NCBI RefSeq assembly: GCF_044324785.1
Contig: NZ_CP172127.1
From: Escherichia coli
GTDB taxonomy: Bacteria > Pseudomonadota > Gammaproteobacteria > Enterobacterales > Enterobacteriaceae
Strand: one strand, 5' to 3'
DNA length: 64,000 bases
The notes under the pieces were generated by a model. It had not been told where the DNA came from and ran no database searches. It saw only the letters and a program-made list of their open reading frames with translations. Positions within the stretch are counted from its first letter, which is position 1. Each line of letters opens with the position of its first letter. The position numbers and the translations under genes were made by a program. Shown one piece after another: positions 1-64,000 of this stretch.

Positions 1-797
1 CTATTCTGAACCCGTCATCACCTTTATAGCTAAGAGTATGACTTCGCCAGTGTTGATACTGTGGATAACGGTGATTAAGGAATTACTGTTAATGATCTGT
101 TCCTGCAGCTCACCTGATGAGTTTTGGTAGTAATACGTAAAAGAGTATGCCTCATGTCATTAAAAAGTCTTCCGGAGTGTTGTTTAACCCTGTACCTCTG
201 TTACTCATGTAGTACGTTGCGGAAAGCTACGTTAATTGTAATATCTGGTTATGGCGTTATGCCTTCAGTATTAAAAACATCTTTTACCGGAGAAACTGGG
301 AAGTGGAAAGGCTTTCGGGATAACGTCAGGCCATTATGACGATATTACGTTAATCACAGTACAAGATAACGAGAGGGTAATGGAATTTTAAACCAGAGTA
401 GTTCCACTGTTGTTCACTGGAAAAAGTGATTTCCCACGCGCGTTATAAGCTTACTCCAGAGGAGATGGAAGCCTTCAACTCTGCGGTCGATCACCGGCTG
501 GCAGAACTGACCATGAACAAACTTTACGATCGTGTTCCCGCTTCAGTCTGGAAATATGTTACCTGATAAATGTTTCTGATGAAGTACAGTCGTCACAATG
601 ACATCACTTCAGATATTATCTGCGCTGTGATTGACTGTCACGTATGCCGTTCTCTGTATGGTTCTGATACCCGGGTGTGGTCCCACTTTCTCTGTGGCGC
701 CCGGGGAGTTGTGAACCTGCACGTCTTCGTGTGATAACGTTTTCTTCAAAAATTACGCCAGCGCTTCTTCCTGTGTTACAGAACACGAGGAAGAAAC

Positions 798-1397
798 ATG
801 AAGACTTACAACACCAATCCCGGTTACGAAATGGATCCCCAGCTCCTGACACACTTTAACCAGCATCTGGATTCATTATTCGGGGTATATTCGAAACTGT
901 TACCGTTCAGAATGGATTTTGCTTACCGAAAAAACACCCTCAGCTACAGATGTGCCTGCAGGTACGCCATGTGCGCGGAGATACTGCGACTGATTAACGA
1001 AGTGGGAGAGAAACTGGTCGGGTATGCCTGGGTAATGGAATATACGGAACGTAAAGGGCTTCACATTCATTTTGTGGGCTATCTGAACGGTCAGAGCCAC
1101 AGGAGTTCGTATCTGGTATCCAGATTGATGGGAGATATCTGGAGGCGGGTTACCGGGGGGGATGGTTACTACCACTGGTGCCGGTTTAATAAAAATTATC
1201 CGGTAAACATTAACCACGTCATTCACTATTCAGATCACAAAGCGGTGAATGCCTTACGCTATGCCATCAGCTACCTGGCCAAACGAGAACAGAAAGAATG
1301 TGGCATCATCCTGAAATGCAGCGGGCTTCCTGAAAAAAGTAATCGGGGTCGACCGCGACTGGGCAGCCCCCTGCCGGAGACTTATTCTCTGGTGTAA
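798..1397 (+). CDS. YagK/YfjJ-family protein (inovirus Gp2-like), cryptic-prophage backbone gene
   Basis: 199-aa ORF; family resemblance including an H-x-H motif (GLHIHFVGY) and C-terminal RYAISYLAKREQ segment; paralog of ORF at 29921. Confidence 0.65.
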   Translation: MKTYNTNPGYEMDPQLLTHFNQHLDSLFGVYSKLLPFRMDFAYRKNTLSYRCACRYAMCAEILRLINEVGEKLVGYAWVMEYTERKGLHIHFVGYLNGQSHRSSYLVSRLMGDIWRRVTGGDGYYHWCRFNKNYPVNINHVIHYSDHKAVNALRYAISYLAKREQKECGIILKCSGLPEKSNRGRPRLGSPLPETYSLV

Positions 1398-1762
1398 GAC
1401 CCTGAACGACAACTACGGGCTGGCGCTAATTGTTACAGTCGGTTCCGGAGGCCACTTCAGGGACTCTGCGCATTTTTTACGACATGGCTATTCCGTATGA
1501 ACCATACGGAGATTTAACCATGGCACATTCTTTACCATTCCTTCCGGCAACCGATACAGCACATCCTCCGATGTCCATCCCTGCCTGCTGACAGTTTTTT
1601 ACGCCGGAGGGCCATTGTGTGACAACCACAGTGCTGTAACAGCAACCAGCCTGCTTTACCCAAACTCCAGTCCAGATTTTAACTGAACCGCCATTCACAC
1701 CCTGACCACACTGCCCGTACCGGGACAGCTGTTGCCTGCGTGTCGTCTGGCTGCTGAGGAAT

Positions 1763-2152
1763 ATGACGATGTACGCAAAATCCTTTATTGCATTTGATGG
1801 CAACGGGCGTCTGACGGGTGCCCGTACCGCACAGACTGCACCTTACGATCGCTACACTTGCCACCTTTGCGGCAGTGCGCTCAGATACCACCCGCAATAC
1901 GACACTGAGCGTCCCTGGTTTGAACACACTGACGACGGGCTGACGGAGCACGGTCAGCAGTGCCCTTATGTCAGACCGGAACGCAGGGAGATACAACTGA
2001 TTAAGCGTCTGCAGCAATTCGTACCGGATGCCTTACCCGTGGTGCGTAAAGCCAGCCGGCACTGCAGACAATGTCATCACGATTATTATGGGGAGCGGTA
2101 CTGCACGCACAGCCATACCGGGCACTTCAGTGAGGAGGGGGTGGCAGAATGA
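1763..2152 (+). CDS. Cys-rich putative zinc-ribbon protein (CxxCG...WFEH motif), unknown function
   Basis: 129-aa ORF; CHLCGS...PWFEH plus C-terminal CRQCHH..C..H cluster; stop overlaps start of the next paralogous ORF (ATGA at 2149-2152). Confidence 0.45.
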   Translation: MTMYAKSFIAFDGNGRLTGARTAQTAPYDRYTCHLCGSALRYHPQYDTERPWFEHTDDGLTEHGQQCPYVRPERREIQLIKRLQQFVPDALPVVRKASRHCRQCHHDYYGERYCTHSHTGHFSEEGVAE

Positions 2153-2574
2153 ACGGTATAAAAACGGGGCTGGGGATCACGCCGGGTGAACACATTATCA
2201 GTGCTGATTCTGCGCTCAGCAGAAATATCCGGCAGTGTTTCTGCCTTTCCTGTCATGGCCGGTTGATTTTGCAGACAGATGCTCAGGGGGCGTGGTTTGA
2301 GCACGATTTACATGTCCTGAGCGAGCAACAGAAGGCAGCCTGCGTGGTGCTGAATCCGGAAAAGTCCCACCCTTACATTGAGGATATGGAGATGTTTTTA
2401 TCGCCATTACCGGTCGTGCTGGAGTGGCATTGTGTGATGTGTGAGCAGTTTTTTCATGGGAAGAAATTCTGTGAGGCCTGTGGTACGGGGATTTATTGCA
2501 GAGCGGTATGTACGAAGTCTGTTTACAGCTACCAGCCAGACTTGTTTCAGGACTGCGGAGGTGCGAGTACTTAA
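2149..2574 (+). CDS. Cys-rich putative zinc-ribbon protein, paralog of the upstream ORF
   Basis: 141-aa ORF; CLSCHG...AWFEH motif and C-terminal CVMCEQ..CEACG..C cluster; 4-bp overlap with upstream gene suggests translational coupling. Confidence 0.45.
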   Translation: MNGIKTGLGITPGEHIISADSALSRNIRQCFCLSCHGRLILQTDAQGAWFEHDLHVLSEQQKAACVVLNPEKSHPYIEDMEMFLSPLPVVLEWHCVMCEQFFHGKKFCEACGTGIYCRAVCTKSVYSYQPDLFQDCGGAST

Positions 2575-2724
2575 TCCGAAATGCCCGACCTGCTCAGGGC
2601 GTTCAGAAGTATCGGAACCTGCATTTTATCTGGTGTTTCGCACCCACCCCGTTCGTGACACAAAGGCGCGACACCGGATATCCGCAGTCCTGCTTACCTG
2701 AATAAAACCCGGGGTATTGATTGT

Positions 2725-2781
2725 GTACTGTGGTGCGAAATCGCACCGTGATCGCGGATTCGCCGAATCCGCACTGTGGTG
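2725..2781. repeat. Two adjacent perfect hairpins flanked by a 9-bp direct repeat (ACTGTGGTG)
   Basis: GGTGCGAAATCGCACC (2732-2747) and GCGGATTCGCCGAATCCGC (2754-2772); ACTGTGGTG at 2727-2735 and 2773-2781. Confidence 0.5.
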
Positions 2782-3045
2782 TCAACCAACCATACGCGAG
2801 AGTCCTCTCCGTATTTATCAGTGCCTCAGGACGATTTCTGCATAGTTAATCCAGGGGGCTGCATTGTTTATTTCCCTGCTAATGGACGTGACATCCAGGA
2901 TATTCATGATCCTGATTTCCCTGAGCAGTATCAGCGCTTATTGGAGCGTCTGGATTATCAGACGATGCCCGGTACTAAAGCATCAGGCCAGCGTAACTCT
3001 GGCTACAGCGGTTTTTGACCTGTTGTAACTGTAAGGTGATTTATT

Positions 3046-3612
3046 ATGTATACAGAATCAAATGTTAAGCTTTCCTGTAACGCCCTCTGGCAAAAGTGTG
3101 TCCTTGCAACTCTGTATCGGGCTGCAGCCACACATCCTGAAATTAAATTATTACAATTTAAATTAATACCAGGGCAGGGTATTAATAAGGCCATTCCCTC
3201 TCTGATGGCTGATTTTACTGGTGAACTGCATAGACTCATTTCTGAATATTTGCAGTGTAAGCGACGTAAAGAGCAATCTGTTGAGCCCACCCCTTTATAT
3301 TATCTCTGGAGTAGGGAAGCTGTGGCTAACGATACCACTCCTTATCTTATGGTGCTGCTACTTAATAACGATGTCTGGTGTAAGAGTCGTGAGGTGGTGG
3401 TTCTCAGAAATCTGATTGAGCAGGCGTGGGGAAAAGTATTGGGTGAAGATAACTCCATTACACATCTGGTTGTGTATCCTGAAGTGCTGTCGTTGGTATT
3501 TGATGCAGCTAACACATACAACGCTGAGCCTGCTGTACTGGAACAGACGGCCCGGGCTTACATTGAATCACATGGTACCATTGAACGTCATCTTGGGTGT
3601 AGTGACTTTTAA
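3046..3612 (+). CDS. Gp2/YagK-like family paralog with degenerate H-x-H region
   Basis: 188-aa ORF; PYLMVLLLNNDVWCKS aligns with HYHVILLLNKDTWCSP of the ORF at 25669. Confidence 0.45.
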   Translation: MYTESNVKLSCNALWQKCVLATLYRAAATHPEIKLLQFKLIPGQGINKAIPSLMADFTGELHRLISEYLQCKRRKEQSVEPTPLYYLWSREAVANDTTPYLMVLLLNNDVWCKSREVVVLRNLIEQAWGKVLGEDNSITHLVVYPEVLSLVFDAANTYNAEPAVLEQTARAYIESHGTIERHLGCSDF

Positions 3613-3724
3613 CGTCAGGTGATGCATAAGGGCCTTTCGCTGAGAGGCCCTGTTTACACAATTAAATAAATCGAGCCCGACCAACAATTTTGATGTTAAC
3701 AGCAGGATTATTGAGGGGCAATCA

Positions 3725-3830
3725 ATGTGTTCTTCGGTAGCGATTACGGTAGTGAACGGACCTGCTGTCTGAATGGCATCGATCCGCAAGCGTATCGGCG
3801 CCATATTCTGAGCGTACTACTGAAATGGCT
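3725..3830 (+). pseudogene. IS66-family transposase C-terminal remnant
   Basis: Translation FFGSDYGSER..CCLNGIDPQAYRRHILSVLLKW matches the C-terminus of the IS66 transposase at 57024-57383 (FFGSDHGGERGALLYGLIGTCRLNGIDPEAYLRHILSVLPEW) with a frame disruption; approximate bounds. Confidence 0.5.
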
Positions 3831-3957
3831 AATGGCAGTAAAGAGAGACTTTACGTATATTTGCATAAAGCAGGATTTTACGACTAGTCAACATTCTTTA
3901 TAATTCTTCAGGTTCAGAGTATCTGACATATAGGGTTATGTATTGGGGAGACATTTA

Positions 3958-4659
3958 ATGTTTGGCCATCTGTTACGATACTTTAGTTTCTGTAAAAAAG
4001 ATTTATTAGTATTTCATCCTGAATCTGATTACTCAGATAATTTACATAAAGCCTTCTCTTTTACAAAAAGGCTAGGATTTAATGAAGAATGGAATGGGGT
4101 CACAAAAAACAAAGAATATGATTATCAGGATGTATTCAGTCATGTCTGTCTGCAGTCTGGTGTGACAGACTTTTCCGCTTCAGCAGGACAATGCTTAAAG
4201 TGGAGTCATTATTTTCAGCCATATTTTGAGAATATCCTTGAATGTCGGGTATGGGTTACCGTTGGACAACTCTGGAAACAGGAACGATTTATTTACAATC
4301 CGTCAGTTGCGGATTTTCAGCGCTGGTCTGAAAAAGGGATTCAGCCTGAAGATTTTAGACATCACTCGGGGTTTAACTTTCATGCGTGGTTGACGACGGA
4401 AAATGGTGTGATTGTGGATGTTTCCTTTATGAGTACGTTATCGCGGCGATTACCTGAACACCTGAGTGAAGTCAGTGGAAGTGTGATTATTGGCACGCCA
4501 GAGACGGTTCTTCCTGAGTATAAATATGTTCCCATGATTGTCGGTCAGAGGATTGTTGAGAAAATAGAAAAACGCTCTTTCATTGGTTTTCTGGCGCACG
4601 ACGATATTGATTTATATACAGTACCTGCAATCTTGGTTCCGGTATGGAAAGAATGTTAA
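3958..4659 (+). CDS. Hypothetical protein, no recognisable family; orphan cargo gene
   Basis: ORF 3943-4659; likely ATG at 3958 preceded by GGGGAG; AT-rich upstream region; flanked by IS66 and IS21 remnants. Confidence 0.5.
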   Translation: MFGHLLRYFSFCKKDLLVFHPESDYSDNLHKAFSFTKRLGFNEEWNGVTKNKEYDYQDVFSHVCLQSGVTDFSASAGQCLKWSHYFQPYFENILECRVWVTVGQLWKQERFIYNPSVADFQRWSEKGIQPEDFRHHSGFNFHAWLTTENGVIVDVSFMSTLSRRLPEHLSEVSGSVIIGTPETVLPEYKYVPMIVGQRIVEKIEKRSFIGFLAHDDIDLYTVPAILVPVWKEC

Positions 4660-4978
4660 AGCACGGAATAACACTATGCACTTACCGCTTTCCGGAACTC
4701 AGCTTGTTACCTGAGCGGTCAACAGAGCAGTCTTTCAGTGTCTGCACTTGGTTGCCACTAAACCGGAGTCATTTATCAGAAGTATATGTTCATGGAAGGA
4801 TATTGTCAGCGCCAGTGATATAAGACGGTAATGAGGATAGCCACCCCGCATGGGTTTCCTCAACACTGGTCACTGTGACAAGCGCACCATGATCGTCTTT
4901 GTATCGCTGATTGACTTTCGATAATAGAACATCTTCTGACATAAATTTTAGTACGGTAACAATTAACTAAATTTTCAT

Positions 4979-5245
4979 GTGGTAGCACTGAATCAGGAGA
5001 CTGCGTTTCCTGATGTGTGCTTCTGCAGCCGTTACCGGATACAGACTTCGATACCAGTTACTTCGACATCCGCCATGTGTCCTGGGACCCGCTATAACGA
5101 AGTTGGAGGTAATCAGTACAGCGTTCCCGAAATGCTGTGTGGTCAGCCAGTCTCGATACGAATATCGCTGAACGATGAGTTGCGGATCTACAGTAATGAG
5201 AAACTGGTGGCCTCACATCGCCTCTGCTCAGTGTCGTCTGGCTAG
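4979..5245 (+). pseudogene. Possible IS21-family IstA C-terminal fragment
   Basis: Segment YSVPEMLCGQPVSIRISLNDELRIYSNEKLVASHRL resembles IstA C-terminal region; weak, by eye. Confidence 0.3.
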
Positions 5246-5389
5246 CAGATAGTACCGGAACCTCACGCCCCGCTCTGGCAGCAGATCAGTCAGGTGGAAC
5301 ATCGACCACTGAGTGCCTATGAGGAGCTGTTGTGATGCATGTGTCAACGACGGATGAAAGTGGCTCTTCCGCAACCTGGGTGGAGATTT

Positions 5390-6816
5390 TCATGCCAGTG
5401 GACTCATTACCCTCTGCCTGAGTAGTTCAAATCCTGCTCGACCATACATCTGGCGTTTCAGCATCTTCAGGCGATTTACATGACCTTCGACAACACCATT
5501 ACTCCAGTGACTACTGATTGCCTCACATATAGCTGCAGCATCAGCTTCCATCCCCGCCGCCACGCGCCGAAATTCTGCTGAACCGCTTTCGTGGACTCGA
5601 GTGAACCAACTGCTTAGCTGTGATTTATTTTGGGTTTTCAGAATACGGTAGAACTCGAGTGCCAGTTGCTGCGCTATTTTCAGCTCAGGTTCTTTTTCAC
5701 ACATCAGACTAATAAATCGGGAAGCATAATTTTCTTCATCCCTGGTTATTCTCCAGGGCATCAACCAGCGGCTTACCCGGGACACTGAAGGAAGTCTGAC
5801 GGCAGTAGTAACCGGTGGGTTCCAGCCTTTACGCCATTTGGCAACCGCATCCCTGACGATGGTTTCACTGCCTGTAAATCCCCGGGCCACCATTTCCCGC
5901 CATATCCGGCTGGCGTTATAATTACCACTTTCTCGTTGCTCTTTTAACCACTCCCTCCATGGGTCCAGAAGCCCTCGCTTTGGCGGTCGGGTTGACATTT
6001 CAGGGAATGTTCCTGAACGCACCCAGCGACTGACTGTCACACGCGACAGGCCTGTAATACGGGATATTTCCCTGAAACTACATCCCTTGTTATGCAGGGC
6101 CATAACCTCTGTCCAACGCTGATGCCGTTTTTTGCGGGTTTGTTGTTTTAGGCGTTCCGGACGACGGAGCGATGCTGCAGGCACAGATGGTTCTGGATCA
6201 GGTGATTTCTTTGGTGACAACTCACTGGCAACAAGACGTATCAGAGGTATATGTCTATACATCATTCGTTCAGGCGCATCGCCAATATTTTTTAGCAGAT
6301 GCCATCGATCGGCCACCTGTCTGGCCTGAGGTGCACCTTCACGTGCTGCTGTCGCATAGACTCCACTGCGATCACGCGAGACAATCTGTATTTCCGGATA
6401 TTTTCTGAACCAGGTCGCCAGCGTACGCTGATCACGGCCGGGAAGCAGGACGAGGGGACGGTGAGTATCAAGATTGACGATTAACGTACCGTAACGGTGG
6501 CCCCGATGCCACGCCCACTCATCAATACCGACATGAGGCGAGCCTGACTGTTTCGTCTCCGGGGTATTGATAACCCTGCGAAGGAGAGTATCAGCACTGC
6601 AACGGAGACCCACTGCCGTTGCTGCCCGTTTCCCGGCCTCACCTCCGGCGATTAATCCCAGTTGACGTTGTAAATTTTGTAACGCCTGTGAAGACTGTTG
6701 GTGTGAACCGGCGAAGGGAGCAAGCGACTCGGCAAAAATTTTACGTGAACAAGCCGGGTTACGGCAGTACCAGTGGCGGACAGAAAATACAAGCCATAGC
6801 GTATGTCCTGAGCAGG
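5390..6816 (-). pseudogene. ISL3-family transposase, N-terminus interrupted by IS2
   Basis: C-terminal SNGVVEGHVNRLKMLKRQMYGRAGFELLRQRV signature; RHWYCRNPAC zinc knuckle and VGIDEWAWHRGHRYGTLIV DDE region; first 13 codons of track ORF 5390-6853 are encoded by the IS2 right end. Confidence 0.6.
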
Positions 6817-6827
6817 TGGATTTGCCC

Positions 6828-7733
6828 CTATATTTCCAGACACCTGTTATCACTTAACCCATTACTGGCCTGCTGCCGCAGATATTCCCGTGGCGAGCGA
6901 TAACCCAGTGCACTATGCGGATGCCATTCGTTATAATGCTCGAACGCCTCTGCAAGGTTCTTTGCTGCCGTTAACCCGTCTGGTTTAGGCATGATACTGA
7001 TGTAGTCACGCTTTATCGTTTTCACGAAGCTCTCTGCTATGCCGTTACTCTCCGGACTCCGCACCGCCGTGTTCTTCGGTTCAAGCCCCAACATCCGGGC
7101 AAACTGCCGTGTTTCATTAGCCCGGTAGCATGAACCATTATCCGTCAGCCACTCTACTGGAGACGCCGGAAGCTCGTTGCCGAAGCGGCGTTCCACCGCT
7201 CCTGGCATGACGTCCTGTACTGTTTCACTGTCGAAGCCGCCCGTAGTGACTGCCCAGTGCAGTGCCTCACGGTCACAGCAGTCCAGCGCGAACGTGACTC
7301 GCAGTTTTTCTCCGTTATCACAGCGGAACTCGAACCCGTCAGAGCACCATCGTTGATTGCTTTCTTTCACGGCCACTTTGCCAGTATGTGCCCGTTTCGA
7401 TGGCGGTACAGCGGTTTTTCGCTCAAGCAACAGCGCATTCTGGCGCATGATCCGGTAAACACGTTTGGCATTGATCGCAGGCATACCATCAAGTTCGGCC
7501 TGTCTGCGAAGCAGCGCCCATACCCGACGATAACCATACGTGGGCAGCTCTCCGATAACATGGTGTATACGGAGAAGCACATCCGTATCATCTGAGTGAC
7601 GGCTGCGGCGACCATCTTTCCAGTCATCGGTTCGTCTGAGAATTACGTGCAACTGCGCACGCGACACCCGGAGACAACGGCTGACTAAGCTTACTCCCCA
7701 TCCCCGGGCAATAAGGGCGCGTGCGCTATCCAC
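6828..7733 (-). CDS. insD: IS2 transposase OrfB (InsD)
   Basis: 301-aa ORF with rve-type DDE integrase core; recognised as IS2 InsD from memory. Confidence 0.9.
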
Positions 7734-8056
7734 TTTTTTGCACGCCCGTATTCAACGGCTTCTTTAAGGAGTTCATTTTCCATCGTTTTTTTGCCGAGCA
7801 GGCGCTGGAGTTCTTTAATCTGCTTCATGGCAGCAGCAAGTTCAGAGGCAGGAACGACCTGCTCTCCTGCGGCCACAGCAGTAAGACTTCCCTCCTGGTA
7901 TTGCTTGCGCCAGAGAAATAACTGGCTGGCTGCCACACCGTGTTGCCGGGCAACAAGGGAGACCGTCATTCCCGGTTCAAAACTCTGCTGAACAATAGCG
8001 ATCTTTTCCTGTGTAGTACGCCGTCTGCGTTTCTCCGGTCCTAAGACATCAATCAT
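7691..8056 (-). CDS. insC: IS2 OrfA (InsC)
   Basis: Starts [27 protein letters not shown] protein overlapping orfB as in IS2. Confidence 0.85.
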
Positions 8057-8613
8057 CTGCTCTCCAATGACTAGTCTAAAAACTAGTATTAAGACTATCA
8101 CTTATTTAAGTGATATTGGTTGTCTGGAGATTCATGGGGCCAGTCTAATGTGTATCCGGGATGGATGTTTACCAGAACCTTCTCTGTTCCAGTGTGTGGA
8201 GTTTTACAGAAGAGGCGACTGTATGCAACTCTTGCCCCGTAACTGTCTTTATTCGTTTCTCCACACTCTCCGGACATTGTAAATTCCAGATGTGTGGCAG
8301 TGTGTTTTTCGTAAATCGTACACAATGCATTTTTACACGGAGTTCAGCCAGTCGTATCACTGAGAGTTTTTTTCTGATTTGTACCACTCATGCAGCAGTG
8401 ATAAGGAGATATTTTCTCTGTCGGGCCAGCAGGGGCGGTGCCACCTGTTTAGTTTTCTTATGTTTGGTAAAAGAGAGGCTAAAATATATACAACAGGCGT
8501 ATGTAATGATTCATATTGTTAATCATTAACCAGTAAGAATTAATGTAGTGGATCGGTAATTCAGGACACCTCGAAATCCTGTTAATGTTAAAACAGTGAA
8601 AATGGGGTGATGC

Positions 8614-8931
8614 ATGAGCAAAACTCGTCGGACTAAACGCACCTTTTCCCCGGAGTTCAGGCTCGAAGCTATCGAGCAAGTAGTTAAATACCAGCGCGAT
8701 GTCAGAGAAGTCGCGCTGGCACTTGAGCTCAATCCTGACCATTTGCGTAAATGGATACGGTTGTATAAGCTGGAACTTCAGGGTATTGAGCCCGCTGGTA
8801 ATGCCATACCCCTGAACAGCGAGAAATTCAGCAGCTTAAAAGCGCAGATAAAGCGCCTTGAGATGGAAAAAGAAATACTAAAGCAGGCTGCCGTGCTGAT
8901 GAGCGAAATCCCCGGCAAGCTGTCGCGCTAA
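8614..8931 (+). CDS. IS3-family transposase OrfA (HTH plus leucine zipper), element truncated downstream
   Basis: 105-aa ORF MSKTRRTKRTFSPEFRLEAIEQV...LEMEKEILKQAAVLM; only the first codons of an orfB follow before the adjoining IS-like copy at about 9062. Confidence 0.65.
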   Translation: MSKTRRTKRTFSPEFRLEAIEQVVKYQRDVREVALALELNPDHLRKWIRLYKLELQGIEPAGNAIPLNSEKFSSLKAQIKRLEMEKEILKQAAVLMSEIPGKLSR

Positions 8932-9061
8932 TCACACTGCTGAAAGCAAAGCGGCCAGTGCGGATTATTTGTCATTTATTCGGTGTTCACCGTAGCGTTT
9001 ATTACGCGCAGGTGAAGCGTCCTGTTAATGTATCAGCGCCAATGATATAAGACAGTAATTA

Positions 9062-10688
9062 GGATTCGGACGATTTCCTGGACTGCTTTATTATGCCAGC
9101 CCGCATTGTTGGCGGTACATTTCAGGGATGACTGCACCCAGCGAAAATTTTATACGCCGCTCGTTATACCATCTGATGTAAGCATCCACATGCCGCATGA
9201 ATTTTTCAGGCGTGATACCCAATCATTTACGCCCATAATATATTTCAGTTTTCAGTCTGCCGAAAAAGCCTTCGCATGCAGCATTATCAGGCGAGCATCC
9301 TTTACGGGACATTGAGCGAATAAGGCCTGCTGTATTCACTCTTTCCAGCCAGGCCAGCGATAATGCCCACCTCTGTCACTGTGTATCACCGGTCGTTCGC
9401 CAGCATTTAACGTTTCGACAGCGTTATCCAGCATAGTGTTGACCAGTTCAGCATCGGGGCGTGTACTGAGAGACCAGCTCACAACTTTTCTGTCGAAGCA
9501 GTCCACCACCGGTGATAGCCAGACTTTTCCTGCAGGAAGCTGGAACTCCGTGATATCTGTCAGCCATTTCTGATTAGGTTGCTCCGCCTTAAAATCTCTG
9601 GCGATAAGGTTATCCGGAGAAGGTCCGATTTCTCCGCAATATGAGCTGTAGCGGCGATGACGGTTACGGCTGACGACAAGCTGTTCCTCCACCATAAGTC
9701 TGCGTACAACCTTTTCTGATAGCCGATCCCCCTCATGCCTGAGCATCGCATGCAGGCGACGATAGCCATAACACTGGTAATTACTGTTAAATATATCTGT
9801 CAGCATCGTACGTATCGTGGCGTATTTATCACTGGCTTTCAGTGCAGCCCGGTGATAAAAATAACTGCTACGGGCAAGGCCCAGAACATGCAGTAATTCT
9901 GTCAGGGGATATGTTTATCTCAGGGCATCAGTAATCTTTGTTTTTTCTCTGTTGTTCAGGTGACTGATGCTGATGCCCGGGTCTTTTTTTATTATTTCCT
10001 CCGCTTTTTTCAGAATATCCAGTTCCATCTGCCGGCGGCGTATTTCCTGATTCAGTCGGGCGACTTCCTCCCGCAACGCATCGCGTTCTGCCTCCAGGGA
10101 AGGGGCGTTATGTTTACGCATAGTCTGGTAAGCACTGTTGCCGATAATTTCATCTTTCCATTTATACAATACCGCGCGACTGACACCAATACGCCTGGCG
10201 ATTTCACTGGCTGATCCTTGTCGTGTACAGAGTACCATGACAGCCTGACGTTTGACTTCTGGTTCAAAGGACGCAACCGGATTGGTCTTACTGGTAAATA
10301 CACGTCGTCTGTCGGGGGAACGTTCATTAACCCAGCGAGCGAGCATATCGGTACAGGGATAACCCAGAGTCCTGCTGGTAAACGCCAGGCAGCAGCCGTG
10401 GTTAAGATAATGTTCAACGGCAACCTGTTTTTGCTCATCGGAGTAACGGTGCTTATGACGAATGGATTCTTTTGATCCGCCACCTGCTTCCCATGAACGG
10501 ATCCAACGCCGCAGATTTCTTTTCGAAGGGTAGCCCAGTTCGCGTACGACGGGGCCAGCTTCTTACCATATTTGAAATAAAGCTCAATGGTGCGAATTTT
10601 TTGTTCTTCAGTAAACATGTTTCATCTCCTGAGAGTCCAGGAAATCGTCCGCATCCCCTAACGGTCAAAAATCGTGGCGTTGATACAG
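9062..10688 (-). mobile_element. DDE (rve) IS-like element, copy 1, decayed; about 50-bp terminal inverted repeats
   Basis: Left end TGTATCAACGCCACGATTTTTGACCG (reverse complement at 10688); right IR lacks about 35 terminal bp; transposase carries a 1-bp frameshift after MFTEEQKIRTIELYFKYGKKLA, a TAA where copy 2 has CAA (Gln), and further shifts near the 3' end. Confidence 0.65.
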
Positions 10689-10868
10689 GGGAAATCCGTA
10701 GTTTTTGATGCCAGCCATAACGTGTTTGACTATAAAGTATTACGAAAGGACTTTAATGAGCCCCTGGAATAATTCATTAAAGTAATTTACTTCGCTATCC
10801 TTTTCCCAGTTACTCACAAAGAAAAATATTCATAAAATAATTCCCGGGCTGGCAGCCCGGGATGATTA

Positions 10869-12131
10869 CTATTTTAATGGATTGTTAATCTTTGCATATT
10901 CAAACGGGCTGATACATTGTTCTCTGTTCGCACCCAGAAAATCTGCCCACCACTGTAGCATCAGTCGACGTTCTTCCAGATGTTCTGCTTTATGGATATA
11001 TGCAGCACGTACACCATTACGCTCCTGATGGCTCATCTGACGTTCCACAGCATCGCGGGACCACAAACCTGATTCAATCAATGCACTGCACGCCATCGCC
11101 CGGAATCCATGACCACAGACTTCCTGGGTTGTGTCATATCCCATCACCCTCAGGGCTTTATTTACAGTATTTTCACTGATCGGTTTACGCGGGTCATGTG
11201 CTCCCGTAAAGATCAGACCATTTTCACCAGCCCATGTCTGTAGTTCTGTCAGTATGGCTACAGCCTGTTTGCTGAGTGGCACAAGATGTGGTGTTCGCAT
11301 CTTGGAGCCCCGGTGTGAGTATTTTACGCCTGGCAGAGGTTCGCGTTCGGCTGGAATAGTCCACATGGCATTGTCAATATCAATTTCAGACCAGCGGGAA
11401 TATCTGAGTTCACTGGAACGAATAAAAACCAGTAAATTCAGCATAACTGCCAGTCGGGTGACAGGCTGACCTTTATAACCGTCAATACGCGACAGAAGTT
11501 CAGGCAGGCGTGAAAGATCCAGAGCAGGGCGATGCTGGCGTTTTACCGTGGTCAATGCACCAGCCATATCCAGAGCCGGGTTATATCTGATGATGCCAGA
11601 CTGTACGGCATAACGCATTACAGCAGATATTCTTTGCTGCAGACGACTGGCGATTTCATAAATTTGTTTTGCTTCTGCAGCACGAACAGGGATAAGCAGG
11701 TCCGGGGTATTGAGTGTTGTGATATCCCGGTTGCCGATAAAGGGGAAAACGTGTGTCTCGAGGCTTTTGATTACTTTATCGCTGTGTGATTGTGCCCATT
11801 GTTTATTACTGGCATGCCAGCGTCGTGCAATATGTTCAAAAGAGAGTTGTAAATCAGGGACTACTTTTTTAGCTCTTTTTTGTTCGCAAGGGTCAATCCC
11901 CTCTGAAATCAGTTTTCGGGCCTCATCCCGTTTTGTACGAGCTTCGGAGAGAGAAACTTCTGGATATACACCAAGTGCCAGAGTCTTCTCCTTACCCAGA
12001 ATACGATAACGGAGACGCCAGTAACGGGAACCATTAGGATGAACCAGCAGGAACATGCCAGCCCCGTCAGTGAGTTTATAAGCCTTGTCAGTGTGCTTTG
12101 CAGCCCGGATTTTTGCGTCAGTCAGTGCCAT
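10869..12131 (-). CDS. P4-type tyrosine integrase (CP4-like island integrase)
   Basis: 420-aa ORF; N-terminal LTDAKIRAAK..GMFLLVHPNGSRYWRLRYR arm-binding domain and C-terminal catalytic region (HGFRAM...RAAY). Confidence 0.9.
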   Translation of the reverse strand: MALTDAKIRAAKHTDKAYKLTDGAGMFLLVHPNGSRYWRLRYRILGKEKTLALGVYPEVSLSEARTKRDEARKLISEGIDPCEQKRAKKVVPDLQLSFEHIARRWHASNKQWAQSHSDKVIKSLETHVFPFIGNRDITTLNTPDLLIPVRAAEAKQIYEIASRLQQRISAVMRYAVQSGIIRYNPALDMAGALTTVKRQHRPALDLSRLPELLSRIDGYKGQPVTRLAVMLNLLVFIRSSELRYSRWSEIDIDNAMWTIPAEREPLPGVKYSHRGSKMRTPHLVPLSKQAVAILTELQTWAGENGLIFTGAHDPRKPISENTVNKALRVMGYDTTQEVCGHGFRAMACSALIESGLWSRDAVERQMSHQERNGVRAAYIHKAEHLEERRLMLQWWADFLGANREQCISPFEYAKINNPLK

Positions 12132-12295
12132 AGTTCAGCCTTCTGAATGCGTTAAAGAGGGTACAAATTCTGTCGAACTGGGGTATACCCGCAATTATAC
12201 CCACACAATGGGGTTGATGTGGGGGGAATCTGGTTGAGTTCGGTAGAATTGATTTGGAGGCAGAACGCTTAAATTGTGGCGTTCTGAAACGAAAA

Positions 12296-12317
12296 ACGGA
12301 CCTCCGTGGAGGTCCGT
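12296..12317 (-). terminator. Rho-independent terminator hairpin downstream of the tRNA-Phe 3'-end copy
   Basis: Perfect palindrome ACGGACCTCCGTGGAGGTCCGT followed on the minus strand by TTTTCGTTTC. Confidence 0.5.
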
Positions 12318-12328
12318 TGATATGAATT

Positions 12329-12347
12329 TGGTGCCCGGACTCGGAAT
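12329..12347 (-). repeat. Copy of tRNA-Phe 3' end (att core) without tRNA body
   Basis: Minus-strand ATTCCGAGTCCGGGCACCA equals the last 19 nt of E. coli tRNA-Phe; upstream sequence does not match the tRNA body. Confidence 0.65.
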
Positions 12348-12594
12348 GAAACTGGTTGTATAACAAGTTGTTTTATATTGATTGTTTTGTGTTTGTTATT
12401 TTTGAGGCCACCAATGAGGCCCCCATGTGCAATTCGAATTCTTTTGACGCTATAATCCCTCTTTCTTGTGGTTTGTTGTAATCATTTTGTCTGGTTCGAT
12501 ATGCTGAATCGCGGAATCGAAGTGACAACAAAATACAGAGATTTATAAAATACCTGGCTACCTGTGTTAGGGAGCGTTAACGCACAGATTTTGT

Positions 12595-12921
12595 TTATGG
12601 CTGCCAGAAATGATCTGATGGTTTGTCGTCTGGCTCTGCAAGTACCCTGTTGATATCCCGGGAACCATGAACGATACGTTCGATACGAACTTCAGTATCC
12701 AGTACCCTGAACAGCAGAAGGTAACGACCATACGAACAACCTCTGATCCCAGCCCCTAACTCGGGTCTTTCTCTGTAGAGTACTGGCGATTCGGCTATCA
12801 ACAGACATTGTTGGTAAAGCTCTTCGGTAAAACTGATTGCACGGACAGGATTATCCTGAGCGATCCAGTCACCTATAGCTTCAAGATCGTGTTCTGCTAA
12901 TGGTGAAACAGTCAGTTTCAT
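12595..12921 (-). CDS. parE: ParE-family type II toxin
   Basis: 108-aa ORF; ParE/RelE-like sequence; overlaps upstream antitoxin by ATGA. Confidence 0.75.
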   Translation of the reverse strand: MKLTVSPLAEHDLEAIGDWIAQDNPVRAISFTEELYQQCLLIAESPVLYRERPELGAGIRGCSYGRYLLLFRVLDTEVRIERIVHGSRDINRVLAEPDDKPSDHFWQP

Positions 12922-13181
12922 ATTGGCTGTTCACCTTCTGCCATCTTTTTGTATTTGTGCGTCAGTCGCCCGAATACCTCTTCAGCACTTTTACTTTCAC
13001 CGCTGTTGATGCCTGCGGTCACGGCGCTCTGGAGTGATTCAAGCTTTATCTGCTGTTCCCGTTCTTCCAGAGCACGAAGTCCGGCACGAATGACTTCACT
13101 TGTATTGTTGTACCGACCACTTTCTATTTGTTCGCGGATAAACGTTTCAAAGTAAGGACTGAGGGATACACTGGTAGGCAT
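12918..13181 (-). CDS. parD: ParD-family (RHH) antitoxin
   Basis: 87-aa ORF; RHH-type segment NTSEVIRAGLRALEEREQQ; overlapping stop/start with parE. Confidence 0.75.
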   Translation of the reverse strand: MPTSVSLSPYFETFIREQIESGRYNNTSEVIRAGLRALEEREQQIKLESLQSAVTAGINSGESKSAEEVFGRLTHKYKKMAEGEQPI

Positions 13182-13252
13182 GGTTATTTTCTCGCCGATT
13201 GATCACTATCAATTAATAATAGTTAATATTCGTGAATTGTAAAATACCTCTT

Positions 13253-14122
13253 TTATGCCTTGCTGCTTTTGTTCACTGTGCTTGCCAGGGCTTCCGGGTA
13301 GTGTCTGGCAATAATATCATTAAGCCTGTCAACCAGCTCTGGTTTCCTGAACGTGATGTGCGCGGAGCCCTTCTTAAAGTATCTGATGCTGAACATCTCA
13401 TCTTCATAGTCCTCTTTACCCTGAACAGACTGGATGTGATCATCCAGATGAATGGTGATGTTTTCCCGGTTGTCGGGGATCGGTTTGCCGCTGAACAGGT
13501 GTAGCATTCTTTCCAGATCGGCAAGTCGATCTGCCTGTGGGCCGTTGTTCAGATGAAACCCCCACCGGTCCCACCTCACCAGGTTGTTGACGATAATTTT
13601 ACTGCCAAATTTGCAGGGGCAATTGGTTTTGTAATTCCAGCTCAGTCCCCTGAAGACGTTGATCACCCCTCGCTCAAACACCTCATCCTTATTCTGGTGC
13701 AGTTGTTCAAATGTGCTCAGAATGTTCGCTTCGCAGATTTCCGGAAAATTATCGTACTCCAGTGACCGGTACCATGTATCACGGGCTTGTGCATCCATTA
13801 ATGACAGCATCCCTGAACGTTGCATCAGGTCACGCCAGAGTTCGCGATCGAGATTCCGGGTGATGGCTTTCATTGCGGTTTCCGGTTTCTCCATCAGCCA
13901 GCAACCGCAGCGAAAATCCTGTTTCATGGCCCAGTCCCGGGCGGTTTTACCTCCAATACTTTCTGTCATTGCTGATATTTCAGCCAGTTGCCGGATAAGT
14001 GTGTCGATTTGCAGCAGTGTACTCTTTCGTACAGCCAGAATGTGGCGGATACTGGTTGAGCAAATAACGTCCGTATGCCCGGTGACCACTTCCGGACGGG
14101 AGGCTGTGATATCTGACATCAT
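13253..14122 (-). CDS. Hypothetical protein (DUF4942-like, as often found next to cbtA/cbeA)
   Basis: 289-aa ORF; family name recalled from context, not verified. Confidence 0.4.
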   Translation of the reverse strand: MMSDITASRPEVVTGHTDVICSTSIRHILAVRKSTLLQIDTLIRQLAEISAMTESIGGKTARDWAMKQDFRCGCWLMEKPETAMKAITRNLDRELWRDLMQRSGMLSLMDAQARDTWYRSLEYDNFPEICEANILSTFEQLHQNKDEVFERGVINVFRGLSWNYKTNCPCKFGSKIIVNNLVRWDRWGFHLNNGPQADRLADLERMLHLFSGKPIPDNRENITIHLDDHIQSVQGKEDYEDEMFSIRYFKKGSAHITFRKPELVDRLNDIIARHYPEALASTVNKSSKA

Positions 14123-14203
14123 CGTTTTTCCTTTTGGTTTATAAACGAAAACGCCAGCTGTATTCAGGCTGGCGTCAGGGGAATGAAGTATGGTGAGTGA
14201 TAT

Positions 14204-14401
14204 TCACCGGTTCTGGTGCAGAAGCTGCAGTTGGCGCAGGGTACGGATATCTTCCCTGGCCTGTTCAATGCAGGGCAGCAGTGCTGTCGAATCCGTTTTA
14301 TCCTCATCGTTGTCAAAGATAATTTCCGATTCGCAGTCAATATTGTCCTGCAGCCACGCAATCAGAATATCCAGCGCTGTTTCCGTGGTTAATGATTTCA
14401 T
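14204..14401 (-). CDS. Small acidic hypothetical protein (DUF957-like)
   Basis: Likely start MKSLTTETALDILIAWLQDN inside track ORF 14204-14446. Confidence 0.4.
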   Translation of the reverse strand: MKSLTTETALDILIAWLQDNIDCESEIIFDNDEDKTDSTALLPCIEQAREDIRTLRQLQLLHQNR

Positions 14402-14412
14402 GTTGTTCCAGG

Positions 14413-14901
14413 TTACCAGTTGAAAGTGGGTAAACCCGGCAGGCATTCAGCGCTGGCATCCAGATGAATGAGACTGACGCCATAACGTCGGGTAAGTGTG
14501 ACAACCAGACGGCGGAACGTTTTTGACAGGCCCAGGCGCTTAAGCCGCAAAACCGGGTATGACCACGCATCGGTACGTAACAGATATCCGCTACCTGTGA
14601 AATGAATCCATTCTGATTCGCCGGTGTCATTCGTCTGATGTGACAGCGAGTACAACCAGGCATTGTCCGTTTCCGTGATATGTGCGGTACTGCAGCGTAT
14701 GCCGGTAAGGGCCGCAGATGGTGGCGTGCGCTCTGCTGATGCCCGGTCAGATTCATCAACAACACGAAGGGAGTAACCGTTATCGCAGACCACGTTAATC
14801 AGTTCAGCGAGAGTAACACCATCGACGTCAACGACAATGCGCCCCATGTTCAGTGCCTGCACGTTAATGCTGTCGGCTTCCAGCGTCAGGGCCAGTTTCA
14901 T
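14413..14901 (-). CDS. Hypothetical protein downstream of cbtA (YeeW-region protein)
   Basis: 162-aa ORF immediately 3' of the toxin gene; position-based call. Confidence 0.45.
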   Translation of the reverse strand: MKLALTLEADSINVQALNMGRIVVDVDGVTLAELINVVCDNGYSLRVVDESDRASAERTPPSAALTGIRCSTAHITETDNAWLYSLSHQTNDTGESEWIHFTGSGYLLRTDAWSYPVLRLKRLGLSKTFRRLVVTLTRRYGVSLIHLDASAECLPGLPTFNW

Positions 14902-15275
14902 TGTTTCGCCCCCGGATGTTTACCCAGGGTAATGTTATTTACCGTTCTGTAATTTTCGCGGGCCATCAGGCCGGTTGCCCGGCGTGCCCGGAGGATATCA
15001 ATACTGTTTATTAACTGAGAACGGGTACAGGCGCTGAATCCCGGCTGGTCGGTACGTACCAGCGCGTATTTTTCAACGAGAAAGTTCACCGCATCACACA
15101 GTGAAATGCCCGCTTCAATATGCTGCTCAATCACACGTTCATCAGCGAACGGTGTGTCATTCAGCGCGAGGCCGTAGTGCTGGTCCAGTAACCGGGTGAG
15201 CAGTGTCTGCCAGATGGTGACGGGAGACGGGCAGCACGATGCCTCCCGTACATGCGTGTCGGGTAATGTTTTCAT
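14898..15275 (-). CDS. cbtA: CbtA/YeeV-family type IV toxin
   Basis: Start MKTLPDTHVREASCCPSPVTIWQTLLTRLLDQHYGL...; strong resemblance to YeeV/YkfI/YpjF. Confidence 0.8.
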   Translation of the reverse strand: MKTLPDTHVREASCCPSPVTIWQTLLTRLLDQHYGLALNDTPFADERVIEQHIEAGISLCDAVNFLVEKYALVRTDQPGFSACTRSQLINSIDILRARRATGLMARENYRTVNNITLGKHPGAKQ

Positions 15276-15364
15276 AATGAAGATTTTCCTGATATGCAGA
15301 GATAAAAAATGGGACAGTGGCGTGGTGAAAGCACCAGGCCGGAGCAGAAGGTTATTCTGGAGAG

Positions 15365-15733
15365 TTACTTTTTCGTTTCGGGCGTCGGATAAACAGCCAT
15401 ATAAACGTAGCCACAACTGCCGAGGGTGTCGGCTTCGCAGGTCAGCCCTTTTGCATACAGTGTCACGGTATGCTGATGGCGGGGATTCAGTTCACCGCTG
15501 GTGAGCATGAGTTCCAGTTGTTTCATCAGCAGCGGAAAGGCCTGGTCCAGGTGGTACGAATCCGCGTCGCTGAACCGCCCTCTAATACAGGCGCGGTCGG
15601 CAAGGTAATGCAACCGGTTGCCTTCCTGTACCAGACGGGCACCAAAACAGGGCGTCACGGTGCAGGGCAGTCCCCACCAGGTGCGGTCGTTATTGTCGTC
15701 GGGAAGCGTTGTCCCGGGGAGTGTGTCTGACAC
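15365..15733 (-). CDS. cbeA: CbeA/YeeU-family antitoxin
   Basis: MSDTLPGTTLPDDNNDRTWWGLPCTVTPCFGARLVQEGNRLHYLADRA... matches YeeU/YfjZ/YafW. Confidence 0.85.
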   Translation of the reverse strand: MSDTLPGTTLPDDNNDRTWWGLPCTVTPCFGARLVQEGNRLHYLADRACIRGRFSDADSYHLDQAFPLLMKQLELMLTSGELNPRHQHTVTLYAKGLTCEADTLGSCGYVYMAVYPTPETKK

Positions 15734-15812
15734 GATAAAATCCTCACAGAAAATTGGTTAAGAATGGTCCGGTGGTGGCGATAATTCTGCTCTTCTGAAT
15801 GCCCTTCCAGAC

Positions 15813-16034
15813 TCAGTTCAGGGTGACGCTCATCAGCCGGACATACGGACCAAAACTGTCCTTCCGGCGTTCTGCAAACACAGCCAGCACACCGGGAATA
15901 TCCTGTACTTCACGGCCGGTATATGTATCCGTGCTACCGTGTCAGCGGTATTTACCGGTACAGAACGGAAAAAGACGGGATGCAGGATGCTGACGGTGAA
16001 TACGCATGGCTTCACCACGGGTGATGATTTTCAT
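15813..16034 (-). pseudogene. YeeT/YpjJ-like (DUF987) gene with in-frame TGA at codon 31
   Basis: MKIITRGEAMRIHRQHPASRLFPFCTGKYR*HGSTDTYTGREVQDIPGVLAVFAERRKDSFGPYVRLMSVTLN; TGA at 15942-15944 where homologs have Trp. Confidence 0.7.
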
Positions 16035-16120
16035 GAGAATAGTCCTCCTGAATGTGAAAGTAAGAAACAGCTGAGAAAGAGAAACTGAAGTGATATGAAG
16101 GTGATTGTGACGGTGACGGG

Positions 16121-16597
16121 TTAAAGCAGACCGTGTTCCGCAAAGGAGAAAACCTGGCTGCCACCGATTATCAGATGGTCCGGTACCCGGATATCCACCA
16201 GGGCCAGTGCCTGTACCAGACGCTCGGTGATAAGGCGGTCTGCCTTGCTGGGGATGACTTCACCGGACGGGTGATTGTGCGCCAGCACCACGGCAGCGGC
16301 ATTGTGGTACAGGGCGCGTTTAATCACCTCCCGGGGATGGACTTCTGTGCGGTTGATGGTGCCAGTGAAGAGGGTTTCACCGGTAATCAGCTGATTCTGG
16401 TTATTCAGATACAGCACCCGGAATTCTTCACGCTCCAGTCCCGCCATGTTCAGAATCAGCCATTCCCGTGCCGCATGCGTGGAGGTGAAGGCCACGCCGG
16501 GTTCATGAAGATGGCGGTCCAGGGCTTTCAGGGCCCGCTGAATGAGGCTGCGCTCGCCGGGTGTCATCTCTCCGGGCAGAAAGGAAAGCTGCTGCAT
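16121..16597 (-). CDS. RadC-like JAB-domain protein (YeeS/YfjY family)
   Basis: HNHPSGEVIPSKADRLITERL JAB/MPN motif; track ORF 16121-16612, start probably MQQLSF. Confidence 0.8.
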   Translation of the reverse strand: MQQLSFLPGEMTPGERSLIQRALKALDRHLHEPGVAFTSTHAAREWLILNMAGLEREEFRVLYLNNQNQLITGETLFTGTINRTEVHPREVIKRALYHNAAAVVLAHNHPSGEVIPSKADRLITERLVQALALVDIRVPDHLIIGGSQVFSFAEHGLL

Positions 16598-16612
16598 TGT
16601 CCCTGCCTCCAT

Positions 16613-17098
16613 TCAGTCGATGATGCGCATAATGGCGCTGCATTCCGGATGCTGCAGGGCATAATCCCGCAGCCGGTAATAATGAACCGTCATGGCATAA
16701 TTCTCTGTACGACAGGCGTGATGGCTGTACGCCATCAGACAGGCGGCAATGCCGGCGGCTTCCGGGCTCATTTCAGCGCGGTTACCGTTCATGACGTTAA
16801 ACAGCACCCATGTTTCGTCATCATCGTCATCCGGTTCAGGTGCCATAAATGCGCCACCGTTGTTCAGGGTGTACAGATTCCAGATGCCCCCGCAGTAGTC
16901 TTCGCACAGACGGTCCATCCAGCCGAAGACACGGGGCTCCAGGGTCACCCACTGTGGAATGAGGCCAAAATGCTGCGGCCAGAAGCTGATGCGCTGTTCA
17001 TCAGGGACGGGAGTGGCAACCAGTTGAGACTGGTTATTCCCTGATGCAGTAGTTACGGAAACAGAAGGTGTGGTGGAGCTATGCGAAAAGGTTGTCAT
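16613..17098 (-). CDS. Antirestriction protein (ArdB/KlcA-like, YfjX/YafX family)
   Basis: 161-aa ORF with conserved core FWPQHFGLIPQWVTLEPRVFGWMDRLCEDYCGGIWNLYTL. Confidence 0.75.
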   Translation of the reverse strand: MTTFSHSSTTPSVSVTTASGNNQSQLVATPVPDEQRISFWPQHFGLIPQWVTLEPRVFGWMDRLCEDYCGGIWNLYTLNNGGAFMAPEPDDDDDETWVLFNVMNGNRAEMSPEAAGIAACLMAYSHHACRTENYAMTVHYYRLRDYALQHPECSAIMRIID

Positions 17099-17189
17099 GA
17101 GATGATTCCTTATAAAAAGTAAATGAATGGAAGAATGCCTGGGGACTGGTACAGACGTGAGTCAGGGCTGCACTTTCAGGGAAACAGCA

Positions 17190-18008
17190 TCAGCGCATGC
17201 TCTCCAGCAGCGTTTCTGCCATCACCCACAACGCCCGGTTGAGCTTAATGTCGGTATCGATGCTGTGAATGGCCCGGGTATGGATACGTTTTCCTCTGGC
17301 ACTGCGACCGGAAATCCCGCCTTTCAGCATATTTTCCTGGATGGTCTGATAAGCACTCCACAGGTCCTTACCGTAATCCTCCCGGCGTCGTGGCGTCAGA
17401 ATGTCGGTAGTGGTGACGGGCTGATGTTCATCACCATAACGGTAAGTCAGCGCCGCCTGTGCCAGCGCCTGGCGTGCCGGTGGCGGCAGGACCAGCGACT
17501 GCATGGCATCACGCTTTTCCTCAATCCGGTCAAACACGCCCACCACTTCGTAAGCACCTTCAATCACCCTGTCCACCACGTTTCCCCGGTGGGGCACCCG
17601 GACTTCTCCCAGCGACTGACCGCAGACCAAGCCATTGGTGCAGATGGCACGAAAATATCCGGGTAACATCTGATAGCTGGATGAACCGTCATGGGAGTTG
17701 AGCAGAATAATTTCAGGCACATGCTGACCGGTTATCTGTCCGGCCCGCCGCAGACGCAGCATATGTTTGGTATATTCCCGGCGGCTCTGGTCGCGCACAC
17801 GGGTCTGGCAGGCGAAGAACGGCTGAAAGCCTTCCCGCTGCAGATTTTCCAGGACGGTGATGGTGGGAATGTACGCATACCGTTCACTGCGGGAGGTGTG
17901 CCGGTCTTCTCCAAAAATACTCGGGACGTGGTACATCAGTTCTTCGCGTGTCAGTGGGCGCTCCCGACGGATCTGATTTACATGACCAAAACGACTGGCT
18001 AATTGCAT
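17190..18008 (-). CDS. DUF932-family protein (YfjQ/YafZ-like)
   Basis: 272-aa ORF in the position between the regulator block and the antirestriction gene; family recalled by eye. Confidence 0.6.
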   Translation of the reverse strand: MQLASRFGHVNQIRRERPLTREELMYHVPSIFGEDRHTSRSERYAYIPTITVLENLQREGFQPFFACQTRVRDQSRREYTKHMLRLRRAGQITGQHVPEIILLNSHDGSSSYQMLPGYFRAICTNGLVCGQSLGEVRVPHRGNVVDRVIEGAYEVVGVFDRIEEKRDAMQSLVLPPPARQALAQAALTYRYGDEHQPVTTTDILTPRRREDYGKDLWSAYQTIQENMLKGGISGRSARGKRIHTRAIHSIDTDIKLNRALWVMAETLLESMR

Positions 18009-18097
18009 ACTTTGCTCCTTATGAATGAATTAGCGGTATAAACGAAAAGGCCGCGTCTCCCGGAGAAGACGCGGCCTGATGGATGAAATGAAGACGT

Positions 18098-18331
18098 TTA
18101 TTGCCTGAGAATTCCCTCACTGGCGAGATACGAATTTAGCTGTTTTCCGGCATCAGGTTCAAAATTCCAGCACCGCCAGCGTAGCTGCCCTTCGGCATTG
18201 CGGATAACCAGCCGGAAATGCGTTCCCTGGTCATCTTCAATAAGCACATTGCGGTAAGCTGTTGTGACGGCAACCGCCTGTTCGCGTGAGAAAGGGCCTT
18301 CGGGCAATAAAACAGGGTGGCAGTCCGACAT
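18098..18331 (-). CDS. Small DUF905-like protein (YkfF-like)
   Basis: 77-aa [31 protein letters not shown]...WNFE pattern. Confidence 0.45.
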
Positions 18332-18336
18332 ACCGG

Positions 18337-19014
18337 CTATTTTCCGATAAATTCAACGCTGGCGCCGGTGGCATTACCGTCAGCACCAACCGTGACGGTC
18401 ACTTTGTCGTACGCACGGTCTTCAGGATTGAATACTTCAAACTCAACCTTATTGCCTTTTACTTCGTAAGAGCCAAAATCAGCGGTTTCTGTTGTTTCCT
18501 CGTCATATTCCCGGGCGTATGCCTGCCGGGCAGCCTGCAGGACGGAATCTTTATTAATAGTGGTCGTCTGTTTCGGGGAAAAACCGGCAAGTGATGTGAC
18601 AAATTTCGGACAGACCTTCAGCATATCACCGCGGGTGAATTCCATTCGTACACCAAATGCCTGTAAAACGGACACATCACGCTCTGCTATGGAGTGAACG
18701 GCTTTTTTGACCATTTCCGGCGCCTGTCCGATTTCCACCTCAACAGCCCTGAATCCCGTCTGCTGATTACACATTTGTGATGTGGGGATCAGGTTACCGT
18801 TAATACTGATACGGCTGCCCAGGAGCGTCTGTACGCCATTCGGGCATCCCTGCATCAGGCCGGTAATACCAATCGTGCCATTTTTCAGCATTACCAGCGC
18901 CTGACCATCTTCCGTCATGGTCTGACACCAGCCGTTTTTGACAGCCCAGTTGCCGGCGGAGGCGGAGAATGATGCCACAGTGAACAGCAGGGGAAAAAGA
19001 GCTCTGGTATTCAT
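18337..19014 (-). CDS. Secreted protein or lipoprotein, YafY/YfjS-like
   Basis: Start [20 protein letters not shown] is a signal peptide; track ORF 18337-19119. Confidence 0.5.
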
Positions 19015-19161
19015 GACTGACCTCTGAAATGAACGTACGGTGTTATTGATAATGATGGAAGGTATGCAGTGACTGTTCAGGGAATGACGTAGCCGTATAT
19101 TTAGTTTTCTGTTCAACATATTGTCTCCATACCTGTCGGGACGGCTTTGGCAGGCCGGCGA

Positions 19162-19842
19162 TCACAGGTTAAAGGTGTTGATAAGTTTATGGATGAAAGA
19201 GAAATGTGGCAGGGCGGAGATAAAACGCTCTTCAGCGACCAGACTGTGGATGTGGCCTCTCCGTTCAAACCGTTCTGATGTCAGGCTGACTGATTTGATA
19301 TCTGCCAGAGGAAAGACCTGCAGTTTTCCCTTCTGTAACGCGATCAGATACCAGCTACCGCTGTAATAAATGAGCCGGCAGGGCTCCAGTGACGGATACC
19401 ATCGCTCAGTCATCAGAGAGATGTGGATACACTGTCTTATTGCCAGGATGAGTTGCGAGAAACACTCGGGGAACGTTGCAGTGATATCCGGCGCCGGTAG
19501 CCAGATAAGGCAGGGAGAGGGCTCCTGGTTGTCGGTAAGACAGGTTATCAGTCGTCCGTTCCGGAGCGGAAGTATCCGTGCGATCCCGGTATTCTGTATA
19601 AAAGAAAGCATTTCAGGGATCGCACCCGGGCTGCTCTGTCGTCTGAGGCTGTACCTGCCATTTCTGTACTCTAAATCCAGGTGAACCAGACGCTGATGAA
19701 AATCGCGCTGTAAAGTACGTTCTGTAACGCCAAATTCATCTGACAGTGTTTTTAGTGACAGAGATTCTCCGGCCATCAGTCGGCTGATAATGAGTGATAA
19801 GCGAACCGCCAGGCGATCATGCCGGGAACGATTATCAGACAT
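19162..19842 (-). CDS. YfjR-like transcriptional regulator (HTH plus WYL-like)
   Basis: 226-aa ORF; N-terminal HTH LSLKTLSDEFGVTERTLQRDF. Confidence 0.6.
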   Translation of the reverse strand: MSDNRSRHDRLAVRLSLIISRLMAGESLSLKTLSDEFGVTERTLQRDFHQRLVHLDLEYRNGRYSLRRQSSPGAIPEMLSFIQNTGIARILPLRNGRLITCLTDNQEPSPCLIWLPAPDITATFPECFSQLILAIRQCIHISLMTERWYPSLEPCRLIYYSGSWYLIALQKGKLQVFPLADIKSVSLTSERFERRGHIHSLVAEERFISALPHFSFIHKLINTFNL

Positions 19843-20044
19843 AGATGTGCACTCCGTAAGAAAACATCTTTTATTTCATGATGTTATTATGCATCATGAT
19901 GTTGAAAGGATGTGTCGCATCCGGATAATCAGGAATAAAATGCAGCAGAAAAAATATTCTTTTAATTATCTGATTTTTAAGCATGATTTCATAAAAAGAA
20001 GAATGCTCGTTAATGCAGCGACACATCCTGTCGGCGTGAGTGTG

Positions 20045-20929
20045 TCAGAACAGACGCTCCCACAGTGTGATCAGCAGGTGGATAATGCGGTCCCGGGCTT
20101 TACGCAGAAGCTGTAACATCCAGGCCGGAAAACTGAAACGGGCAACGGCGACGTCAAAACTTTTCCCGATGGTTTCACCAAAAGTCTGTTGTGCGTGTTT
20201 CTGGGCCTGTTCAGAGCGGTTTTCTCCCCGGATATGTGAATACACCGCGCTGGTTGCCTGTGGTGGCAGTGCGTGGATCATCAGCGACACAAACGCCGGA
20301 AGGTTCCAGCCGACAGGTGCAGCAACGGAGAGTACCGGAAATGATGAAGGGAACAGGGTTGCCACCCGGGCTGTCACCGTCGCCAGTGAGAGCGACTGCT
20401 GACGGGACGGGCATTTTTCTGTGGCATTCCATTCTTCAGCAGGAAACACGCGATCGGCATGGCTGAGAACAAACAGAAAACGCGAGGGATCTGCGCCTTC
20501 ATTCAGTAAAAACTGATGCATGGCAATATCAGCAGCATACGCACGTTCATCAGCCCGCAGGATCCAGATAATCAGATCCAGTTCCGGTAGCAGCTGACGA
20601 TAAAGTGTCCGGTATTCCTGATCATGCTGCGGTGTTTCACCAATGCCGGGCAGATCGACCAGCGTCATTCTGCGTTCACCGAACTGCAGGGTAAGACGAT
20701 GAGCCTGGCGGGTGCAGCCGTTCAGAGGATGTGTGGCGCAGATACGGGACTGAAAAATGGCATTACACAGACTGCTTTTGCCTGTTCCGGATTTACCCAT
20801 AATGCCAATCACGGGCTCGTAATGAATAACACTGTGGAGATGTTCAAGGATTTTCTGGCGAATTTCTTCAGGAAGAAACGTCAGATGTGATTTCACTTGT
20901 GCGGAGAGGGAAGAATGGCTGAATGACAT
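20045..20929 (-). CDS. YeeP/YkfA/YfjP-family GTPase
   Basis: P-loop GIMGKSGTGKSS and DLPGIGE G3 motif. Confidence 0.8.
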   Translation of the reverse strand: MSFSHSSLSAQVKSHLTFLPEEIRQKILEHLHSVIHYEPVIGIMGKSGTGKSSLCNAIFQSRICATHPLNGCTRQAHRLTLQFGERRMTLVDLPGIGETPQHDQEYRTLYRQLLPELDLIIWILRADERAYAADIAMHQFLLNEGADPSRFLFVLSHADRVFPAEEWNATEKCPSRQQSLSLATVTARVATLFPSSFPVLSVAAPVGWNLPAFVSLMIHALPPQATSAVYSHIRGENRSEQAQKHAQQTFGETIGKSFDVAVARFSFPAWMLQLLRKARDRIIHLLITLWERLF

Positions 20930-21034
20930 ACCGTTATCCTGTTGATTTCGCTGAACCGGATCACACTAATCCGGCTTATCATTCAGGTAATATGGACGTG
21001 AAAAAATCTGGAGTGACAGAGTGCGGGAGGTGAG

Positions 21035-21997
21035 ATGACGGCACAACAAAGTGATGCGCTGCGTGAGATTGCTAATAAGGCCAGAGTTACCACCATTCTT
21101 CAGTGTAAGGCCTGGAAAGATACCCAGCGAATACTGAAGCGCAGCGGACTCGTGTGCAGAGAACGGTCAGAGCCGTTTGATCCGGAGAAACATTTTGACT
21201 GTTATACGGTGCGTTATCTGTACCTGCTTAACATAATGGCACTTGAGCTAAAGTCAGATACACGGATTAAGGTTGAGGTGGGGCAATGGTATCGCATGAC
21301 GGGTAAACGTTTATCACTTAATGTCCCGCCTTTTATGCTGATCCCGCGTAATATCCGGAGAAAAGTGGACGGATTCAGACAATCCAGACAATCAGAAGAT
21401 GAAGCAACCAAAAATCCGCCTCAACCGTTCACGGGCAGTTTGTATAAGGTTTTGAGCAGGGACAGCGATTCGGCTGAGCTGGACGCCTGGTTTGCTGAAC
21501 CGCCGCTGACACGGCAGGAAGTGTGGGAGGGGAGGCGTGTTACAGATTTTGATCCATGGGCGCTGTCTTCGTTTATTTGCCGTTCAGAATCCCCGACGTT
21601 TGAACTTTTTTACCAGGAATATAAGCGACTGGGATTAAAATCTCTTTTTGTATCAGGGGTAATGTTTGAACAGTTTTTAACAGGGCTAAGTTTCAGAAAA
21701 TATGGGGACTGGGTTGAATCTCAGTTACTGGAATCACTGGGAAATGTGATGTTTTTCATGCTGCTTTATGACATGGAAAATCTGGATAAGTTTATAAAAG
21801 AACTGATGGACATTAATGTTCAAAGTGAAGATTCGAAGGAAAAAGGGAAATCACGAAAAGAGAGAATGCTGGAGTATATCAACTCATATATCCGCAATGT
21901 TTATGGAAGATTCCTTTGTACGTCAAAAGAAAGGTACGAACAGCATAAACGCAAAAACAGCAGCAAAAAGAAAAACGGTTCTGGTGGAACTCATTAA
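21035..21997 (+). CDS. Hypothetical protein, no recognisable family; basic Lys/Ser-rich C-terminal tail
   Basis: 320-aa ORF; ATG at 21035 preceded by GGGAGG; stop overlaps stop of convergent ORF. Confidence 0.5.
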   Translation: MTAQQSDALREIANKARVTTILQCKAWKDTQRILKRSGLVCRERSEPFDPEKHFDCYTVRYLYLLNIMALELKSDTRIKVEVGQWYRMTGKRLSLNVPPFMLIPRNIRRKVDGFRQSRQSEDEATKNPPQPFTGSLYKVLSRDSDSAELDAWFAEPPLTRQEVWEGRRVTDFDPWALSSFICRSESPTFELFYQEYKRLGLKSLFVSGVMFEQFLTGLSFRKYGDWVESQLLESLGNVMFFMLLYDMENLDKFIKELMDINVQSEDSKEKGKSRKERMLEYINSYIRNVYGRFLCTSKERYEQHKRKNSSKKKNGSGGTH

Positions 21998-22863
21998 CGG
22001 GAATAATCCCCTGCTGTTTTCTGCATAAACAGACGATCAGCTGATAAGATGAGTTTATCCAGCATTTCAGCCTGCGTCAGATTATTCTTTTTTGCCATTT
22101 TCCGGAGTGCATTCCTGGCTTCCGGAGAAATCAGGGCACTTATCTGTACCCGGGAATCGGTTTTCTCATACCGGAACATTTTCTGGTATGAGCACTTCAT
22201 GCGCCTGAGAAAATCATTCTGCTGATAAACTAATTCTTTTAACTTTTGAGGTTCAGTACCGACAGAATAGATTTTCATGAAGACACGGCGCACATAAGCT
22301 ATTATGAACAGACGTGACTCCCCTGAAGCTTTAAATTCTGAAATATCAGGACAGTGACGTTCTTCGTCAGTGCAATGTTTTTGCAGATACGCCCATGCCC
22401 ATTTGATATGTATCCGCCGGGAACCAAGCCATGTCATGGGGTTCACTTTTTCAGCATATGACCATAAAAAATGAACGACATACAAGAAGTCAGATACATT
22501 TTCTGTCCCGGTTAGCCTTATAAGCTCCTGTAGCCATTTTCTCGTCACACGAATCCTTGCCTGATGATTAGCTGGAGCTGCTTCTGTGGCAAACAGTCTG
22601 GCATACAGACAGGAAGTTCCGTAATCTGCATATTGCTCACCTGAGAGTCGGACAATACTGTCAGGAACATGATATATAAACATCCATACCCAGAATGCGG
22701 CTACAGGGTCTTTTTGCACCCACTCCGGAACAACGTCTCTGCCTGCATTATCAGCATTAACAGAAGGTGATTTATCGTTATGTCGGTAATATTCATATTC
22801 CATCCGACTAAAAACATGATCAGATTCATCTGGTGAATGCACAGACATGAACTCCCTGGGCAT
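21994..22863 (-). CDS. Hypothetical protein with C-terminal RHH-like segment
   Basis: 289-aa ORF; C-terminal SPEARNALRKMAKKNNLTQAEMLDKLI; alternative start at Met6 (22848) preceded by AGGGAG. Confidence 0.5.
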   Translation of the reverse strand: MPREFMSVHSPDESDHVFSRMEYEYYRHNDKSPSVNADNAGRDVVPEWVQKDPVAAFWVWMFIYHVPDSIVRLSGEQYADYGTSCLYARLFATEAAPANHQARIRVTRKWLQELIRLTGTENVSDFLYVVHFLWSYAEKVNPMTWLGSRRIHIKWAWAYLQKHCTDEERHCPDISEFKASGESRLFIIAYVRRVFMKIYSVGTEPQKLKELVYQQNDFLRRMKCSYQKMFRYEKTDSRVQISALISPEARNALRKMAKKNNLTQAEMLDKLILSADRLFMQKTAGDYSR

Positions 22864-23810
22864 AAATGCACAACCAACTCTATAGAACTCTTTACCCCCC
22901 CTCTTATCACCTCTGTCAGTAAATTTCGCCTGAATCCCCTTTTATCCATACATCAGAAAAAATGCAATAACGTTCATGGACTCTTTTCTCTGATTTACAT
23001 AAAAACACAGAAAATTACAATGTGATTAATATCGCGTTTTTTTAAAAAATTATATTGACATCATGTTATTTCCTGTAGTTTGCAATAAAAAATTTTCTTA
23101 AAATATTTATATGAATATTTTTGATGCCTCAACATGCTGTCGTTATATAGAGTGTCTTCTCATCATTTATGGTTATTTCTCTCAATGCGCATACGCTCTG
23201 TCAGGGCATGTCTGTAGCTGCCATGATGGGGAATGAGAACTCAGCAAAAGGATTTTGGATGCAGTGAAGTTCTCCCGGAGACGGTTCTTCTGAGGTGGGG
23301 GTGGCATCATATCCTCTTACATAAGATGATGGCGTGCGCGGGAAAGCTTTCTTCTGTACTCAGGTTGTTGTTGGTTATCCCCGGTCGTCATTGTTTTCCT
23401 GACATTAAGATCCTGATTCCAGGATCTATAGCACAGTCGTTTCCTTGTGTGCTGTTATGCTTCTGCTCAGTTCAGAACAATTGCTTCATCCGGCATGGAG
23501 AATTCCGGTGAGTGAGGCAGTAAGAAATGACTGACATGAATGTTATATGTGAAGGGGCCGGAGAGACGTCATAATCAGTATGGCTGTCATTCTGGCTGGA
23601 AAATGCGATCACTTTCCGGGGTAAAAGACAACATGGAAGCTGACGAACGGGATGCTCCGGATGGTCTTTTCAGGGAGGCCTGGGTAAATAATTTCAGAGT
23701 AAATCTGTATGTTTTTTAAACAGTAAAGATCCATGCTGGCCGTGAAAAACTGAAATCAACACTCAGTCTGCATGGATGTCTGAAGATGTTGAGAATGTCG
23801 GGAATGGTAC

Positions 23811-23954
23811 TATACACGTATTTTACTAAGTATTTTTACTAAGCATTTCAGTAAGTGTTATACACGTATTTTCTACTAAGTGTTTTACCAGACATACACG
23901 TATTTTCATAAACACTTCTACAAGTGTTTTCGTTAAGCATTGCTATACACATCC
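23811..23954. repeat. Iteron-like direct repeats in a 1.6 kb AT-rich non-coding region
   Basis: TATACACGTATTTT at 23811 and 23859, ATACACGTATTTT at 23894, degenerate CTATACACATCC at 23943; interspersed ACTAAG and AAGTGTT motifs. Confidence 0.6.
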
Positions 23955-24468
23955 AGTTTAGTAAATCTTTACGTTAACTAAATCAGTTTAATGCTGCTGT
24001 AAAACCTTTCTGTTTAAGCAATCAATCTGCTATTCGATTTTACTGATGTTACGTTTAACCTTTCCTTAGATTTCGAGTTTCGACGTTAGCTTGAGAAAAG
24101 TATCTTTACGTAAAGCCCAGTGAATTAACTCAAATCCGATTGAGGTAACCTGATGCGATTTACTGTGAGTTTGCGATAACACTGTTAAATGGCTTATGGA
24201 TGATTTTGTAACGGCGAGATTGATAAGGTGATTAACTGGCCCTGGTGTTTTTTCTCAGCGTAAGGTGATTATCTTCATCATAAGGCTCTTTTCAGAAAAA
24301 GTGTGATGATTGGTTGTGGTGTTTTGATTCAGATGAGGATCTGCCAATGATTATGATGTATTGTAAGAAATAACGCCTTCAGAATGTTGGAGCATGCACT
24401 TACACAAACTGTTTTTCTAAAATTAAGGGAACAGTTTAAAGAGTATAAACTGTTCATCTTCTTCAGGA

Positions 24469-24999
24469 TTAAGCTACATTGTTGTTATGACTGACAGGAT
24501 TGTTTTCTTCCCCTGACTCTGGGCTTAACAGTCCCTGGCGTTGTAGATATTCACTGACTGACATTCCAGAACTACGGATCCTGTCAGAGATTTTACGAAA
24601 TTGATCCTTCCATTCTGCAGGTAATTTCTTAATTTGTCTGACTTTACAGGCTACACTGTACGGGGTTCGCCCTAGTTTCTCTGCCAGCCAGAAAAGGTGT
24701 TTACCAATTTCATCGTCCGGTACATCCTCCAGAACATCTCGCAATAAACTCTCGTCTGCCTCATTCCATGCCACACCAGCATTTGGGAAACGAGGATCGA
24801 TCTCTCTTTCCTTCTTCTCCTTCTTACTTTGCTCTTTTCGGGATGATACAGATACGACAGAACGTTCTTTTACCGCTGTAATTGCCATAACTGCATTGAG
24901 CAGAGATCTGCGCTCCACATCGTTCAGCATTTTTCCTTCACAGATCAAATCATTCAGGATGTCAATGACTAGATTCAGACTTTCTTCTGTTAGCTTCAT
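24469..24999 (-). CDS. Hypothetical protein, possible DNA-binding (helix-rich, acidic and basic patches)
   Basis: 176-aa ORF; ATG at 24999 with AAGG upstream; 10-bp perfect inverted repeat just 3' of the gene. Confidence 0.5.
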   Translation of the reverse strand: MKLTEESLNLVIDILNDLICEGKMLNDVERRSLLNAVMAITAVKERSVVSVSSRKEQSKKEKKEREIDPRFPNAGVAWNEADESLLRDVLEDVPDDEIGKHLFWLAEKLGRTPYSVACKVRQIKKLPAEWKDQFRKISDRIRSSGMSVSEYLQRQGLLSPESGEENNPVSHNNNVA

Positions 25000-25668
25000 A
25001 TTTCAGACCTTGAAGTATGTAGATAATCAGCACAATTACTAATGTGATAAATATCAGAAGATAATTTACAGGTAAACCGGAAAATACATCTGAAGAATAA
25101 AGGCCTCAGCTTAACGTTTCAGCCAGTTTGTGAGCTGATTGAGGTACGGCGATGACATTAACGGGAATTACTCCCCTATAGCTCTGAGCTTATTTTTCAC
25201 CCTGGCAACATATGGTGGCTACTGCGCATGGTTTTGGAGTAGATATCTTACTACTCGTAGAATTGTGCTTACTGGTCAGGCCAGCGCACAGGCATTCCGT
25301 GCAATCAATAGAACACTGGTTTTTTAGTCTTCCGTTACCCATCAGGATGTTAGTGCAGATTCCGGTGTATTCGATCAGTTGTTCGGCGAATCAGCGATCG
25401 ATCACGATGCGATTTCGTATGTTAGGGATGCTGGTATGATTACTCGCTGAAAAATAATGTGAAAAGGCAGTTTTTCTTTAGACATTTAGCTCATTCATGC
25501 TGTTGTTTTACGTTTTGCTGTCGTGTGCAGGATTATCTTTTCGTTACGGGACGATTCATTCCGTTTTAATCAGGAGCTATTGGCGTTGCTCATTGGTGGG
25601 ATGCCGTAAAGTTTTACCGCGGCGATTAATGATGTGAAGTCAATCCAAATCAACGGAGATCTCTCATC

Positions 25669-26400
25669 ATGAATCAACCAATACACAATGATTACTGGTT
25701 ATCCCGTTTTGAAAGTATTCTCAACAGTGCCCTGGTGCAACACCGTGCCGTCTCGTTAATCCGGGTGGATTTACGTTTCCCTGAGCATATGCCTGTCACC
25801 ATCATGGATCCCGATCCGGATTCAGCGGTGATTTCTCGTTTTTTCGAATCCCTGAAAGCCAAAATTCAGGCTTACCAGCGGAAAAAACGACGTACCAACA
25901 AGCGTGTGCGTGCAACCACCCTGCATTATTTCTGGTGTCGGGAGTTTGGCAAGGAAAAAGGCAGGAAACATTATCACGTGATATTACTGCTCAACAAAGA
26001 TACCTGGTGCTCGCCAGGGGATTTCACCGTTCCTTCTTCGCTGGCGACGCTGATCCAACTGGCATGGTGTAGCGCTCTGCATCTTGAGCCCTGGCAGGGT
26101 AATGGACTGGTTCATTTTTCCAGGCGGACGCCTTTCCGTAAACCGGCATCATCTGATGCTCGCCCTTCTTCCGATGATACGCCTTTGTCGGGTGGATGTT
26201 CTGAAACCAGGAAGGCTTCAGACAAAAAGCCGGGTGAAGCCGCTGTTCTCTGGATCAAGCGTGGTGATGTGGAAGCGATGCAGAAAGCCATGGAGAGAGC
26301 CCGTTATCTCGTGAAGTATGAGACGAAGCAGCATGACGGTTCTGGTCAACGTAATTATGGTTGCAGCCGTGGAGCGGGGCGTCTACTGGATGGCAGGTGA
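25669..26400 (+). CDS. Gp2/YagK-like family paralog (HYHV motif)
   Basis: 243-aa ORF; RKHYHVILLLNKDTWCSPGD; ACGGAGAT upstream of ATG. Confidence 0.5.
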   Translation: MNQPIHNDYWLSRFESILNSALVQHRAVSLIRVDLRFPEHMPVTIMDPDPDSAVISRFFESLKAKIQAYQRKKRRTNKRVRATTLHYFWCREFGKEKGRKHYHVILLLNKDTWCSPGDFTVPSSLATLIQLAWCSALHLEPWQGNGLVHFSRRTPFRKPASSDARPSSDDTPLSGGCSETRKASDKKPGEAAVLWIKRGDVEAMQKAMERARYLVKYETKQHDGSGQRNYGCSRGAGRLLDGR

Positions 26401-26726
26401 ACCCTGTAAAAAGGCATCCGGTGCCAGAGTATATGTCACAGTAAGGGCGTGGTTGACGCCCTTAGCTCGTTTTCTGAAAAAGTCGTCCTGAAGTCATGCA
26501 ATGTTTCCTGGTTTTCATGCATCCATCATTTGTCGCTGCGATGCCAGACTTCTGGATGCACACATGTTGTTTTACTTTTGTCAGCATCATAAATGCGCCG
26601 GGACTGGTGAATGGAGATAAGCCATTTTATTATCGACGTCAGCGAACATACTCACCATGCCGGTATGTTCCTGAACTGAACAATAAGTTTTGCGCTGATT
26701 ACAGTATGTGAAGGAGGTCCGTTACA

Positions 26727-28331
26727 ATGAATTCCGCTTATATGCAATCCTTGCAGACATCCCACCACTTCCCAGCTGATTTAACCTACAGATTATTTCC
26801 TAGTGAGCTTGCATATCTCATTGACGACTTATATGAAAGTACCCAACTTCCGCTGGAGCTCATTTTTAATACTGTACTGGCAACGCTCTCACTCTCCTGT
26901 CAGTCACTGGTTGACGTTGTTCATCCTCACACCAACATGCCGGAACCCTGCTCACTTTATCTGTTGGCAATCGCAGAGCCAGGCGCGGGAAAAACAACGA
27001 TAAACAGACTGGTGATGAACCCCTGTTACGAATTTGCCGATCGACTCATTCAACAATACGAAGAGAGAAACAAAGATTATAAGACTGAACTACAGATCTG
27101 GAATACCCGGCAGAAAGCGCTTGCTGCCAATTTAAGAAAGGCTGTTAACCGGGGGTATCCGGGGGAACAGGAAGAAGAGGCGCTGCGTAATCACGAAAGA
27201 AATAAACCGACACGTCCGGTTCGACCGAATTTTATCTATGAAGATGTTTCGCTTAAAGCGCTTGTGGAAGGGCTCAATGAACATCCTGAGGCAGGGGTTA
27301 TTTCTGACGAGGCGGTCACTTTTTTCAGAAGCTATCTGAAAAATTATCCGGGCCTGTTGAATAAAGCATGGAGTGGACAACCGTTTGATTTTGGACGGGC
27401 TGACGAGAAATACCATATCACGCCACGTCTGACATTTTCGTTAATGTCCCAGCCGGATGTCTTTACGAATTATATAAATAAAAATGACGTACTGGCGTGG
27501 GGAAGCGGATTTCTTTCCCGGTTTCTGTTCAGTCAGACCGGAAGTCCTTCCCGGGTACGGGATTATACGAGAGGCGAGTTCAGAACAAAACCAACCCTGG
27601 AGAAGTTTCATAAAAAGATTAACGGATTTCTGTTAAGCCATAACATTAATTCCCCCGGTATGAGCACCGAAAGGAAAACATTAAAACTTGCAAAGAAAGC
27701 GTTGGGGGAGTGGCAGGAAAACCAGATTAAGATTGAAAGAAAAGCGCTTGCAGGAGGGGAGTGGGAACACATCAGAGATATTGTTCTGAAAGCAGGTTCT
27801 AATATACTGAGGATAGCTGGAATATTCACCTGCTATTGCTATAAAGATGCTGAGGAAATTGAATCAATTGCGCTTTTTAAAGCTATGCATCTCATGGACT
27901 GGTATCTGGAGGAGGCGAGCACAATATTTTATCCCATGTCTGCACGATGCCAGTTTGAACAGGATGCCTGTGAACTGTATGCATGGATTATGACCCGAAT
28001 AAGGCAGAATAATTGGCGTGCTATCAGGAAAACAGACATTGAAAGATATGGTCCCAATCGTCTGAGAAGAGCAGAAAAACTTACACCTGTACTCAATCAG
28101 TTAATCGCTCAAAATTATTTCCGTATCATCAAGATGCGATCGCATCAGGCACTTTATGTTTCTGCTCTTGATAATAATGGTTACATCCTTCCTTTCGGCG
28201 CAATGTCTTACGAACCGTTTGATATTGTTCCACCCCAGTATAACCATAATGCGAAAACATATTCCGTTGTTATTCCACCGGCATTAATTCAGTCATTTAC
28301 ACCTGATTCCTCAGCTTACACCTTATTTTAA
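26727..28331 (+). CDS. YfjI-like P-loop protein (DUF3987-like), putative NTPase
   Basis: 534-aa ORF; Walker A AEPGAGKTT; strong SD GAAGGAGG. Confidence 0.6.
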   Translation: MNSAYMQSLQTSHHFPADLTYRLFPSELAYLIDDLYESTQLPLELIFNTVLATLSLSCQSLVDVVHPHTNMPEPCSLYLLAIAEPGAGKTTINRLVMNPCYEFADRLIQQYEERNKDYKTELQIWNTRQKALAANLRKAVNRGYPGEQEEEALRNHERNKPTRPVRPNFIYEDVSLKALVEGLNEHPEAGVISDEAVTFFRSYLKNYPGLLNKAWSGQPFDFGRADEKYHITPRLTFSLMSQPDVFTNYINKNDVLAWGSGFLSRFLFSQTGSPSRVRDYTRGEFRTKPTLEKFHKKINGFLLSHNINSPGMSTERKTLKLAKKALGEWQENQIKIERKALAGGEWEHIRDIVLKAGSNILRIAGIFTCYCYKDAEEIESIALFKAMHLMDWYLEEASTIFYPMSARCQFEQDACELYAWIMTRIRQNNWRAIRKTDIERYGPNRLRRAEKLTPVLNQLIAQNYFRIIKMRSHQALYVSALDNNGYILPFGAMSYEPFDIVPPQYNHNAKTYSVVIPPALIQSFTPDSSAYTLF

Positions 28332-28930
28332 AACAATTTTGTGAGTAGAAAACGAAAATCATAATCCTTCGAATGAAGGTTGATGATAAGGTGTGTTGCA
28401 TATCCTGCACCTGTGCAAATATTCACCAATTATTGGGTGTGAATGAAAATTTCTCTGAAAAAATCGCTATGGTAGCAACAGTAGCAGCACATACACTACA
28501 TCTGTGATTTGGTTTTGTTTTCATAATGACCTGCTGTCAGAGCTGATTGAATGCTGGGATGTGCGCACTGGTGGAAGAGTGGTTTTCGTTTCAGATATAA
28601 CGAAAGGCAATCGAAAGATTGTTTTAAACATGGATTAAAGCTAATCATTAACCATATTGTGTGAGTTTTTATATATAAGTTTGTTTGATTCTTGCCGTGA
28701 TGAGTGCTGGGGTATATGACGATGTCGCTCTCTTTCTGAATAACAAATTATTATTCGTCTGTTACTGATAAGGGATGCGATTCATGTTTTAATAGATGGT
28801 TGAAGAAAATTAATTTGATATTTTTTTTGTAAGGGAATGGAACTGTCCGGAATATGTTCAGAACGGCGGATTTCTCATTTCCATTCATTAAACATGGATA
28901 ATTTTAATTTAGGTTTATTACTATTATTAT

Positions 28931-29047
28931 ACTCACTCCCTTTTTGATATAATCTCTATTGTTATTTACTTCCTGTCTTTACTCACTCCCTTTTTCATAC
29001 AATCTCTATTGTTATTTACTTCCTGTCTTTACTCACTCTCTATCTTT
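28931..29047. repeat. Tandem 50-bp direct repeat: two copies plus a partial third
   Basis: 28931-28980 and 28981-29030 differ at 2 positions; partial third copy ACTCACTCTCTATCTTT. Confidence 0.7.
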
Positions 29048-29920
29048 ACGATTATATTCACTCTATCGTTACACATTCCATTAGTATTACTCTTGTTATC
29101 GTATTCATTCCATCCCTCAATCATATTTACTGTAACTCATATGATGTTCAGGTAAGTTATTCTCTACCATTCTACTGATGATATTCATCTGTTCTCATTT
29201 TCACTGAAACAGCAATTAATTTTAATCTTATCCATCATGAGCTGTATTTTCTTAACAATGGTTGTTTATCTGAAGTGTTTTAACTATTCTGATGAACATC
29301 AATTCTTTTGTCATTACTGATTAACCGAATGTTTACTTTTTGATAAGGTATCCATGATTCTGTAACGATTAACAGAGCTGGATAAACAATGGAATTGACA
29401 GGAGAGATTCCTGATTATGTTTGTTCTGGGTTGTATTATCTAAGATGCAGGATGAAAATCATGTCAGTGGTATTTTTTATTCTGCTATCGTGAGCCGTGA
29501 ATGTTCATGTCCTTAAGAACAGATTGAATGAGCGCATATAAGTTTATTGCATTGGCCTTGTACACAGTTTTTACAACCACTGAGAGCAAGTTTGTAGTTT
29601 ATGATGTGATTGGTCGCAATATGTTTCTTAACCTTCTGGACGTGGTGTTTTATCGCGTATTTACAGTATTTCGTGATGTTTTATTGAGTCTGTATTTTCT
29701 TTACTCCTCGTTTATCTCATCTCTTTAGCTAATACCATCAGATAATCCATTTCTTTCTGCATAATGCTGCGTATCGTTAATAACCCGTCGTATCCATTCT
29801 GCTACAGCATGCCTGATAAATACCATCTGTAAGTTATTACCGTTTTAGATCTGATTATGAGCGAAAGCATTAATTCGTTCACAGAGCTTAAAACATCATT
29901 AACTTTCAGGAGTCATCAAC

Positions 29921-30487
29921 ATGCCTAAATCTTACACACCAAACTGGTTTTTTACCGCTTTACTTGACAATCACATCAATCAAATGATGGCACGCTATTC
30001 CTGCCTGCGGGCCTTACGGATGGATTTCTTCTACAGGAAAGATACGCCTGATTTCTTACAACCTGATCATCGCTGGCTTGAATTGCAGTTGCGTATGCTG
30101 CTGGAGCAGGTGGAACAATTTGAAAATATCGTTGGTTTCTTCTGGGTGATTGAATGGACGGCTGATCATGGTTTTCATGCGCATGTGGTTTTCTGGATCG
30201 ATCGTCAGAGGGTTAAAAAAATATATCCCTTTGCGGAGCGGATAGCGGAATGCTGGCGGTCTATTACGCATAACAGCGGTTCGGCACACCGCTGTACATA
30301 TCAGCCGCATTATACATACAACATCAACATTCCTGTGCGCCACAACGATCCTGAAAGCATCGATAATATTCGCGGTGCCCTGCATTATCTGGCAAAAGAA
30401 GAGCAAAAAGACGGGCTGTGTGCCTACGGCTGCAATGAAGTTCCTGAACGTCCTGCTGCAGGGCGTCCTCGTAAGCCTCACTTCTGA
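29921..30487 (+). CDS. YagK/YfjJ-family protein (inovirus Gp2-like)
   Basis: 188-aa ORF; HGFHAHVVFWIDRQ H-x-H motif; paralog of ORF at 798. Confidence 0.65.
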   Translation: MPKSYTPNWFFTALLDNHINQMMARYSCLRALRMDFFYRKDTPDFLQPDHRWLELQLRMLLEQVEQFENIVGFFWVIEWTADHGFHAHVVFWIDRQRVKKIYPFAERIAECWRSITHNSGSAHRCTYQPHYTYNINIPVRHNDPESIDNIRGALHYLAKEEQKDGLCAYGCNEVPERPAAGRPRKPHF

Positions 30488-30744
30488 AGCTTAAATCCTG
30501 AGCTTCCTGTCCTGGAAACACTCCGTCGGTAAAAACTTACCGCCTTGCTTAATGATGTGAACTGAAGTCAACGGAGATCATTCACTCTGAACCACATCCG
30601 GTGTTCTGTCCCTTGTCGGTGACCTGATCTTCCCGTTCTGCCCCGGTTCTTCACTTATTCCATCAACCCCATCCGCAAACCATAACACGTCAGCTTATTC
30701 ACGGGCAGGACGCATTGTGGGCTGCGCATAACGGAGCATATCTT

Positions 30745-31305
30745 ATGAATGCTATCCCTTATTTCGACTATAGCCTGGCCCCCTTCTGGCCATCTTATCA
30801 GAACAAAGTCATCGGCGTCCTTGAGCGTGCGCTGCGTGAGCAGTCCGGCTCACGGATACGGCGGATCCTGCTTCGTCTGCCGTGTGAATATGACAATACC
30901 TTCAACAGCAGAACGACCTGGTTTGGTATGGATTTTATCGAAACCGTCAGTGCGCTGATGAATGCAACACCCGGACGTGACCTTTGCTGGCTCCTGACCC
31001 GTCATCCTGAAAAACCGGAATACCATGTGGTGCTGTGCGTCAGACAGGAGTATTTCGACGGCCCCGAACTGGATCGGTTGATTCTGGATGCCTGGAGTAA
31101 CGTGCTGGGTTTCGCGTCACCAGGTGAAGCAAAGCCGTACCAGAAGCAGATCACCCGGGATGTGGTACTGGATCGCCGGTCACCGGACTGCGAAGCCCTG
31201 TTTAAGGACCTTATCTGGGCGTTCAGTGATTTCGCCCGCGATCGCCGTGGAGTGCGCGATCCGGAAGCCCGTTGCCTCGCCGGTAATCCCGGTTGGCAGT
31301 GCTGA
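30745..31305 (+). CDS. Gp2/YagK-like family paralog
   Basis: Track ORF 30715-31305; PEYHVVLCVRQEYFDGPEL aligns to the H-x-H region of the 25669 paralog; start Met uncertain. Confidence 0.45.
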   Translation: MNAIPYFDYSLAPFWPSYQNKVIGVLERALREQSGSRIRRILLRLPCEYDNTFNSRTTWFGMDFIETVSALMNATPGRDLCWLLTRHPEKPEYHVVLCVRQEYFDGPELDRLILDAWSNVLGFASPGEAKPYQKQITRDVVLDRRSPDCEALFKDLIWAFSDFARDRRGVRDPEARCLAGNPGWQC

Positions 31306-31373
31306 AAGCAGCATTCCATCCCATACCTCGTATTACCCCATTCTTCATCAATCTCACAGAGGATATTCTGACC

Positions 31374-31607
31374 ATGTTGACCACAATAAGCCACGACAGC
31401 GTGTTGCTGCGTGCCGACGATCCCCTGATCGACATGAACTACATCACCAGTTTCACCGGCATGACCGATAAATGGTTTTACAGGCTGATCAGTGAAGGTC
31501 ATTTCCCTAAACCCATCAAACTGGGGCGCAGCAGCCGCTGGTACAAAAGTGAAGTGGAGCAGTGGATGCAGCAGCGAATTGAGGAATCACGAGGAGCAGC
31601 AGCATGA
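31374..31607 (+). CDS. alpA: AlpA-family transcriptional regulator / excisionase-like HTH protein
   Basis: Internal start of track ORF 31293-31607; MTDKWFYRLISEGHFPKPIKLGRSSRWYKSEVEQWMQQR matches the AlpA pattern. Confidence 0.7.
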   Translation: MLTTISHDSVLLRADDPLIDMNYITSFTGMTDKWFYRLISEGHFPKPIKLGRSSRWYKSEVEQWMQQRIEESRGAAA

Positions 31608-31696
31608 AACGTGTTGTAATGCCAGTACGCTGGCAATGTGCGAAATGCCGGCGCTGGTATTGTGGAAATCAGCCCTGTCCCTGGTGCTGGCGCTGA
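31604..31696 (+). CDS. Unannotated 30-aa Cys-rich putative zinc-ribbon peptide
   Basis: MKRVVMPVRWQCAKCRRWYCGNQPCPWCWR; ATG overlaps the alpA stop (ATGA); below the 60-aa ORF-track cutoff. Confidence 0.35.
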   Translation: MKRVVMPVRWQCAKCRRWYCGNQPCPWCWR

Positions 31697-31836
31697 CAAC
31701 TCCCGCTCATCTTTCTGCTGGCACCCTCTGGCCAGCCAACTGTTTGTCATCATTTCCTGACTGATTCGTCATTCCCTTCGTCCCGCCAGTCACTGGTGTT
31801 TGTATCGTACCGTGCCGGTGTCGATGTGCGCTTTCC

Positions 31837-32433
31837 GTGTGTCTGGTCTGCACCGGCTTAACAAAATTCAACGGGGATAAAATAGTGCAAATAACCGAAG
31901 CCTTACTTTCAGCGCCGGGGGAAATCCGGCGTTTTGTTCAGCAGGCGGTGGACCACTGGCCAAATCTGTTGGCATTTCACTTCACGCTCCATTCGGCAGA
32001 AGGAAACATCAACGGACAACAGATTCATGCATTCTGTACTTCCTTTTACCGACAGGTGCACGAGCGTATTACTGAACGTAATCACACGGCCAGTCCAGCA
32101 CCACCGGTGGTATTACGCTGGTTGCGGGAACAACATGGAGGAGCAACAATGCGATGCCTGTTGCTGCTCAGCCAGACGAGCATTTGCCATCCACGGGTCA
32201 GTGCCACGGTTGATGAAGAATGTTCGCAACGGGTGGATTTATTGCAACAGACATGGCGGGTGATAAGTGCTGACGGACAATGCCGGGTGGAAAGGTGTTT
32301 TCAGGCTGCCCGGGGTGATACATCCGGCCAGTATATTGCGTTAAAAACAGTTGCATTGTCTCTGGGGTTACCGGTTGTGACCGGTATTACCCATCGCCCG
32401 GTACAGCGCTGTACATTGATTACAGCTCAGTGA
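31837..32433 (+). CDS. Hypothetical protein, possibly a further divergent Gp2/YagK-like paralog
   Basis: 198-aa ORF; LLAFHFTLHS and MRCLLLLSQ segments loosely align with other paralogs; start may be GTG at 31885. Confidence 0.35.
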   Translation: MCLVCTGLTKFNGDKIVQITEALLSAPGEIRRFVQQAVDHWPNLLAFHFTLHSAEGNINGQQIHAFCTSFYRQVHERITERNHTASPAPPVVLRWLREQHGGATMRCLLLLSQTSICHPRVSATVDEECSQRVDLLQQTWRVISADGQCRVERCFQAARGDTSGQYIALKTVALSLGLPVVTGITHRPVQRCTLITAQ

Positions 32434-32450
32434 ACAGCGCTGTTGTGCAG

Positions 32451-32753
32451 TCAACGAGGTTTTCTGTCTTTTCGTCGGTCATTCAGCATCATTAAACGGG
32501 TCTCTGCCTCTTTCTGTTCCTGTGGTGTCACTTCCCCGCACGGCTGACCGTTCAGGTTGTAACGGGCGCCACCTGCTATTAACGCACGGTAATAGCGCGG
32601 AGACTGCACATAAGACGCCACTGCTGCATGTAATGTACCAGCGCCAAACGCCAGTTCTCGGATGGCGATATCCTGTATCAGGTCGTCAGGTATCCCCACT
32701 TTAAGTGGTTTTGTTTTTTTCCCGGTTGAATGACTCAGGCCAGAGTTCCACAA
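32451..32753 (-). CDS. Hypothetical protein
   Basis: 100-aa ORF; no family recognised; may be one frame-disrupted gene with 32768-32962. Confidence 0.3.
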   Translation of the reverse strand: MWNSGLSHSTGKKTKPLKVGIPDDLIQDIAIRELAFGAGTLHAAVASYVQSPRYYRALIAGGARYNLNGQPCGEVTPQEQKEAETRLMMLNDRRKDRKPR

Positions 32754-32767
32754 GACGAATAATGCGC

Positions 32768-32962
32768 TTACGGTTTTTGCTCTGGCGTTTTGTCATGTCG
32801 CCACGGTGTTTTATCAGCAGGTTTCTGTTTATCGTTCAACTGTGGTATCTGGTCACCGGCCTTCATTTTGTATGCTGTGTCCGTTTTATTCTGCAGCGGC
32901 GTTGCCGGTGATTTACTGAAAATACCCTGCGGTTTACGGTTAATGGTCAGAGTTACCATCAA
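32768..32962 (-). CDS. Hypothetical small protein
   Basis: 64-aa ORF directly upstream of 32451-32753 on the same strand. Confidence 0.25.
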   Translation of the reverse strand: MMVTLTINRKPQGIFSKSPATPLQNKTDTAYKMKAGDQIPQLNDKQKPADKTPWRHDKTPEQKP

Positions 32963-33554
32963 TTTTGTTACCTCGCGCTGTCAATGGAAGTAGTACCTCA
33001 TCCGATATCTGAAAATGTTTTCCGGTGGATGTTACAGCGAATTTCATGTAAGACATGTTGTTGTCGGTATTGTTCAGTACTGTGCGTTGTGAGCGTATTC
33101 GTTATCAGACAGAGGGGCAGGGAACAAACGTCAGAGGTTAAGGATATCCGGGAACAAATGGCGTAAACGGACATCTCAGTGCCTGAGAAACAGTACAGGT
33201 CAGGCCATCATGGCCTGCAAACAGAGCCCTGGCGACCCCGTGGCCGAAAACGAAACAATAACCCGCGCGCAGTGCGAGGAATCCGGATGTGAAGCAATCA
33301 GCAGGTAATATTAATGGCAGGACCAGCAGGTTCTTTAAACAAACGAACATGCTGTAATTGATATTTTGCTTATTGTATTTTCTTTTTAGTTATTAAATTA
33401 ATTTATTTACGAAAAATTTTCTGCAGATACAGGATGGGAATTCAGGGTGTCATCACGCCTTATGATGACACCCTTCCCCTGGTTGTGGAAAACCGAAGGA
33501 TATATCAGGTTCAGCAACAAAATCAGTGAGCTGAAAGATACCAGTCCCCCAGCT

Positions 33555-34574
33555 TCAGCAGCTTTCACGTAAACATAAACAGGGCTCAATGAATATCTGA
33601 TTGCTCCAGTTACCTTCTTTAATTCGTTCCAGCAAAACATTTCCTGCTTCCAGACCAATTTTCCTGTGAGGAACGGCCATTGTTGTTAATGATGGTTGGC
33701 AAACTTTGCTGACGTCACTGTCACCAAATCCTACTACGGCGAGCTCGTCTGGAACTTTGATCCGTCTTCGTTGACATTCATAGAGAACACCGCAGGCTAA
33801 CTCATCTGACACACATACCAGGGCATCCAGTTCCGGCCATGCGAGCAAAAATTCCGGTAGTTGTGATGCTCCGGTGGAAAAAACAGGTGGCAGAGCAGCG
33901 TTAATAACACGGTTGGGAGACATATGATGGCGTAACATAGCTTTATACCATCCCTGTAAATGCTGCTGAAAGATCCACTGTTCCTGGTTAGCGCATAGCA
34001 AACCGATATTCTGATAACCACGTTGTACCAGCATATCCGTCAGCTCGAACATTGCTGCAACATTATCAATACCAATGTTGATATCTATCGGATCAGTACG
34101 AATGGCACCGATTTCTATAACAGGAATCGAGGCATTTTTGAGCAAGTGACGCACGGTACTATTATGCTCAACACTAAGCAAAATTGCTGCAGCGATATTA
34201 GAAGCCAGCAGGGTTTCCAGCAGTTTTTCTTCTTGTTCCAGACGATGGCGTGACTCAGCCAGGATTATTTGATACCCCGCTGGTTGTAGCACATGTTGCA
34301 GCCCGGCAAACATTTCCGTGCATCCCGCTTCAGCCAGGTTTGGCACGACCATTGCGATCGTGTGTGAAGATGCCGATGCCAGTGCGCTTGCAGTGAGGTT
34401 GGGCATATACCCTAATTCATTAACTGCGGCTTCAATCTTCTCCCTCAATTTATCTGAAACTTGTTCGGGAGTGCGTAACGCTCTGGATACAGTCATTGTG
34501 CCAACTCCCGCGAGTTGCGCGACATCAGCAATAGTGACTTTACCTGTACTACGACGTTTTCGGGTTATTGCCAT
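33555..34574 (-). CDS. LacI/GalR-family transcriptional regulator
   Basis: N-terminal HTH VTIADVAQLAGVGTMTVSRALR followed by a periplasmic-binding-like sugar domain. Confidence 0.8.
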   Translation of the reverse strand: MAITRKRRSTGKVTIADVAQLAGVGTMTVSRALRTPEQVSDKLREKIEAAVNELGYMPNLTASALASASSHTIAMVVPNLAEAGCTEMFAGLQHVLQPAGYQIILAESRHRLEQEEKLLETLLASNIAAAILLSVEHNSTVRHLLKNASIPVIEIGAIRTDPIDINIGIDNVAAMFELTDMLVQRGYQNIGLLCANQEQWIFQQHLQGWYKAMLRHHMSPNRVINAALPPVFSTGASQLPEFLLAWPELDALVCVSDELACGVLYECQRRRIKVPDELAVVGFGDSDVSKVCQPSLTTMAVPHRKIGLEAGNVLLERIKEGNWSNQIFIEPCLCLRESC

Positions 34575-34706
34575 ACAAAATCCTGCTCAGCGACTACATA
34601 TGGAGATCTTTTATTACTTATCATCAACGGCTTCCTGCACTGCCAGTAGCAGAGTATACCTCTTAATATCTGCCATAAGTCTGGATTTAATCAGTGAAAT
34701 CTATTT

Positions 34707-34754
34707 TGATAGCGCTATCACAAATTCGAACAATACCTCCTGATAGCGCTATCT
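34707..34754. promoter_or_regulatory. Two LacI-type palindromic operator candidates in the divergent intergenic region
   Basis: Perfect palindrome TGATAGCGCTATCA at 34707-34720; near-copy TGATAGCGCTATCT at 34741-34754. Confidence 0.5.
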
Positions 34755-34825
34755 TTGTGATATTGATCGCAGATATACCGTCGTTACTTGAATACATTCT
34801 GGTCATATAAATAAGAAATTAGGGG

Positions 34826-35275
34826 GTGGGAGTGCTTAATATCTGGCTTTCTGATTCAACAATCGCATTACGAAAGAATGCCGCAACCTGGCAGCAGGCA
34901 TTAGATATCTGTGCCAGACCGTTACTGGATGCAGAGATAATTACGACGGATTATCTCAGTGCGATAAAGACACAACATGAAAAACTGGGGCCTTATTATG
35001 TCCTGGCACCCGGGCTGGCCATGCCGCATGCCCGACCAGAAGAAGGGGCAAAAGGATTAGGTTTATCATTATTAAAACTTGAAGAAGGTGTCAGTTTTCA
35101 TACAGAGGAATTTGATCCTGTAGATGTTATCATTTTACTTGCCGCACCAGACAAACACAGTCATATCGAAATGATATCTGCACTGGCTGAGTTATTCTCC
35201 AGCGAAAAAGATTTACATGAATTGCATCAGGCTCGCAATGTGGAGGAAATAAAAAAGATAATTTCACGGTTCTGA
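34826..35275 (+). CDS. PTS EIIA component (ascorbate/mannitol-type EIIA-2)
   Basis: 149-aa ORF; LAMPHARPE active-site region. Confidence 0.75.
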   Translation: MGVLNIWLSDSTIALRKNAATWQQALDICARPLLDAEIITTDYLSAIKTQHEKLGPYYVLAPGLAMPHARPEEGAKGLGLSLLKLEEGVSFHTEEFDPVDVIILLAAPDKHSHIEMISALAELFSSEKDLHELHQARNVEEIKKIISRF

Positions 35276-35353
35276 TTACATTATAAATTCAGTCTTTTCA
35301 CAACATTGCGCCGTTGCGTGATGGGACTTCTTCAACTTAAAATGGTGAATATA

Positions 35354-35626
35354 ATGAAAATTATGGCTATTTGTGGCTCAGGGCTTGGTAGTAGTTTTAT
35401 GGTCGAAATGAATATTAAAAAAGTTCTGAAAAAAATGGATATAGAGGCGGAAGTGGAACATTCCGATCTCTCATCAGCAACGCCAGGGGCTGCCGATTTA
35501 TTTGTGATGGCCAAAGATATTGCTGCCAGTGCCAGCGTACCGGAAAGTCAGTTGGTGGTTATCAACAACATCATTGATATTAATGAACTCGAAACGCAAC
35601 TGCGTAACTGGTTAGCAAAACAATAA
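35354..35626 (+). CDS. PTS EIIB component (UlaB/SgaB-like)
   Basis: MKIMAICGSGLGSSFM catalytic Cys motif; internal start of track ORF 35306-35626. Confidence 0.75.
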   Translation: MKIMAICGSGLGSSFMVEMNIKKVLKKMDIEAEVEHSDLSSATPGAADLFVMAKDIAASASVPESQLVVINNIIDINELETQLRNWLAKQ

Positions 35627-35642
35627 CCTTAATTGAAGCGAG

Positions 35643-37037
35643 GTGGATATGTTTATCCTTGAAACGCTGAATTTTGTTGTTGATATACTTAAAGTGCCCG
35701 CGATACTGGTCGGCTTGATTGCCTTAATTGGTCTGGTTGCCCAGAAAAAATCTTTTTCAGATGTTGTTAAAGGTACAATTAAAACTATTCTCGGCTTTAT
35801 TGTACTGGGCGGTGGTGCCACTGTTTTGGTTGGTTCGTTAAATCCTCTTGGGAGTATGTTTGAACATGCCTTTAATATTCAGGGCATCATTCCGAATAAT
35901 GAGGCTATTGTTTCTATTGCGCTGGAAAAATATGGCGCATCGACGGCCCTTATTATGGCATTTGGTATGGTGGCGAATATTATTGTTGCCCGCTTTACCC
36001 GCCTTAAATATATCTTCCTGACCGGACACCACACATTTTACATGGCCTGCATGATTGGTGTGATTCTGACAGTGGCTGGTTTTGAAGGTATATCACTGGT
36101 CTTTACCGGTTCTCTTATTCTGGGACTTGTGATGGCATTTTTCCCGGCATTAGCACAACGCTATATGAAGCGTATTACGGGGAATGATGACATTGCTTTT
36201 GGTCACTTTGGCACTCTGGGATATGTACTTTCTGGCTGGATTGGCAGCGTGTGCGGTAAAGGTTCCCGCTCCACCGAAGAGATGAATTTGCCCAAAAATC
36301 TGAGCTTCCTGCGCGACAGTTCCATCTCTATTTCTCTTACGATGATGGTGATTTATCTGATCATGGCGATCAGTGCTGGTCGTGAGTTCGTTGAAAGCCA
36401 GTTCAGTGGTGGTCAAAACTACCTTGTCTACGCCATCATAATGGCCATCACCTTCGCTGCTGGTGTATTTATTATTCTGCAAGGCGTGCGTTTAATCCTT
36501 GCTGAAATAGTTCCGGCATTTACCGGGTTTTCAGAAAAGCTGGTGCCGAATGCCCGTCCGGCCCTCGATTGCCCGGTTGTGTATCCGTATGCGCCAAACG
36601 CAGTGTTAGTTGGTTTCTTGTTTAGCTTTTTTGGCGGTCTGGTAGGGCTATTTTTGTTGGGACAGATGAAACTGGTGTTGATTCTTCCGGGTGTCGTTCC
36701 TCACTTTTTTACCGGGGCGGCTGCTGGCGTATTTGGTAACGCTACGGGGGGACGTCGTGGCGCAATGATTGGTGCTTTTGCGAATGGCTTATTGATTACC
36801 TTCCTGCCAGTACTGTTATTGCCGGTTCTTGGGGCGATAGGCTTTGCTAATACGACCTTTTCCGATGCAGATTTTGGTGCTGTCGGCATCGTCCTCGGAA
36901 ACCTGGCACGTTATCTCTCACCTTTTGCCATCACCGGACTTGTAGTAGCGCTATTTGTGCTGCTGGTTGCCTGGAACATTTTCGCCAGTAACAAAATCGC
37001 TGCCAAAGCGCAGAAGAAGAGTGGAGCCAAATCATGA
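35643..37037 (+). CDS. PTS EIIC permease (UlaA/SgaT family)
   Basis: 464-aa polytopic membrane protein immediately after EIIB. Confidence 0.8.
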   Translation: MDMFILETLNFVVDILKVPAILVGLIALIGLVAQKKSFSDVVKGTIKTILGFIVLGGGATVLVGSLNPLGSMFEHAFNIQGIIPNNEAIVSIALEKYGASTALIMAFGMVANIIVARFTRLKYIFLTGHHTFYMACMIGVILTVAGFEGISLVFTGSLILGLVMAFFPALAQRYMKRITGNDDIAFGHFGTLGYVLSGWIGSVCGKGSRSTEEMNLPKNLSFLRDSSISISLTMMVIYLIMAISAGREFVESQFSGGQNYLVYAIIMAITFAAGVFIILQGVRLILAEIVPAFTGFSEKLVPNARPALDCPVVYPYAPNAVLVGFLFSFFGGLVGLFLLGQMKLVLILPGVVPHFFTGAAAGVFGNATGGRRGAMIGAFANGLLITFLPVLLLPVLGAIGFANTTFSDADFGAVGIVLGNLARYLSPFAITGLVVALFVLLVAWNIFASNKIAAKAQKKSGAKS

Positions 37038-37864
37038 ATGTTAAAGAATTGACTCAATTTGCACGGGATATACGTATCCAGACGCTTAAATCATTAACTC
37101 ATCTCGGCTTCGGTCATTATGGTGGCAGCATGTCGGTTGTGGAAACGCTGGCAGTGCTTTATGGCGCTGTAATGAAAATTGATCCTGCTGCTCCCGACTG
37201 GCCTGAGCGTGACTATTTTATCCTGTCCAAAGGACATGCCGGACCTGCTCTCTACAGTACTCTGGCGCTGAAAGGCTACTTTCCACTGGAAGAATTAAGC
37301 ACCTTAAATCAGAACGGAACCCGCTTACCAAGTCATCCGGATCGGCTAAAAACGTGTGGTGTTGATAGCACCACAGGATCGCTGGGGCAGGGGATATCCA
37401 TTGCCGGAGGGATGGCGCTGTCGCATAAACTGGCGGGGCGCAAGAATCGGGTTTTTTGTATTGTCGGCGATGGCGAACTTAATGAAGGCCAATGTTGGGA
37501 AGCTTTCCAGTTTATCGCGCATCATCGTTTGAATAACCTCACTGTGTTTGTGGACTGGAACAAACAGCAGCTTGATGGTCAACTGGATGAAATTATTAAT
37601 CCATTTGATTTGGAAGGAAAATTCCGGGCTTTCGGTTTTGATGTCGTGACAGTGAAGGGCGATGATATTGAGGGCTTGTTGAATGTAGTTAAACCTGTCC
37701 TGCCAGCTGAGGCCAGACCGAGAGTGGTCATTCTCGATAGCATTAAAGGGCAGGGGGTGCCGTGTCTCGAGCAACTCAGTAATTCTCATCACTTACGCCT
37801 CACAGAAGAGATGAAGGGGACGCTAAACGAAACAATTCGCCAACTGGAGGCTATGCATGATTAA
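37034..37864 (+). CDS. Transketolase, N-terminal (TPP-binding) subunit
   Basis: GHAGPALY and CIVGDGELNEGQCWEA TPP-binding motifs; stop overlaps next gene. Confidence 0.85.
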   Translation: MNVKELTQFARDIRIQTLKSLTHLGFGHYGGSMSVVETLAVLYGAVMKIDPAAPDWPERDYFILSKGHAGPALYSTLALKGYFPLEELSTLNQNGTRLPSHPDRLKTCGVDSTTGSLGQGISIAGGMALSHKLAGRKNRVFCIVGDGELNEGQCWEAFQFIAHHRLNNLTVFVDWNKQQLDGQLDEIINPFDLEGKFRAFGFDVVTVKGDDIEGLLNVVKPVLPAEARPRVVILDSIKGQGVPCLEQLSNSHHLRLTEEMKGTLNETIRQLEAMHD

Positions 37865-38810
37865 TCTCGCACCGGCAGGACAAAAAGACAGCATTGAAAT
37901 GCGCAAAGTTTATGCAGATTTTATCGCGCAACAGAGTAAAAACGTCAGTTCTGTCATTGCTCTTGAGGCTGATTTAATGAGTTCCATGGCAATGGACAGC
38001 GTGGCGCAGGATTATCCAGATCACGTCATTAATTGCGGCATTATGGAAGCCAATGTTATCGGCACAGCTGCAGGGCTGGCCTTAACCGGGCGCAAGCCAT
38101 TCGTGCATACCTTTACCGCATTTGCCAGTCGTCGCTGTTTTGATCAACTCTTTATGTCGCTTGATTACCAGGGCGCTAACGTCAAAGTTATAGCTTCTGA
38201 TGCGGGTGTTGCTGCTTGCCACAATGGCGGAACACATATGTCATTTGAAGATATGGGAATTGTGCGCGGGCTGGCGCATTCGGTGGTGATGGAGATGACA
38301 GATGCCGTAATGTTCAGCGATATCTTGCGTCAACTCGTTGCACTGGAAGGATTTTATTGGATTCGTACCATTCGGAAGCAAGCAGCGAGTATTTACGCAC
38401 CAGGTACAACCTTTACAATTGGCAAAGGGCAGGTATTACGTGAAGGTACGGATGTCACCTTAATTGCTAATGGCATTATGGTGGTGGAAGCCCTGGAGGC
38501 CGCACGTCAACTTGAGCTGGCTGGGGTAAGTGTAGCGGTGATTGATATGTTTACGCTCAAACCCGTTGATCGGATGTTAATTAAAAATTATGCCGAAAAA
38601 ACAGGACGGATCGTAACATGTGAAAACCATAGTATTCATAATGGATTAGGTTCAGCGGTTGCTGAAGTGCTTGTAGAAACTTGTCCTGTGCCCATGCGTC
38701 GGGTGGGGGTTAAAGAGCGGTATGGCCAGGTTGGAGCTCAGGACTTTTTACAGAGAGAGTACGGGTTAACCGCGCAAGATATTGTGGCGGCAGCCAGAGA
38801 GCTATTGTAA
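37857..38810 (+). CDS. Transketolase, C-terminal subunit
   Basis: 317-aa ORF; transketolase pyrimidine-binding and C-terminal domains; 8-bp overlap with the N-terminal subunit gene. Confidence 0.85.
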   Translation: MINLAPAGQKDSIEMRKVYADFIAQQSKNVSSVIALEADLMSSMAMDSVAQDYPDHVINCGIMEANVIGTAAGLALTGRKPFVHTFTAFASRRCFDQLFMSLDYQGANVKVIASDAGVAACHNGGTHMSFEDMGIVRGLAHSVVMEMTDAVMFSDILRQLVALEGFYWIRTIRKQAASIYAPGTTFTIGKGQVLREGTDVTLIANGIMVVEALEAARQLELAGVSVAVIDMFTLKPVDRMLIKNYAEKTGRIVTCENHSIHNGLGSAVAEVLVETCPVPMRRVGVKERYGQVGAQDFLQREYGLTAQDIVAAARELL

Positions 38811-39080
38811 TTCATGGAGTTTGTTTACCATTCTGTTTTTCTTAAAAGTGAGTGTCTGTGCGGTCACTAAACTCGGTAATAAAGCAGTTCATTGCAGGAT
38901 AAGAAGCGTTTGGTTGTGTCGTTTTACCGTAAGAACCGACCGCCGTATGTAGCCATTAAGCCAGTATTGGTAACGTAGGTGCCCACCTTTTCAAACTGGT
39001 GGACGCCTGTTATGGAGCAAAAACATTATCCGCAGAACCCCGCAGATCATTTTCAAATGAGTTAAACTTCAAATGGTTAA

Positions 39081-39185
39081 ACTGGTTTTGCAACCAGGAG
39101 CCTCTGTTGCCCGTATTGCCCGGGAACACGATATCAATGATAACCTCCTGTTCAAATGGCTCAGACTCTGGCAGAACGTAAGGTA
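39081..39185 (+). pseudogene. IS66-family OrfA remnant
   Basis: LVLQPGASVARIAREHDINDNLLFKWLRLWQN matches the IS66 orfA at 58994-59419 (ASQPGACVAQIARENGVNDNVIFKWLRLWQNEG). Confidence 0.45.
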
Positions 39186-39272
39186 AAGGGAGATGAAAAA
39201 GGCAATAGCAGAACTGAGTGACAGTGAAACCATTCTGGCGTACAGGGTTGGATGGTGAAACTGATAAAAAAC

Positions 39273-39300
39273 CCCCTCTGAAATTCTGTCAGAGGGGCTA
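39273..39300 (-). terminator. Terminator-like GC hairpin with T-tract on the minus strand
   Basis: CCCCTCTGA..TCAGAGGGG stem; minus strand continues GTTTTTTATC. Confidence 0.35.
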
Positions 39301-40036
39301 GTCAATAAGGGAATAATATTCAACATGAAGATGTCTTCTGGGAATGTTTATATAGCAAATGCTTTCACTCCGGTAATTAATTTCCGTGATTAACTGCTTT
39401 CGATCAATAAAGGAATTGCAAAAGTGTGATCTTGTTCACGACATCGTGGATAATAATATGCCTGATGTCTGAATCCGGAAACAGTGCTCTGGCGGGTTTC
39501 ATGTGAAGTTGACGGATAAAAAATCCGCACGACCAGACAGACGTGCGGTTTACGAAATTCGTAACAAGAGGCTTTTCTACGGATCACGTGGTGCGTGCCA
39601 CGTGAAATTTTTGTAGCGCAAAATGTGTGATGTGTAAATACAAGGAAGGAAAAAAGTTAAATCGGTGGAAGTCCATACCTGCCACGTGTACGTCTGCATT
39701 CCTCGTTTTGAACAGAATTCTCACCAGACATCGTGAATTTCTCATTCAATCATCAGAGATATTAACCAGGATTTTTATTGTTTTGTGATATCAGCAGTGC
39801 AGGTATACAGACATTAAAGTAATCAGGTTTATTATAACCACCTTTACAAAGTTGTATGTGTTTATAATTTAAGGATTTTAATGCCAGTCGTTTTCTGCTG
39901 CTTAAATTGAGGTCGCATATTATACACAATAATATTCCTGGCATTATTAAATTAATAAAAGAGGATTCTTATCACTGTATTTTTGCTCCGCACTACCGTT
40001 CTGGCTGGTGAAGTAATAATACAGGAGAATAACAGA

Positions 40037-41233
<1,197 letters not shown>

Positions 41234-41294
41234 CAGGTCAGGATTTAGATATCTGTCCCGGGGGGAGTCCCCCGGGATATAATGAGGTACAGAG

Positions 41295-41750
41295 ATGCTG
41301 GATATAATCCTGGCGACGAGAGATATTTATTTTGAAAAAGCCCTGCGAGAGATATTTGGAACCGTAAGCAGTCGAATCAGATATATAGAAGATGCCATAT
41401 CAGACAGAAGAAGGGTGCAGTCAGGCAGGTCATTCAGATATTATTTTGTATTCTGTGATGATGAGTATACAGATATTGTTCGTATTCTTTTTACCGGAGA
41501 GGCCTGCTGTATTCTGAATAAGTCGATGCTGAATCTGAGAGCGGCCGGAGGTGTGTTGACGCTGGAAGAGCGCAGAGCGGTACTGAACCGGTATTACAGA
41601 GGTTTAAGTATTGCGGAGATTACAGAAGAGACGGGGCAGAATGACAAGACGGTATACGGTCATCTTCGTCGTGCACTGCAGCGGTCTGGATTCCGGAAGG
41701 GGCGTTTTATAAAGGGGAGAGAAGCGGCGGGGGATTCAGGTGTTGAATAA
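41295..41750 (+). CDS. Small LuxR-type HTH regulator, tentative
   Basis: C-terminal LTLEERRAVLNRYYRGLSIAEITEETGQNDKTVYGHLRRALQR; preceded by GC hairpin TCCCGGGGG..CCCCCGGGA. Confidence 0.4.
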   Translation: MLDIILATRDIYFEKALREIFGTVSSRIRYIEDAISDRRRVQSGRSFRYYFVFCDDEYTDIVRILFTGEACCILNKSMLNLRAAGGVLTLEERRAVLNRYYRGLSIAEITEETGQNDKTVYGHLRRALQRSGFRKGRFIKGREAAGDSGVE

Positions 41751-41862
41751 TGTATCTTATATTGTGATATCGGTGCTGCTGCTGTTATTTTTTGTTGTAT
41801 TTGTGACGAATGGTTAAGAATAAAACATGAGCTGGTGATTATCAGGACAGGTTGCTTGTATA

Positions 41863-52843: not shown

Positions 52844-54814
52844 ATGTATATGAATGTAATCAGAACTGTCATTTGTACATTAATTATAGTCCCGGTGGGA
52901 CTACAGGCAGCGACCAGTCATTCTTCTATGGCTAAAGATACAATCACCATTGTCGCGACAGGAAATCAGAACACGGTATTTGAAACGCCGTCGATGGTCA
53001 GTGTCGTCACGAATGACACACCGTGGAGTCAGAATGCGGTTACATCGGCCGGCATGCTGAAAGGTGTTGCCGGTCTCAGCCAGACTGGTGCAGGACGGAC
53101 CAATGGGCAGACCTTTAATCTACGCGGCTATGACAAAAGCGGGGTACTTGTTCTTGTTGACGGCGTCCGCCAACTCAGTGACATGGCAAAAAGCAGTGGC
53201 ACTTATCTGGATCCGGCTCTTGTCAAACGTATCGAAGTTGTCCGCGGGCCAAACTCCAGTCTGTACGGCAGTGGCGGGCTGGGAGGTGTAGTGGACTTCA
53301 GAACTGCCGATGCAGCAGATTTCCTTCCCCCCGGAGAGACAAACGGTTTAAGTCTGTGGGGAAATATTGCCAGTGGTGACCACAGCACAGGCTCGGGGCT
53401 CACCTGGTTCGGTAAAACCGGAAAAACAGATGCGCTCCTTTCTGTCATTATGCGTAAAAGAGGTAATATCTATCAAAGTGATGGTGAGCGCGCACCTAAC
53501 AAGGAAAAACCTGCAGCCCTGTTTGCGAAAGGCTCTGTCGGTATAACAGACAGTAACAAAGCAGGTGCCAGCTTGCGTCTCTACCGGAATAACACCACTG
53601 AACCGGGCAATCCCACTCAGACACATGGTGACAGCGGCCTGCGTGACAGAAAAACAGTACAAAATGACGTACAGTTCTGGTACCAGTACGCTCCTGTGGA
53701 TAACAGCCTCATCAATGTAAAGTCAACGTTATATCTCAGTGATATCACTATCAAGACAAACGGTCACAACAAAACGGCAGAATGGAGAAACAACAGAACC
53801 TCCGGTGTTAATGTTGTCAACAGGAGTCATACTCTGATTTTTCCGGGAGCCCATCAGTTAAGTTATGGCGCTGAATATTACCGTCAGCAGCAGAAGCCAG
53901 AAGGCTCTGCCACACTATATCCGGAAGGAAATATTGACTTTACATCGTTGTATTTCCAGGATGAAATGACAATGAAAAGCTACCCTGTTAACATTATCGT
54001 CGGTTCCCGCTATGACCGGTACAAGAGCTTCAATCCCCGTGCCGGAGAACTGAAAGCCGAACGCCTGTCCCCAAGGGCGGCGATTTCAGTCTCACCGACA
54101 GACTGGCTGATGATGTACGGCTCCATATCCTCTGCATTCCGAGCGCCCACAATGGCAGAAATGTACAGGGATGATGTACATTTTTACCGCAAGGGTAAAC
54201 CCAATTACTGGGTTCCTAACCTTAATCTGAAACCAGAAAATAACATCACCCGTGAGATTGGCGCAGGTATTCAACTGGATGGCCTGCTTACAGACAATGA
54301 CCGGCTGCAGTTAAAAGGCGGATATTTCGGAACGGATGCCAGAAACTATATTGCCACACGCGTGGATATGAAACGGATGCGTTCTTATTCTTATAATGTA
54401 TCCCGGGCCCGTATCTGGGGATGGGATATGCAGGGAAATTACCAGTCTGATTATGTTGACTGGGTGCTTTCTTATAACCGGACGGAAAGTATGGATGCCA
54501 GCAGCAGGGAATGGCTGGGCTCCGGCAATCCTGACACACTTATCAGTGACATCAGCATACCTGTTGGTCATAGAGGCGTTTATGCCGGATGGCGTGCTGA
54601 ACTTTCAGCATCAGCCACGCATGTGAAAAAAGGCGACTCCTATCAGGCTGGCTATGCCATACATTCCTTTTCACTGTCTTATAAGCCTGTAAGTGTTAAA
54701 GGCTTTGAGGCGTCAGTAACTCTGGATAATGCCTTCAACAAGCTTGCCATGAATGGCAAAGGTGTGCCGCTTTCAGGCCGAACTGTCAGTCTTTATACCC
54801 GTTATCAGTGGTAA
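52844..54814 (+). CDS. TonB-dependent outer-membrane haem/haemoglobin receptor (ChuA/ShuA-like)
   Basis: 656-aa ORF; signal peptide, plug-domain GYDKSGVLVLVDGVRQ, C-terminal beta-barrel ending YQW. Confidence 0.8.
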   Translation: MYMNVIRTVICTLIIVPVGLQAATSHSSMAKDTITIVATGNQNTVFETPSMVSVVTNDTPWSQNAVTSAGMLKGVAGLSQTGAGRTNGQTFNLRGYDKSGVLVLVDGVRQLSDMAKSSGTYLDPALVKRIEVVRGPNSSLYGSGGLGGVVDFRTADAADFLPPGETNGLSLWGNIASGDHSTGSGLTWFGKTGKTDALLSVIMRKRGNIYQSDGERAPNKEKPAALFAKGSVGITDSNKAGASLRLYRNNTTEPGNPTQTHGDSGLRDRKTVQNDVQFWYQYAPVDNSLINVKSTLYLSDITIKTNGHNKTAEWRNNRTSGVNVVNRSHTLIFPGAHQLSYGAEYYRQQQKPEGSATLYPEGNIDFTSLYFQDEMTMKSYPVNIIVGSRYDRYKSFNPRAGELKAERLSPRAAISVSPTDWLMMYGSISSAFRAPTMAEMYRDDVHFYRKGKPNYWVPNLNLKPENNITREIGAGIQLDGLLTDNDRLQLKGGYFGTDARNYIATRVDMKRMRSYSYNVSRARIWGWDMQGNYQSDYVDWVLSYNRTESMDASSREWLGSGNPDTLISDISIPVGHRGVYAGWRAELSASATHVKKGDSYQAGYAIHSFSLSYKPVSVKGFEASVTLDNAFNKLAMNGKGVPLSGRTVSLYTRYQW

Positions 54815-54832
54815 CCTCTCAGGAAATAAATC

Positions 54833-55624
54833 ATGATGAAAAATACAGGCTATATCTTAGCTCTTTGTCTGACAGCATCGGGGCATGTCCTGGCCCATGA
54901 TGTCTGGATTACCGGCAAACAGGCAGAGAACAACGTTATCGCAGAGATTGGTTATGGTCATAATTTCCCCTCAAAGGGCACGATTCCTGACAGAAGGGAT
55001 TTCTTTGAAACTCCCCGGCTTTATAACGGGAAAGAGACAATAACGCTGAAGCCAACATCCACGGATTATGTCTATAAAATTGAGTCTGCAGGCAACGGTA
55101 ATAGCTACGTTCTGTCAACGAAAATGAAACCGGGATACTGGTCGAGAACCTCGTCAGGATGGAAGCCTGTCAGCCGGGAGGGCAGAAATGATGTGGCATA
55201 CTGTGAGTTTGTGACTAAATATGCAAAATCTTTTATTCCTGGTGAACAGCAGATGCCAGCACAACTCTATCAGTATCCAATAGGGGATGAGCTTGAAATC
55301 ATTCCGTTATCCGATATCAGTCGTTTCGGTGAAGATGTGAAGCTGAAAGTTCTGTATAAAACTTCCCCGCTTGCCGGAGCCACTCTGGAGCTTGACTCTG
55401 TCAGTTATCTGAAATCATCCCGCCATACTCATGCGGCAGAGCATAAACATTCGGCTCATAAAGCAGAACTTACCTTTGTAAGTAATGAGGACGGTATCAT
55501 CACTGTACCCTCCCTTCATGTCGGGCAATGGCTAGCTAAAGTCAAAAATAAGAAAGTATTTCAGGACAAAAACCTGTGTGATGAAACTGTCGATGTGGCA
55601 ACCTTAAGCTTCTCCCGAAATTAA
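54833..55624 (+). CDS. Periplasmic DUF4198-like protein adjacent to the haem receptor
   Basis: 263-aa ORF; signal peptide followed by AHDVWI; 18 bp downstream of the receptor gene. Confidence 0.5.
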   Translation: MMKNTGYILALCLTASGHVLAHDVWITGKQAENNVIAEIGYGHNFPSKGTIPDRRDFFETPRLYNGKETITLKPTSTDYVYKIESAGNGNSYVLSTKMKPGYWSRTSSGWKPVSREGRNDVAYCEFVTKYAKSFIPGEQQMPAQLYQYPIGDELEIIPLSDISRFGEDVKLKVLYKTSPLAGATLELDSVSYLKSSRHTHAAEHKHSAHKAELTFVSNEDGIITVPSLHVGQWLAKVKNKKVFQDKNLCDETVDVATLSFSRN

Positions 55625-56038
55625 TAATACTATTCCTGCCCTGTAATTTACGGGCAGGGTATATCAACCGGAAATAGCCTACTGACATCCATGTATAAAG
55701 CCACATAATTATTTTGTTGATGTATCTTACCTAATACGTAAGCGTAAAGCCAATGCCGTCTGTAACTCCTGATCCTTGCAGACTAAATGTAAGCGCTCCT
55801 TCTGTGCCGTCTTGTGGTGGTTGTCCTGTCTGGCAACAATCGCGTCCATCTATTGATGGACACGAATGATGAATTCTCAGACAACAAAAGATATCACCGG
55901 CTTTCGCTCTTATTTTCCAGATGTATTGCGACTAATATTCGAAGAGCAATTATCTGTTCGGGCTATCGCACTGGAGCAGTTAGGCCTCAGTCATTCCACC
56001 GTTCATAATATCTTTCAACGGTTTAATGCCTCTGGCAT

Positions 56039-56111
56039 GTAAGCGTAAACCGACCGTTGTATTGACGCTTATTTATAGGGGAGAACTACGTTCCATGGCA
56101 GGAGTTCGTCA
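56039..56111 (-). repeat. Isolated 73-bp IS66-family terminal fragment
   Basis: GTAAGCGTAAACCGACCGTTGTATTGACGCTTATTTATAGGGGAGAACTACGTTCCATGGCAGGAGTTCGTCA, near-identical to the end of the IS66 copy at 56994. Confidence 0.55.
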
Positions 56112-56182
56112 GTAAGCGTACAGCCTGAACCGTCTGGTCAGAATCTGACGCATTAGACAAAGTGGTGTCCACAAAATAAGTA

Positions 56183-56584
56183 GTGGGAACCAAAGTGTCA
56201 GATATGCAGAAAAATGTGACTCCCGGCAGGCGAAAAGGCTGCCCTAATTATCCTCCCGAATTTAAACAGCTGCTCGTTGCTGCCTCCTGTGAACCCGGGA
56301 TATCCATCTCAAAACTTGCTCTTGAAAATGGCATTAACGCCAATCTGTTGTTCAAATGGCGACAACAATGGCGCGAGGGAAAGCTGCTATTACCTTCTTC
56401 AGAGAGCCCCCAGCTACTTCCTGTGACTCTCGATGCAGCTGCCGAACAGCCAGAATCGCTCGCAGAGGACCCGGAAACCCTCAGTATCAGCTGTGAGGTA
56501 ACGTTCCGGCACGGGACGCTCCGCTTCAATGGCAATGTCAGCGAAAAGCTCCTGACTCTGCTGATACAGGAACTGAAACGATGA
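56183..56584 (+). CDS. IS66-family OrfA
   Basis: 133-aa ORF; homologous to the orfA at 58994-59419. Confidence 0.7.
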   Translation: MGTKVSDMQKNVTPGRRKGCPNYPPEFKQLLVAASCEPGISISKLALENGINANLLFKWRQQWREGKLLLPSSESPQLLPVTLDAAAEQPESLAEDPETLSISCEVTFRHGTLRFNGNVSEKLLTLLIQELKR

Positions 56585-56928
56585 TCCCGTTACCTTCCGG
56601 GACCAAAATTTGGCTGGTTGCCGGTATCACCGATATGAGAAATGGCTTCAACGGCCTGGCTGCGAAAGTACAGACGGCGCTGAAAGACGATCCCATATCC
56701 GGCCATGTTTTCATTTTCCGGGGCCGCAGCGGCAGTCAGGTTAAACTGCTGTGGTCCACCGGTGACGGGCTGTGCCTCCTGACCAAGCGGCTGGAGCGTG
56801 GGCGCTTCGCCTGGCCGTCAGCCCGTGATGGCAAAGTGTTCCTTACGCAGGCGCAGCTGGCGATGCTGCTGGAAGGTATCGACTGGCGACAGCCTAAGCG
56901 GCTGCTGACCTCCCTGACCATGCTGTAA
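56581..56928 (+). CDS. IS66-family OrfB
   Basis: 115-aa ORF; LPSGTKIWLVAGITDMRNGFNGLA; homologous to orfB at 58647-58997. Confidence 0.75.
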   Translation: MIPLPSGTKIWLVAGITDMRNGFNGLAAKVQTALKDDPISGHVFIFRGRSGSQVKLLWSTGDGLCLLTKRLERGRFAWPSARDGKVFLTQAQLAMLLEGIDWRQPKRLLTSLTML

Positions 56929-57023
56929 ATCTCTTTATCCTGGTTGTCACAGAATAAGCCCGGTAAAATACGGGCTTATGAACGACATCTCTTGTAAGCG
57001 TCAACGGAGCACCGTATTGACGC

Positions 57024-58616
57024 TTATTTATTGGTGAGTACTACGTTCCATGGCAGGAGTTCGTCAACACAGTTGGAGGGCCATTCCGGCAGTACGCTCA
57101 GAATATGGCGCAGATACGCTTCCGGATCGATACCGTTCAGACGGCAGGTGCCGATCAGCCCGTACAGCAGTGCTCCACGCTCGCCGCCGTGATCGCTACC
57201 GAAGAACACGTAATTTTTCTTTCCGAGACAGACTGCACGAAGCGCTCTTTCCGCTGTGTTATTGTCCGCTTCTGCCAAACCATCATCACTGTAATAACAG
57301 AGGGCGTCCCACTGATTCAGTACATAGCTGAACGCTTCGCCCAGTCTGGATTTTTTCGACAGCGTGCCATTCTTCTCCACCATCCATTCATGCAGCGACG
57401 TCAGTAACGCTTTGCTTCGCTGCTGCCTGGCTGCAAGACGCTCTGACTCTGGTAATCCCCGTATTTCATCCTCGATGGCGTACAGTTCACTGATTCACTT
57501 CAGGGCTTCTTCTGCCGTCGCACTTTTGCTGCTGATGTATACATCGTGGATTTTTCGCCGGGCATGGGCCCAGCACGCAACTTCTGTCAGTGCACCACCT
57601 TCACGTTCTGCACTGAACAACCTGTCGTAACCTGTGAACGCATCCGCCTGCAGGATACCCCGGAAGGGGCGAAGGTGTTGCTCCGGGTGTTTCCCCTGCC
57701 GGTTCGGCGAGTACGCGAACCAGACCGCTGGAGGAGATGACGAACCCACATTGCGATCATCCCGGACATACGTCCAGATACGCCCTGTTTTCGCCTTTTT
57801 CTGACCCGGTGCCAGTACCTTTACCGGTGTGTCATCAGTGTGAACCTTGCGGGTGTTCATTACATAACGGTACAGGGCATCATTCACCGGTGTCATTAAC
57901 TGGCAGCACGCGTCAACCCAGTTGGAGAGTAAGGCCCGGCTCAGTTCGACACCCTGGCGGGCAAAGATTTCACTCTGACGATACAGTGGCAGATGTTCGC
58001 AGTATTTTCCCGTTAACACGCGGGCAAGTAATCCGGGGCCCGCGATACCACGCTCTATCGGGCGGGACGGCGCCGGTGCTTCAACAATACAGTCACATTT
58101 TGTACAGGCTTTTTTTACCCGTTCTGTGCGGATCACTTTCAGGGCACTGCTCACCAGTTCCAGCTGTTCAGCGCTGACTTCCCCCAGATAATCCAGCTCA
58201 CCGCCACACTCCGGGCAACAGCTTTCTTCTGGCTCCAGGCGGTGTATTTCACGGGGAAGGTGTGCCGGTAACGGACGACGATGGCGCGACTGTCGCAACT
58301 GGCGGGGAACCTGAGGATCGTCTTCCCGCCCACTGTAACGATCGCTGTCCTGTTCACGTTGTTTCAGCAGAGCCTCAGCCAGTTCAACTTCACGACGCAG
58401 TTTTTCAGAACGGGTACCGAACAGCATCCGGTGCAGTTTTTCTATCTGAGCCCGCAGATGTTCTATTTCCCGTTCATCTTCTTCGATCTTTTCTTCGGCA
58501 CGTGCCAGTGCAGAGCGCAGGAAGGCCTCCGTCTCTTCAACCAGACTCAGTTGCTGGTCTTTCTGACGGAGCTGGCTTTCCAGTTCTGCAATGCGAATGA
58601 GGTATTTCTGACTCAT
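57024..58616 (-). pseudogene. IS66-family transposase (OrfC) with in-frame TGA nonsense codon
   Basis: Track ORFs 57495-58616 and 57024-57383 share one frame; TGA at 57495-57497; reading through gives ...TAEEALK*ISELYAIEDEIRGL... Confidence 0.75.
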
Positions 58617-58646
58617 GGCCGTTTTTATAATGCGGCCAGGCGTTTT

Positions 58647-58997
58647 TTACAACATTGTCAGTGCGTTAAGGCGGAATGTTTTTGGCTGACGCCAGTCCAG
58701 CTTATCGAGGAGCATTGCCAGTTGCGAGCGGGTAATGGATACCTTGCCGTCACGTACCGCAGGCCAGATAAACTGGCCTTCCTCCAGGCGTTTGGTGAAC
58801 AGGCACAGACCATCAGCATCAGCCCAAAGAATTTTGACGGTGTCACCCCGTCGGCCACGGAAGATAAACAGGTGACCGGAGAAGGGATTATCATTCAGCA
58901 CATGTTGTACCTGTTCTCCCAGTCCGTTGAAGGATTTACGCATATCGGTAACGCCGGCAACGAGCCAGATACGGGTACCTGATGGGAGTGAGATCAT
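58647..58997 (-). CDS. IS66-family OrfB
   Basis: 116-aa ORF; LPSGTRIWLVAGVTDMRKSFNGLG. Confidence 0.8.
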   Translation of the reverse strand: MISLPSGTRIWLVAGVTDMRKSFNGLGEQVQHVLNDNPFSGHLFIFRGRRGDTVKILWADADGLCLFTKRLEEGQFIWPAVRDGKVSITRSQLAMLLDKLDWRQPKTFRLNALTML

Positions 58998-59419
58998 CTT
59001 CCCCTCCCGGTCAGTTCACGGATCAACACTGTGAGCAGCTCTGGCGATGGATTTTCCAGCGTCATGTTACCGTGACGGAATTCCACCTTGCAGGAACTGG
59101 CACTGACTCTGGTCTGAGTGGAAGTGGATAAAGACGGCGCAATGGCCGCCACAGGTTCTTTCTGCTCATCCGGCGTTATTTCTACAGGTAATAATTCAAC
59201 GCCAGTGTCAGAAGAGGTCGTTACCGGAAGACGCCGCGAAACACGCCCTTCGTTCTGCCAGAGCCTGAGCCATTTGAAAATAACATTATCATTGACGCCA
59301 TTTTCACGTGCAATCTGTGCAACACAAGCTCCAGGTTGTGATGCCAGTTCCACCATACGAAGTTTGAATTCATTCGAATAGTTTTTACGAGGTTCTTTTC
59401 GCCAGTCCTGTAATTCCAT
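58994..59419 (-). CDS. IS66-family OrfA
   Basis: 141-aa ORF; ASQPGACVAQIARENGVNDNVIFKWLRLWQ. Confidence 0.75.
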   Translation of the reverse strand: MELQDWRKEPRKNYSNEFKLRMVELASQPGACVAQIARENGVNDNVIFKWLRLWQNEGRVSRRLPVTTSSDTGVELLPVEITPDEQKEPVAAIAPSLSTSTQTRVSASSCKVEFRHGNMTLENPSPELLTVLIRELTGRGR

Positions 59420-59504
59420 ACTTAGATGTCCGTCTATATCAGATGGGCGTCTAAGTTACCAATTCTCGTCTGATGGCTACATACGGCGGTCAGTTTACGC
59501 TTAC

Positions 59505-60797
59505 CTTTATCCCGACAGACGACGTATATTTACCAGTAAGGCCAACCCGGTTGCGCCCTTTGAACCAGAAGTCAAACGTCAGGCTGTCATGGCACTCTGT
59601 ACACGACAAGTATCAGCCAGTGAAATCGCCAGGCGTATTGGTGTCAGTCGTGCGGTATTGTATAAATGGAAAGATAAAATTATCGGCAACAGTGCTTACC
59701 AGACTATGCGTAAACATAACGAACCTTCCCTGGAGGCAGAACGCGATGCGTTGCGGGAGGAAGTCGCCCGACTGAATCAGGAAATACGCCGCCGGCAGAT
59801 GGAGCTGGATATTCTGAAAAAGGCGGAGGAAATCATAAAAAAAGACCCGGGCATCAGTATCAGTCACCTGAACAACAGAGAGAAAACGAAGATCGCTGAT
59901 GCCCTGAGACAAACATATCCCCTGACAGAATTACTGCATGTTCTGGGCCTTGCCCGTAGCAGTTATTTTTATCACCGGGCTGCACTGAAAGCCGGTGATA
60001 AATACGCCACGATACGTACGATGCTGACAGATATATTTAACAGTAATTACCAGTGTTATGGCTATCGTCGCCTGCATGCGATGCTCAGGCATGAGGGGGG
60101 GCGGCTATCAGAAAAGGTTGTACGCAGACTTATGGTGGAAGAACAGCTTGTCGTCAGCCGTAACCGTCGTCGCCGCTACAGCTCATATTGCGGAGAAATC
60201 GGACCGGCTCCGGATAACCTTATCGCCAGAGATTTTAAGGCGGAGCAACCTAATCAGAAATGGCTGACAGATATCACGGAGTTCCACCTCCCTGCAGGTA
60301 AAGTCTGGCTATCATCGGTGGTGGACTGCTTCGATGGAAAAGTTGTGAGCTGGTCTCTCAGTACACGCCCCGATGCTGAACTGGTCAACACTATGCTGGA
60401 TAGCGCTGTCGAAACGTTAAATGCTGGCGAACGACCGGTGATACACAGTGACAGAGGTGGGCATTATCGCTGGTCAGGCTGGCTGGAAAGAGTGAATGCA
60501 GAAGGTCTTATTCGCTCAATGTCCCGCAAAGGATGTTCACCTGATAATGCGGCATGCGAAGGCTTTTTCGGCAGACTGAAAACGGAAATGTATCATGGGC
60601 GTAAATGGTCGGGCATCACGCCAGAAAAGTTCATGCAGCAAGTGGATACTTACATCAGATGGTATAACGAGCGGCGTATAAAATTATCGCCGGGTGCAGT
60701 CAGCCCCAAAATGTACCGCCAACAATGCGGGCTGGAATGATAAAGCAGTCCAGGAAATCGTCCGCATCCCCAGAACGGTCAAACATCGTGGCGTTGA
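59505..60797 (+). mobile_element. DDE (rve) IS-like element, copy 2, 5'-truncated by the IS66 insertion
   Basis: Begins mid-gene directly after the IS66 end at 59504; right inverted repeat ends ...CGTGGCGTTGACA at 60797. Confidence 0.65.
59589..60740 (+). pseudogene. Single-ORF HTH plus rve (DDE) transposase, N-terminally truncated
   Basis: 383-aa ORF; HTH SASEIARRIGVSRAVLYKWK, coiled coil, DDE core ...WLTDITEF..HSDRGGHYRW..; lacks the MFTEEQK N-terminal region seen in copy 1. Confidence 0.6.
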
Positions 60798-61631
60798 CAA
60801 CGGGTTCCTGAGTCCGGTGAAGCGCCGGTTACTGGAAAATGTTGTGTACGTCATAACAGAAACGGAGAGAAAAACGGCGATGCAAATCAGGCGGAGAAGG
60901 GTGTATCAGCGGTTACTGAAGGTTGACCCGCTGAAGTGCATCCTGTGCGGAGGTCAGATGCGGTTTACGGGGCTGAAGCGGGGCTACCGTCTGGCAGAGC
61001 TGGTCATGATGCATGAGCCACTGGCACGACAGCGGGTATACAGCTGAGAGCCGCAGAGGGGAAGTTGCGTCCATTTTTTGAGGAATGGAGCAAAAAATCA
61101 TCACAGATATAAAAAATCAATCAATGAAAGCCATTTAATTGCCGGTGCATTGTGGATGCAGTCCTCATGGTACGTAACCAGAGTTGAATAAACATCCATT
61201 TTTTTGTGTTTTTTTAACCTCCCCGGGTTTTTAATTCCTGTCGATTAAAAGTGTTAGATTATTTGGTTAAGAGTTCTCTCGTCCTATTTATTCAGGCGTT
61301 ATCACGGATATGCAGATCGCTAAGTCAGTTGTAAGAAAACCAGACAGTGCACATCATTATACCTAGGTCTTCTCTGGAAAAATACTTAGGAATAATTTAT
61401 GTAAAACAGGTTGTCGTCTTCATGATTTAAACGCAGTACATATATATACTCTATAATAAATACAGGGAGTATCACGAGACGTCTGGATAAGAGGAATAAC
61501 CAGAATAAATTGGTAAGGAATAAAGACACTTATTTCTATTGAGAAAAAACATTCATCCTGATGTGATTAGTATCAATGAAATAATGTGCTTGTATGGTTG
61601 ATAAAAAATGCATCACTAAAGAAAAAACAGT

Positions 61632-64000: not shown

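Follow-up and report, generated by a model that had tools for sequence, protein, structure and literature searches.

In Escherichia coli, the three-protein transporter UlaABC (4RP8, 4RP9, 5ZOV) is controlled by the DeoR-type regulator UlaR and has the products of ulaG, ulaD, ulaE, and ulaF as partners. Its EIIC component, UlaA, binds vitamin C through T86, Y87, H135, I136, Q139, H194, Q195, D314, I358, F362, and M410 (PMC6048161). The ula2 operon of Streptococcus pneumoniae (ulaR2-ulaB2-ulaA2-tktN-tktC) co-transcribes a Ula-family PTS with separate tktN and tktC genes and no other catabolic enzyme; it lacks EIIA in most strains and shows modest ascorbate induction (PMC4324149). A biochemically active split transketolase, built from two polypeptides, is known from Carboxydothermus hydrogenoformans (6YAK/6YAJ; PMC7661550). 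On the regulatory side, the LacI family includes the gluconate-idonate repressors GntR and IdnR. Operators located upstream of an activator site are rarer than operators overlapping the core promoter; at gal P1, a CRP site with class II placing follows shortly after the GalR operator OE. In Salmonella, the split transketolase TktC, encoded by STM2340/STM2341, is reportedly an active transketolase (work attributed to Shaw et al. 2018, J Biol Chem).

The locus described here lies in a 64,000-nucleotide stretch of E. coli DNA (GCF_044324785.1 NZ_CP172127.1), which as a whole is referred to as the window. There is nothing unusual about this locus, which had been annotated before; it holds an intact six-gene sugar-uptake operon consisting of a repressor, a three-part PTS, and a two-subunit transketolase (Table 1). 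Genes were called from the window ORFs together with Pfam, NCBIfam, and the RefSeq models of an identical E. coli copy. The gene content and divergent layout given in an earlier note on this DNA are borne out, as every element was found at its coordinates and all six proteins have domains recognized by Pfam/NCBIfam; the EIIA gene also stands, with its start taken as 34832, the position 34826 implied in the note being that of an alternative GTG. The regulator gene diverges from the EIIA-EIIB-EIIC-TktN-TktC block (34832-38810), in which adjoining genes overlap, stop codon with start codon, by 4 bp between EIIC and TktN and by 8 bp between TktN and TktC. No isomerase, kinase, or dehydrogenase, that is, no sugar-specific enzyme that might hint at the substrate, is encoded in the cluster.

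Table 1. Genes and candidate regulatory elements of the cluster, in window coordinates.
Feature	Position	Strand	Basis and remarks
Terminator-like hairpin with T run, adjoining the regulator stop codon	33529-33554	-	Consensus scan, pattern match only
LacI/GalR-family transcription regulator, GntR/IdnR-like, 339 aa	33555-34574	-	PF00356, PF00532, PF13377; RefSeq WP_001018808.1
Conserved AGTATAC block; minus-strand TATACT is the candidate -10 of the regulator gene	34653-34659	-	Profile of 80 intergenic regions; putative promoter role
Operator candidate O1, perfect palindrome TGATAGCGCTATCA	34707-34720		Identical in 79/79 orthologous intergenic regions; invariant block reaches 34722
Operator candidate O2, TGATAGCGCTATCT, match in 13/14 positions	34741-34754		In 79/79 orthologous regions; family consensus TGRTAGCGCTATCT
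CRP-like site TGTGATATTGATCGCA (TGTGA-N6-TCNCA), beginning 1 nt past O2	34756-34771		Conserved register; CRP binding predicted
Candidate -10 hexamer TACATT (family consensus TAAAGT)	34793-34798	+	Positions 1, 2, and 6 invariant in conservation profile
PTS EIIA, 147 aa	34832-35275	+	PF00359
PTS EIIB, 90 aa	35354-35626	+	PF02302
PTS EIIC, ascorbate (SgaT/UlaA) family, 462 aa	35649-37037	+	PF03611, 510 bits; NCBIfam NF009549
Transketolase N-terminal (ThDP diphosphate-binding) subunit, 276 aa	37034-37864	+	PF00456
Transketolase C-terminal (pyrimidine-binding and C domain) subunit, 317 aa	37857-38810	+	PF02779 and PF02780

Other Escherichia species carry the same six-gene cassette in a fixed chromosomal slot with pta/yfcC on one side and yfcD on the other, as do over 70 further enterobacterial species, including members of Citrobacter, Salmonella, Klebsiella, Enterobacter, and Serratia; the synteny is identical in about 75 species. 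The copy of E. whittamii is 93.4% identical at the DNA level over exactly 33551-38811; genes, order, and operators are shared, and homology stops at the cassette borders. In Salmonella enterica subsp. arizonae, the same six genes appear in the same order (proteins 75-94% identical) in the pta-yfcC-[cluster]-yfcD slot and with the same O1/O2 operators, whereas the E. coli copy is off this native slot, in a genomic island of mosaic structure with IS remnants on its flanks. We take the cluster to be the locus of Salmonella STM2340-STM2345 (TktC; PagR). The earlier description of an island-borne pathway thus applies to E. coli only, and the objection which the earlier note itself had raised, conservation as core chromosome among relatives, largely holds outside this species. 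Far from being an exotic product of the island, what E. coli carries is a widespread native locus in a relocated copy.

Within E. coli, the cluster is accessory and resides, in few strains, in a mosaic island of the pathogenicity type. It is found sporadically, at an identity of at least 99%, in 132 of 5,426 complete genomes, and in K-12 yfcC and yfcD are adjacent, the native slot being devoid of it. The window carries a P4-type integrase gene (10869-12131) along with the island backbone, and a transposase fragment lies directly 3' of the cluster. In CLSC36, the best-matching complete genome, the module belongs to an island abutting selC, whereas PAI I5155 of APEC IMT5155 is located beside tRNA-Phe (PMC4232414). 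A further 234 of the 5,426 genomes hold an IS1-truncated remnant on the same island backbone, in which an IS1-mediated deletion has spared nothing but the 3'-terminal 179 bp of the C-subunit gene.

The transporter shares with UlaABC both the EIIC fold family and the layout of three proteins with His and Cys phospho-sites. Its PF03611 EIIC scores 989 bits against NCBIfam NF009549 (cut-off 890) and is accompanied by a separate PF02302 EIIB, with the active-site Cys7 in MKIMAICGSGLGSS (an N-terminal motif identical in 77/78 orthologues), and by a PF00359 EIIA, with the phosphorylatable His66 in GLAMPHARPEEG, a motif also kept in orthologues; the latter protein reaches the NCBIfam cut-off of neither CmtB nor UlaC. 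The designation "ascorbate-type" is right for the transporter family, but it is probably wrong for the substrate, as argued below.

Both transketolase subunits have their closest solved structures in the split enzyme of C. hydrogenoformans, with 220 bits for the N subunit (6YAK) and 239 bits for the C subunit (6YAJ). The residues H26, H66, H100, D155, N185, and H261 of TktA are conserved in the N subunit as H28, H68, H101, D146, N176, and H252, and E411 and H473 are conserved in the C subunit as E64 and H127, so that the enzyme retains the GDG...N motif for ThDP and metal, its catalytic histidines, and the Glu that activates the cofactor. In an ungapped alignment with 6YAJ and human TKT, the canonical substrate residues H461 and D469 of TktA are absent, their positions being taken by D115 and N123, and H122 stands for E468. 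The resulting motif, ASDAGxxACHNGGTH, is invariant in 73 orthologues, and while the C. hydrogenoformans enzyme keeps the canonical T-H-A-G...G-E-D-G-x-S-H, the S-D-A-G...C-H-N-G-G-T-H form recurs in a large subfamily of split C-subunits whose genes occur in diverse sugar contexts. The same logic of uptake, phosphorylation, and split transketolase recurs on an unrelated metagenomic contig, where an ABC transporter, an FGGY kinase, and a split transketolase are encoded together, and in S. pneumoniae ula2 with its Ula-type PTS (PMC4324149).

The regulator exhibits an N-terminal LacI-type HTH (PF00356, residues 14-59) and a periplasmic-binding-protein-like effector domain (PF00532 and PF13377, across residues 71-339), as is usual for the LacI/GalR family. 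GntR and IdnR are the best-scoring characterized families, but orthology with either was discarded, since the NCBIfam scores of 270 bits for GntR (NF052440, cut-off 400) and 225 bits for IdnR (cut-off 500) are under the cut-offs, as is that for E. coli GntR (202 versus 433). The operator candidates resemble those of GntR/IdnR and the gal system in being 14-bp palindromes with a central CG, although the consensus operator of GntR is unlike them in sequence. With up to 2 mismatches, the palindrome TGATAGCGCTATCA has 3 matches in the window, versus 0.23 expected from shuffles. Within the 257 bp that separate the divergent genes, two of them stand 34 bp apart; the remaining one (53740) is without the central CG and falls inside a TonB-dependent receptor ORF (52844-54814). 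O2 is spaced 34-35 bp from O1 in all 79 orthologous loci of other Enterobacterales. Because O1 is invariant and O2 nearly so across these loci, despite regulators that are only 73-96% identical (80 species) and intergenic flanks that are poorly conserved, the view that both palindromes make good operator candidates is strongly supported.

Under a strict pattern, the CRP-like site keeps its register in 49 of 80 regions, and a 13-species alignment reveals near-matches among the remaining ones; the flanking half-sites show high conservation. The site is centered at 34763.5, upstream of a conserved TAnAnT at 34793-34798 and a conserved CAT at 34804-34806. Operon transcription is predicted to start near this CAT, which would place CRP at -41.5, O2 at -57.5, and O1 at -91.5. 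This predicted layout is like that of gal P1, with an operator just upstream of a class II-placed CRP site; that operators in such a position are the rarer kind counts against it.

According to these data, the most likely interpretation is that of a CRP-activated, repressor-controlled operon, which would take up a carbohydrate, phosphorylate it, and feed it by way of a transketolase of its own into the pentose-phosphate pathway. In the absence of inducer, a dimer of the GntR/IdnR-like regulator would occupy O1 and O2. Since O2 abuts the CRP site at its presumed class II position (-41.5 from the predicted start), the bound repressor would block the recruitment of CRP or RNA polymerase, by analogy with GalR at gal OE, while O1, at its fixed distance of 34-35 bp, would add cooperativity and may also govern the divergent regulator promoter. 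When inducer is present and glucose absent, EIIA (through His66), EIIB (through Cys7), and the Ula-family EIIC would import and phosphorylate the carbohydrate, probably not L-ascorbate. The translationally coupled transketolase would then act on the phosphorylated product or on a pentose-phosphate intermediate derived from it, yielding central pentose-phosphate and glycolytic intermediates. We give a probability of roughly 70% to this reading as a whole, namely, that the cluster forms an entire and seemingly functional catabolic operon, repressor included, which is a relocated copy of the locus that most Enterobacterales have at pta/yfcC-yfcD and which works by this mechanism.

One alternative is that the cluster serves as a second uptake system for L-ascorbate or a close derivative, in which the chromosomal UlaG and UlaDEF make D-xylulose-5-P from ascorbate-6-P and the extra transketolase merely raises the capacity to drain xylulose-5-P. 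The EIIC does belong to the ascorbate PTS family and bears the NCBIfam name "PTS ascorbate transporter subunit IIC", but this name rests on homology, not experiment, and the protein reaches only about 177 bits against UlaA (HMMER, 4RP8). In the same alignment, H135, H194, D314, and F362 of UlaA are kept, I358 is V, and M410 is outside the aligned region, while T86, Y87, I136, Q139, and Q195 are replaced by N, E, H, Y, and F, respectively. Ascorbate is thus unlikely as the substrate because 5 of the 10 aligned vitamin-C-contacting residues are altered. In S. pneumoniae, ascorbate brings about a 2-3 fold induction of the analogous ula2 operon (PMC4324149), which relies on the PRD/BglG-type activator UlaR2 and a different site. 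In addition, neither ulaG, ulaD, ulaE, and ulaF nor a DeoR-type UlaR was found in the cluster, either in the window or in about 75 species, and the regulator is of the GntR/IdnR-like LacI type. Taken together, this second ascorbate route, including the draining role of the transketolase, seems improbable. The transketolase could also be a spare pentose-phosphate isozyme that does not act on the PTS product.

Reports on Salmonella raise the question of whether the regulator is mainly a virulence or global regulator, with the adjacent operon as a secondary target. STM2345 has been equated with PagR, which activates SPI-2 genes (PMC12413039), is induced by PhoB under low phosphate, and responds to low Mg2+ (PMC12351708). 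Judging from gene order, STM2340-STM2345, a run of six consecutive tags, could correspond to the cluster with its six genes. However, the equation of STM2345 with the LacI-family gene is putative, the regulator is not known to act in virulence in E. coli, and strong operator matches in the window are confined to the regulator's own divergent promoter, which holds two. Moreover, O1 and O2 are conserved across genera without SPI-2, indicating that local autoregulation and operon control are the ancestral function, and a primarily virulence-related role is therefore very unlikely. A separate question is whether the E. coli cluster is passive island cargo heading for loss, intact merely through recent acquisition and of no fitness value. 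Its restriction to 132 genomes, all with copies of at least 99% identity, and the empty K-12 slot would fit this view, and the IS1 deletion being commoner than the intact cluster (234 versus 132 genomes) argues against strong selection in E. coli. Against it, all six reading frames are full length compared with their orthologues, and the operators and promoter elements are intact. Passive carriage is a possibility, albeit a doubtful one, and it concerns selective value in E. coli rather than mechanism, being compatible with the catabolic operon proposed above.

Beyond this CRP-activated catabolic operon, it can be tentatively suggested that the PTS of the Ula family and the split transketolase of the D...N type constitute an undescribed two-step catabolic route under an anti-CRP LacI repressor. 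If this were true, the import step would phosphorylate a ketose or a compound related to ascorbate, and the dedicated transketolase would cleave the resulting phosphate ester directly, making isomerase, kinase, and aldolase all dispensable; candidates would be xylulose-, sedoheptulose-, or erythrulose-like sugars of plant or host origin. Control would be exerted by a sugar-acid-type LacI repressor acting as a CRP anti-activator, and the same logic would apply to the metagenomic clusters that combine an ABC transporter, an FGGY kinase, and a split transketolase.

The six genes at 33555-38810 are most simply read as a CRP-activated, repressor-controlled operon for the import, phosphorylation and transketolase processing of a carbohydrate. 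The six reading frames, as well as two palindromes that are considered here as candidate operators (O1 and O2), are located where the earlier note had placed them. The reading frames of EIIC and the N-terminal transketolase subunit overlap by 4 bp, and those of the two transketolase subunits by 8 bp, which suggests that these three genes are translationally coupled. Annotation of this locus already exists, as does a mention of it in an APEC island, and its Salmonella orthologue has been partly characterised. By gene order, we take the locus to be the counterpart of STM2340-STM2345 of S. Typhimurium, whose split transketolase was reportedly characterised as TktC by Shaw et al. in 2018.

Features of the cluster, its intergenic region and the surrounding island (starts of the five operon genes are those of the RefSeq gene models of an identical E. 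coli copy)
Feature	Position	Strand	Basis or remark
LacI-family regulator	33555-34574	minus, divergent	Pfam
PTS EIIA	start 34832	plus	PF00359
PTS EIIB	start 35354	plus	PF02302
PTS EIIC, ascorbate/SgaT family	start 35649	plus	PF03611, 510 bits
Transketolase N-terminal subunit	start 37034	plus	PF00456
Transketolase C-terminal subunit	37857-38810	plus	PF02779 and PF02780
AGTATAC element	34653-34659		TATACT on the minus strand
Candidate operator O1	34707-34720		TGATAGCGCTATCA, perfect palindrome
Candidate operator O2	34741-34754		copy with a final T
CRP-type site	34756-34771		TGTGA-N6-TCNCA
TAnAnT element	34793-34798		positions 1, 2 and 6 invariant
Conserved CAT	34804-34806		
Repeat copy within EIIC	36946-36959		holds TAGCGCTA, context GTAGTAGCGCTATTTGTG
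P4-type tyrosine integrase	10869-12131		Arm-DNA-bind_3, Phage_int_M, Phage_integrase
YadA-like trimeric autotransporter adhesin	39983-41233		(AQ)n run after signal peptide
Second sugar module	42950-45195		NanE-like ManNAc-6-P epimerase, glucose/maltose-family PTS EIICB
RpiR/MurR regulator of second module	about 45360-46185	divergent	CLSC36 annotation
Phytase-like esterase	46342-47685		island cargo
UgpB-like solute-binding protein	49180-50496		orphan, without adjacent permease genes
TonB-dependent receptor	52844-54814		followed by a DUF4198 protein

Three matches to the 14-mer with at most two mismatches were found in the 64-kb window, versus 0.23 expected from shuffles, and two of them fall in the regulator-EIIA intergenic region, 34 bp apart. 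In an alignment of 80 intergenic regions, O1 extended by two bases (TGATAGCGCTATCACA) does not vary in any sequence, and O2 reads TGRTAGCGCTATCT throughout, 34 or 35 bp downstream of O1 and directly followed by an invariant TTG, while the DNA around both is mostly 0-50% conserved. This conservation in poorly conserved surroundings provides strong comparative evidence that both candidate operators are functional, as had been proposed from the palindromes themselves. The 8-bp operator core, TAGCGCTA, occurs a third time inside EIIC; this copy shows four mismatches to the 14-mer and has been treated as a probable chance occurrence. LacI-family systems sometimes employ distant auxiliary operators. 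Full-text searches of the literature for the operator sequence returned unrelated papers only.

The CRP-type site begins one nucleotide after O2 and is found in the same register in 49 of the 80 regions when the strict pattern is applied, with near-matches among the rest in a 13-species alignment. Thirty bases beyond it lies the TAnAnT element, and downstream of this, the conserved CAT. If transcription starts at this CAT, the CRP site would be centred at -41.5 (class II), O2 at -57.5 and O1 at -91.5. At gal OE, GalR likewise binds next to an activator site, and by analogy, the position of candidate O2 against the CRP-type site suggests repression by excluding or neutralising CRP. On the minus strand, the conserved TATACT may be the -10 element of the regulator gene. 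A sigma-70 scan match overlapping O1 (TTGATA-17-AACAAT) was dropped, since its -10 is not conserved across species, and no riboswitch or other known RNA was matched in the leader when the entire window was searched against Rfam.

The best-scoring models for the regulator are GntR and IdnR, both far below their cut-offs, so that on these scores it is a relative of the sugar-acid repressors and not an orthologue of either. The S. Typhimurium protein STM2345 has been named PagR (PMC12413039), and by analogy with what is claimed for PagR, it could be argued that the main role of the regulator lies in global or virulence control. Conservation of the candidate operators in genera without SPI-2 makes it unlikely that such a role is ancestral.

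Regarding the transporter, the EIIA motif GLAMPH66ARPEEG and the EIIB motif MKIMAIC7GSGLGSS are both essentially invariant among orthologues, and EIIC scores above the cut-off of the NCBIfam model "PTS ascorbate transporter subunit IIC". The label "ascorbate-type" used in the earlier note holds for the fold family, but probably not for the substrate. EIIC shows only distant similarity to UlaA of E. coli (177 bits), in which vitamin C is contacted by T86, Y87, H135, I136, Q139, H194, Q195, D314, I358, F362 and M410 (PMC6048161). H135, H194, D314 and F362 are kept in EIIC, I358 is replaced by V and M410 is unaligned, whereas T86, Y87, I136, Q139 and Q195 are changed to N, E, H, Y and F, respectively. 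Moreover, no ulaG, ulaD, ulaE or ulaF gene is found beside the cluster in any species surveyed. The divergence of the ligand residues, the distant similarity to UlaA and the absence of these genes make ascorbate an unlikely substrate. The cluster might nevertheless be a second ascorbate system that uses the chromosomal Ula enzymes; the changes in the EIIC ligand pocket count against this, as does the type of regulator. By architecture, the closest studied analogue is the ula2 operon of S. pneumoniae, which is weakly induced by ascorbate and, unlike the cluster with its LacI-family protein, has a PRD-type regulator (PMC4324149).

The closest match for both transketolase subunits is the split transketolase of Carboxydothermus hydrogenoformans (6YAK/6YAJ), which is biochemically active (PMC7661550). 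Comparison with E. coli TktA shows conservation of the ThDP/metal motif and of the catalytic residues H26, H66, H100, D155, N185, H261, E411 and H473. In contrast, residues 114-127 of the C-subunit form a variant active-site segment, ASDAGVAACHNGGTH, which replaces the canonical TH..GEDG.TH: S-D-A-G...C-H-N-G-G-T-H is found where TktA, human TKT and the C. hydrogenoformans enzyme show T-H-x-x...G-E-D-G-x-T/S-H. D115 stands at the position of the phosphate-binding His461 and N123 at that of the stereo-determining Asp469. This motif is invariant in 73 orthologues. When 1.84 billion cluster representatives were searched, it proved to define a large and apparently uncharacterised subfamily of split C-subunits, which occurs in many sugar-catabolic contexts in metagenomes. 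These contexts (an ABC transporter with an FGGY kinase and transketolase; an alcohol dehydrogenase with a DeoC aldolase; RpiB with a GFO-type oxidoreductase; housekeeping neighbours) rule out that the motif is PTS-specific, and indicate a feature of the lineage that fits ordinary transketolase chemistry and is no guide to the substrate.

In the proposed operon, CRP would activate and the LacI-family regulator would repress transcription, the PTS would import and phosphorylate a carbohydrate, and the dedicated transketolase would channel the product into the pentose-phosphate pathway. The lack of an isomerase, kinase or aldolase in the cluster suggests two possible fates for this product: it may itself be the transketolase substrate (a ketose phosphate), or enzymes encoded elsewhere may complete the pathway.

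Scanning a single genome of each bacterial species with the regulator as query yielded 80 loci, with regulators 73-96% identical, in Escherichia whittamii and E. albertii, Citrobacter, Salmonella enterica subsp. arizonae, Klebsiella, Raoultella, Enterobacter, Kosakonia, Lelliottia, Cedecea, Mixta, Serratia, Rahnella, Erwinia and others. The five operon genes show identical order and orientation at every locus with a sufficiently long contig. The cassette is flanked by pta-yfcC and yfcD-yfcE in Escherichia, C. koseri and Salmonella, and by ackA-pta and yfcD at the loci checked in Klebsiella and Rahnella. The cluster is therefore island-borne, as the earlier note had it, only within E. coli; in the other enterobacteria checked, it occupies a fixed site. 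E. coli is without the cluster at this native site: in K-12, yfcC and yfcD are adjacent, separated by 32 bp, and none of pta, yfcC or yfcD is present in the window. Homology to E. whittamii (93.4% DNA identity) is confined to the cassette, ending at its borders, 33551 and 38811, and the copy on the E. coli island is therefore a relocated version of the native enterobacterial locus. No flanking direct or inverted repeats that would explain its movement were found.

Many E. coli isolates of human, poultry and pig origin carry the 5.6-kb cluster region on their chromosomes with 100% identity. Of 5,426 complete genomes of the species, only 132 contain the whole cluster, in every case with at least 99% identity and in none on a plasmid, while a further 234 hold only a remnant, the final 179 bp of the gene for the C-subunit (97.8% identity), so that the deleted form is commoner than the intact one. 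In these genomes, IS1 replaces the regulator, the PTS genes and most of the transketolase within the same island backbone (YagK/YfjJ, AlpA-like, ProQ/FinO pseudogene, the cluster, transposase fragment, YadA-like adhesin), as in 13KWH46 (L082 5252-6179), PKF4 (L083 5251-6179) and 746 (L095 33007-33934). Adjoining IS1 in this backbone, the remnants are not scars at the native pta-yfcD site. Such frequent deletion favours the view that the cluster is dispensable cargo in E. coli, which is compatible with its reading as a carbohydrate operon. The cluster is not the tkt1 island of APEC O1, which is a different island of 16 kb carrying an unsplit, full-length transketolase and a glucose-type PTS (PMC3349570).

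A P4-type integrase and the usual backbone of such islands are present in the window. Neither a tRNA nor a tmRNA gene was detected by ARAGORN across the 64 kb, and the island copy's attachment site is therefore out of view. Positions 40586-64000 are 99.97% identical to strain CLSC36, whose island spans from setC to an integrase beside tRNA-Sec (selC) and carries ireA. The left 29 kb (1-29100) is a mosaic with no near-identical full-length match among complete genomes, the best one covering 80% at 93% identity; this island arrangement is unrepresented among the 5,426 complete E. coli genomes. Other cargo is listed in the table. The YadA-like adhesin is strain-variable in length (416 aa in the window, 491 in CLSC36 and 513 in PKF4), and the second sugar module may be equivalent to aec-35 to aec-37, a carbohydrate module on AGI-3, the selC island of APEC BEN2908. 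Outside the window, the selC-associated island of CLSC36 (L094 13562-20505) adjoins yicJ-yicI and a second operon encoding a BglG-type regulator, a fructose-type PTS, two aldolases, a ROK kinase and a sugar isomerase, which we take to be the frz metabolic operon published for ExPEC. In CLSC36, selC thus has an accessory PTS operon on either side.

These findings leave current concepts unchanged. The cluster is a widely conserved enterobacterial PTS, and assigning its sugar is a routine de-orphaning problem of modest importance, for which concrete handles are offered by the two invariant operators, the predicted dependence on CRP and a ligand pocket that diverges from that of UlaA. Its loss from the native slot, its regain on ExPEC/APEC islands and its frequent deletion by IS1 provide an example of the turnover of metabolic cargo in pathogenicity islands.

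Follow-up and report, generated by a model that had tools for sequence, protein, structure and literature searches.

The window analyzed here, a stretch of 64,000 nucleotides of Escherichia coli DNA, carries a gene for a TonB-dependent receptor and, 18 bp further on (54815-54832), a gene for a secreted DUF4198 protein (Table 1). A ribosome-binding site for the second gene lies within the gap and supports an operon organization of the two genes, which are found side by side in every orthologous locus. The pair is bordered upstream by an IS2-like transposase pseudogene with a frameshift and an internal stop, and downstream by nested IS66-family genes. The flanks are annotated after the RefSeq record of APEC IMT5155, which contains this region in identical form; an offset of 40599 relates its coordinates to those of the window. 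An earlier note on this DNA had described a haem-type receptor followed after 18 bp by a secreted protein of 263 residues, the pair lying as a portable cassette between a degenerate IS2-like element and a pile-up of IS66 pieces. Both ORFs and both flanks lie as it described, and the portability is borne out by the IS flanks and by the occurrence of the pair on several chromosomal islands and on plasmids. A stem-loop 3' of the operon is kept in the allele of the serX island. The terminator scan made no call for it, and its role is uncertain.

Table 1. Features of the receptor-DUF4198 locus, in window coordinates.
Feature	Position	Strand	Description and basis
IS3-family (IS2-like) transposase pseudogene, upstream flank	51634-52677	+	RefSeq annotation; ORF fragments
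Candidate promoter 2	52755-52784	+	TTAACA, 18 nt, CATAAT; consensus scan
Candidate sigma-70 promoter 1	52790-52817	+	TTGCAT, 16 nt, TATAAC; read in sequence; overlaps Zur box
Zur operator (predicted)	52800-52822		AAAATGTTAT-GTT-ATAACATTTT; two perfect 10-bp inverted arms, 3-bp spacer
TonB-dependent receptor gene	52844-54814	+	656 aa; ORF
Ribosome-binding site of DUF4198 gene	54821-54825	+	AGGAA; read in sequence, within the 18-bp gap
DUF4198 protein gene	54833-55624	+	263 aa; ORF, secreted
His-rich loop of DUF4198 protein	55418-55465	+	residues 196-211, SSRHTHAAEHKHSAHK; alignment of relatives
Stem-loop 3' of operon	55635-55658	+	CCTGCCC, 10 nt, GGGCAGG, without U-run; read in sequence
Nested IS66-family tnpA/tnpB/tnpC copies, downstream flank	56183-59419		ORFs and RefSeq annotation

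Of 5426 complete E. coli genomes, 1190 carry the pair (~22%), and it occurs on 762 plasmid records. Its main location is on IncF plasmids of the pUTI89 type from extraintestinal pathogenic lineages, and it is also found on several E. coli chromosomal islands; a scan of species-representative genomes returned one locus only, in Salmonella diarizonae. Its contexts include the cadC-side island of the window, the serX/iro island, IncF plasmids and Klebsiella plasmids. Neighbors and IS fragments differ in each of these, and the flanking IS copies are themselves fragmentary. Judged by these contexts, the receptor-DUF4198 pair is evidently mobile cargo. The dN/dS ratio between alleles is 0.10-0.23 for both genes, and both are under purifying selection rather than decaying. 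Linkage to a COG0523/CobW gene was considered as evidence of a zinc function and set aside as weak: homology of the window to the serX-island allele stops ~120 bp past the DUF4198 stop codon, and the COG0523 gene lies 3' of the pair solely in that allele and is absent from the window. Its product scores below the ZigA cutoff and lacks a CxCC motif, and the gene has no Zur box of its own.

The receptor is composed of a plug (residues 45-149; Pfam Plug, E 1e-23) and a barrel (residues 238-629; TonB_dep_Rec_b-barrel, E 1e-36), with a TonB box, DTITIVA, at residues 32-38. It scores 414 bits against TIGR01785, the NCBIfam model of TonB-dependent haem/haemoglobin receptors (cutoff 316.85), matches the structures of ChuA (9DHE, E 2e-166) and ShuA (3FHH, E 2e-162), and is ~42% identical to ChuA over the whole protein. 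On these matches we assign it to the ChuA/ShuA family of TonB-dependent receptors. Residue correspondences were taken from the PDB alignments. The loop-7 histidine of ChuA, His420, corresponds to His446, which is invariant in the orthologues and lies between the FRAP and NPNL boxes. The FRAP box is intact. At the NPNL box the E. coli allele has NLNL, and the remaining orthologues have NPDL or NPNL. The plug histidine of ChuA, His86, is aligned with Lys116. This position is Lys or Ile in all seven members of the clade vs His in 104 of 104 ChuA-like relatives. In ChuA, His86 is needed for the extraction of haem from haemoglobin, and growth of the H86A mutant on haemoglobin is strongly impaired, whereas the same residue is conditionally dispensable for the uptake of free hemin (PMC12241658). 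Substitutions specific to the clade are grouped at the plug apex and in loop 7, and the comparison of orthologues revealed no clade-specific gain of residues indicative of a zinc site, whether His, Cys or acidic. Membership of the receptor in the ZnuD family (NF038289) was rejected, since the match, confined to the plug region, scores 46.7 bits where the cutoff is 950. The NCBIfam ZnuD model is of the 'exception' type.

The downstream protein matches Pfam PF10670 (DUF4198) with E 8e-25 and 88.6 bits against a cutoff of 34. Its N-terminus resembles a signal peptide ending in VLA|HDVW, which makes His22 the first residue of the mature protein. The AlphaFold model has a mean pLDDT of 90.7, with low confidence in the first 20 residues. 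In Foldseek searches its best matches are to Zcp, with TM-scores of 0.72-0.84 (0.74-0.84 for 9MHL), followed by the nickel-bound DUF4198 protein 9GCB (0.64-0.77); the sequence match to Zcp (PDB 9MHI) has E 3e-22. The protein is accordingly modelled as a Zcp-like three-layer beta sandwich. His22 is invariant in 89 of 89 DUF4198 relatives, and His43, in the motif GYGH, is found in 82 of them. Throughout the subfamily Cys124 and Cys249 are conserved without exception, and they align with the disulphide pair of Zcp. The His-rich loop is an insertion specific to the subfamily, with gaps at its positions in 66-78 of the 89 relatives. Every orthologue is rich in histidine here (L012, for example, reads EEHHHHDHQ...AHGGQH), and the AlphaFold confidence in the loop is low, as expected of a flexible one.

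The predicted Zur operator ends 22 bp 5' of the receptor ATG. It is an exact match to AATGTTATNNNATAACATT, whose sole other match in the 64 kb has 3 mismatches, and to AATGTTAT-N3-ATAACATT, and it also fits RNNNYRNNRYNNYRNNNY, the consensus as quoted in PMC5916954. Against the Zur consensus it shows mismatches at 3 of 23 positions vs 7 for the second-best site in the window. It shares its 16-bp core, base for base, with the hlyII operator of strain J96, to which E. coli Zur showed very tight binding in EMSA (PMC5916954), and the palindrome is more symmetrical than that of the K-12 znuA/znuC operator. The box is kept ~44 bp 5' of the start in the IncF allele, the serX-island allele and Salmonella, and Providencia and an unassigned metagenome contig have its core as well; half of the box is lost in the Klebsiella plasmid allele. 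The 14-bp core TGTTATGTTATAAC is the sole k-mer of at least 8 bases common to the upstream regions of E. coli, Salmonella, Providencia and the metagenome contig, whereas the longest k-mer common to shuffled regions is 6 (500 shuffles). The orthologous proteins behind this comparison are only 47-55% identical. Two candidate promoters precede the gene, and the TTGCAT element of promoter 1 is invariant across three E. coli alleles. Whichever of them serves, the Zur box would lie on the promoter or just 3' of it, and the operon is probably repressed by Zur in vivo.

A Fur box, which the earlier note proposed to look for 5' of position 52844, was not found there: the best upstream match has 7 mismatches in 19 positions, which is the background level. 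Scanning the whole window produced no Fur match within 3 mismatches. A very degenerate Fur site upstream of the receptor could escape such a scan. The Citrobacter hemP-hemR-hemS-hemTUV locus served as a control for both scans. It has a Fur box at 2 mismatches and a best Zur match at 9, a pattern opposite to that of the receptor operon. The ireA promoter in the window was also tried as a positive control; it showed no Fur match within 5 mismatches and so was uninformative. The control locus carries all of the hemS/hemTUV-type haem-utilisation genes, whereas no such genes (hemS/chuS, hemTUV/chuTUV or haem oxygenase) are linked to the pair, either in the window or in any of eight further contexts inspected.

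Taken together, these features make it probable that the pair is a two-gene, Zur-repressed, TonB-dependent zinc-acquisition operon, carried as mobile cargo. We favor this reading because the Zur palindrome is exact and unique in the 64 kb, because its core is that of the EMSA-confirmed hlyII operator, and because TGTTATGTTATAAC is kept across genera while a Fur box is absent. The clade-wide loss of His86, the homology of the partner to Zcp and the presence of the His-rich loop point in the same direction, as do the precedent of ZnuK and ZnuL and the purifying selection on both genes. The DUF4198 partner plausibly binds metal, and its homology to Zcp, together with the Zur operator, the loss of His86, the missing Fur box and the lack of linked haem-utilisation genes, indicates that the metal handled by the operon is most likely zinc, not iron.

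Under zinc sufficiency, zinc-loaded Zur would occupy the palindrome, which overlaps or abuts the promoter, and block transcription. When zinc is scarce, for instance during calprotectin-mediated withholding by the host, Zur would leave the operator and both genes would be expressed. The receptor would be a ChuA-derived barrel with a remodelled ligand pocket, in which the plug histidine is lost and the loop-7 histidine kept. Through its TonB box and the TonB-ExbBD system of the host cell it would bring zinc into the periplasm in the form of some ligand, with free Zn2+, chelated zinc and host-derived zinc as candidates. There, the co-expressed DUF4198 protein may capture or buffer zinc by His22 and His43, the His-rich loop, or both, and chromosomal ZnuABC/ZinT would finish the import to the cytoplasm. 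Zinc as the cargo and this route of periplasmic hand-over are what we infer from the features above. Several observations count against a zinc function. The receptor exceeds the TIGR01785 cutoff and retains His420 and the FRAP box, and His86 of ChuA is conditionally dispensable for free hemin. No new zinc site is apparent in the receptor, and its ZnuD score is far below the cutoff. The partner lacks the zinc triad of Zcp, other metals are known in DUF4198 proteins (Ni in 9GCB), and a comparable pair in Caulobacter is regulated by Fur. Finally, only half of the Zur box is left in the Klebsiella allele, and the COG0523 gene, which lacks CxCC, is absent from the window.

The receptor shares with ChuA/ShuA the fold family, length, TonB box, FRAP box and loop-7 histidine (His420/His446). 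It differs from them in the replacement of the plug histidine by lysine, in NLNL for NPNL in the E. coli allele, and in the remodelled residues of loop 7 and the plug apex; the operon has a Zur box in place of a Fur box, and the downstream gene encodes a DUF4198 protein rather than a chuS/chuTUV-type product. Zcp (NGO1049) of Neisseria gonorrhoeae is a Zur-regulated DUF4198 protein that captures zinc in the periplasm (PDB 9MHI-9MHO; PMC12663993). The window protein resembles it in fold and in its cysteines (Cys124/Cys249 vs C127/C250), and a Zur operator precedes the transcription unit in both cases. By contrast, sequence identity is only ~24-30%, and the window protein has K, A and E/Q where Zcp has its zinc triad H29/H31/H142. 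The internal His-rich loop has no counterpart in Zcp and differs from the C-terminal His tail of 'cluster 2' (PMC12663993). The window gene is presumably co-transcribed with that of the receptor, whereas the Zur box of zcp lies directly 5' of its own start.

Zinc-supplying TonB-dependent receptors under Zur control have been described, among them ZnuK and ZnuL of Caulobacter (PMC4176598). Like these and like ZnuD/TdfJ of Neisseria and Acinetobacter, the window receptor is an outer-membrane TonB-dependent receptor under a Zur operator. It is not an orthologue of ZnuD, shows no His/Asp-rich zinc loop and has a DUF4198 partner. A DUF4198 gene adjoining a TonB-dependent receptor annotated for haem is found in the Caulobacter cluster CC2193 (DUF4198)-CC2194 ('hemin receptor'), which is regulated by Fur and iron (PMC3751524). 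The window operon differs from this cluster in carrying a Zur box, and its proteins are only distant relatives.

The established Zur regulon of E. coli (znuABC, zinT, ykgMO and pliG) is not known to include an outer-membrane zinc transporter. The literature search for the CFT073 locus tags c1265-c1267 in connection with zinc found no paper that carries them. In the open literature (subscription journals lay outside the search) we found no paper linking the E. coli receptor-DUF4198 operon to zinc, and the receptor goes unmentioned in Velasco et al. 2018 and Haas et al. 2009. Papers on pUTI89-type plasmids count the "putative hemin receptor" as iron acquisition, which a zinc function would reinterpret. 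If the operon indeed serves zinc uptake, it would offer a candidate route by which extraintestinal pathogenic E. coli brings zinc across the outer membrane under host withholding, and the scoring of plasmid virulence cargo would change. It would also add a surface-exposed, infection-induced protein to the targets for vaccines or inhibitors, and the DUF4198 family would gain a second member linked to zinc, one that is amenable to genetics and differs in its metal site.

Import of haem, free or derived from haemoglobin, as an iron source, with the DUF4198 protein as a periplasmic partner for haem or iron, is the alternative closest to the earlier note, and we regard it as unlikely. The family assignment behind it is sound: the TIGR01785 score is above the cutoff, identity to ChuA is 42%, the structure matches reach E ~1e-166, and His420 and the FRAP box are retained. 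ChuA can take up free hemin without His86 under some conditions, and the Fur-regulated pair in Caulobacter joins a hemin receptor to a DUF4198 protein. In the literature, the plasmid allele is labelled a hemin or haemoglobin receptor (PMC4155114, PMC11748317), but these labels are based on annotation and not on experiments. Set against this, the scan that detects a Fur box at the true hemR locus finds none here, a conserved Zur operator stands in its place, His86 is missing clade-wide, and genes of the hemS/chuS, hemTUV and haem oxygenase kinds are not linked in the contexts examined. The description of the receptor as haem-type holds for its family, but a role in haem or iron uptake is not supported. 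Similarly, of the two ligands that the note had proposed for the partner, metal is plausible for a secreted homologue of Zcp, and haem is not favored. The notion of an iron-acquisition cassette is not supported on the same grounds, to which the Zcp-like partner is added.

It is quite unlikely that the operon takes up a tetrapyrrole under zinc control, either a five-coordinate metalloporphyrin such as zinc protoporphyrin IX, as a source of zinc, or haem as part of a zinc-sparing response. The receptor keeps the ChuA scaffold, His420 and the FRAP box and has lost one of two axial histidines, a pattern that would fit chemically with a single axial ligand, and the Zur operator is present. However, the proposal is purely inferential, the locus has no gene to free zinc from porphyrin, and a His-rich DUF4198 protein as partner speaks rather for metal ions that are free in the periplasm. 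Zinc protoporphyrin IX builds up in blood in iron deficiency. A similarly low probability attaches to a ChuA-descended receptor repurposed for zinc piracy, which would keep its tetrapyrrole binding and, with the loop-7 histidine retained and the plug histidine lost, bind a five-coordinate zinc porphyrin such as zinc protoporphyrin IX, or else take zinc from a host protein, with the DUF4198 protein collecting the zinc. Such piracy would mean TonB-dependent theft of zinc by E. coli, encoded on plasmids of pandemic extraintestinal pathogens, and a substrate class new for zinc uptake.

Returning from these variants to the zinc operon, the choice of metal can be set against uptake of nickel or cobalt, which we consider very unlikely. 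The DUF4198 family includes nickel-binding proteins of the NikK type, TonB-dependent uptake of nickel is known, the model matches the nickel-bound 9GCB (TM-scores as above), there is a weak match to NikK in sequence (E 0.2), and Zcp crystals bind Ni, Co and Cu too. However, the nearest relative in both structure and sequence is Zcp, the operator is a Zur box and not a NikR or RcnR site, and no nikMNQO, urease or hydrogenase genes are linked. Least probable of all, and by our estimate extremely so, is that the pair is inert, decaying cargo without current function trapped between insertion sequences: the surroundings are an IS-rich mosaic with many pseudogenes, but in all alleles the two ORFs are uninterrupted and keep their length, their dN/dS is low, and the pair is present in about a fifth of the complete E. 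coli genomes.

The receptor-DUF4198 pair lies on the cadC side of the chromosome, within an island of mosaic structure, and the locus is 100% identical to that of several avian and human extraintestinal E. coli strains. The 18-bp gap between the two genes contains an AGGAA ribosome-binding site. By Pfam, the first ORF has Plug and TonB-dependent barrel domains and the second a DUF4198 domain, and NCBIfam places the receptor in the TonB-dependent haem/haemoglobin receptor family with a score above the cutoff. The 5' flank is a frameshifted IS3-family (IS2-like) transposase pseudogene, and the 3' flank consists of nested IS66 copies; the genes, spacing, domains and IS flanks described in the earlier note are accurate throughout. 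Also on the island are ireA and a PTS/transketolase cluster. Elsewhere in it a ugpB-like gene stands alone, without adjacent ugpAEC, bordered by an IS110 pseudogene and by small fragments of PemK/MazF. The avian pathogenic strain IMT5155 has an extra ISCro1 (IS66 family) directly 3' of the DUF4198 gene, absent from the window; given this difference, we regard the window strain as its sister and the IS66 insertion at this spot as recent.

Positions of the pair, its regulatory elements and the compared features
Feature	Coordinates	Strand	Remark
Receptor ORF, 656 aa	52844-54814	+	ORF list
DUF4198 ORF, 263 aa	54833-55624	+	ORF list
Zur operator AAAATGTTAT-GTT-ATAACATTTT	52800-52822		22 bp before receptor ATG
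16-bp operator core TGTTATGTTATAACAT	52802-52817		
Candidate -10 (TATAAC)	52812-52817		TTGCAT 16 nt upstream
Second candidate promoter	52755-52784		
ireA (siderophore receptor gene) and PTS/transketolase cluster	~23208-25256 and ~33898-37876		same island
ugpB-like gene (glycerol-3-phosphate binding protein)	49180-50496	-	
ISCro1 difference	window 55625-56180 vs IMT5155 locus (L001) 15328-17943		
Zur-box remnant, Klebsiella plasmid allele	L007, L008 ~4960-5015		
CobW/COG0523 GTPase gene, serX/iro allele (FDAARGOS_1262)	L003 13045-14244		
pUTI89 receptor gene	38296-40266		

The earlier note read the pair as an iron-acquisition cassette, to be checked by a Fur box upstream of the receptor. The 19-bp Fur consensus has no match at ≤3 mismatches in the entire window, and within the 350 bp 5' of the receptor no site comes closer than 7 mismatches, which is the background level. 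A Zur operator is found there instead. Its arms form two perfect 10-bp inverted repeats with a 3-bp spacer, and it matches AATGTTATNNNATAACATT exactly; the only other match in 64 kb has 3 mismatches. The operator is consistent with the consensus RNNNYRNNRYNNYRNNNY published for E. coli Zur, as quoted in PMC5916954, and its palindrome is more perfect than that of the K-12 znuA/znuC operator GAAGTGTGATATTATAACATTTC. Its core is identical to that of the hlyII operator (second haemolysin operon) of the uropathogenic strain J96, which E. coli Zur binds in gel shifts more tightly than the L31p promoter (PMC5916954). The flanks of the shared core are unrelated, so the likeness is not simple promoter capture. 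The canonical Citrobacter hemP-hemR-hemS-hemTUV locus, our control for both scans, shows the opposite pattern, with a Fur box at 2 mismatches and a best Zur match at 9/23 mismatches. A simple Fur-consensus scan before ireA gave no match within 5 mismatches, despite the siderophore-receptor annotation of that gene. Judged by these motifs, the predicted regulatory signal of the operon is Zur, not Fur, and control by Zur in vivo is very probable.

Orthologous pairs are found in Salmonella enterica (subsp. diarizonae among them), in Providencia rettgeri, on Klebsiella plasmids and on a metagenome contig of unassigned origin, the distant receptors being 47-55% and the DUF4198 proteins 38-51% identical to those of the window. 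A Zur box lies 39-76 bp before the receptor start in E. coli (3/3 alleles), Salmonella, Providencia and the unassigned contig, and TGTTATGTTATAAC is the sole k-mer of at least 8 bases common to the 250-bp upstream regions of these four lineages. In 500 shuffled runs, the longest k-mer common to all four was 6. The conserved box is a phylogenetic footprint of the operator, and its conservation across lineages shows that it belongs to the receptor gene rather than to an upstream neighbour. Of the box, the Klebsiella plasmid allele retains only the centre and right half, the left half being gone; in one of its two loci (L008) an IS66 fragment lies just 5' of the box and the receptor ORF as called is longer (707 aa). 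IS insertion may have changed the regulation of this allele.

The receptor is 42% identical to ChuA, matches the ChuA/ShuA crystal and cryo-EM sequences at E ~1e-166, and possesses a TonB box (DTITIVA) and a FRAP box. In ChuA, His86 and His420 are both reported to coordinate haem iron; the protein needs both to extract haem from haemoglobin, and for free hemin both are conditionally dispensable (PMC12241658). The His420 equivalent, His446, is invariant in all relatives examined, whereas Lys116 takes the place of the plug-domain His86. In a set of 111 full-length relatives, this position is His in 104/104 ChuA-like proteins at 43-45% identity, and Lys in six and Ile in one of the seven proteins at ≥47% identity. 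A DUF4198 gene follows the receptor in 7/7 clade members traced. Clade-specific substitutions cluster at the plug apex (positions 90-91, 98-99, 114-118 and 138-139) and near loop 7 (442-453), regions that surround the two haem ligands in ChuA; the ligand pocket is clearly remodelled. A search of the receptor clade for newly acquired clusters of His, Cys or acidic residues that would mark a zinc site found none. The receptor scores nowhere near the ZnuD model, which rules out that identity. Uptake of haem or iron would be in keeping with the ChuA scaffold, the one retained haem ligand and the tolerance of free-hemin uptake by ChuA for His86 loss, but it must account for the Zur box, the absent Fur box and the absent haem-utilisation genes, and we consider it unlikely. 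The same points, together with the loss of His86, tell against the iron-acquisition role first proposed for the pair. Zinc-controlled uptake of a tetrapyrrole, such as zinc protoporphyrin, is quite unlikely.

The nearest solved relative of the DUF4198 protein (E 3e-22) is Zcp of Neisseria gonorrhoeae, a Zur-regulated periplasmic homodimer that buffers periplasmic zinc and in which each subunit binds one zinc with His29, His31 and His142 (PMC12663993). A confident AlphaFold model built on 89 relatives (mean pLDDT 90.7) retrieves the Zcp structures first in Foldseek (TM 0.72-0.84), followed by the Ni-bound DUF4198 structure 9GCB. The disulphide cysteine pair of Zcp is kept, but its zinc triad is not, the aligned residues being K, A and E/Q. 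Across the 89 aligned relatives, too, the triad is not conserved. His22, the first mature residue, is invariant (89/89), and His43 in GYGH is present in 82/89. A His-rich insertion (residues 196-211) is limited to a small subfamily, in which it is His-rich in every orthologue; the subfamily is rare, with 213 representatives of 1.8 billion at E <1e-3, and occurs in one species-representative genome only. The Zcp fold and cysteines and the conserved His features, with the triad absent, place the protein as a putative periplasmic metal-capture protein of a class outside the Zcp triad group. A metal site built on the N-terminal histidine may be common to the family, one that would be masked in recombinant proteins with an N-terminal extension. 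Of the haem- or metal-binding partner suggested earlier, the metal-binding part is plausible from fold and histidines, and the haem part gives way to the Zur operator. DUF4198 proteins are not bound to a single metal: Ni, Co and Cu also bind in Zcp crystals (PMC12663993), and in Caulobacter Fur strongly regulates a DUF4198 gene adjoining a "hemin receptor" (PMC3751524). Since the proteins bind various metals, it is the operator and not the protein family that decides the metal here. A nickel or cobalt uptake pair is at odds with that operator and very unlikely.

We favour zinc acquisition as the probable function of the operon as a whole. Zn-Zur would sit on the operator, which overlaps a candidate -10; alternatively, the operator would lie just 3' of a second candidate promoter. 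Zinc limitation would release Zur and allow a single transcript of both genes. The receptor, powered by the host TonB-ExbBD, would import a zinc-bearing ligand into the periplasm, where the DUF4198 protein would capture the zinc, and ZnuABC/ZinT would finish its import to the cytoplasm. Zur-regulated TonB-dependent zinc receptors and a Zur-regulated DUF4198 zinc-binding protein are already known. What sets this operon apart is that four features come together: a receptor of the ChuA lineage that has lost a haem ligand, its predicted transcription together with a His-loop DUF4198 protein devoid of the triad, an E. coli Zur operator of canonical form, and dissemination among pathogenic E. coli through IS elements and on IncF plasmids. 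The literature searched, with subscription journals outside its scope, yielded no paper linking the operon to zinc.

The pair is found in 1190/5426 complete E. coli genomes, at 424 chromosomal and 819 plasmid places, and matches 762 plasmid records, mainly conjugative IncF, 30 of them from Klebsiella. The three E. coli alleles compared (window, serX/iro island and pUTI89-type plasmids) have different neighbours, and IS fragments border all of them; given this spread, "portable cassette" is a fair term. Publications on pRS218/pUTI89 name the plasmid receptor a "putative hemin receptor" or "TonB-dependent heme/hemoglobin receptor" and count it under iron acquisition (PMC4155114, PMC11748317); no experiment supporting the label was seen in either. 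The zinc reading would correct this widely copied annotation. Only in the serX/iro allele is the pair followed by a CobW/COG0523 GTPase gene, which lacks its own Zur box; its product matches ZigA best (187 bits vs a cutoff of 600) and has no CxCC metal motif (...FVSITSDSISS...). Both genes of the pair are under purifying selection (dN/dS 0.10-0.23), with which inert cargo is hardly compatible. Between the window and the other two E. coli alleles (L002, L003), dS is 0.21-0.27 in the DUF4198 gene and 0.03-0.09 in the receptor gene, a 3-6 times difference that suggests recombination within the operon.

Follow-up and report, generated by a model that had tools for sequence, protein, structure and literature searches.

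Five IS66-family pieces, stacked in the order Z, Y, X, ISEc8 fragment and ISEc23-like element, occupy 3,767 bp (55738–59504) of the 64-kb window, by which we mean the whole stretch of DNA analysed. Taken as a whole, they are best explained as a compound IS66-family element that has moved as a unit and that carries a private TGA in the window, a reading that we consider quite likely to be correct. An earlier note on this DNA had described an IS66 pile-up at 56039–59504, which is the right-hand 3.5 kb of the 3,767-bp unit. The stack starts 301 bp to the left of that boundary, with two extra IS66-family left-end fragments (55738–55788 and 55789–56038). The features are as follows.

55738–59504, no strand assigned: composite unit (Z, Y, X, ISEc8 fragment, ISEc23-like element), 3,767 bp between inverted IS66-type termini.
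55738–55788, plus strand: fragment Z, the first 51 bp (left IR end) of an IS66-family element and the composite's outer left terminus.
55789–56038, plus strand: fragment Y, the left end (250 bp) of another IS66-family element, with an IRL that begins GTAAGCGCTCC.
56039–56111, minus strand: fragment X (73 bp), the IRR, or tnpC-proximal, end of a third such element, starting with GTAAGCG.
56112–56993, plus strand: nt 1–882 of ISEc8, comprising the IRL, tnpA, tnpB and the first 16 nt of tnpC.
56994–59504, minus strand: complete ISEc23-like element, 2,511 bp, with 59504 as the composite's outer right terminus.
57495–57497, minus strand: in-frame TGA at tnpC codon 374, which is CGA (Arg) in other copies.
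59505–60772, plus strand: fragment of an IS3-family element without its left 337 bp, adjoining the composite's right terminus.
60773–61047, plus strand: C-terminal fragment of an IS91-family transposase, part of the surrounding IS debris outside the composite.

Alignment to reference elements, a check proposed in the earlier note, bore out the pieces it had described and placed the two additional fragments in the same family. Fragment Z opens with GTAAGCGTAAAGCC. The same 51 bp form the left end of an IS66-family element both in E. coli Nissle 1917 (L009), where it runs on into tnpA, and in TB06051. Fragment Y contains the start of an HTH-type tnpA, 58 codons long (ORF 55866–56039), with weak HTH matches in Pfam. 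It shares 90.8% identity with an IS66-family element of plasmid NZ_CP196121 (L007), over that element's left end and the beginning of its tnpA. In the RefSeq annotation, fragment Y appears just as a partial ‘helix-turn-helix domain-containing protein’. The 73-bp IS66 end fragment that had been reported is indeed present as fragment X, 88% identical to 56994–57066, where the full element has its tnpC-proximal end. Read in reverse complement, fragment X still supplies the final 13 tnpC codons and the stop. Complementarity between its terminus and the one at 59481–59504 is 88%. No parent of fragment X with at least 95% identity was found among the matches listed from E. coli genomes and PLSDB, where the matches outside the array reached 89–90%.

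The plus-strand left end with orfA and orfB only, also reported earlier, is the ISEc8 piece. Its GTAAGCG terminus begins at 56112, and it contains tnpA (56204–56584), tnpB (56581–56928) and the 16 nt of tnpC (56978–56993), with the Pfam domains HTH_Tnp_1 and TnpB_IS66. It aligns from nt 1 of the intact 2,442-bp ISEc8 reference (L005 2500–4941) and is 99.0–99.3% identical over 881 bp to annotated ISEc8 copies, these being copies whose tnpC NCBI names ‘ISEc8 family’. The other 1,560 bp are missing, so that with 36% of the element retained the piece is a fragment and not a complete member.

The remaining piece is, as had been claimed, a full-length minus-strand IS66 element with both inverted repeats (56994–57017 and 59481–59504; 24 nt, 83% complementary, GTAAGCG at both starts). 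Its genes are tnpA (58994–59419, HTH_Tnp_1), tnpB (58647–58997, TnpB_IS66) and tnpC (57024–58616), the last with LZ_Tnp_IS66, zf-IS66, DDE_Tnp_IS66 and DDE_Tnp_IS66_C in the intact allele; by its termini and this three-gene set with family domains, it belongs to the IS66 family. It is colinear end to end with the ISEc23 of pO145 (L004 4001–6532), from which it differs by a 21-bp in-frame difference that leaves the window's tnpC shorter and by two divergent patches. The names ISEc23 and ISEc8 are those of the NCBI annotation of close copies. Like the window elements, these family members have GTAAGCG termini; their gene set is tnpA (HTH), tnpB (PF05717) and tnpC (leucine zipper, zinc finger, DDE_Tnp_IS66), family length is 2.4–2.5 kb, and the reference copies have 8-bp target duplications. 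Unlike other ISEc23 and ISEc8 copies, the ISEc23-like copy in the window has a private nonsense codon and no duplication, and the ISEc8 copy consists of the first 882 bp only. Five GTAAGCG termini of the same polarity lie inside 1.26 kb, and because five of the six plus-strand GTAAGCG heptamers in the window cluster in 55738–56994, we rejected chance as their source.

The evidence for movement comes from two IncF plasmids that carry the whole stack at different sites, each with a perfect 8-bp duplication. The copy on pMS1679-1 (L013 2700–6466) has TGTTTATC on both sides and lies inside traR, whose frame is continuous after removal of the element and one repeat copy; that on p14EC020b (L014 2700–6466) has CTTAATTA on both sides and lies in the repA-proximal region. 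Both copies have the full 3,767 bp, and exact junction patterns, used to check colinearity, matched at each internal junction; in both the duplication sits directly before fragment Z. Since the whole stack is found at two plasmid sites, each with its own perfect duplication, it is, judging from these flanks, a compound IS66-family unit and transposes as one. The outer termini (55738–55764 and 59478–59504) are inverted, 27 nt long and 78% complementary. Both are ‘left-end’ types, the left one coming from a different IS66-family member. Only two transposed copies were found, which argues that mobility is rare.

Within the window itself, we searched for 8-bp target duplications and found none around any piece, nor around the 3,466-bp or 3,767-bp spans. 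The full ISEc23-like element is flanked by CATCTCTT and CTTTATCC, which is not a duplication. The 8-mer CTTTATCC does recur, at 56933–56940 and 59505–59512, and we judged this to be chance (~5% expected). The intact ISEc8 reference has the duplication TCCCATTC, and sister ISEc23 copies have GAACCGTC (inside an ISEc8 IRL) and GATACTTT; its lack in the window copy is therefore no sign of a different family and reflects instead a nested and rearranged history. The earlier note had proposed successive insertions of the elements into each other. This stands in that different IS66-family pieces are cut at each other's termini, but with no duplication at any piece, DNA must have been lost or ends re-chosen, and simple nesting alone is insufficient. 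For the chromosomal copy as a whole, a duplication is lacking because the right flank has been replaced by the truncated IS3-family element; a chromosomal copy with a duplication was not seen in the genomes searched.

We asked how widespread the array is among the 5,426 complete E. coli genomes in RefSeq. The left-end stack was present in 119 records from 117 genomes, a 101-bp query running from the chromosomal flank through Z into the start of Y was at least 80% covered in 130 genomes, and junction counts ranged from 105 to 130 genomes, all fitting one array. The window array differs from the best arrays listed by at least 4 bases, as counted from bit scores. The internal junctions are identical at three unrelated places, the chromosomal island and the two plasmid sites, and the stack is unchanged in ~117 genomes, which indicates that it was put together a single time and has since been passed on or moved as a block.

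The window copy differs from its relatives in tnpC. Translation bore out the reported in-frame TGA: the gene is a single 531-codon frame whose sole interruption is this codon (374/530), which falls within the DDE_Tnp_IS66 domain (residues 189–479). The pO145 and CLSC36 copies have CGA there, position 57497 being A in the window and G in CLSC36; a C-to-T change has turned Arg374 into the stop. Of 6,158 matching places in those 5,426 genomes, not one carries the exact 61-mer containing the TGA, and the best matches listed all differ at one of the 61 bases, so that the TGA is private to the window sequence among the E. coli genomes searched. Every annotated copy examined outside the window (CLSC36, GPEC1035, N61 and both plasmids) has an uninterrupted frame. 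As the TGA cuts the catalytic domain, the window copy should make no active transposase. With both ends kept and its own TnpC stopped, it could move only via transposase supplied in trans from another ISEc23-type copy. It thereby resembles non-autonomous IS derivatives, which keep both ends without a working transposase, in being predicted to make no active TnpC, but it is one base rather than a deletion away from autonomous copies, and its tnpA and tnpB are open.

Several other explanations bear on the mobility of the stack. The earlier note had read the region as an insertion hotspot followed by decay, in effect a passive graveyard in which elements landed repeatedly and independently and had no mobility of their own. 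IS debris all round (IS3 and IS91 fragments to the right, IS110 and IS1 nearby), later IS100, ISEc45 or ISKpn26 insertions in or beside the array in some strains, and the missing duplications in the window would all fit such a history. Nevertheless, we find it improbable, and the plasmid copies already largely refute it: base-identical junctions at two plasmid sites, each with an 8-bp duplication, are not what a local hotspot leaves behind, and an array constant across ~117 genomes points to one assembly event rather than recurrent hits. Nor does decay describe the array, since the transposase is intact in the other annotated copies and the TGA is confined to the window. Homologous recombination between plasmid and chromosome could in principle have delivered the plasmid copies instead of transposition, given that genome 14EC020 bears the array on both its chromosome and its plasmid and that IS copies provide homology. 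We regard this as highly improbable, because recombination cannot make perfect 8-bp direct repeats of the plasmid target on both sides at two targets, and the plasmid flanks (traR and the repA-proximal region) have nothing in common with the island flanks.

Other concerns touch the sequence itself. Junctions or the TGA might be artefacts of collapsed or mixed IS repeats or of a single miscalled base, which we rate as unlikely though deserving more weight than the preceding alternatives. All 4 differences between the window and CLSC36 over 16,962 bp fall in the repeated ISEc23-like copy, at three of them the window has the pO145 ISEc23 allele, as cross-copy read mixing would give, and the TGA allele is found nowhere else in the 5,426 genomes. 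Against this, every junction recurs in more than 100 independent complete assemblies, which excludes a structural artefact and disposes of the assembly collapse that the earlier note had named as a possible refutation. The three shared alleles also occur in other array-bearing genomes, N61 and M21170 among them, which argues for real polymorphism or exchange between paralogous copies, and mixing cannot supply a TGA that no ISEc23-like copy in these genomes has. The TGA could also be a base-call error; it is a single base in one assembly. Decoding of the TGA as selenocysteine, or its readthrough, such that transposase is still made, is vanishingly unlikely, and we rejected it. All that speaks for it is the island's position at the tRNA-Sec gene, a coincidence; the codon is not conserved, with CGA at all 6,158 other places, so that no recoding signal can have evolved, and the 70 nt downstream fold no better than shuffled sequence (z = +1.57).

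We return to the compound element and to how it may have arisen. Four successive IS66-into-IS66 insertions would account for its layout: Y would have entered Z 51 bp from Z's end, X would have entered Y at nt 250, ISEc8 would have entered X 73 bp from X's end, and the ISEc23-like element would have entered ISEc8 at nt 882. All four interrupted elements would then have lost their right-hand halves, either by a deletion beside the ISEc23-like left end or because transposase paired that left end with the outermost Z terminus and not with its own right end. The product has one complete tnpA-tnpB-tnpC set and two inverted IS66-type termini. We infer both the order of events and the manner of right-half loss from the layout; intermediates with right halves still present were not seen in the genomes searched.

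More tentatively, and with somewhat less than even confidence, we suggest that the stack may be an undescribed compound IS66-family transposon born from IS debris, with a related possibility of end-targeting. An ISEc23-type transposase would pair its own left end with another family member's left end 3.7 kb away, and four dead IS fragments would travel as passengers. Three IS66-into-IS66 insertions in the window (nt 51, 73 and 250), one in pO145 (nt 23) and one in AHB7 (nt 60) all lie no more than 250 bp from the target element's terminus, a pattern hinting that the ends of resident relatives are favoured targets of IS66-family transposases. We found no description of IS66 target preference or of compound units in the literature searched, which did not cover ISfinder. 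A 60-bp IS66 end with an ISEc8-like element in AHB7 (L006) resembled a second compound unit; its flanks share ATATTTATCG, though offset by 1–3 nt and in different genes.

Compound or ‘surrogate-end’ units, in which a transposase pairs its own end with a distant compatible end, include composites of the Tn5/Tn10 type and ISEcp1, which reads past its own right end. The stack is like these in its single transposase source, its two inverted compatible termini with everything between them mobilised, and the family-typical duplication round the whole unit at independent sites. It differs in that its passenger is made up of fragments of four IS66-family elements with no cargo gene, that its outer left end belongs to another member of the family and that both outer ends are left-type.

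The mechanism of IS66-family transposition is still poorly characterised. The outcome seen on the plasmids suggests that IS66-family machinery can accept paired left-type ends and use a heterologous end matching only 78% over 27 nt. Apparent IS junk can evidently be re-mobilised, in one case knocking out traR of an F-type plasmid. Current annotation splits the region into a ‘helix-turn-helix protein’, two copies each of tnpA and tnpB, and a single tnpC, so that the 3.77-kb moving unit goes unrecognised. This is otherwise ordinary biology, an IS pile in an E. coli genomic island with one modest twist, and it has no bearing on any long-standing open question. The practical consequence for this genome is minor: it holds one further inactive IS copy, in a selC-type island of ExPEC/APEC.

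At the chromosomal site, the ‘empty site’ of SF-173 diverges exactly at 55737|55738, the Z terminus, and has a cobW-family gene where the stack sits; this operon partner has been lost at the chromosomal insertion site. The one fully annotated neighbour, CLSC36, carries the array in a selC-associated island. There the array follows a TonB-receptor/DUF4198 gene pair, has PTS sugar-uptake and transketolase genes upstream, and is separated from an integrase gene and tRNA-Sec by ~8 kb. Array-bearing genomes come largely from poultry and human extraintestinal isolates. AGI-3 of strain BEN2908 is described as a selC-associated genomic island (PMC3349570). Our comparison is with this class of islands of avian and extraintestinal pathogenic E. 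coli; the likeness lies in site, integrase, upstream genes in CLSC36 and host range, whereas the window's island is mosaic relative to CLSC36 upstream of ~40.6 kb.

To the right of the composite, the IS3-family fragment is 97–98% identical to IS3-family copies in many genomes, and an intact copy with the left inverted repeat is present in AR_0058 (L011). We considered whether this fragment and the HTH fragment on the left were halves of one interrupted element and rejected the idea, as the HTH part is an IS66-family tnpA start and the missing part of the IS3 fragment differs from it in sequence. The IS3-family fragment is annotated as ‘IS3 family transposase, missing N-terminus’, and the IS91-family fragment beside it as ‘IS91 family transposase, missing N-terminus’ in CLSC36 and N61.

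IS66-family pieces are stacked over 3,767 bp (55738-59504), the terminus of the next piece truncating each one. The stack and its right-hand neighbors read as follows:

55738-55788, plus strand: Z, the first 51 bp of an IS66-family element
55789-56038, plus strand: Y, 250 bp, an IS66-family left end with the first 58 tnpA codons
56039-56111, minus strand: X, 73 bp, beginning with the IS66-family terminus GTAAGCG
56112-56993, plus strand: ISEc8 fragment, the left 882 bp with tnpA, tnpB and 16 nt of tnpC
56994-59504, minus strand: ISEc23-like element, complete, 2,511 bp, with 24-nt inverted repeats
59505-60772, plus strand: IS3-family element to the right of the stack, its left 337 bp missing
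beyond the IS3-family fragment, right of the stack: IS91 fragment

The 64-kb window has six plus-strand copies of GTAAGCG, five of them at 55738, 55789, 56039, 56112 and 56994, and the right-hand halves of four stack elements are absent. Direct reading of the region and alignments bear out the three pieces that an earlier note described at 56039-59504, the ISEc8 fragment and the ISEc23-like element being colinear with reference elements; Z and Y, left of 56039, had been missed. Assembly collapse, raised there as a possible source of the junctions, is excluded because the same junctions recur in more than 100 independent assemblies.

An element of E. coli Nissle 1917 has a left end identical to Z and runs on into tnpA; Y is 90.8% identical to a plasmid-borne IS66-family element (NZ_CP196121). 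X shares 88% identity with the beginning of the ISEc23-like element (56994-57066), and its reverse complement still encodes the last 13 tnpC codons and the stop. The ISEc8 fragment shows 99.0-99.3% identity to copies with a transposase labeled 'ISEc8 family' by NCBI; its alignment to a 2,442-bp reference, intact and flanked by the 8-bp duplication TCCCATTC, starts at nt 1 of the latter. Apart from two divergent patches and an in-frame difference of 21 bp, the ISEc23-like element follows pO145 ISEc23 colinearly over its whole length. The 9-mer GCTCCTTCT in the left inverted repeat of Y (55794-55802) recurs ~56-64 nt into the Z-type parent of Nissle 1917, just past the Z|Y breakpoint, and may reflect microhomology or coincidence.

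The 8-bp target duplications that the earlier note proposed to look for flank no piece of the stack in the window; the ISEc23-like element, for example, lies between CATCTCTT and CTTTATCC. Sister copies do have them: ISEc23 lies inside the left repeat of ISEc8 in pO145 (pO145-13516, L004 3978-8959) with the duplication GAACCGTC, and ISEc23 of AR_0058 has GATACTTT. Simple nesting is therefore not the whole story.

Two IncF plasmids carry the 3,466 bp of 56039-59504 at 99.9% identity, and the homology runs leftward through Y and Z to end exactly at the Z terminus. In pMS1679-1 the 3,767-bp block lies between two copies of TGTTTATC within traR, whose frame is continuous once the insert is taken out; in p14EC020b the same block lies between two copies of CTTAATTA near repA, at an unrelated site. 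Exact-pattern searches placed all internal junctions at equal offsets in both plasmids. With two independent sites, each bearing the family's 8-bp duplication outside the whole stack, the stack evidently transposes as a single unit. Homologous recombination was rejected as the origin of the plasmid copies, as it would not create such duplications. The ends of the unit, the Z terminus and the left terminus of the ISEc23-like element, are 78% complementary over 27 nt (55738-55764 against 59478-59504).

The left-end stack was found in 117 genomes (119 records) among the 5,426 complete E. coli genomes searched, and a 101-bp query that runs from the chromosomal flank through Z into the first part of Y was covered to at least 80% in 130 genomes. 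The hosts are mostly poultry and human extraintestinal isolates. The array apparently arose once. SF-173 has the uninterrupted site: its sequence departs from that of the window precisely at 55737|55738 (window 55620-55737 against L015 2420-2720) and continues into a cobW-family gene missing from the window. In SF-173 this GTPase gene lies downstream of TonB-receptor and DUF4198 genes, so the window has a putative metal-uptake operon minus its third gene. CLSC36, which matches the window at 99.98% from ~40.6 kb to its end, carries its array downstream of paired genes for a TonB-dependent receptor and DUF4198; an integrase gene and tRNA-Sec are ~8 kb away. Segments of window 1-40600 are 80-98.6% identical or absent in CLSC36; the island is thus a mosaic, its modules differing in history.

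We propose that IS66-family elements inserted into one another in succession, in an order that we infer. Their right halves may have been lost by a deletion beside the left end of the ISEc23-like element or, alternatively, as the transposase chose the outer Z end over its own right end; moves of the unit would be driven by ISEc23-type TnpA/B/C. The five IS66-into-IS66 insertions seen are all near-terminal, a possible hint of end-targeting from a small sample in which two cases came from biased queries. One of the five is in pO145-13516, where ISEc23 entered the left inverted repeat of ISEc8 at 23 bp and ISEc8 is intact apart from this.

The in-frame TGA reported earlier at 57495-57497 is indeed the sole interruption of the single 531-codon tnpC frame of the ISEc23-like element. 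Position 57497 is A in the window and G in CLSC36, changing CGA (Arg374) to TGA. A 61-mer centered on the stop matched 6,158 places in 2,403 of the 5,426 genomes searched; none was exact, and the top matches listed all differ at 1 of 61 bases, so the TGA allele is apparently private to the window's assembled sequence. It falls within DDE_Tnp_IS66 (the domain at residues 189-479) and costs TnpC its C-terminal element. The catalytic glutamate would lie downstream of the CWAH motif, in the part that is lost; this copy would now be helper-dependent. Selenocysteine decoding was rejected, as other copies have CGA and the downstream fold is no better than shuffled sequence. Over 17 kb the window and CLSC36 differ at four positions, all within the repeated ISEc23-like element. 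For three of the four, the window has the pO145 ISEc23 allele, and other array-bearing genomes equal the window exactly across two of these three. We read the three alleles as probable copy-to-copy exchange rather than error.

'Hotspot and decay', as the locus had been summarized, is thus only partly right: the pieces are nested and truncated and one tnpC is broken, but the stack moves as a unit and has a single origin. Every component is from the well-known IS66 family, and many RefSeq genomes annotate the array piece by piece. The sole novelty is a stack apparently acting as a compound transposable unit made of IS debris, of which we found no description in the papers searched, ISfinder aside; overall the locus is ordinary, with one modest twist.

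A few strains have the array or its IS3 neighbor split by later insertions of IS100, ISEc45 or ISKpn26 (GPEC1035, L002 3153-4954; NZ_CM129879; NZ_CM196105). N61 (L012 4204-6620) has the junctions of the window around a canonical ISEc23 interior: its full element has the canonical 1,614-bp ISEc23 tnpC and differs from that of the window in tnpB allele. This points to gene conversion among paralogous IS copies, with the locus itself staying fixed. In AHB7 (L006 3501-6001) a 60-bp ISEc23/IS682-like end fragment directly precedes an ISEc8-like element, with ATATTTATCG in both outer flanks, offset by 1-3 nt; this junction resembles X|ISEc8, with the break displaced by 13 bp, and so is an independent event. 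In the ST131-type AR_0058 (L011 5227-5404) the IS3-family element that abuts the array sits in ISEc8 tnpA (~nt 177) and adjoins an ISEc23 copy; these three IS types co-locate repeatedly. Elsewhere in the window, two small IS66-family remnants lie at 3733-3829 and 38934-39183, one a tnpC 3' fragment (87% identity to 57080-57157) and the other a tnpA-like stretch (70% identity to 59247-59495).
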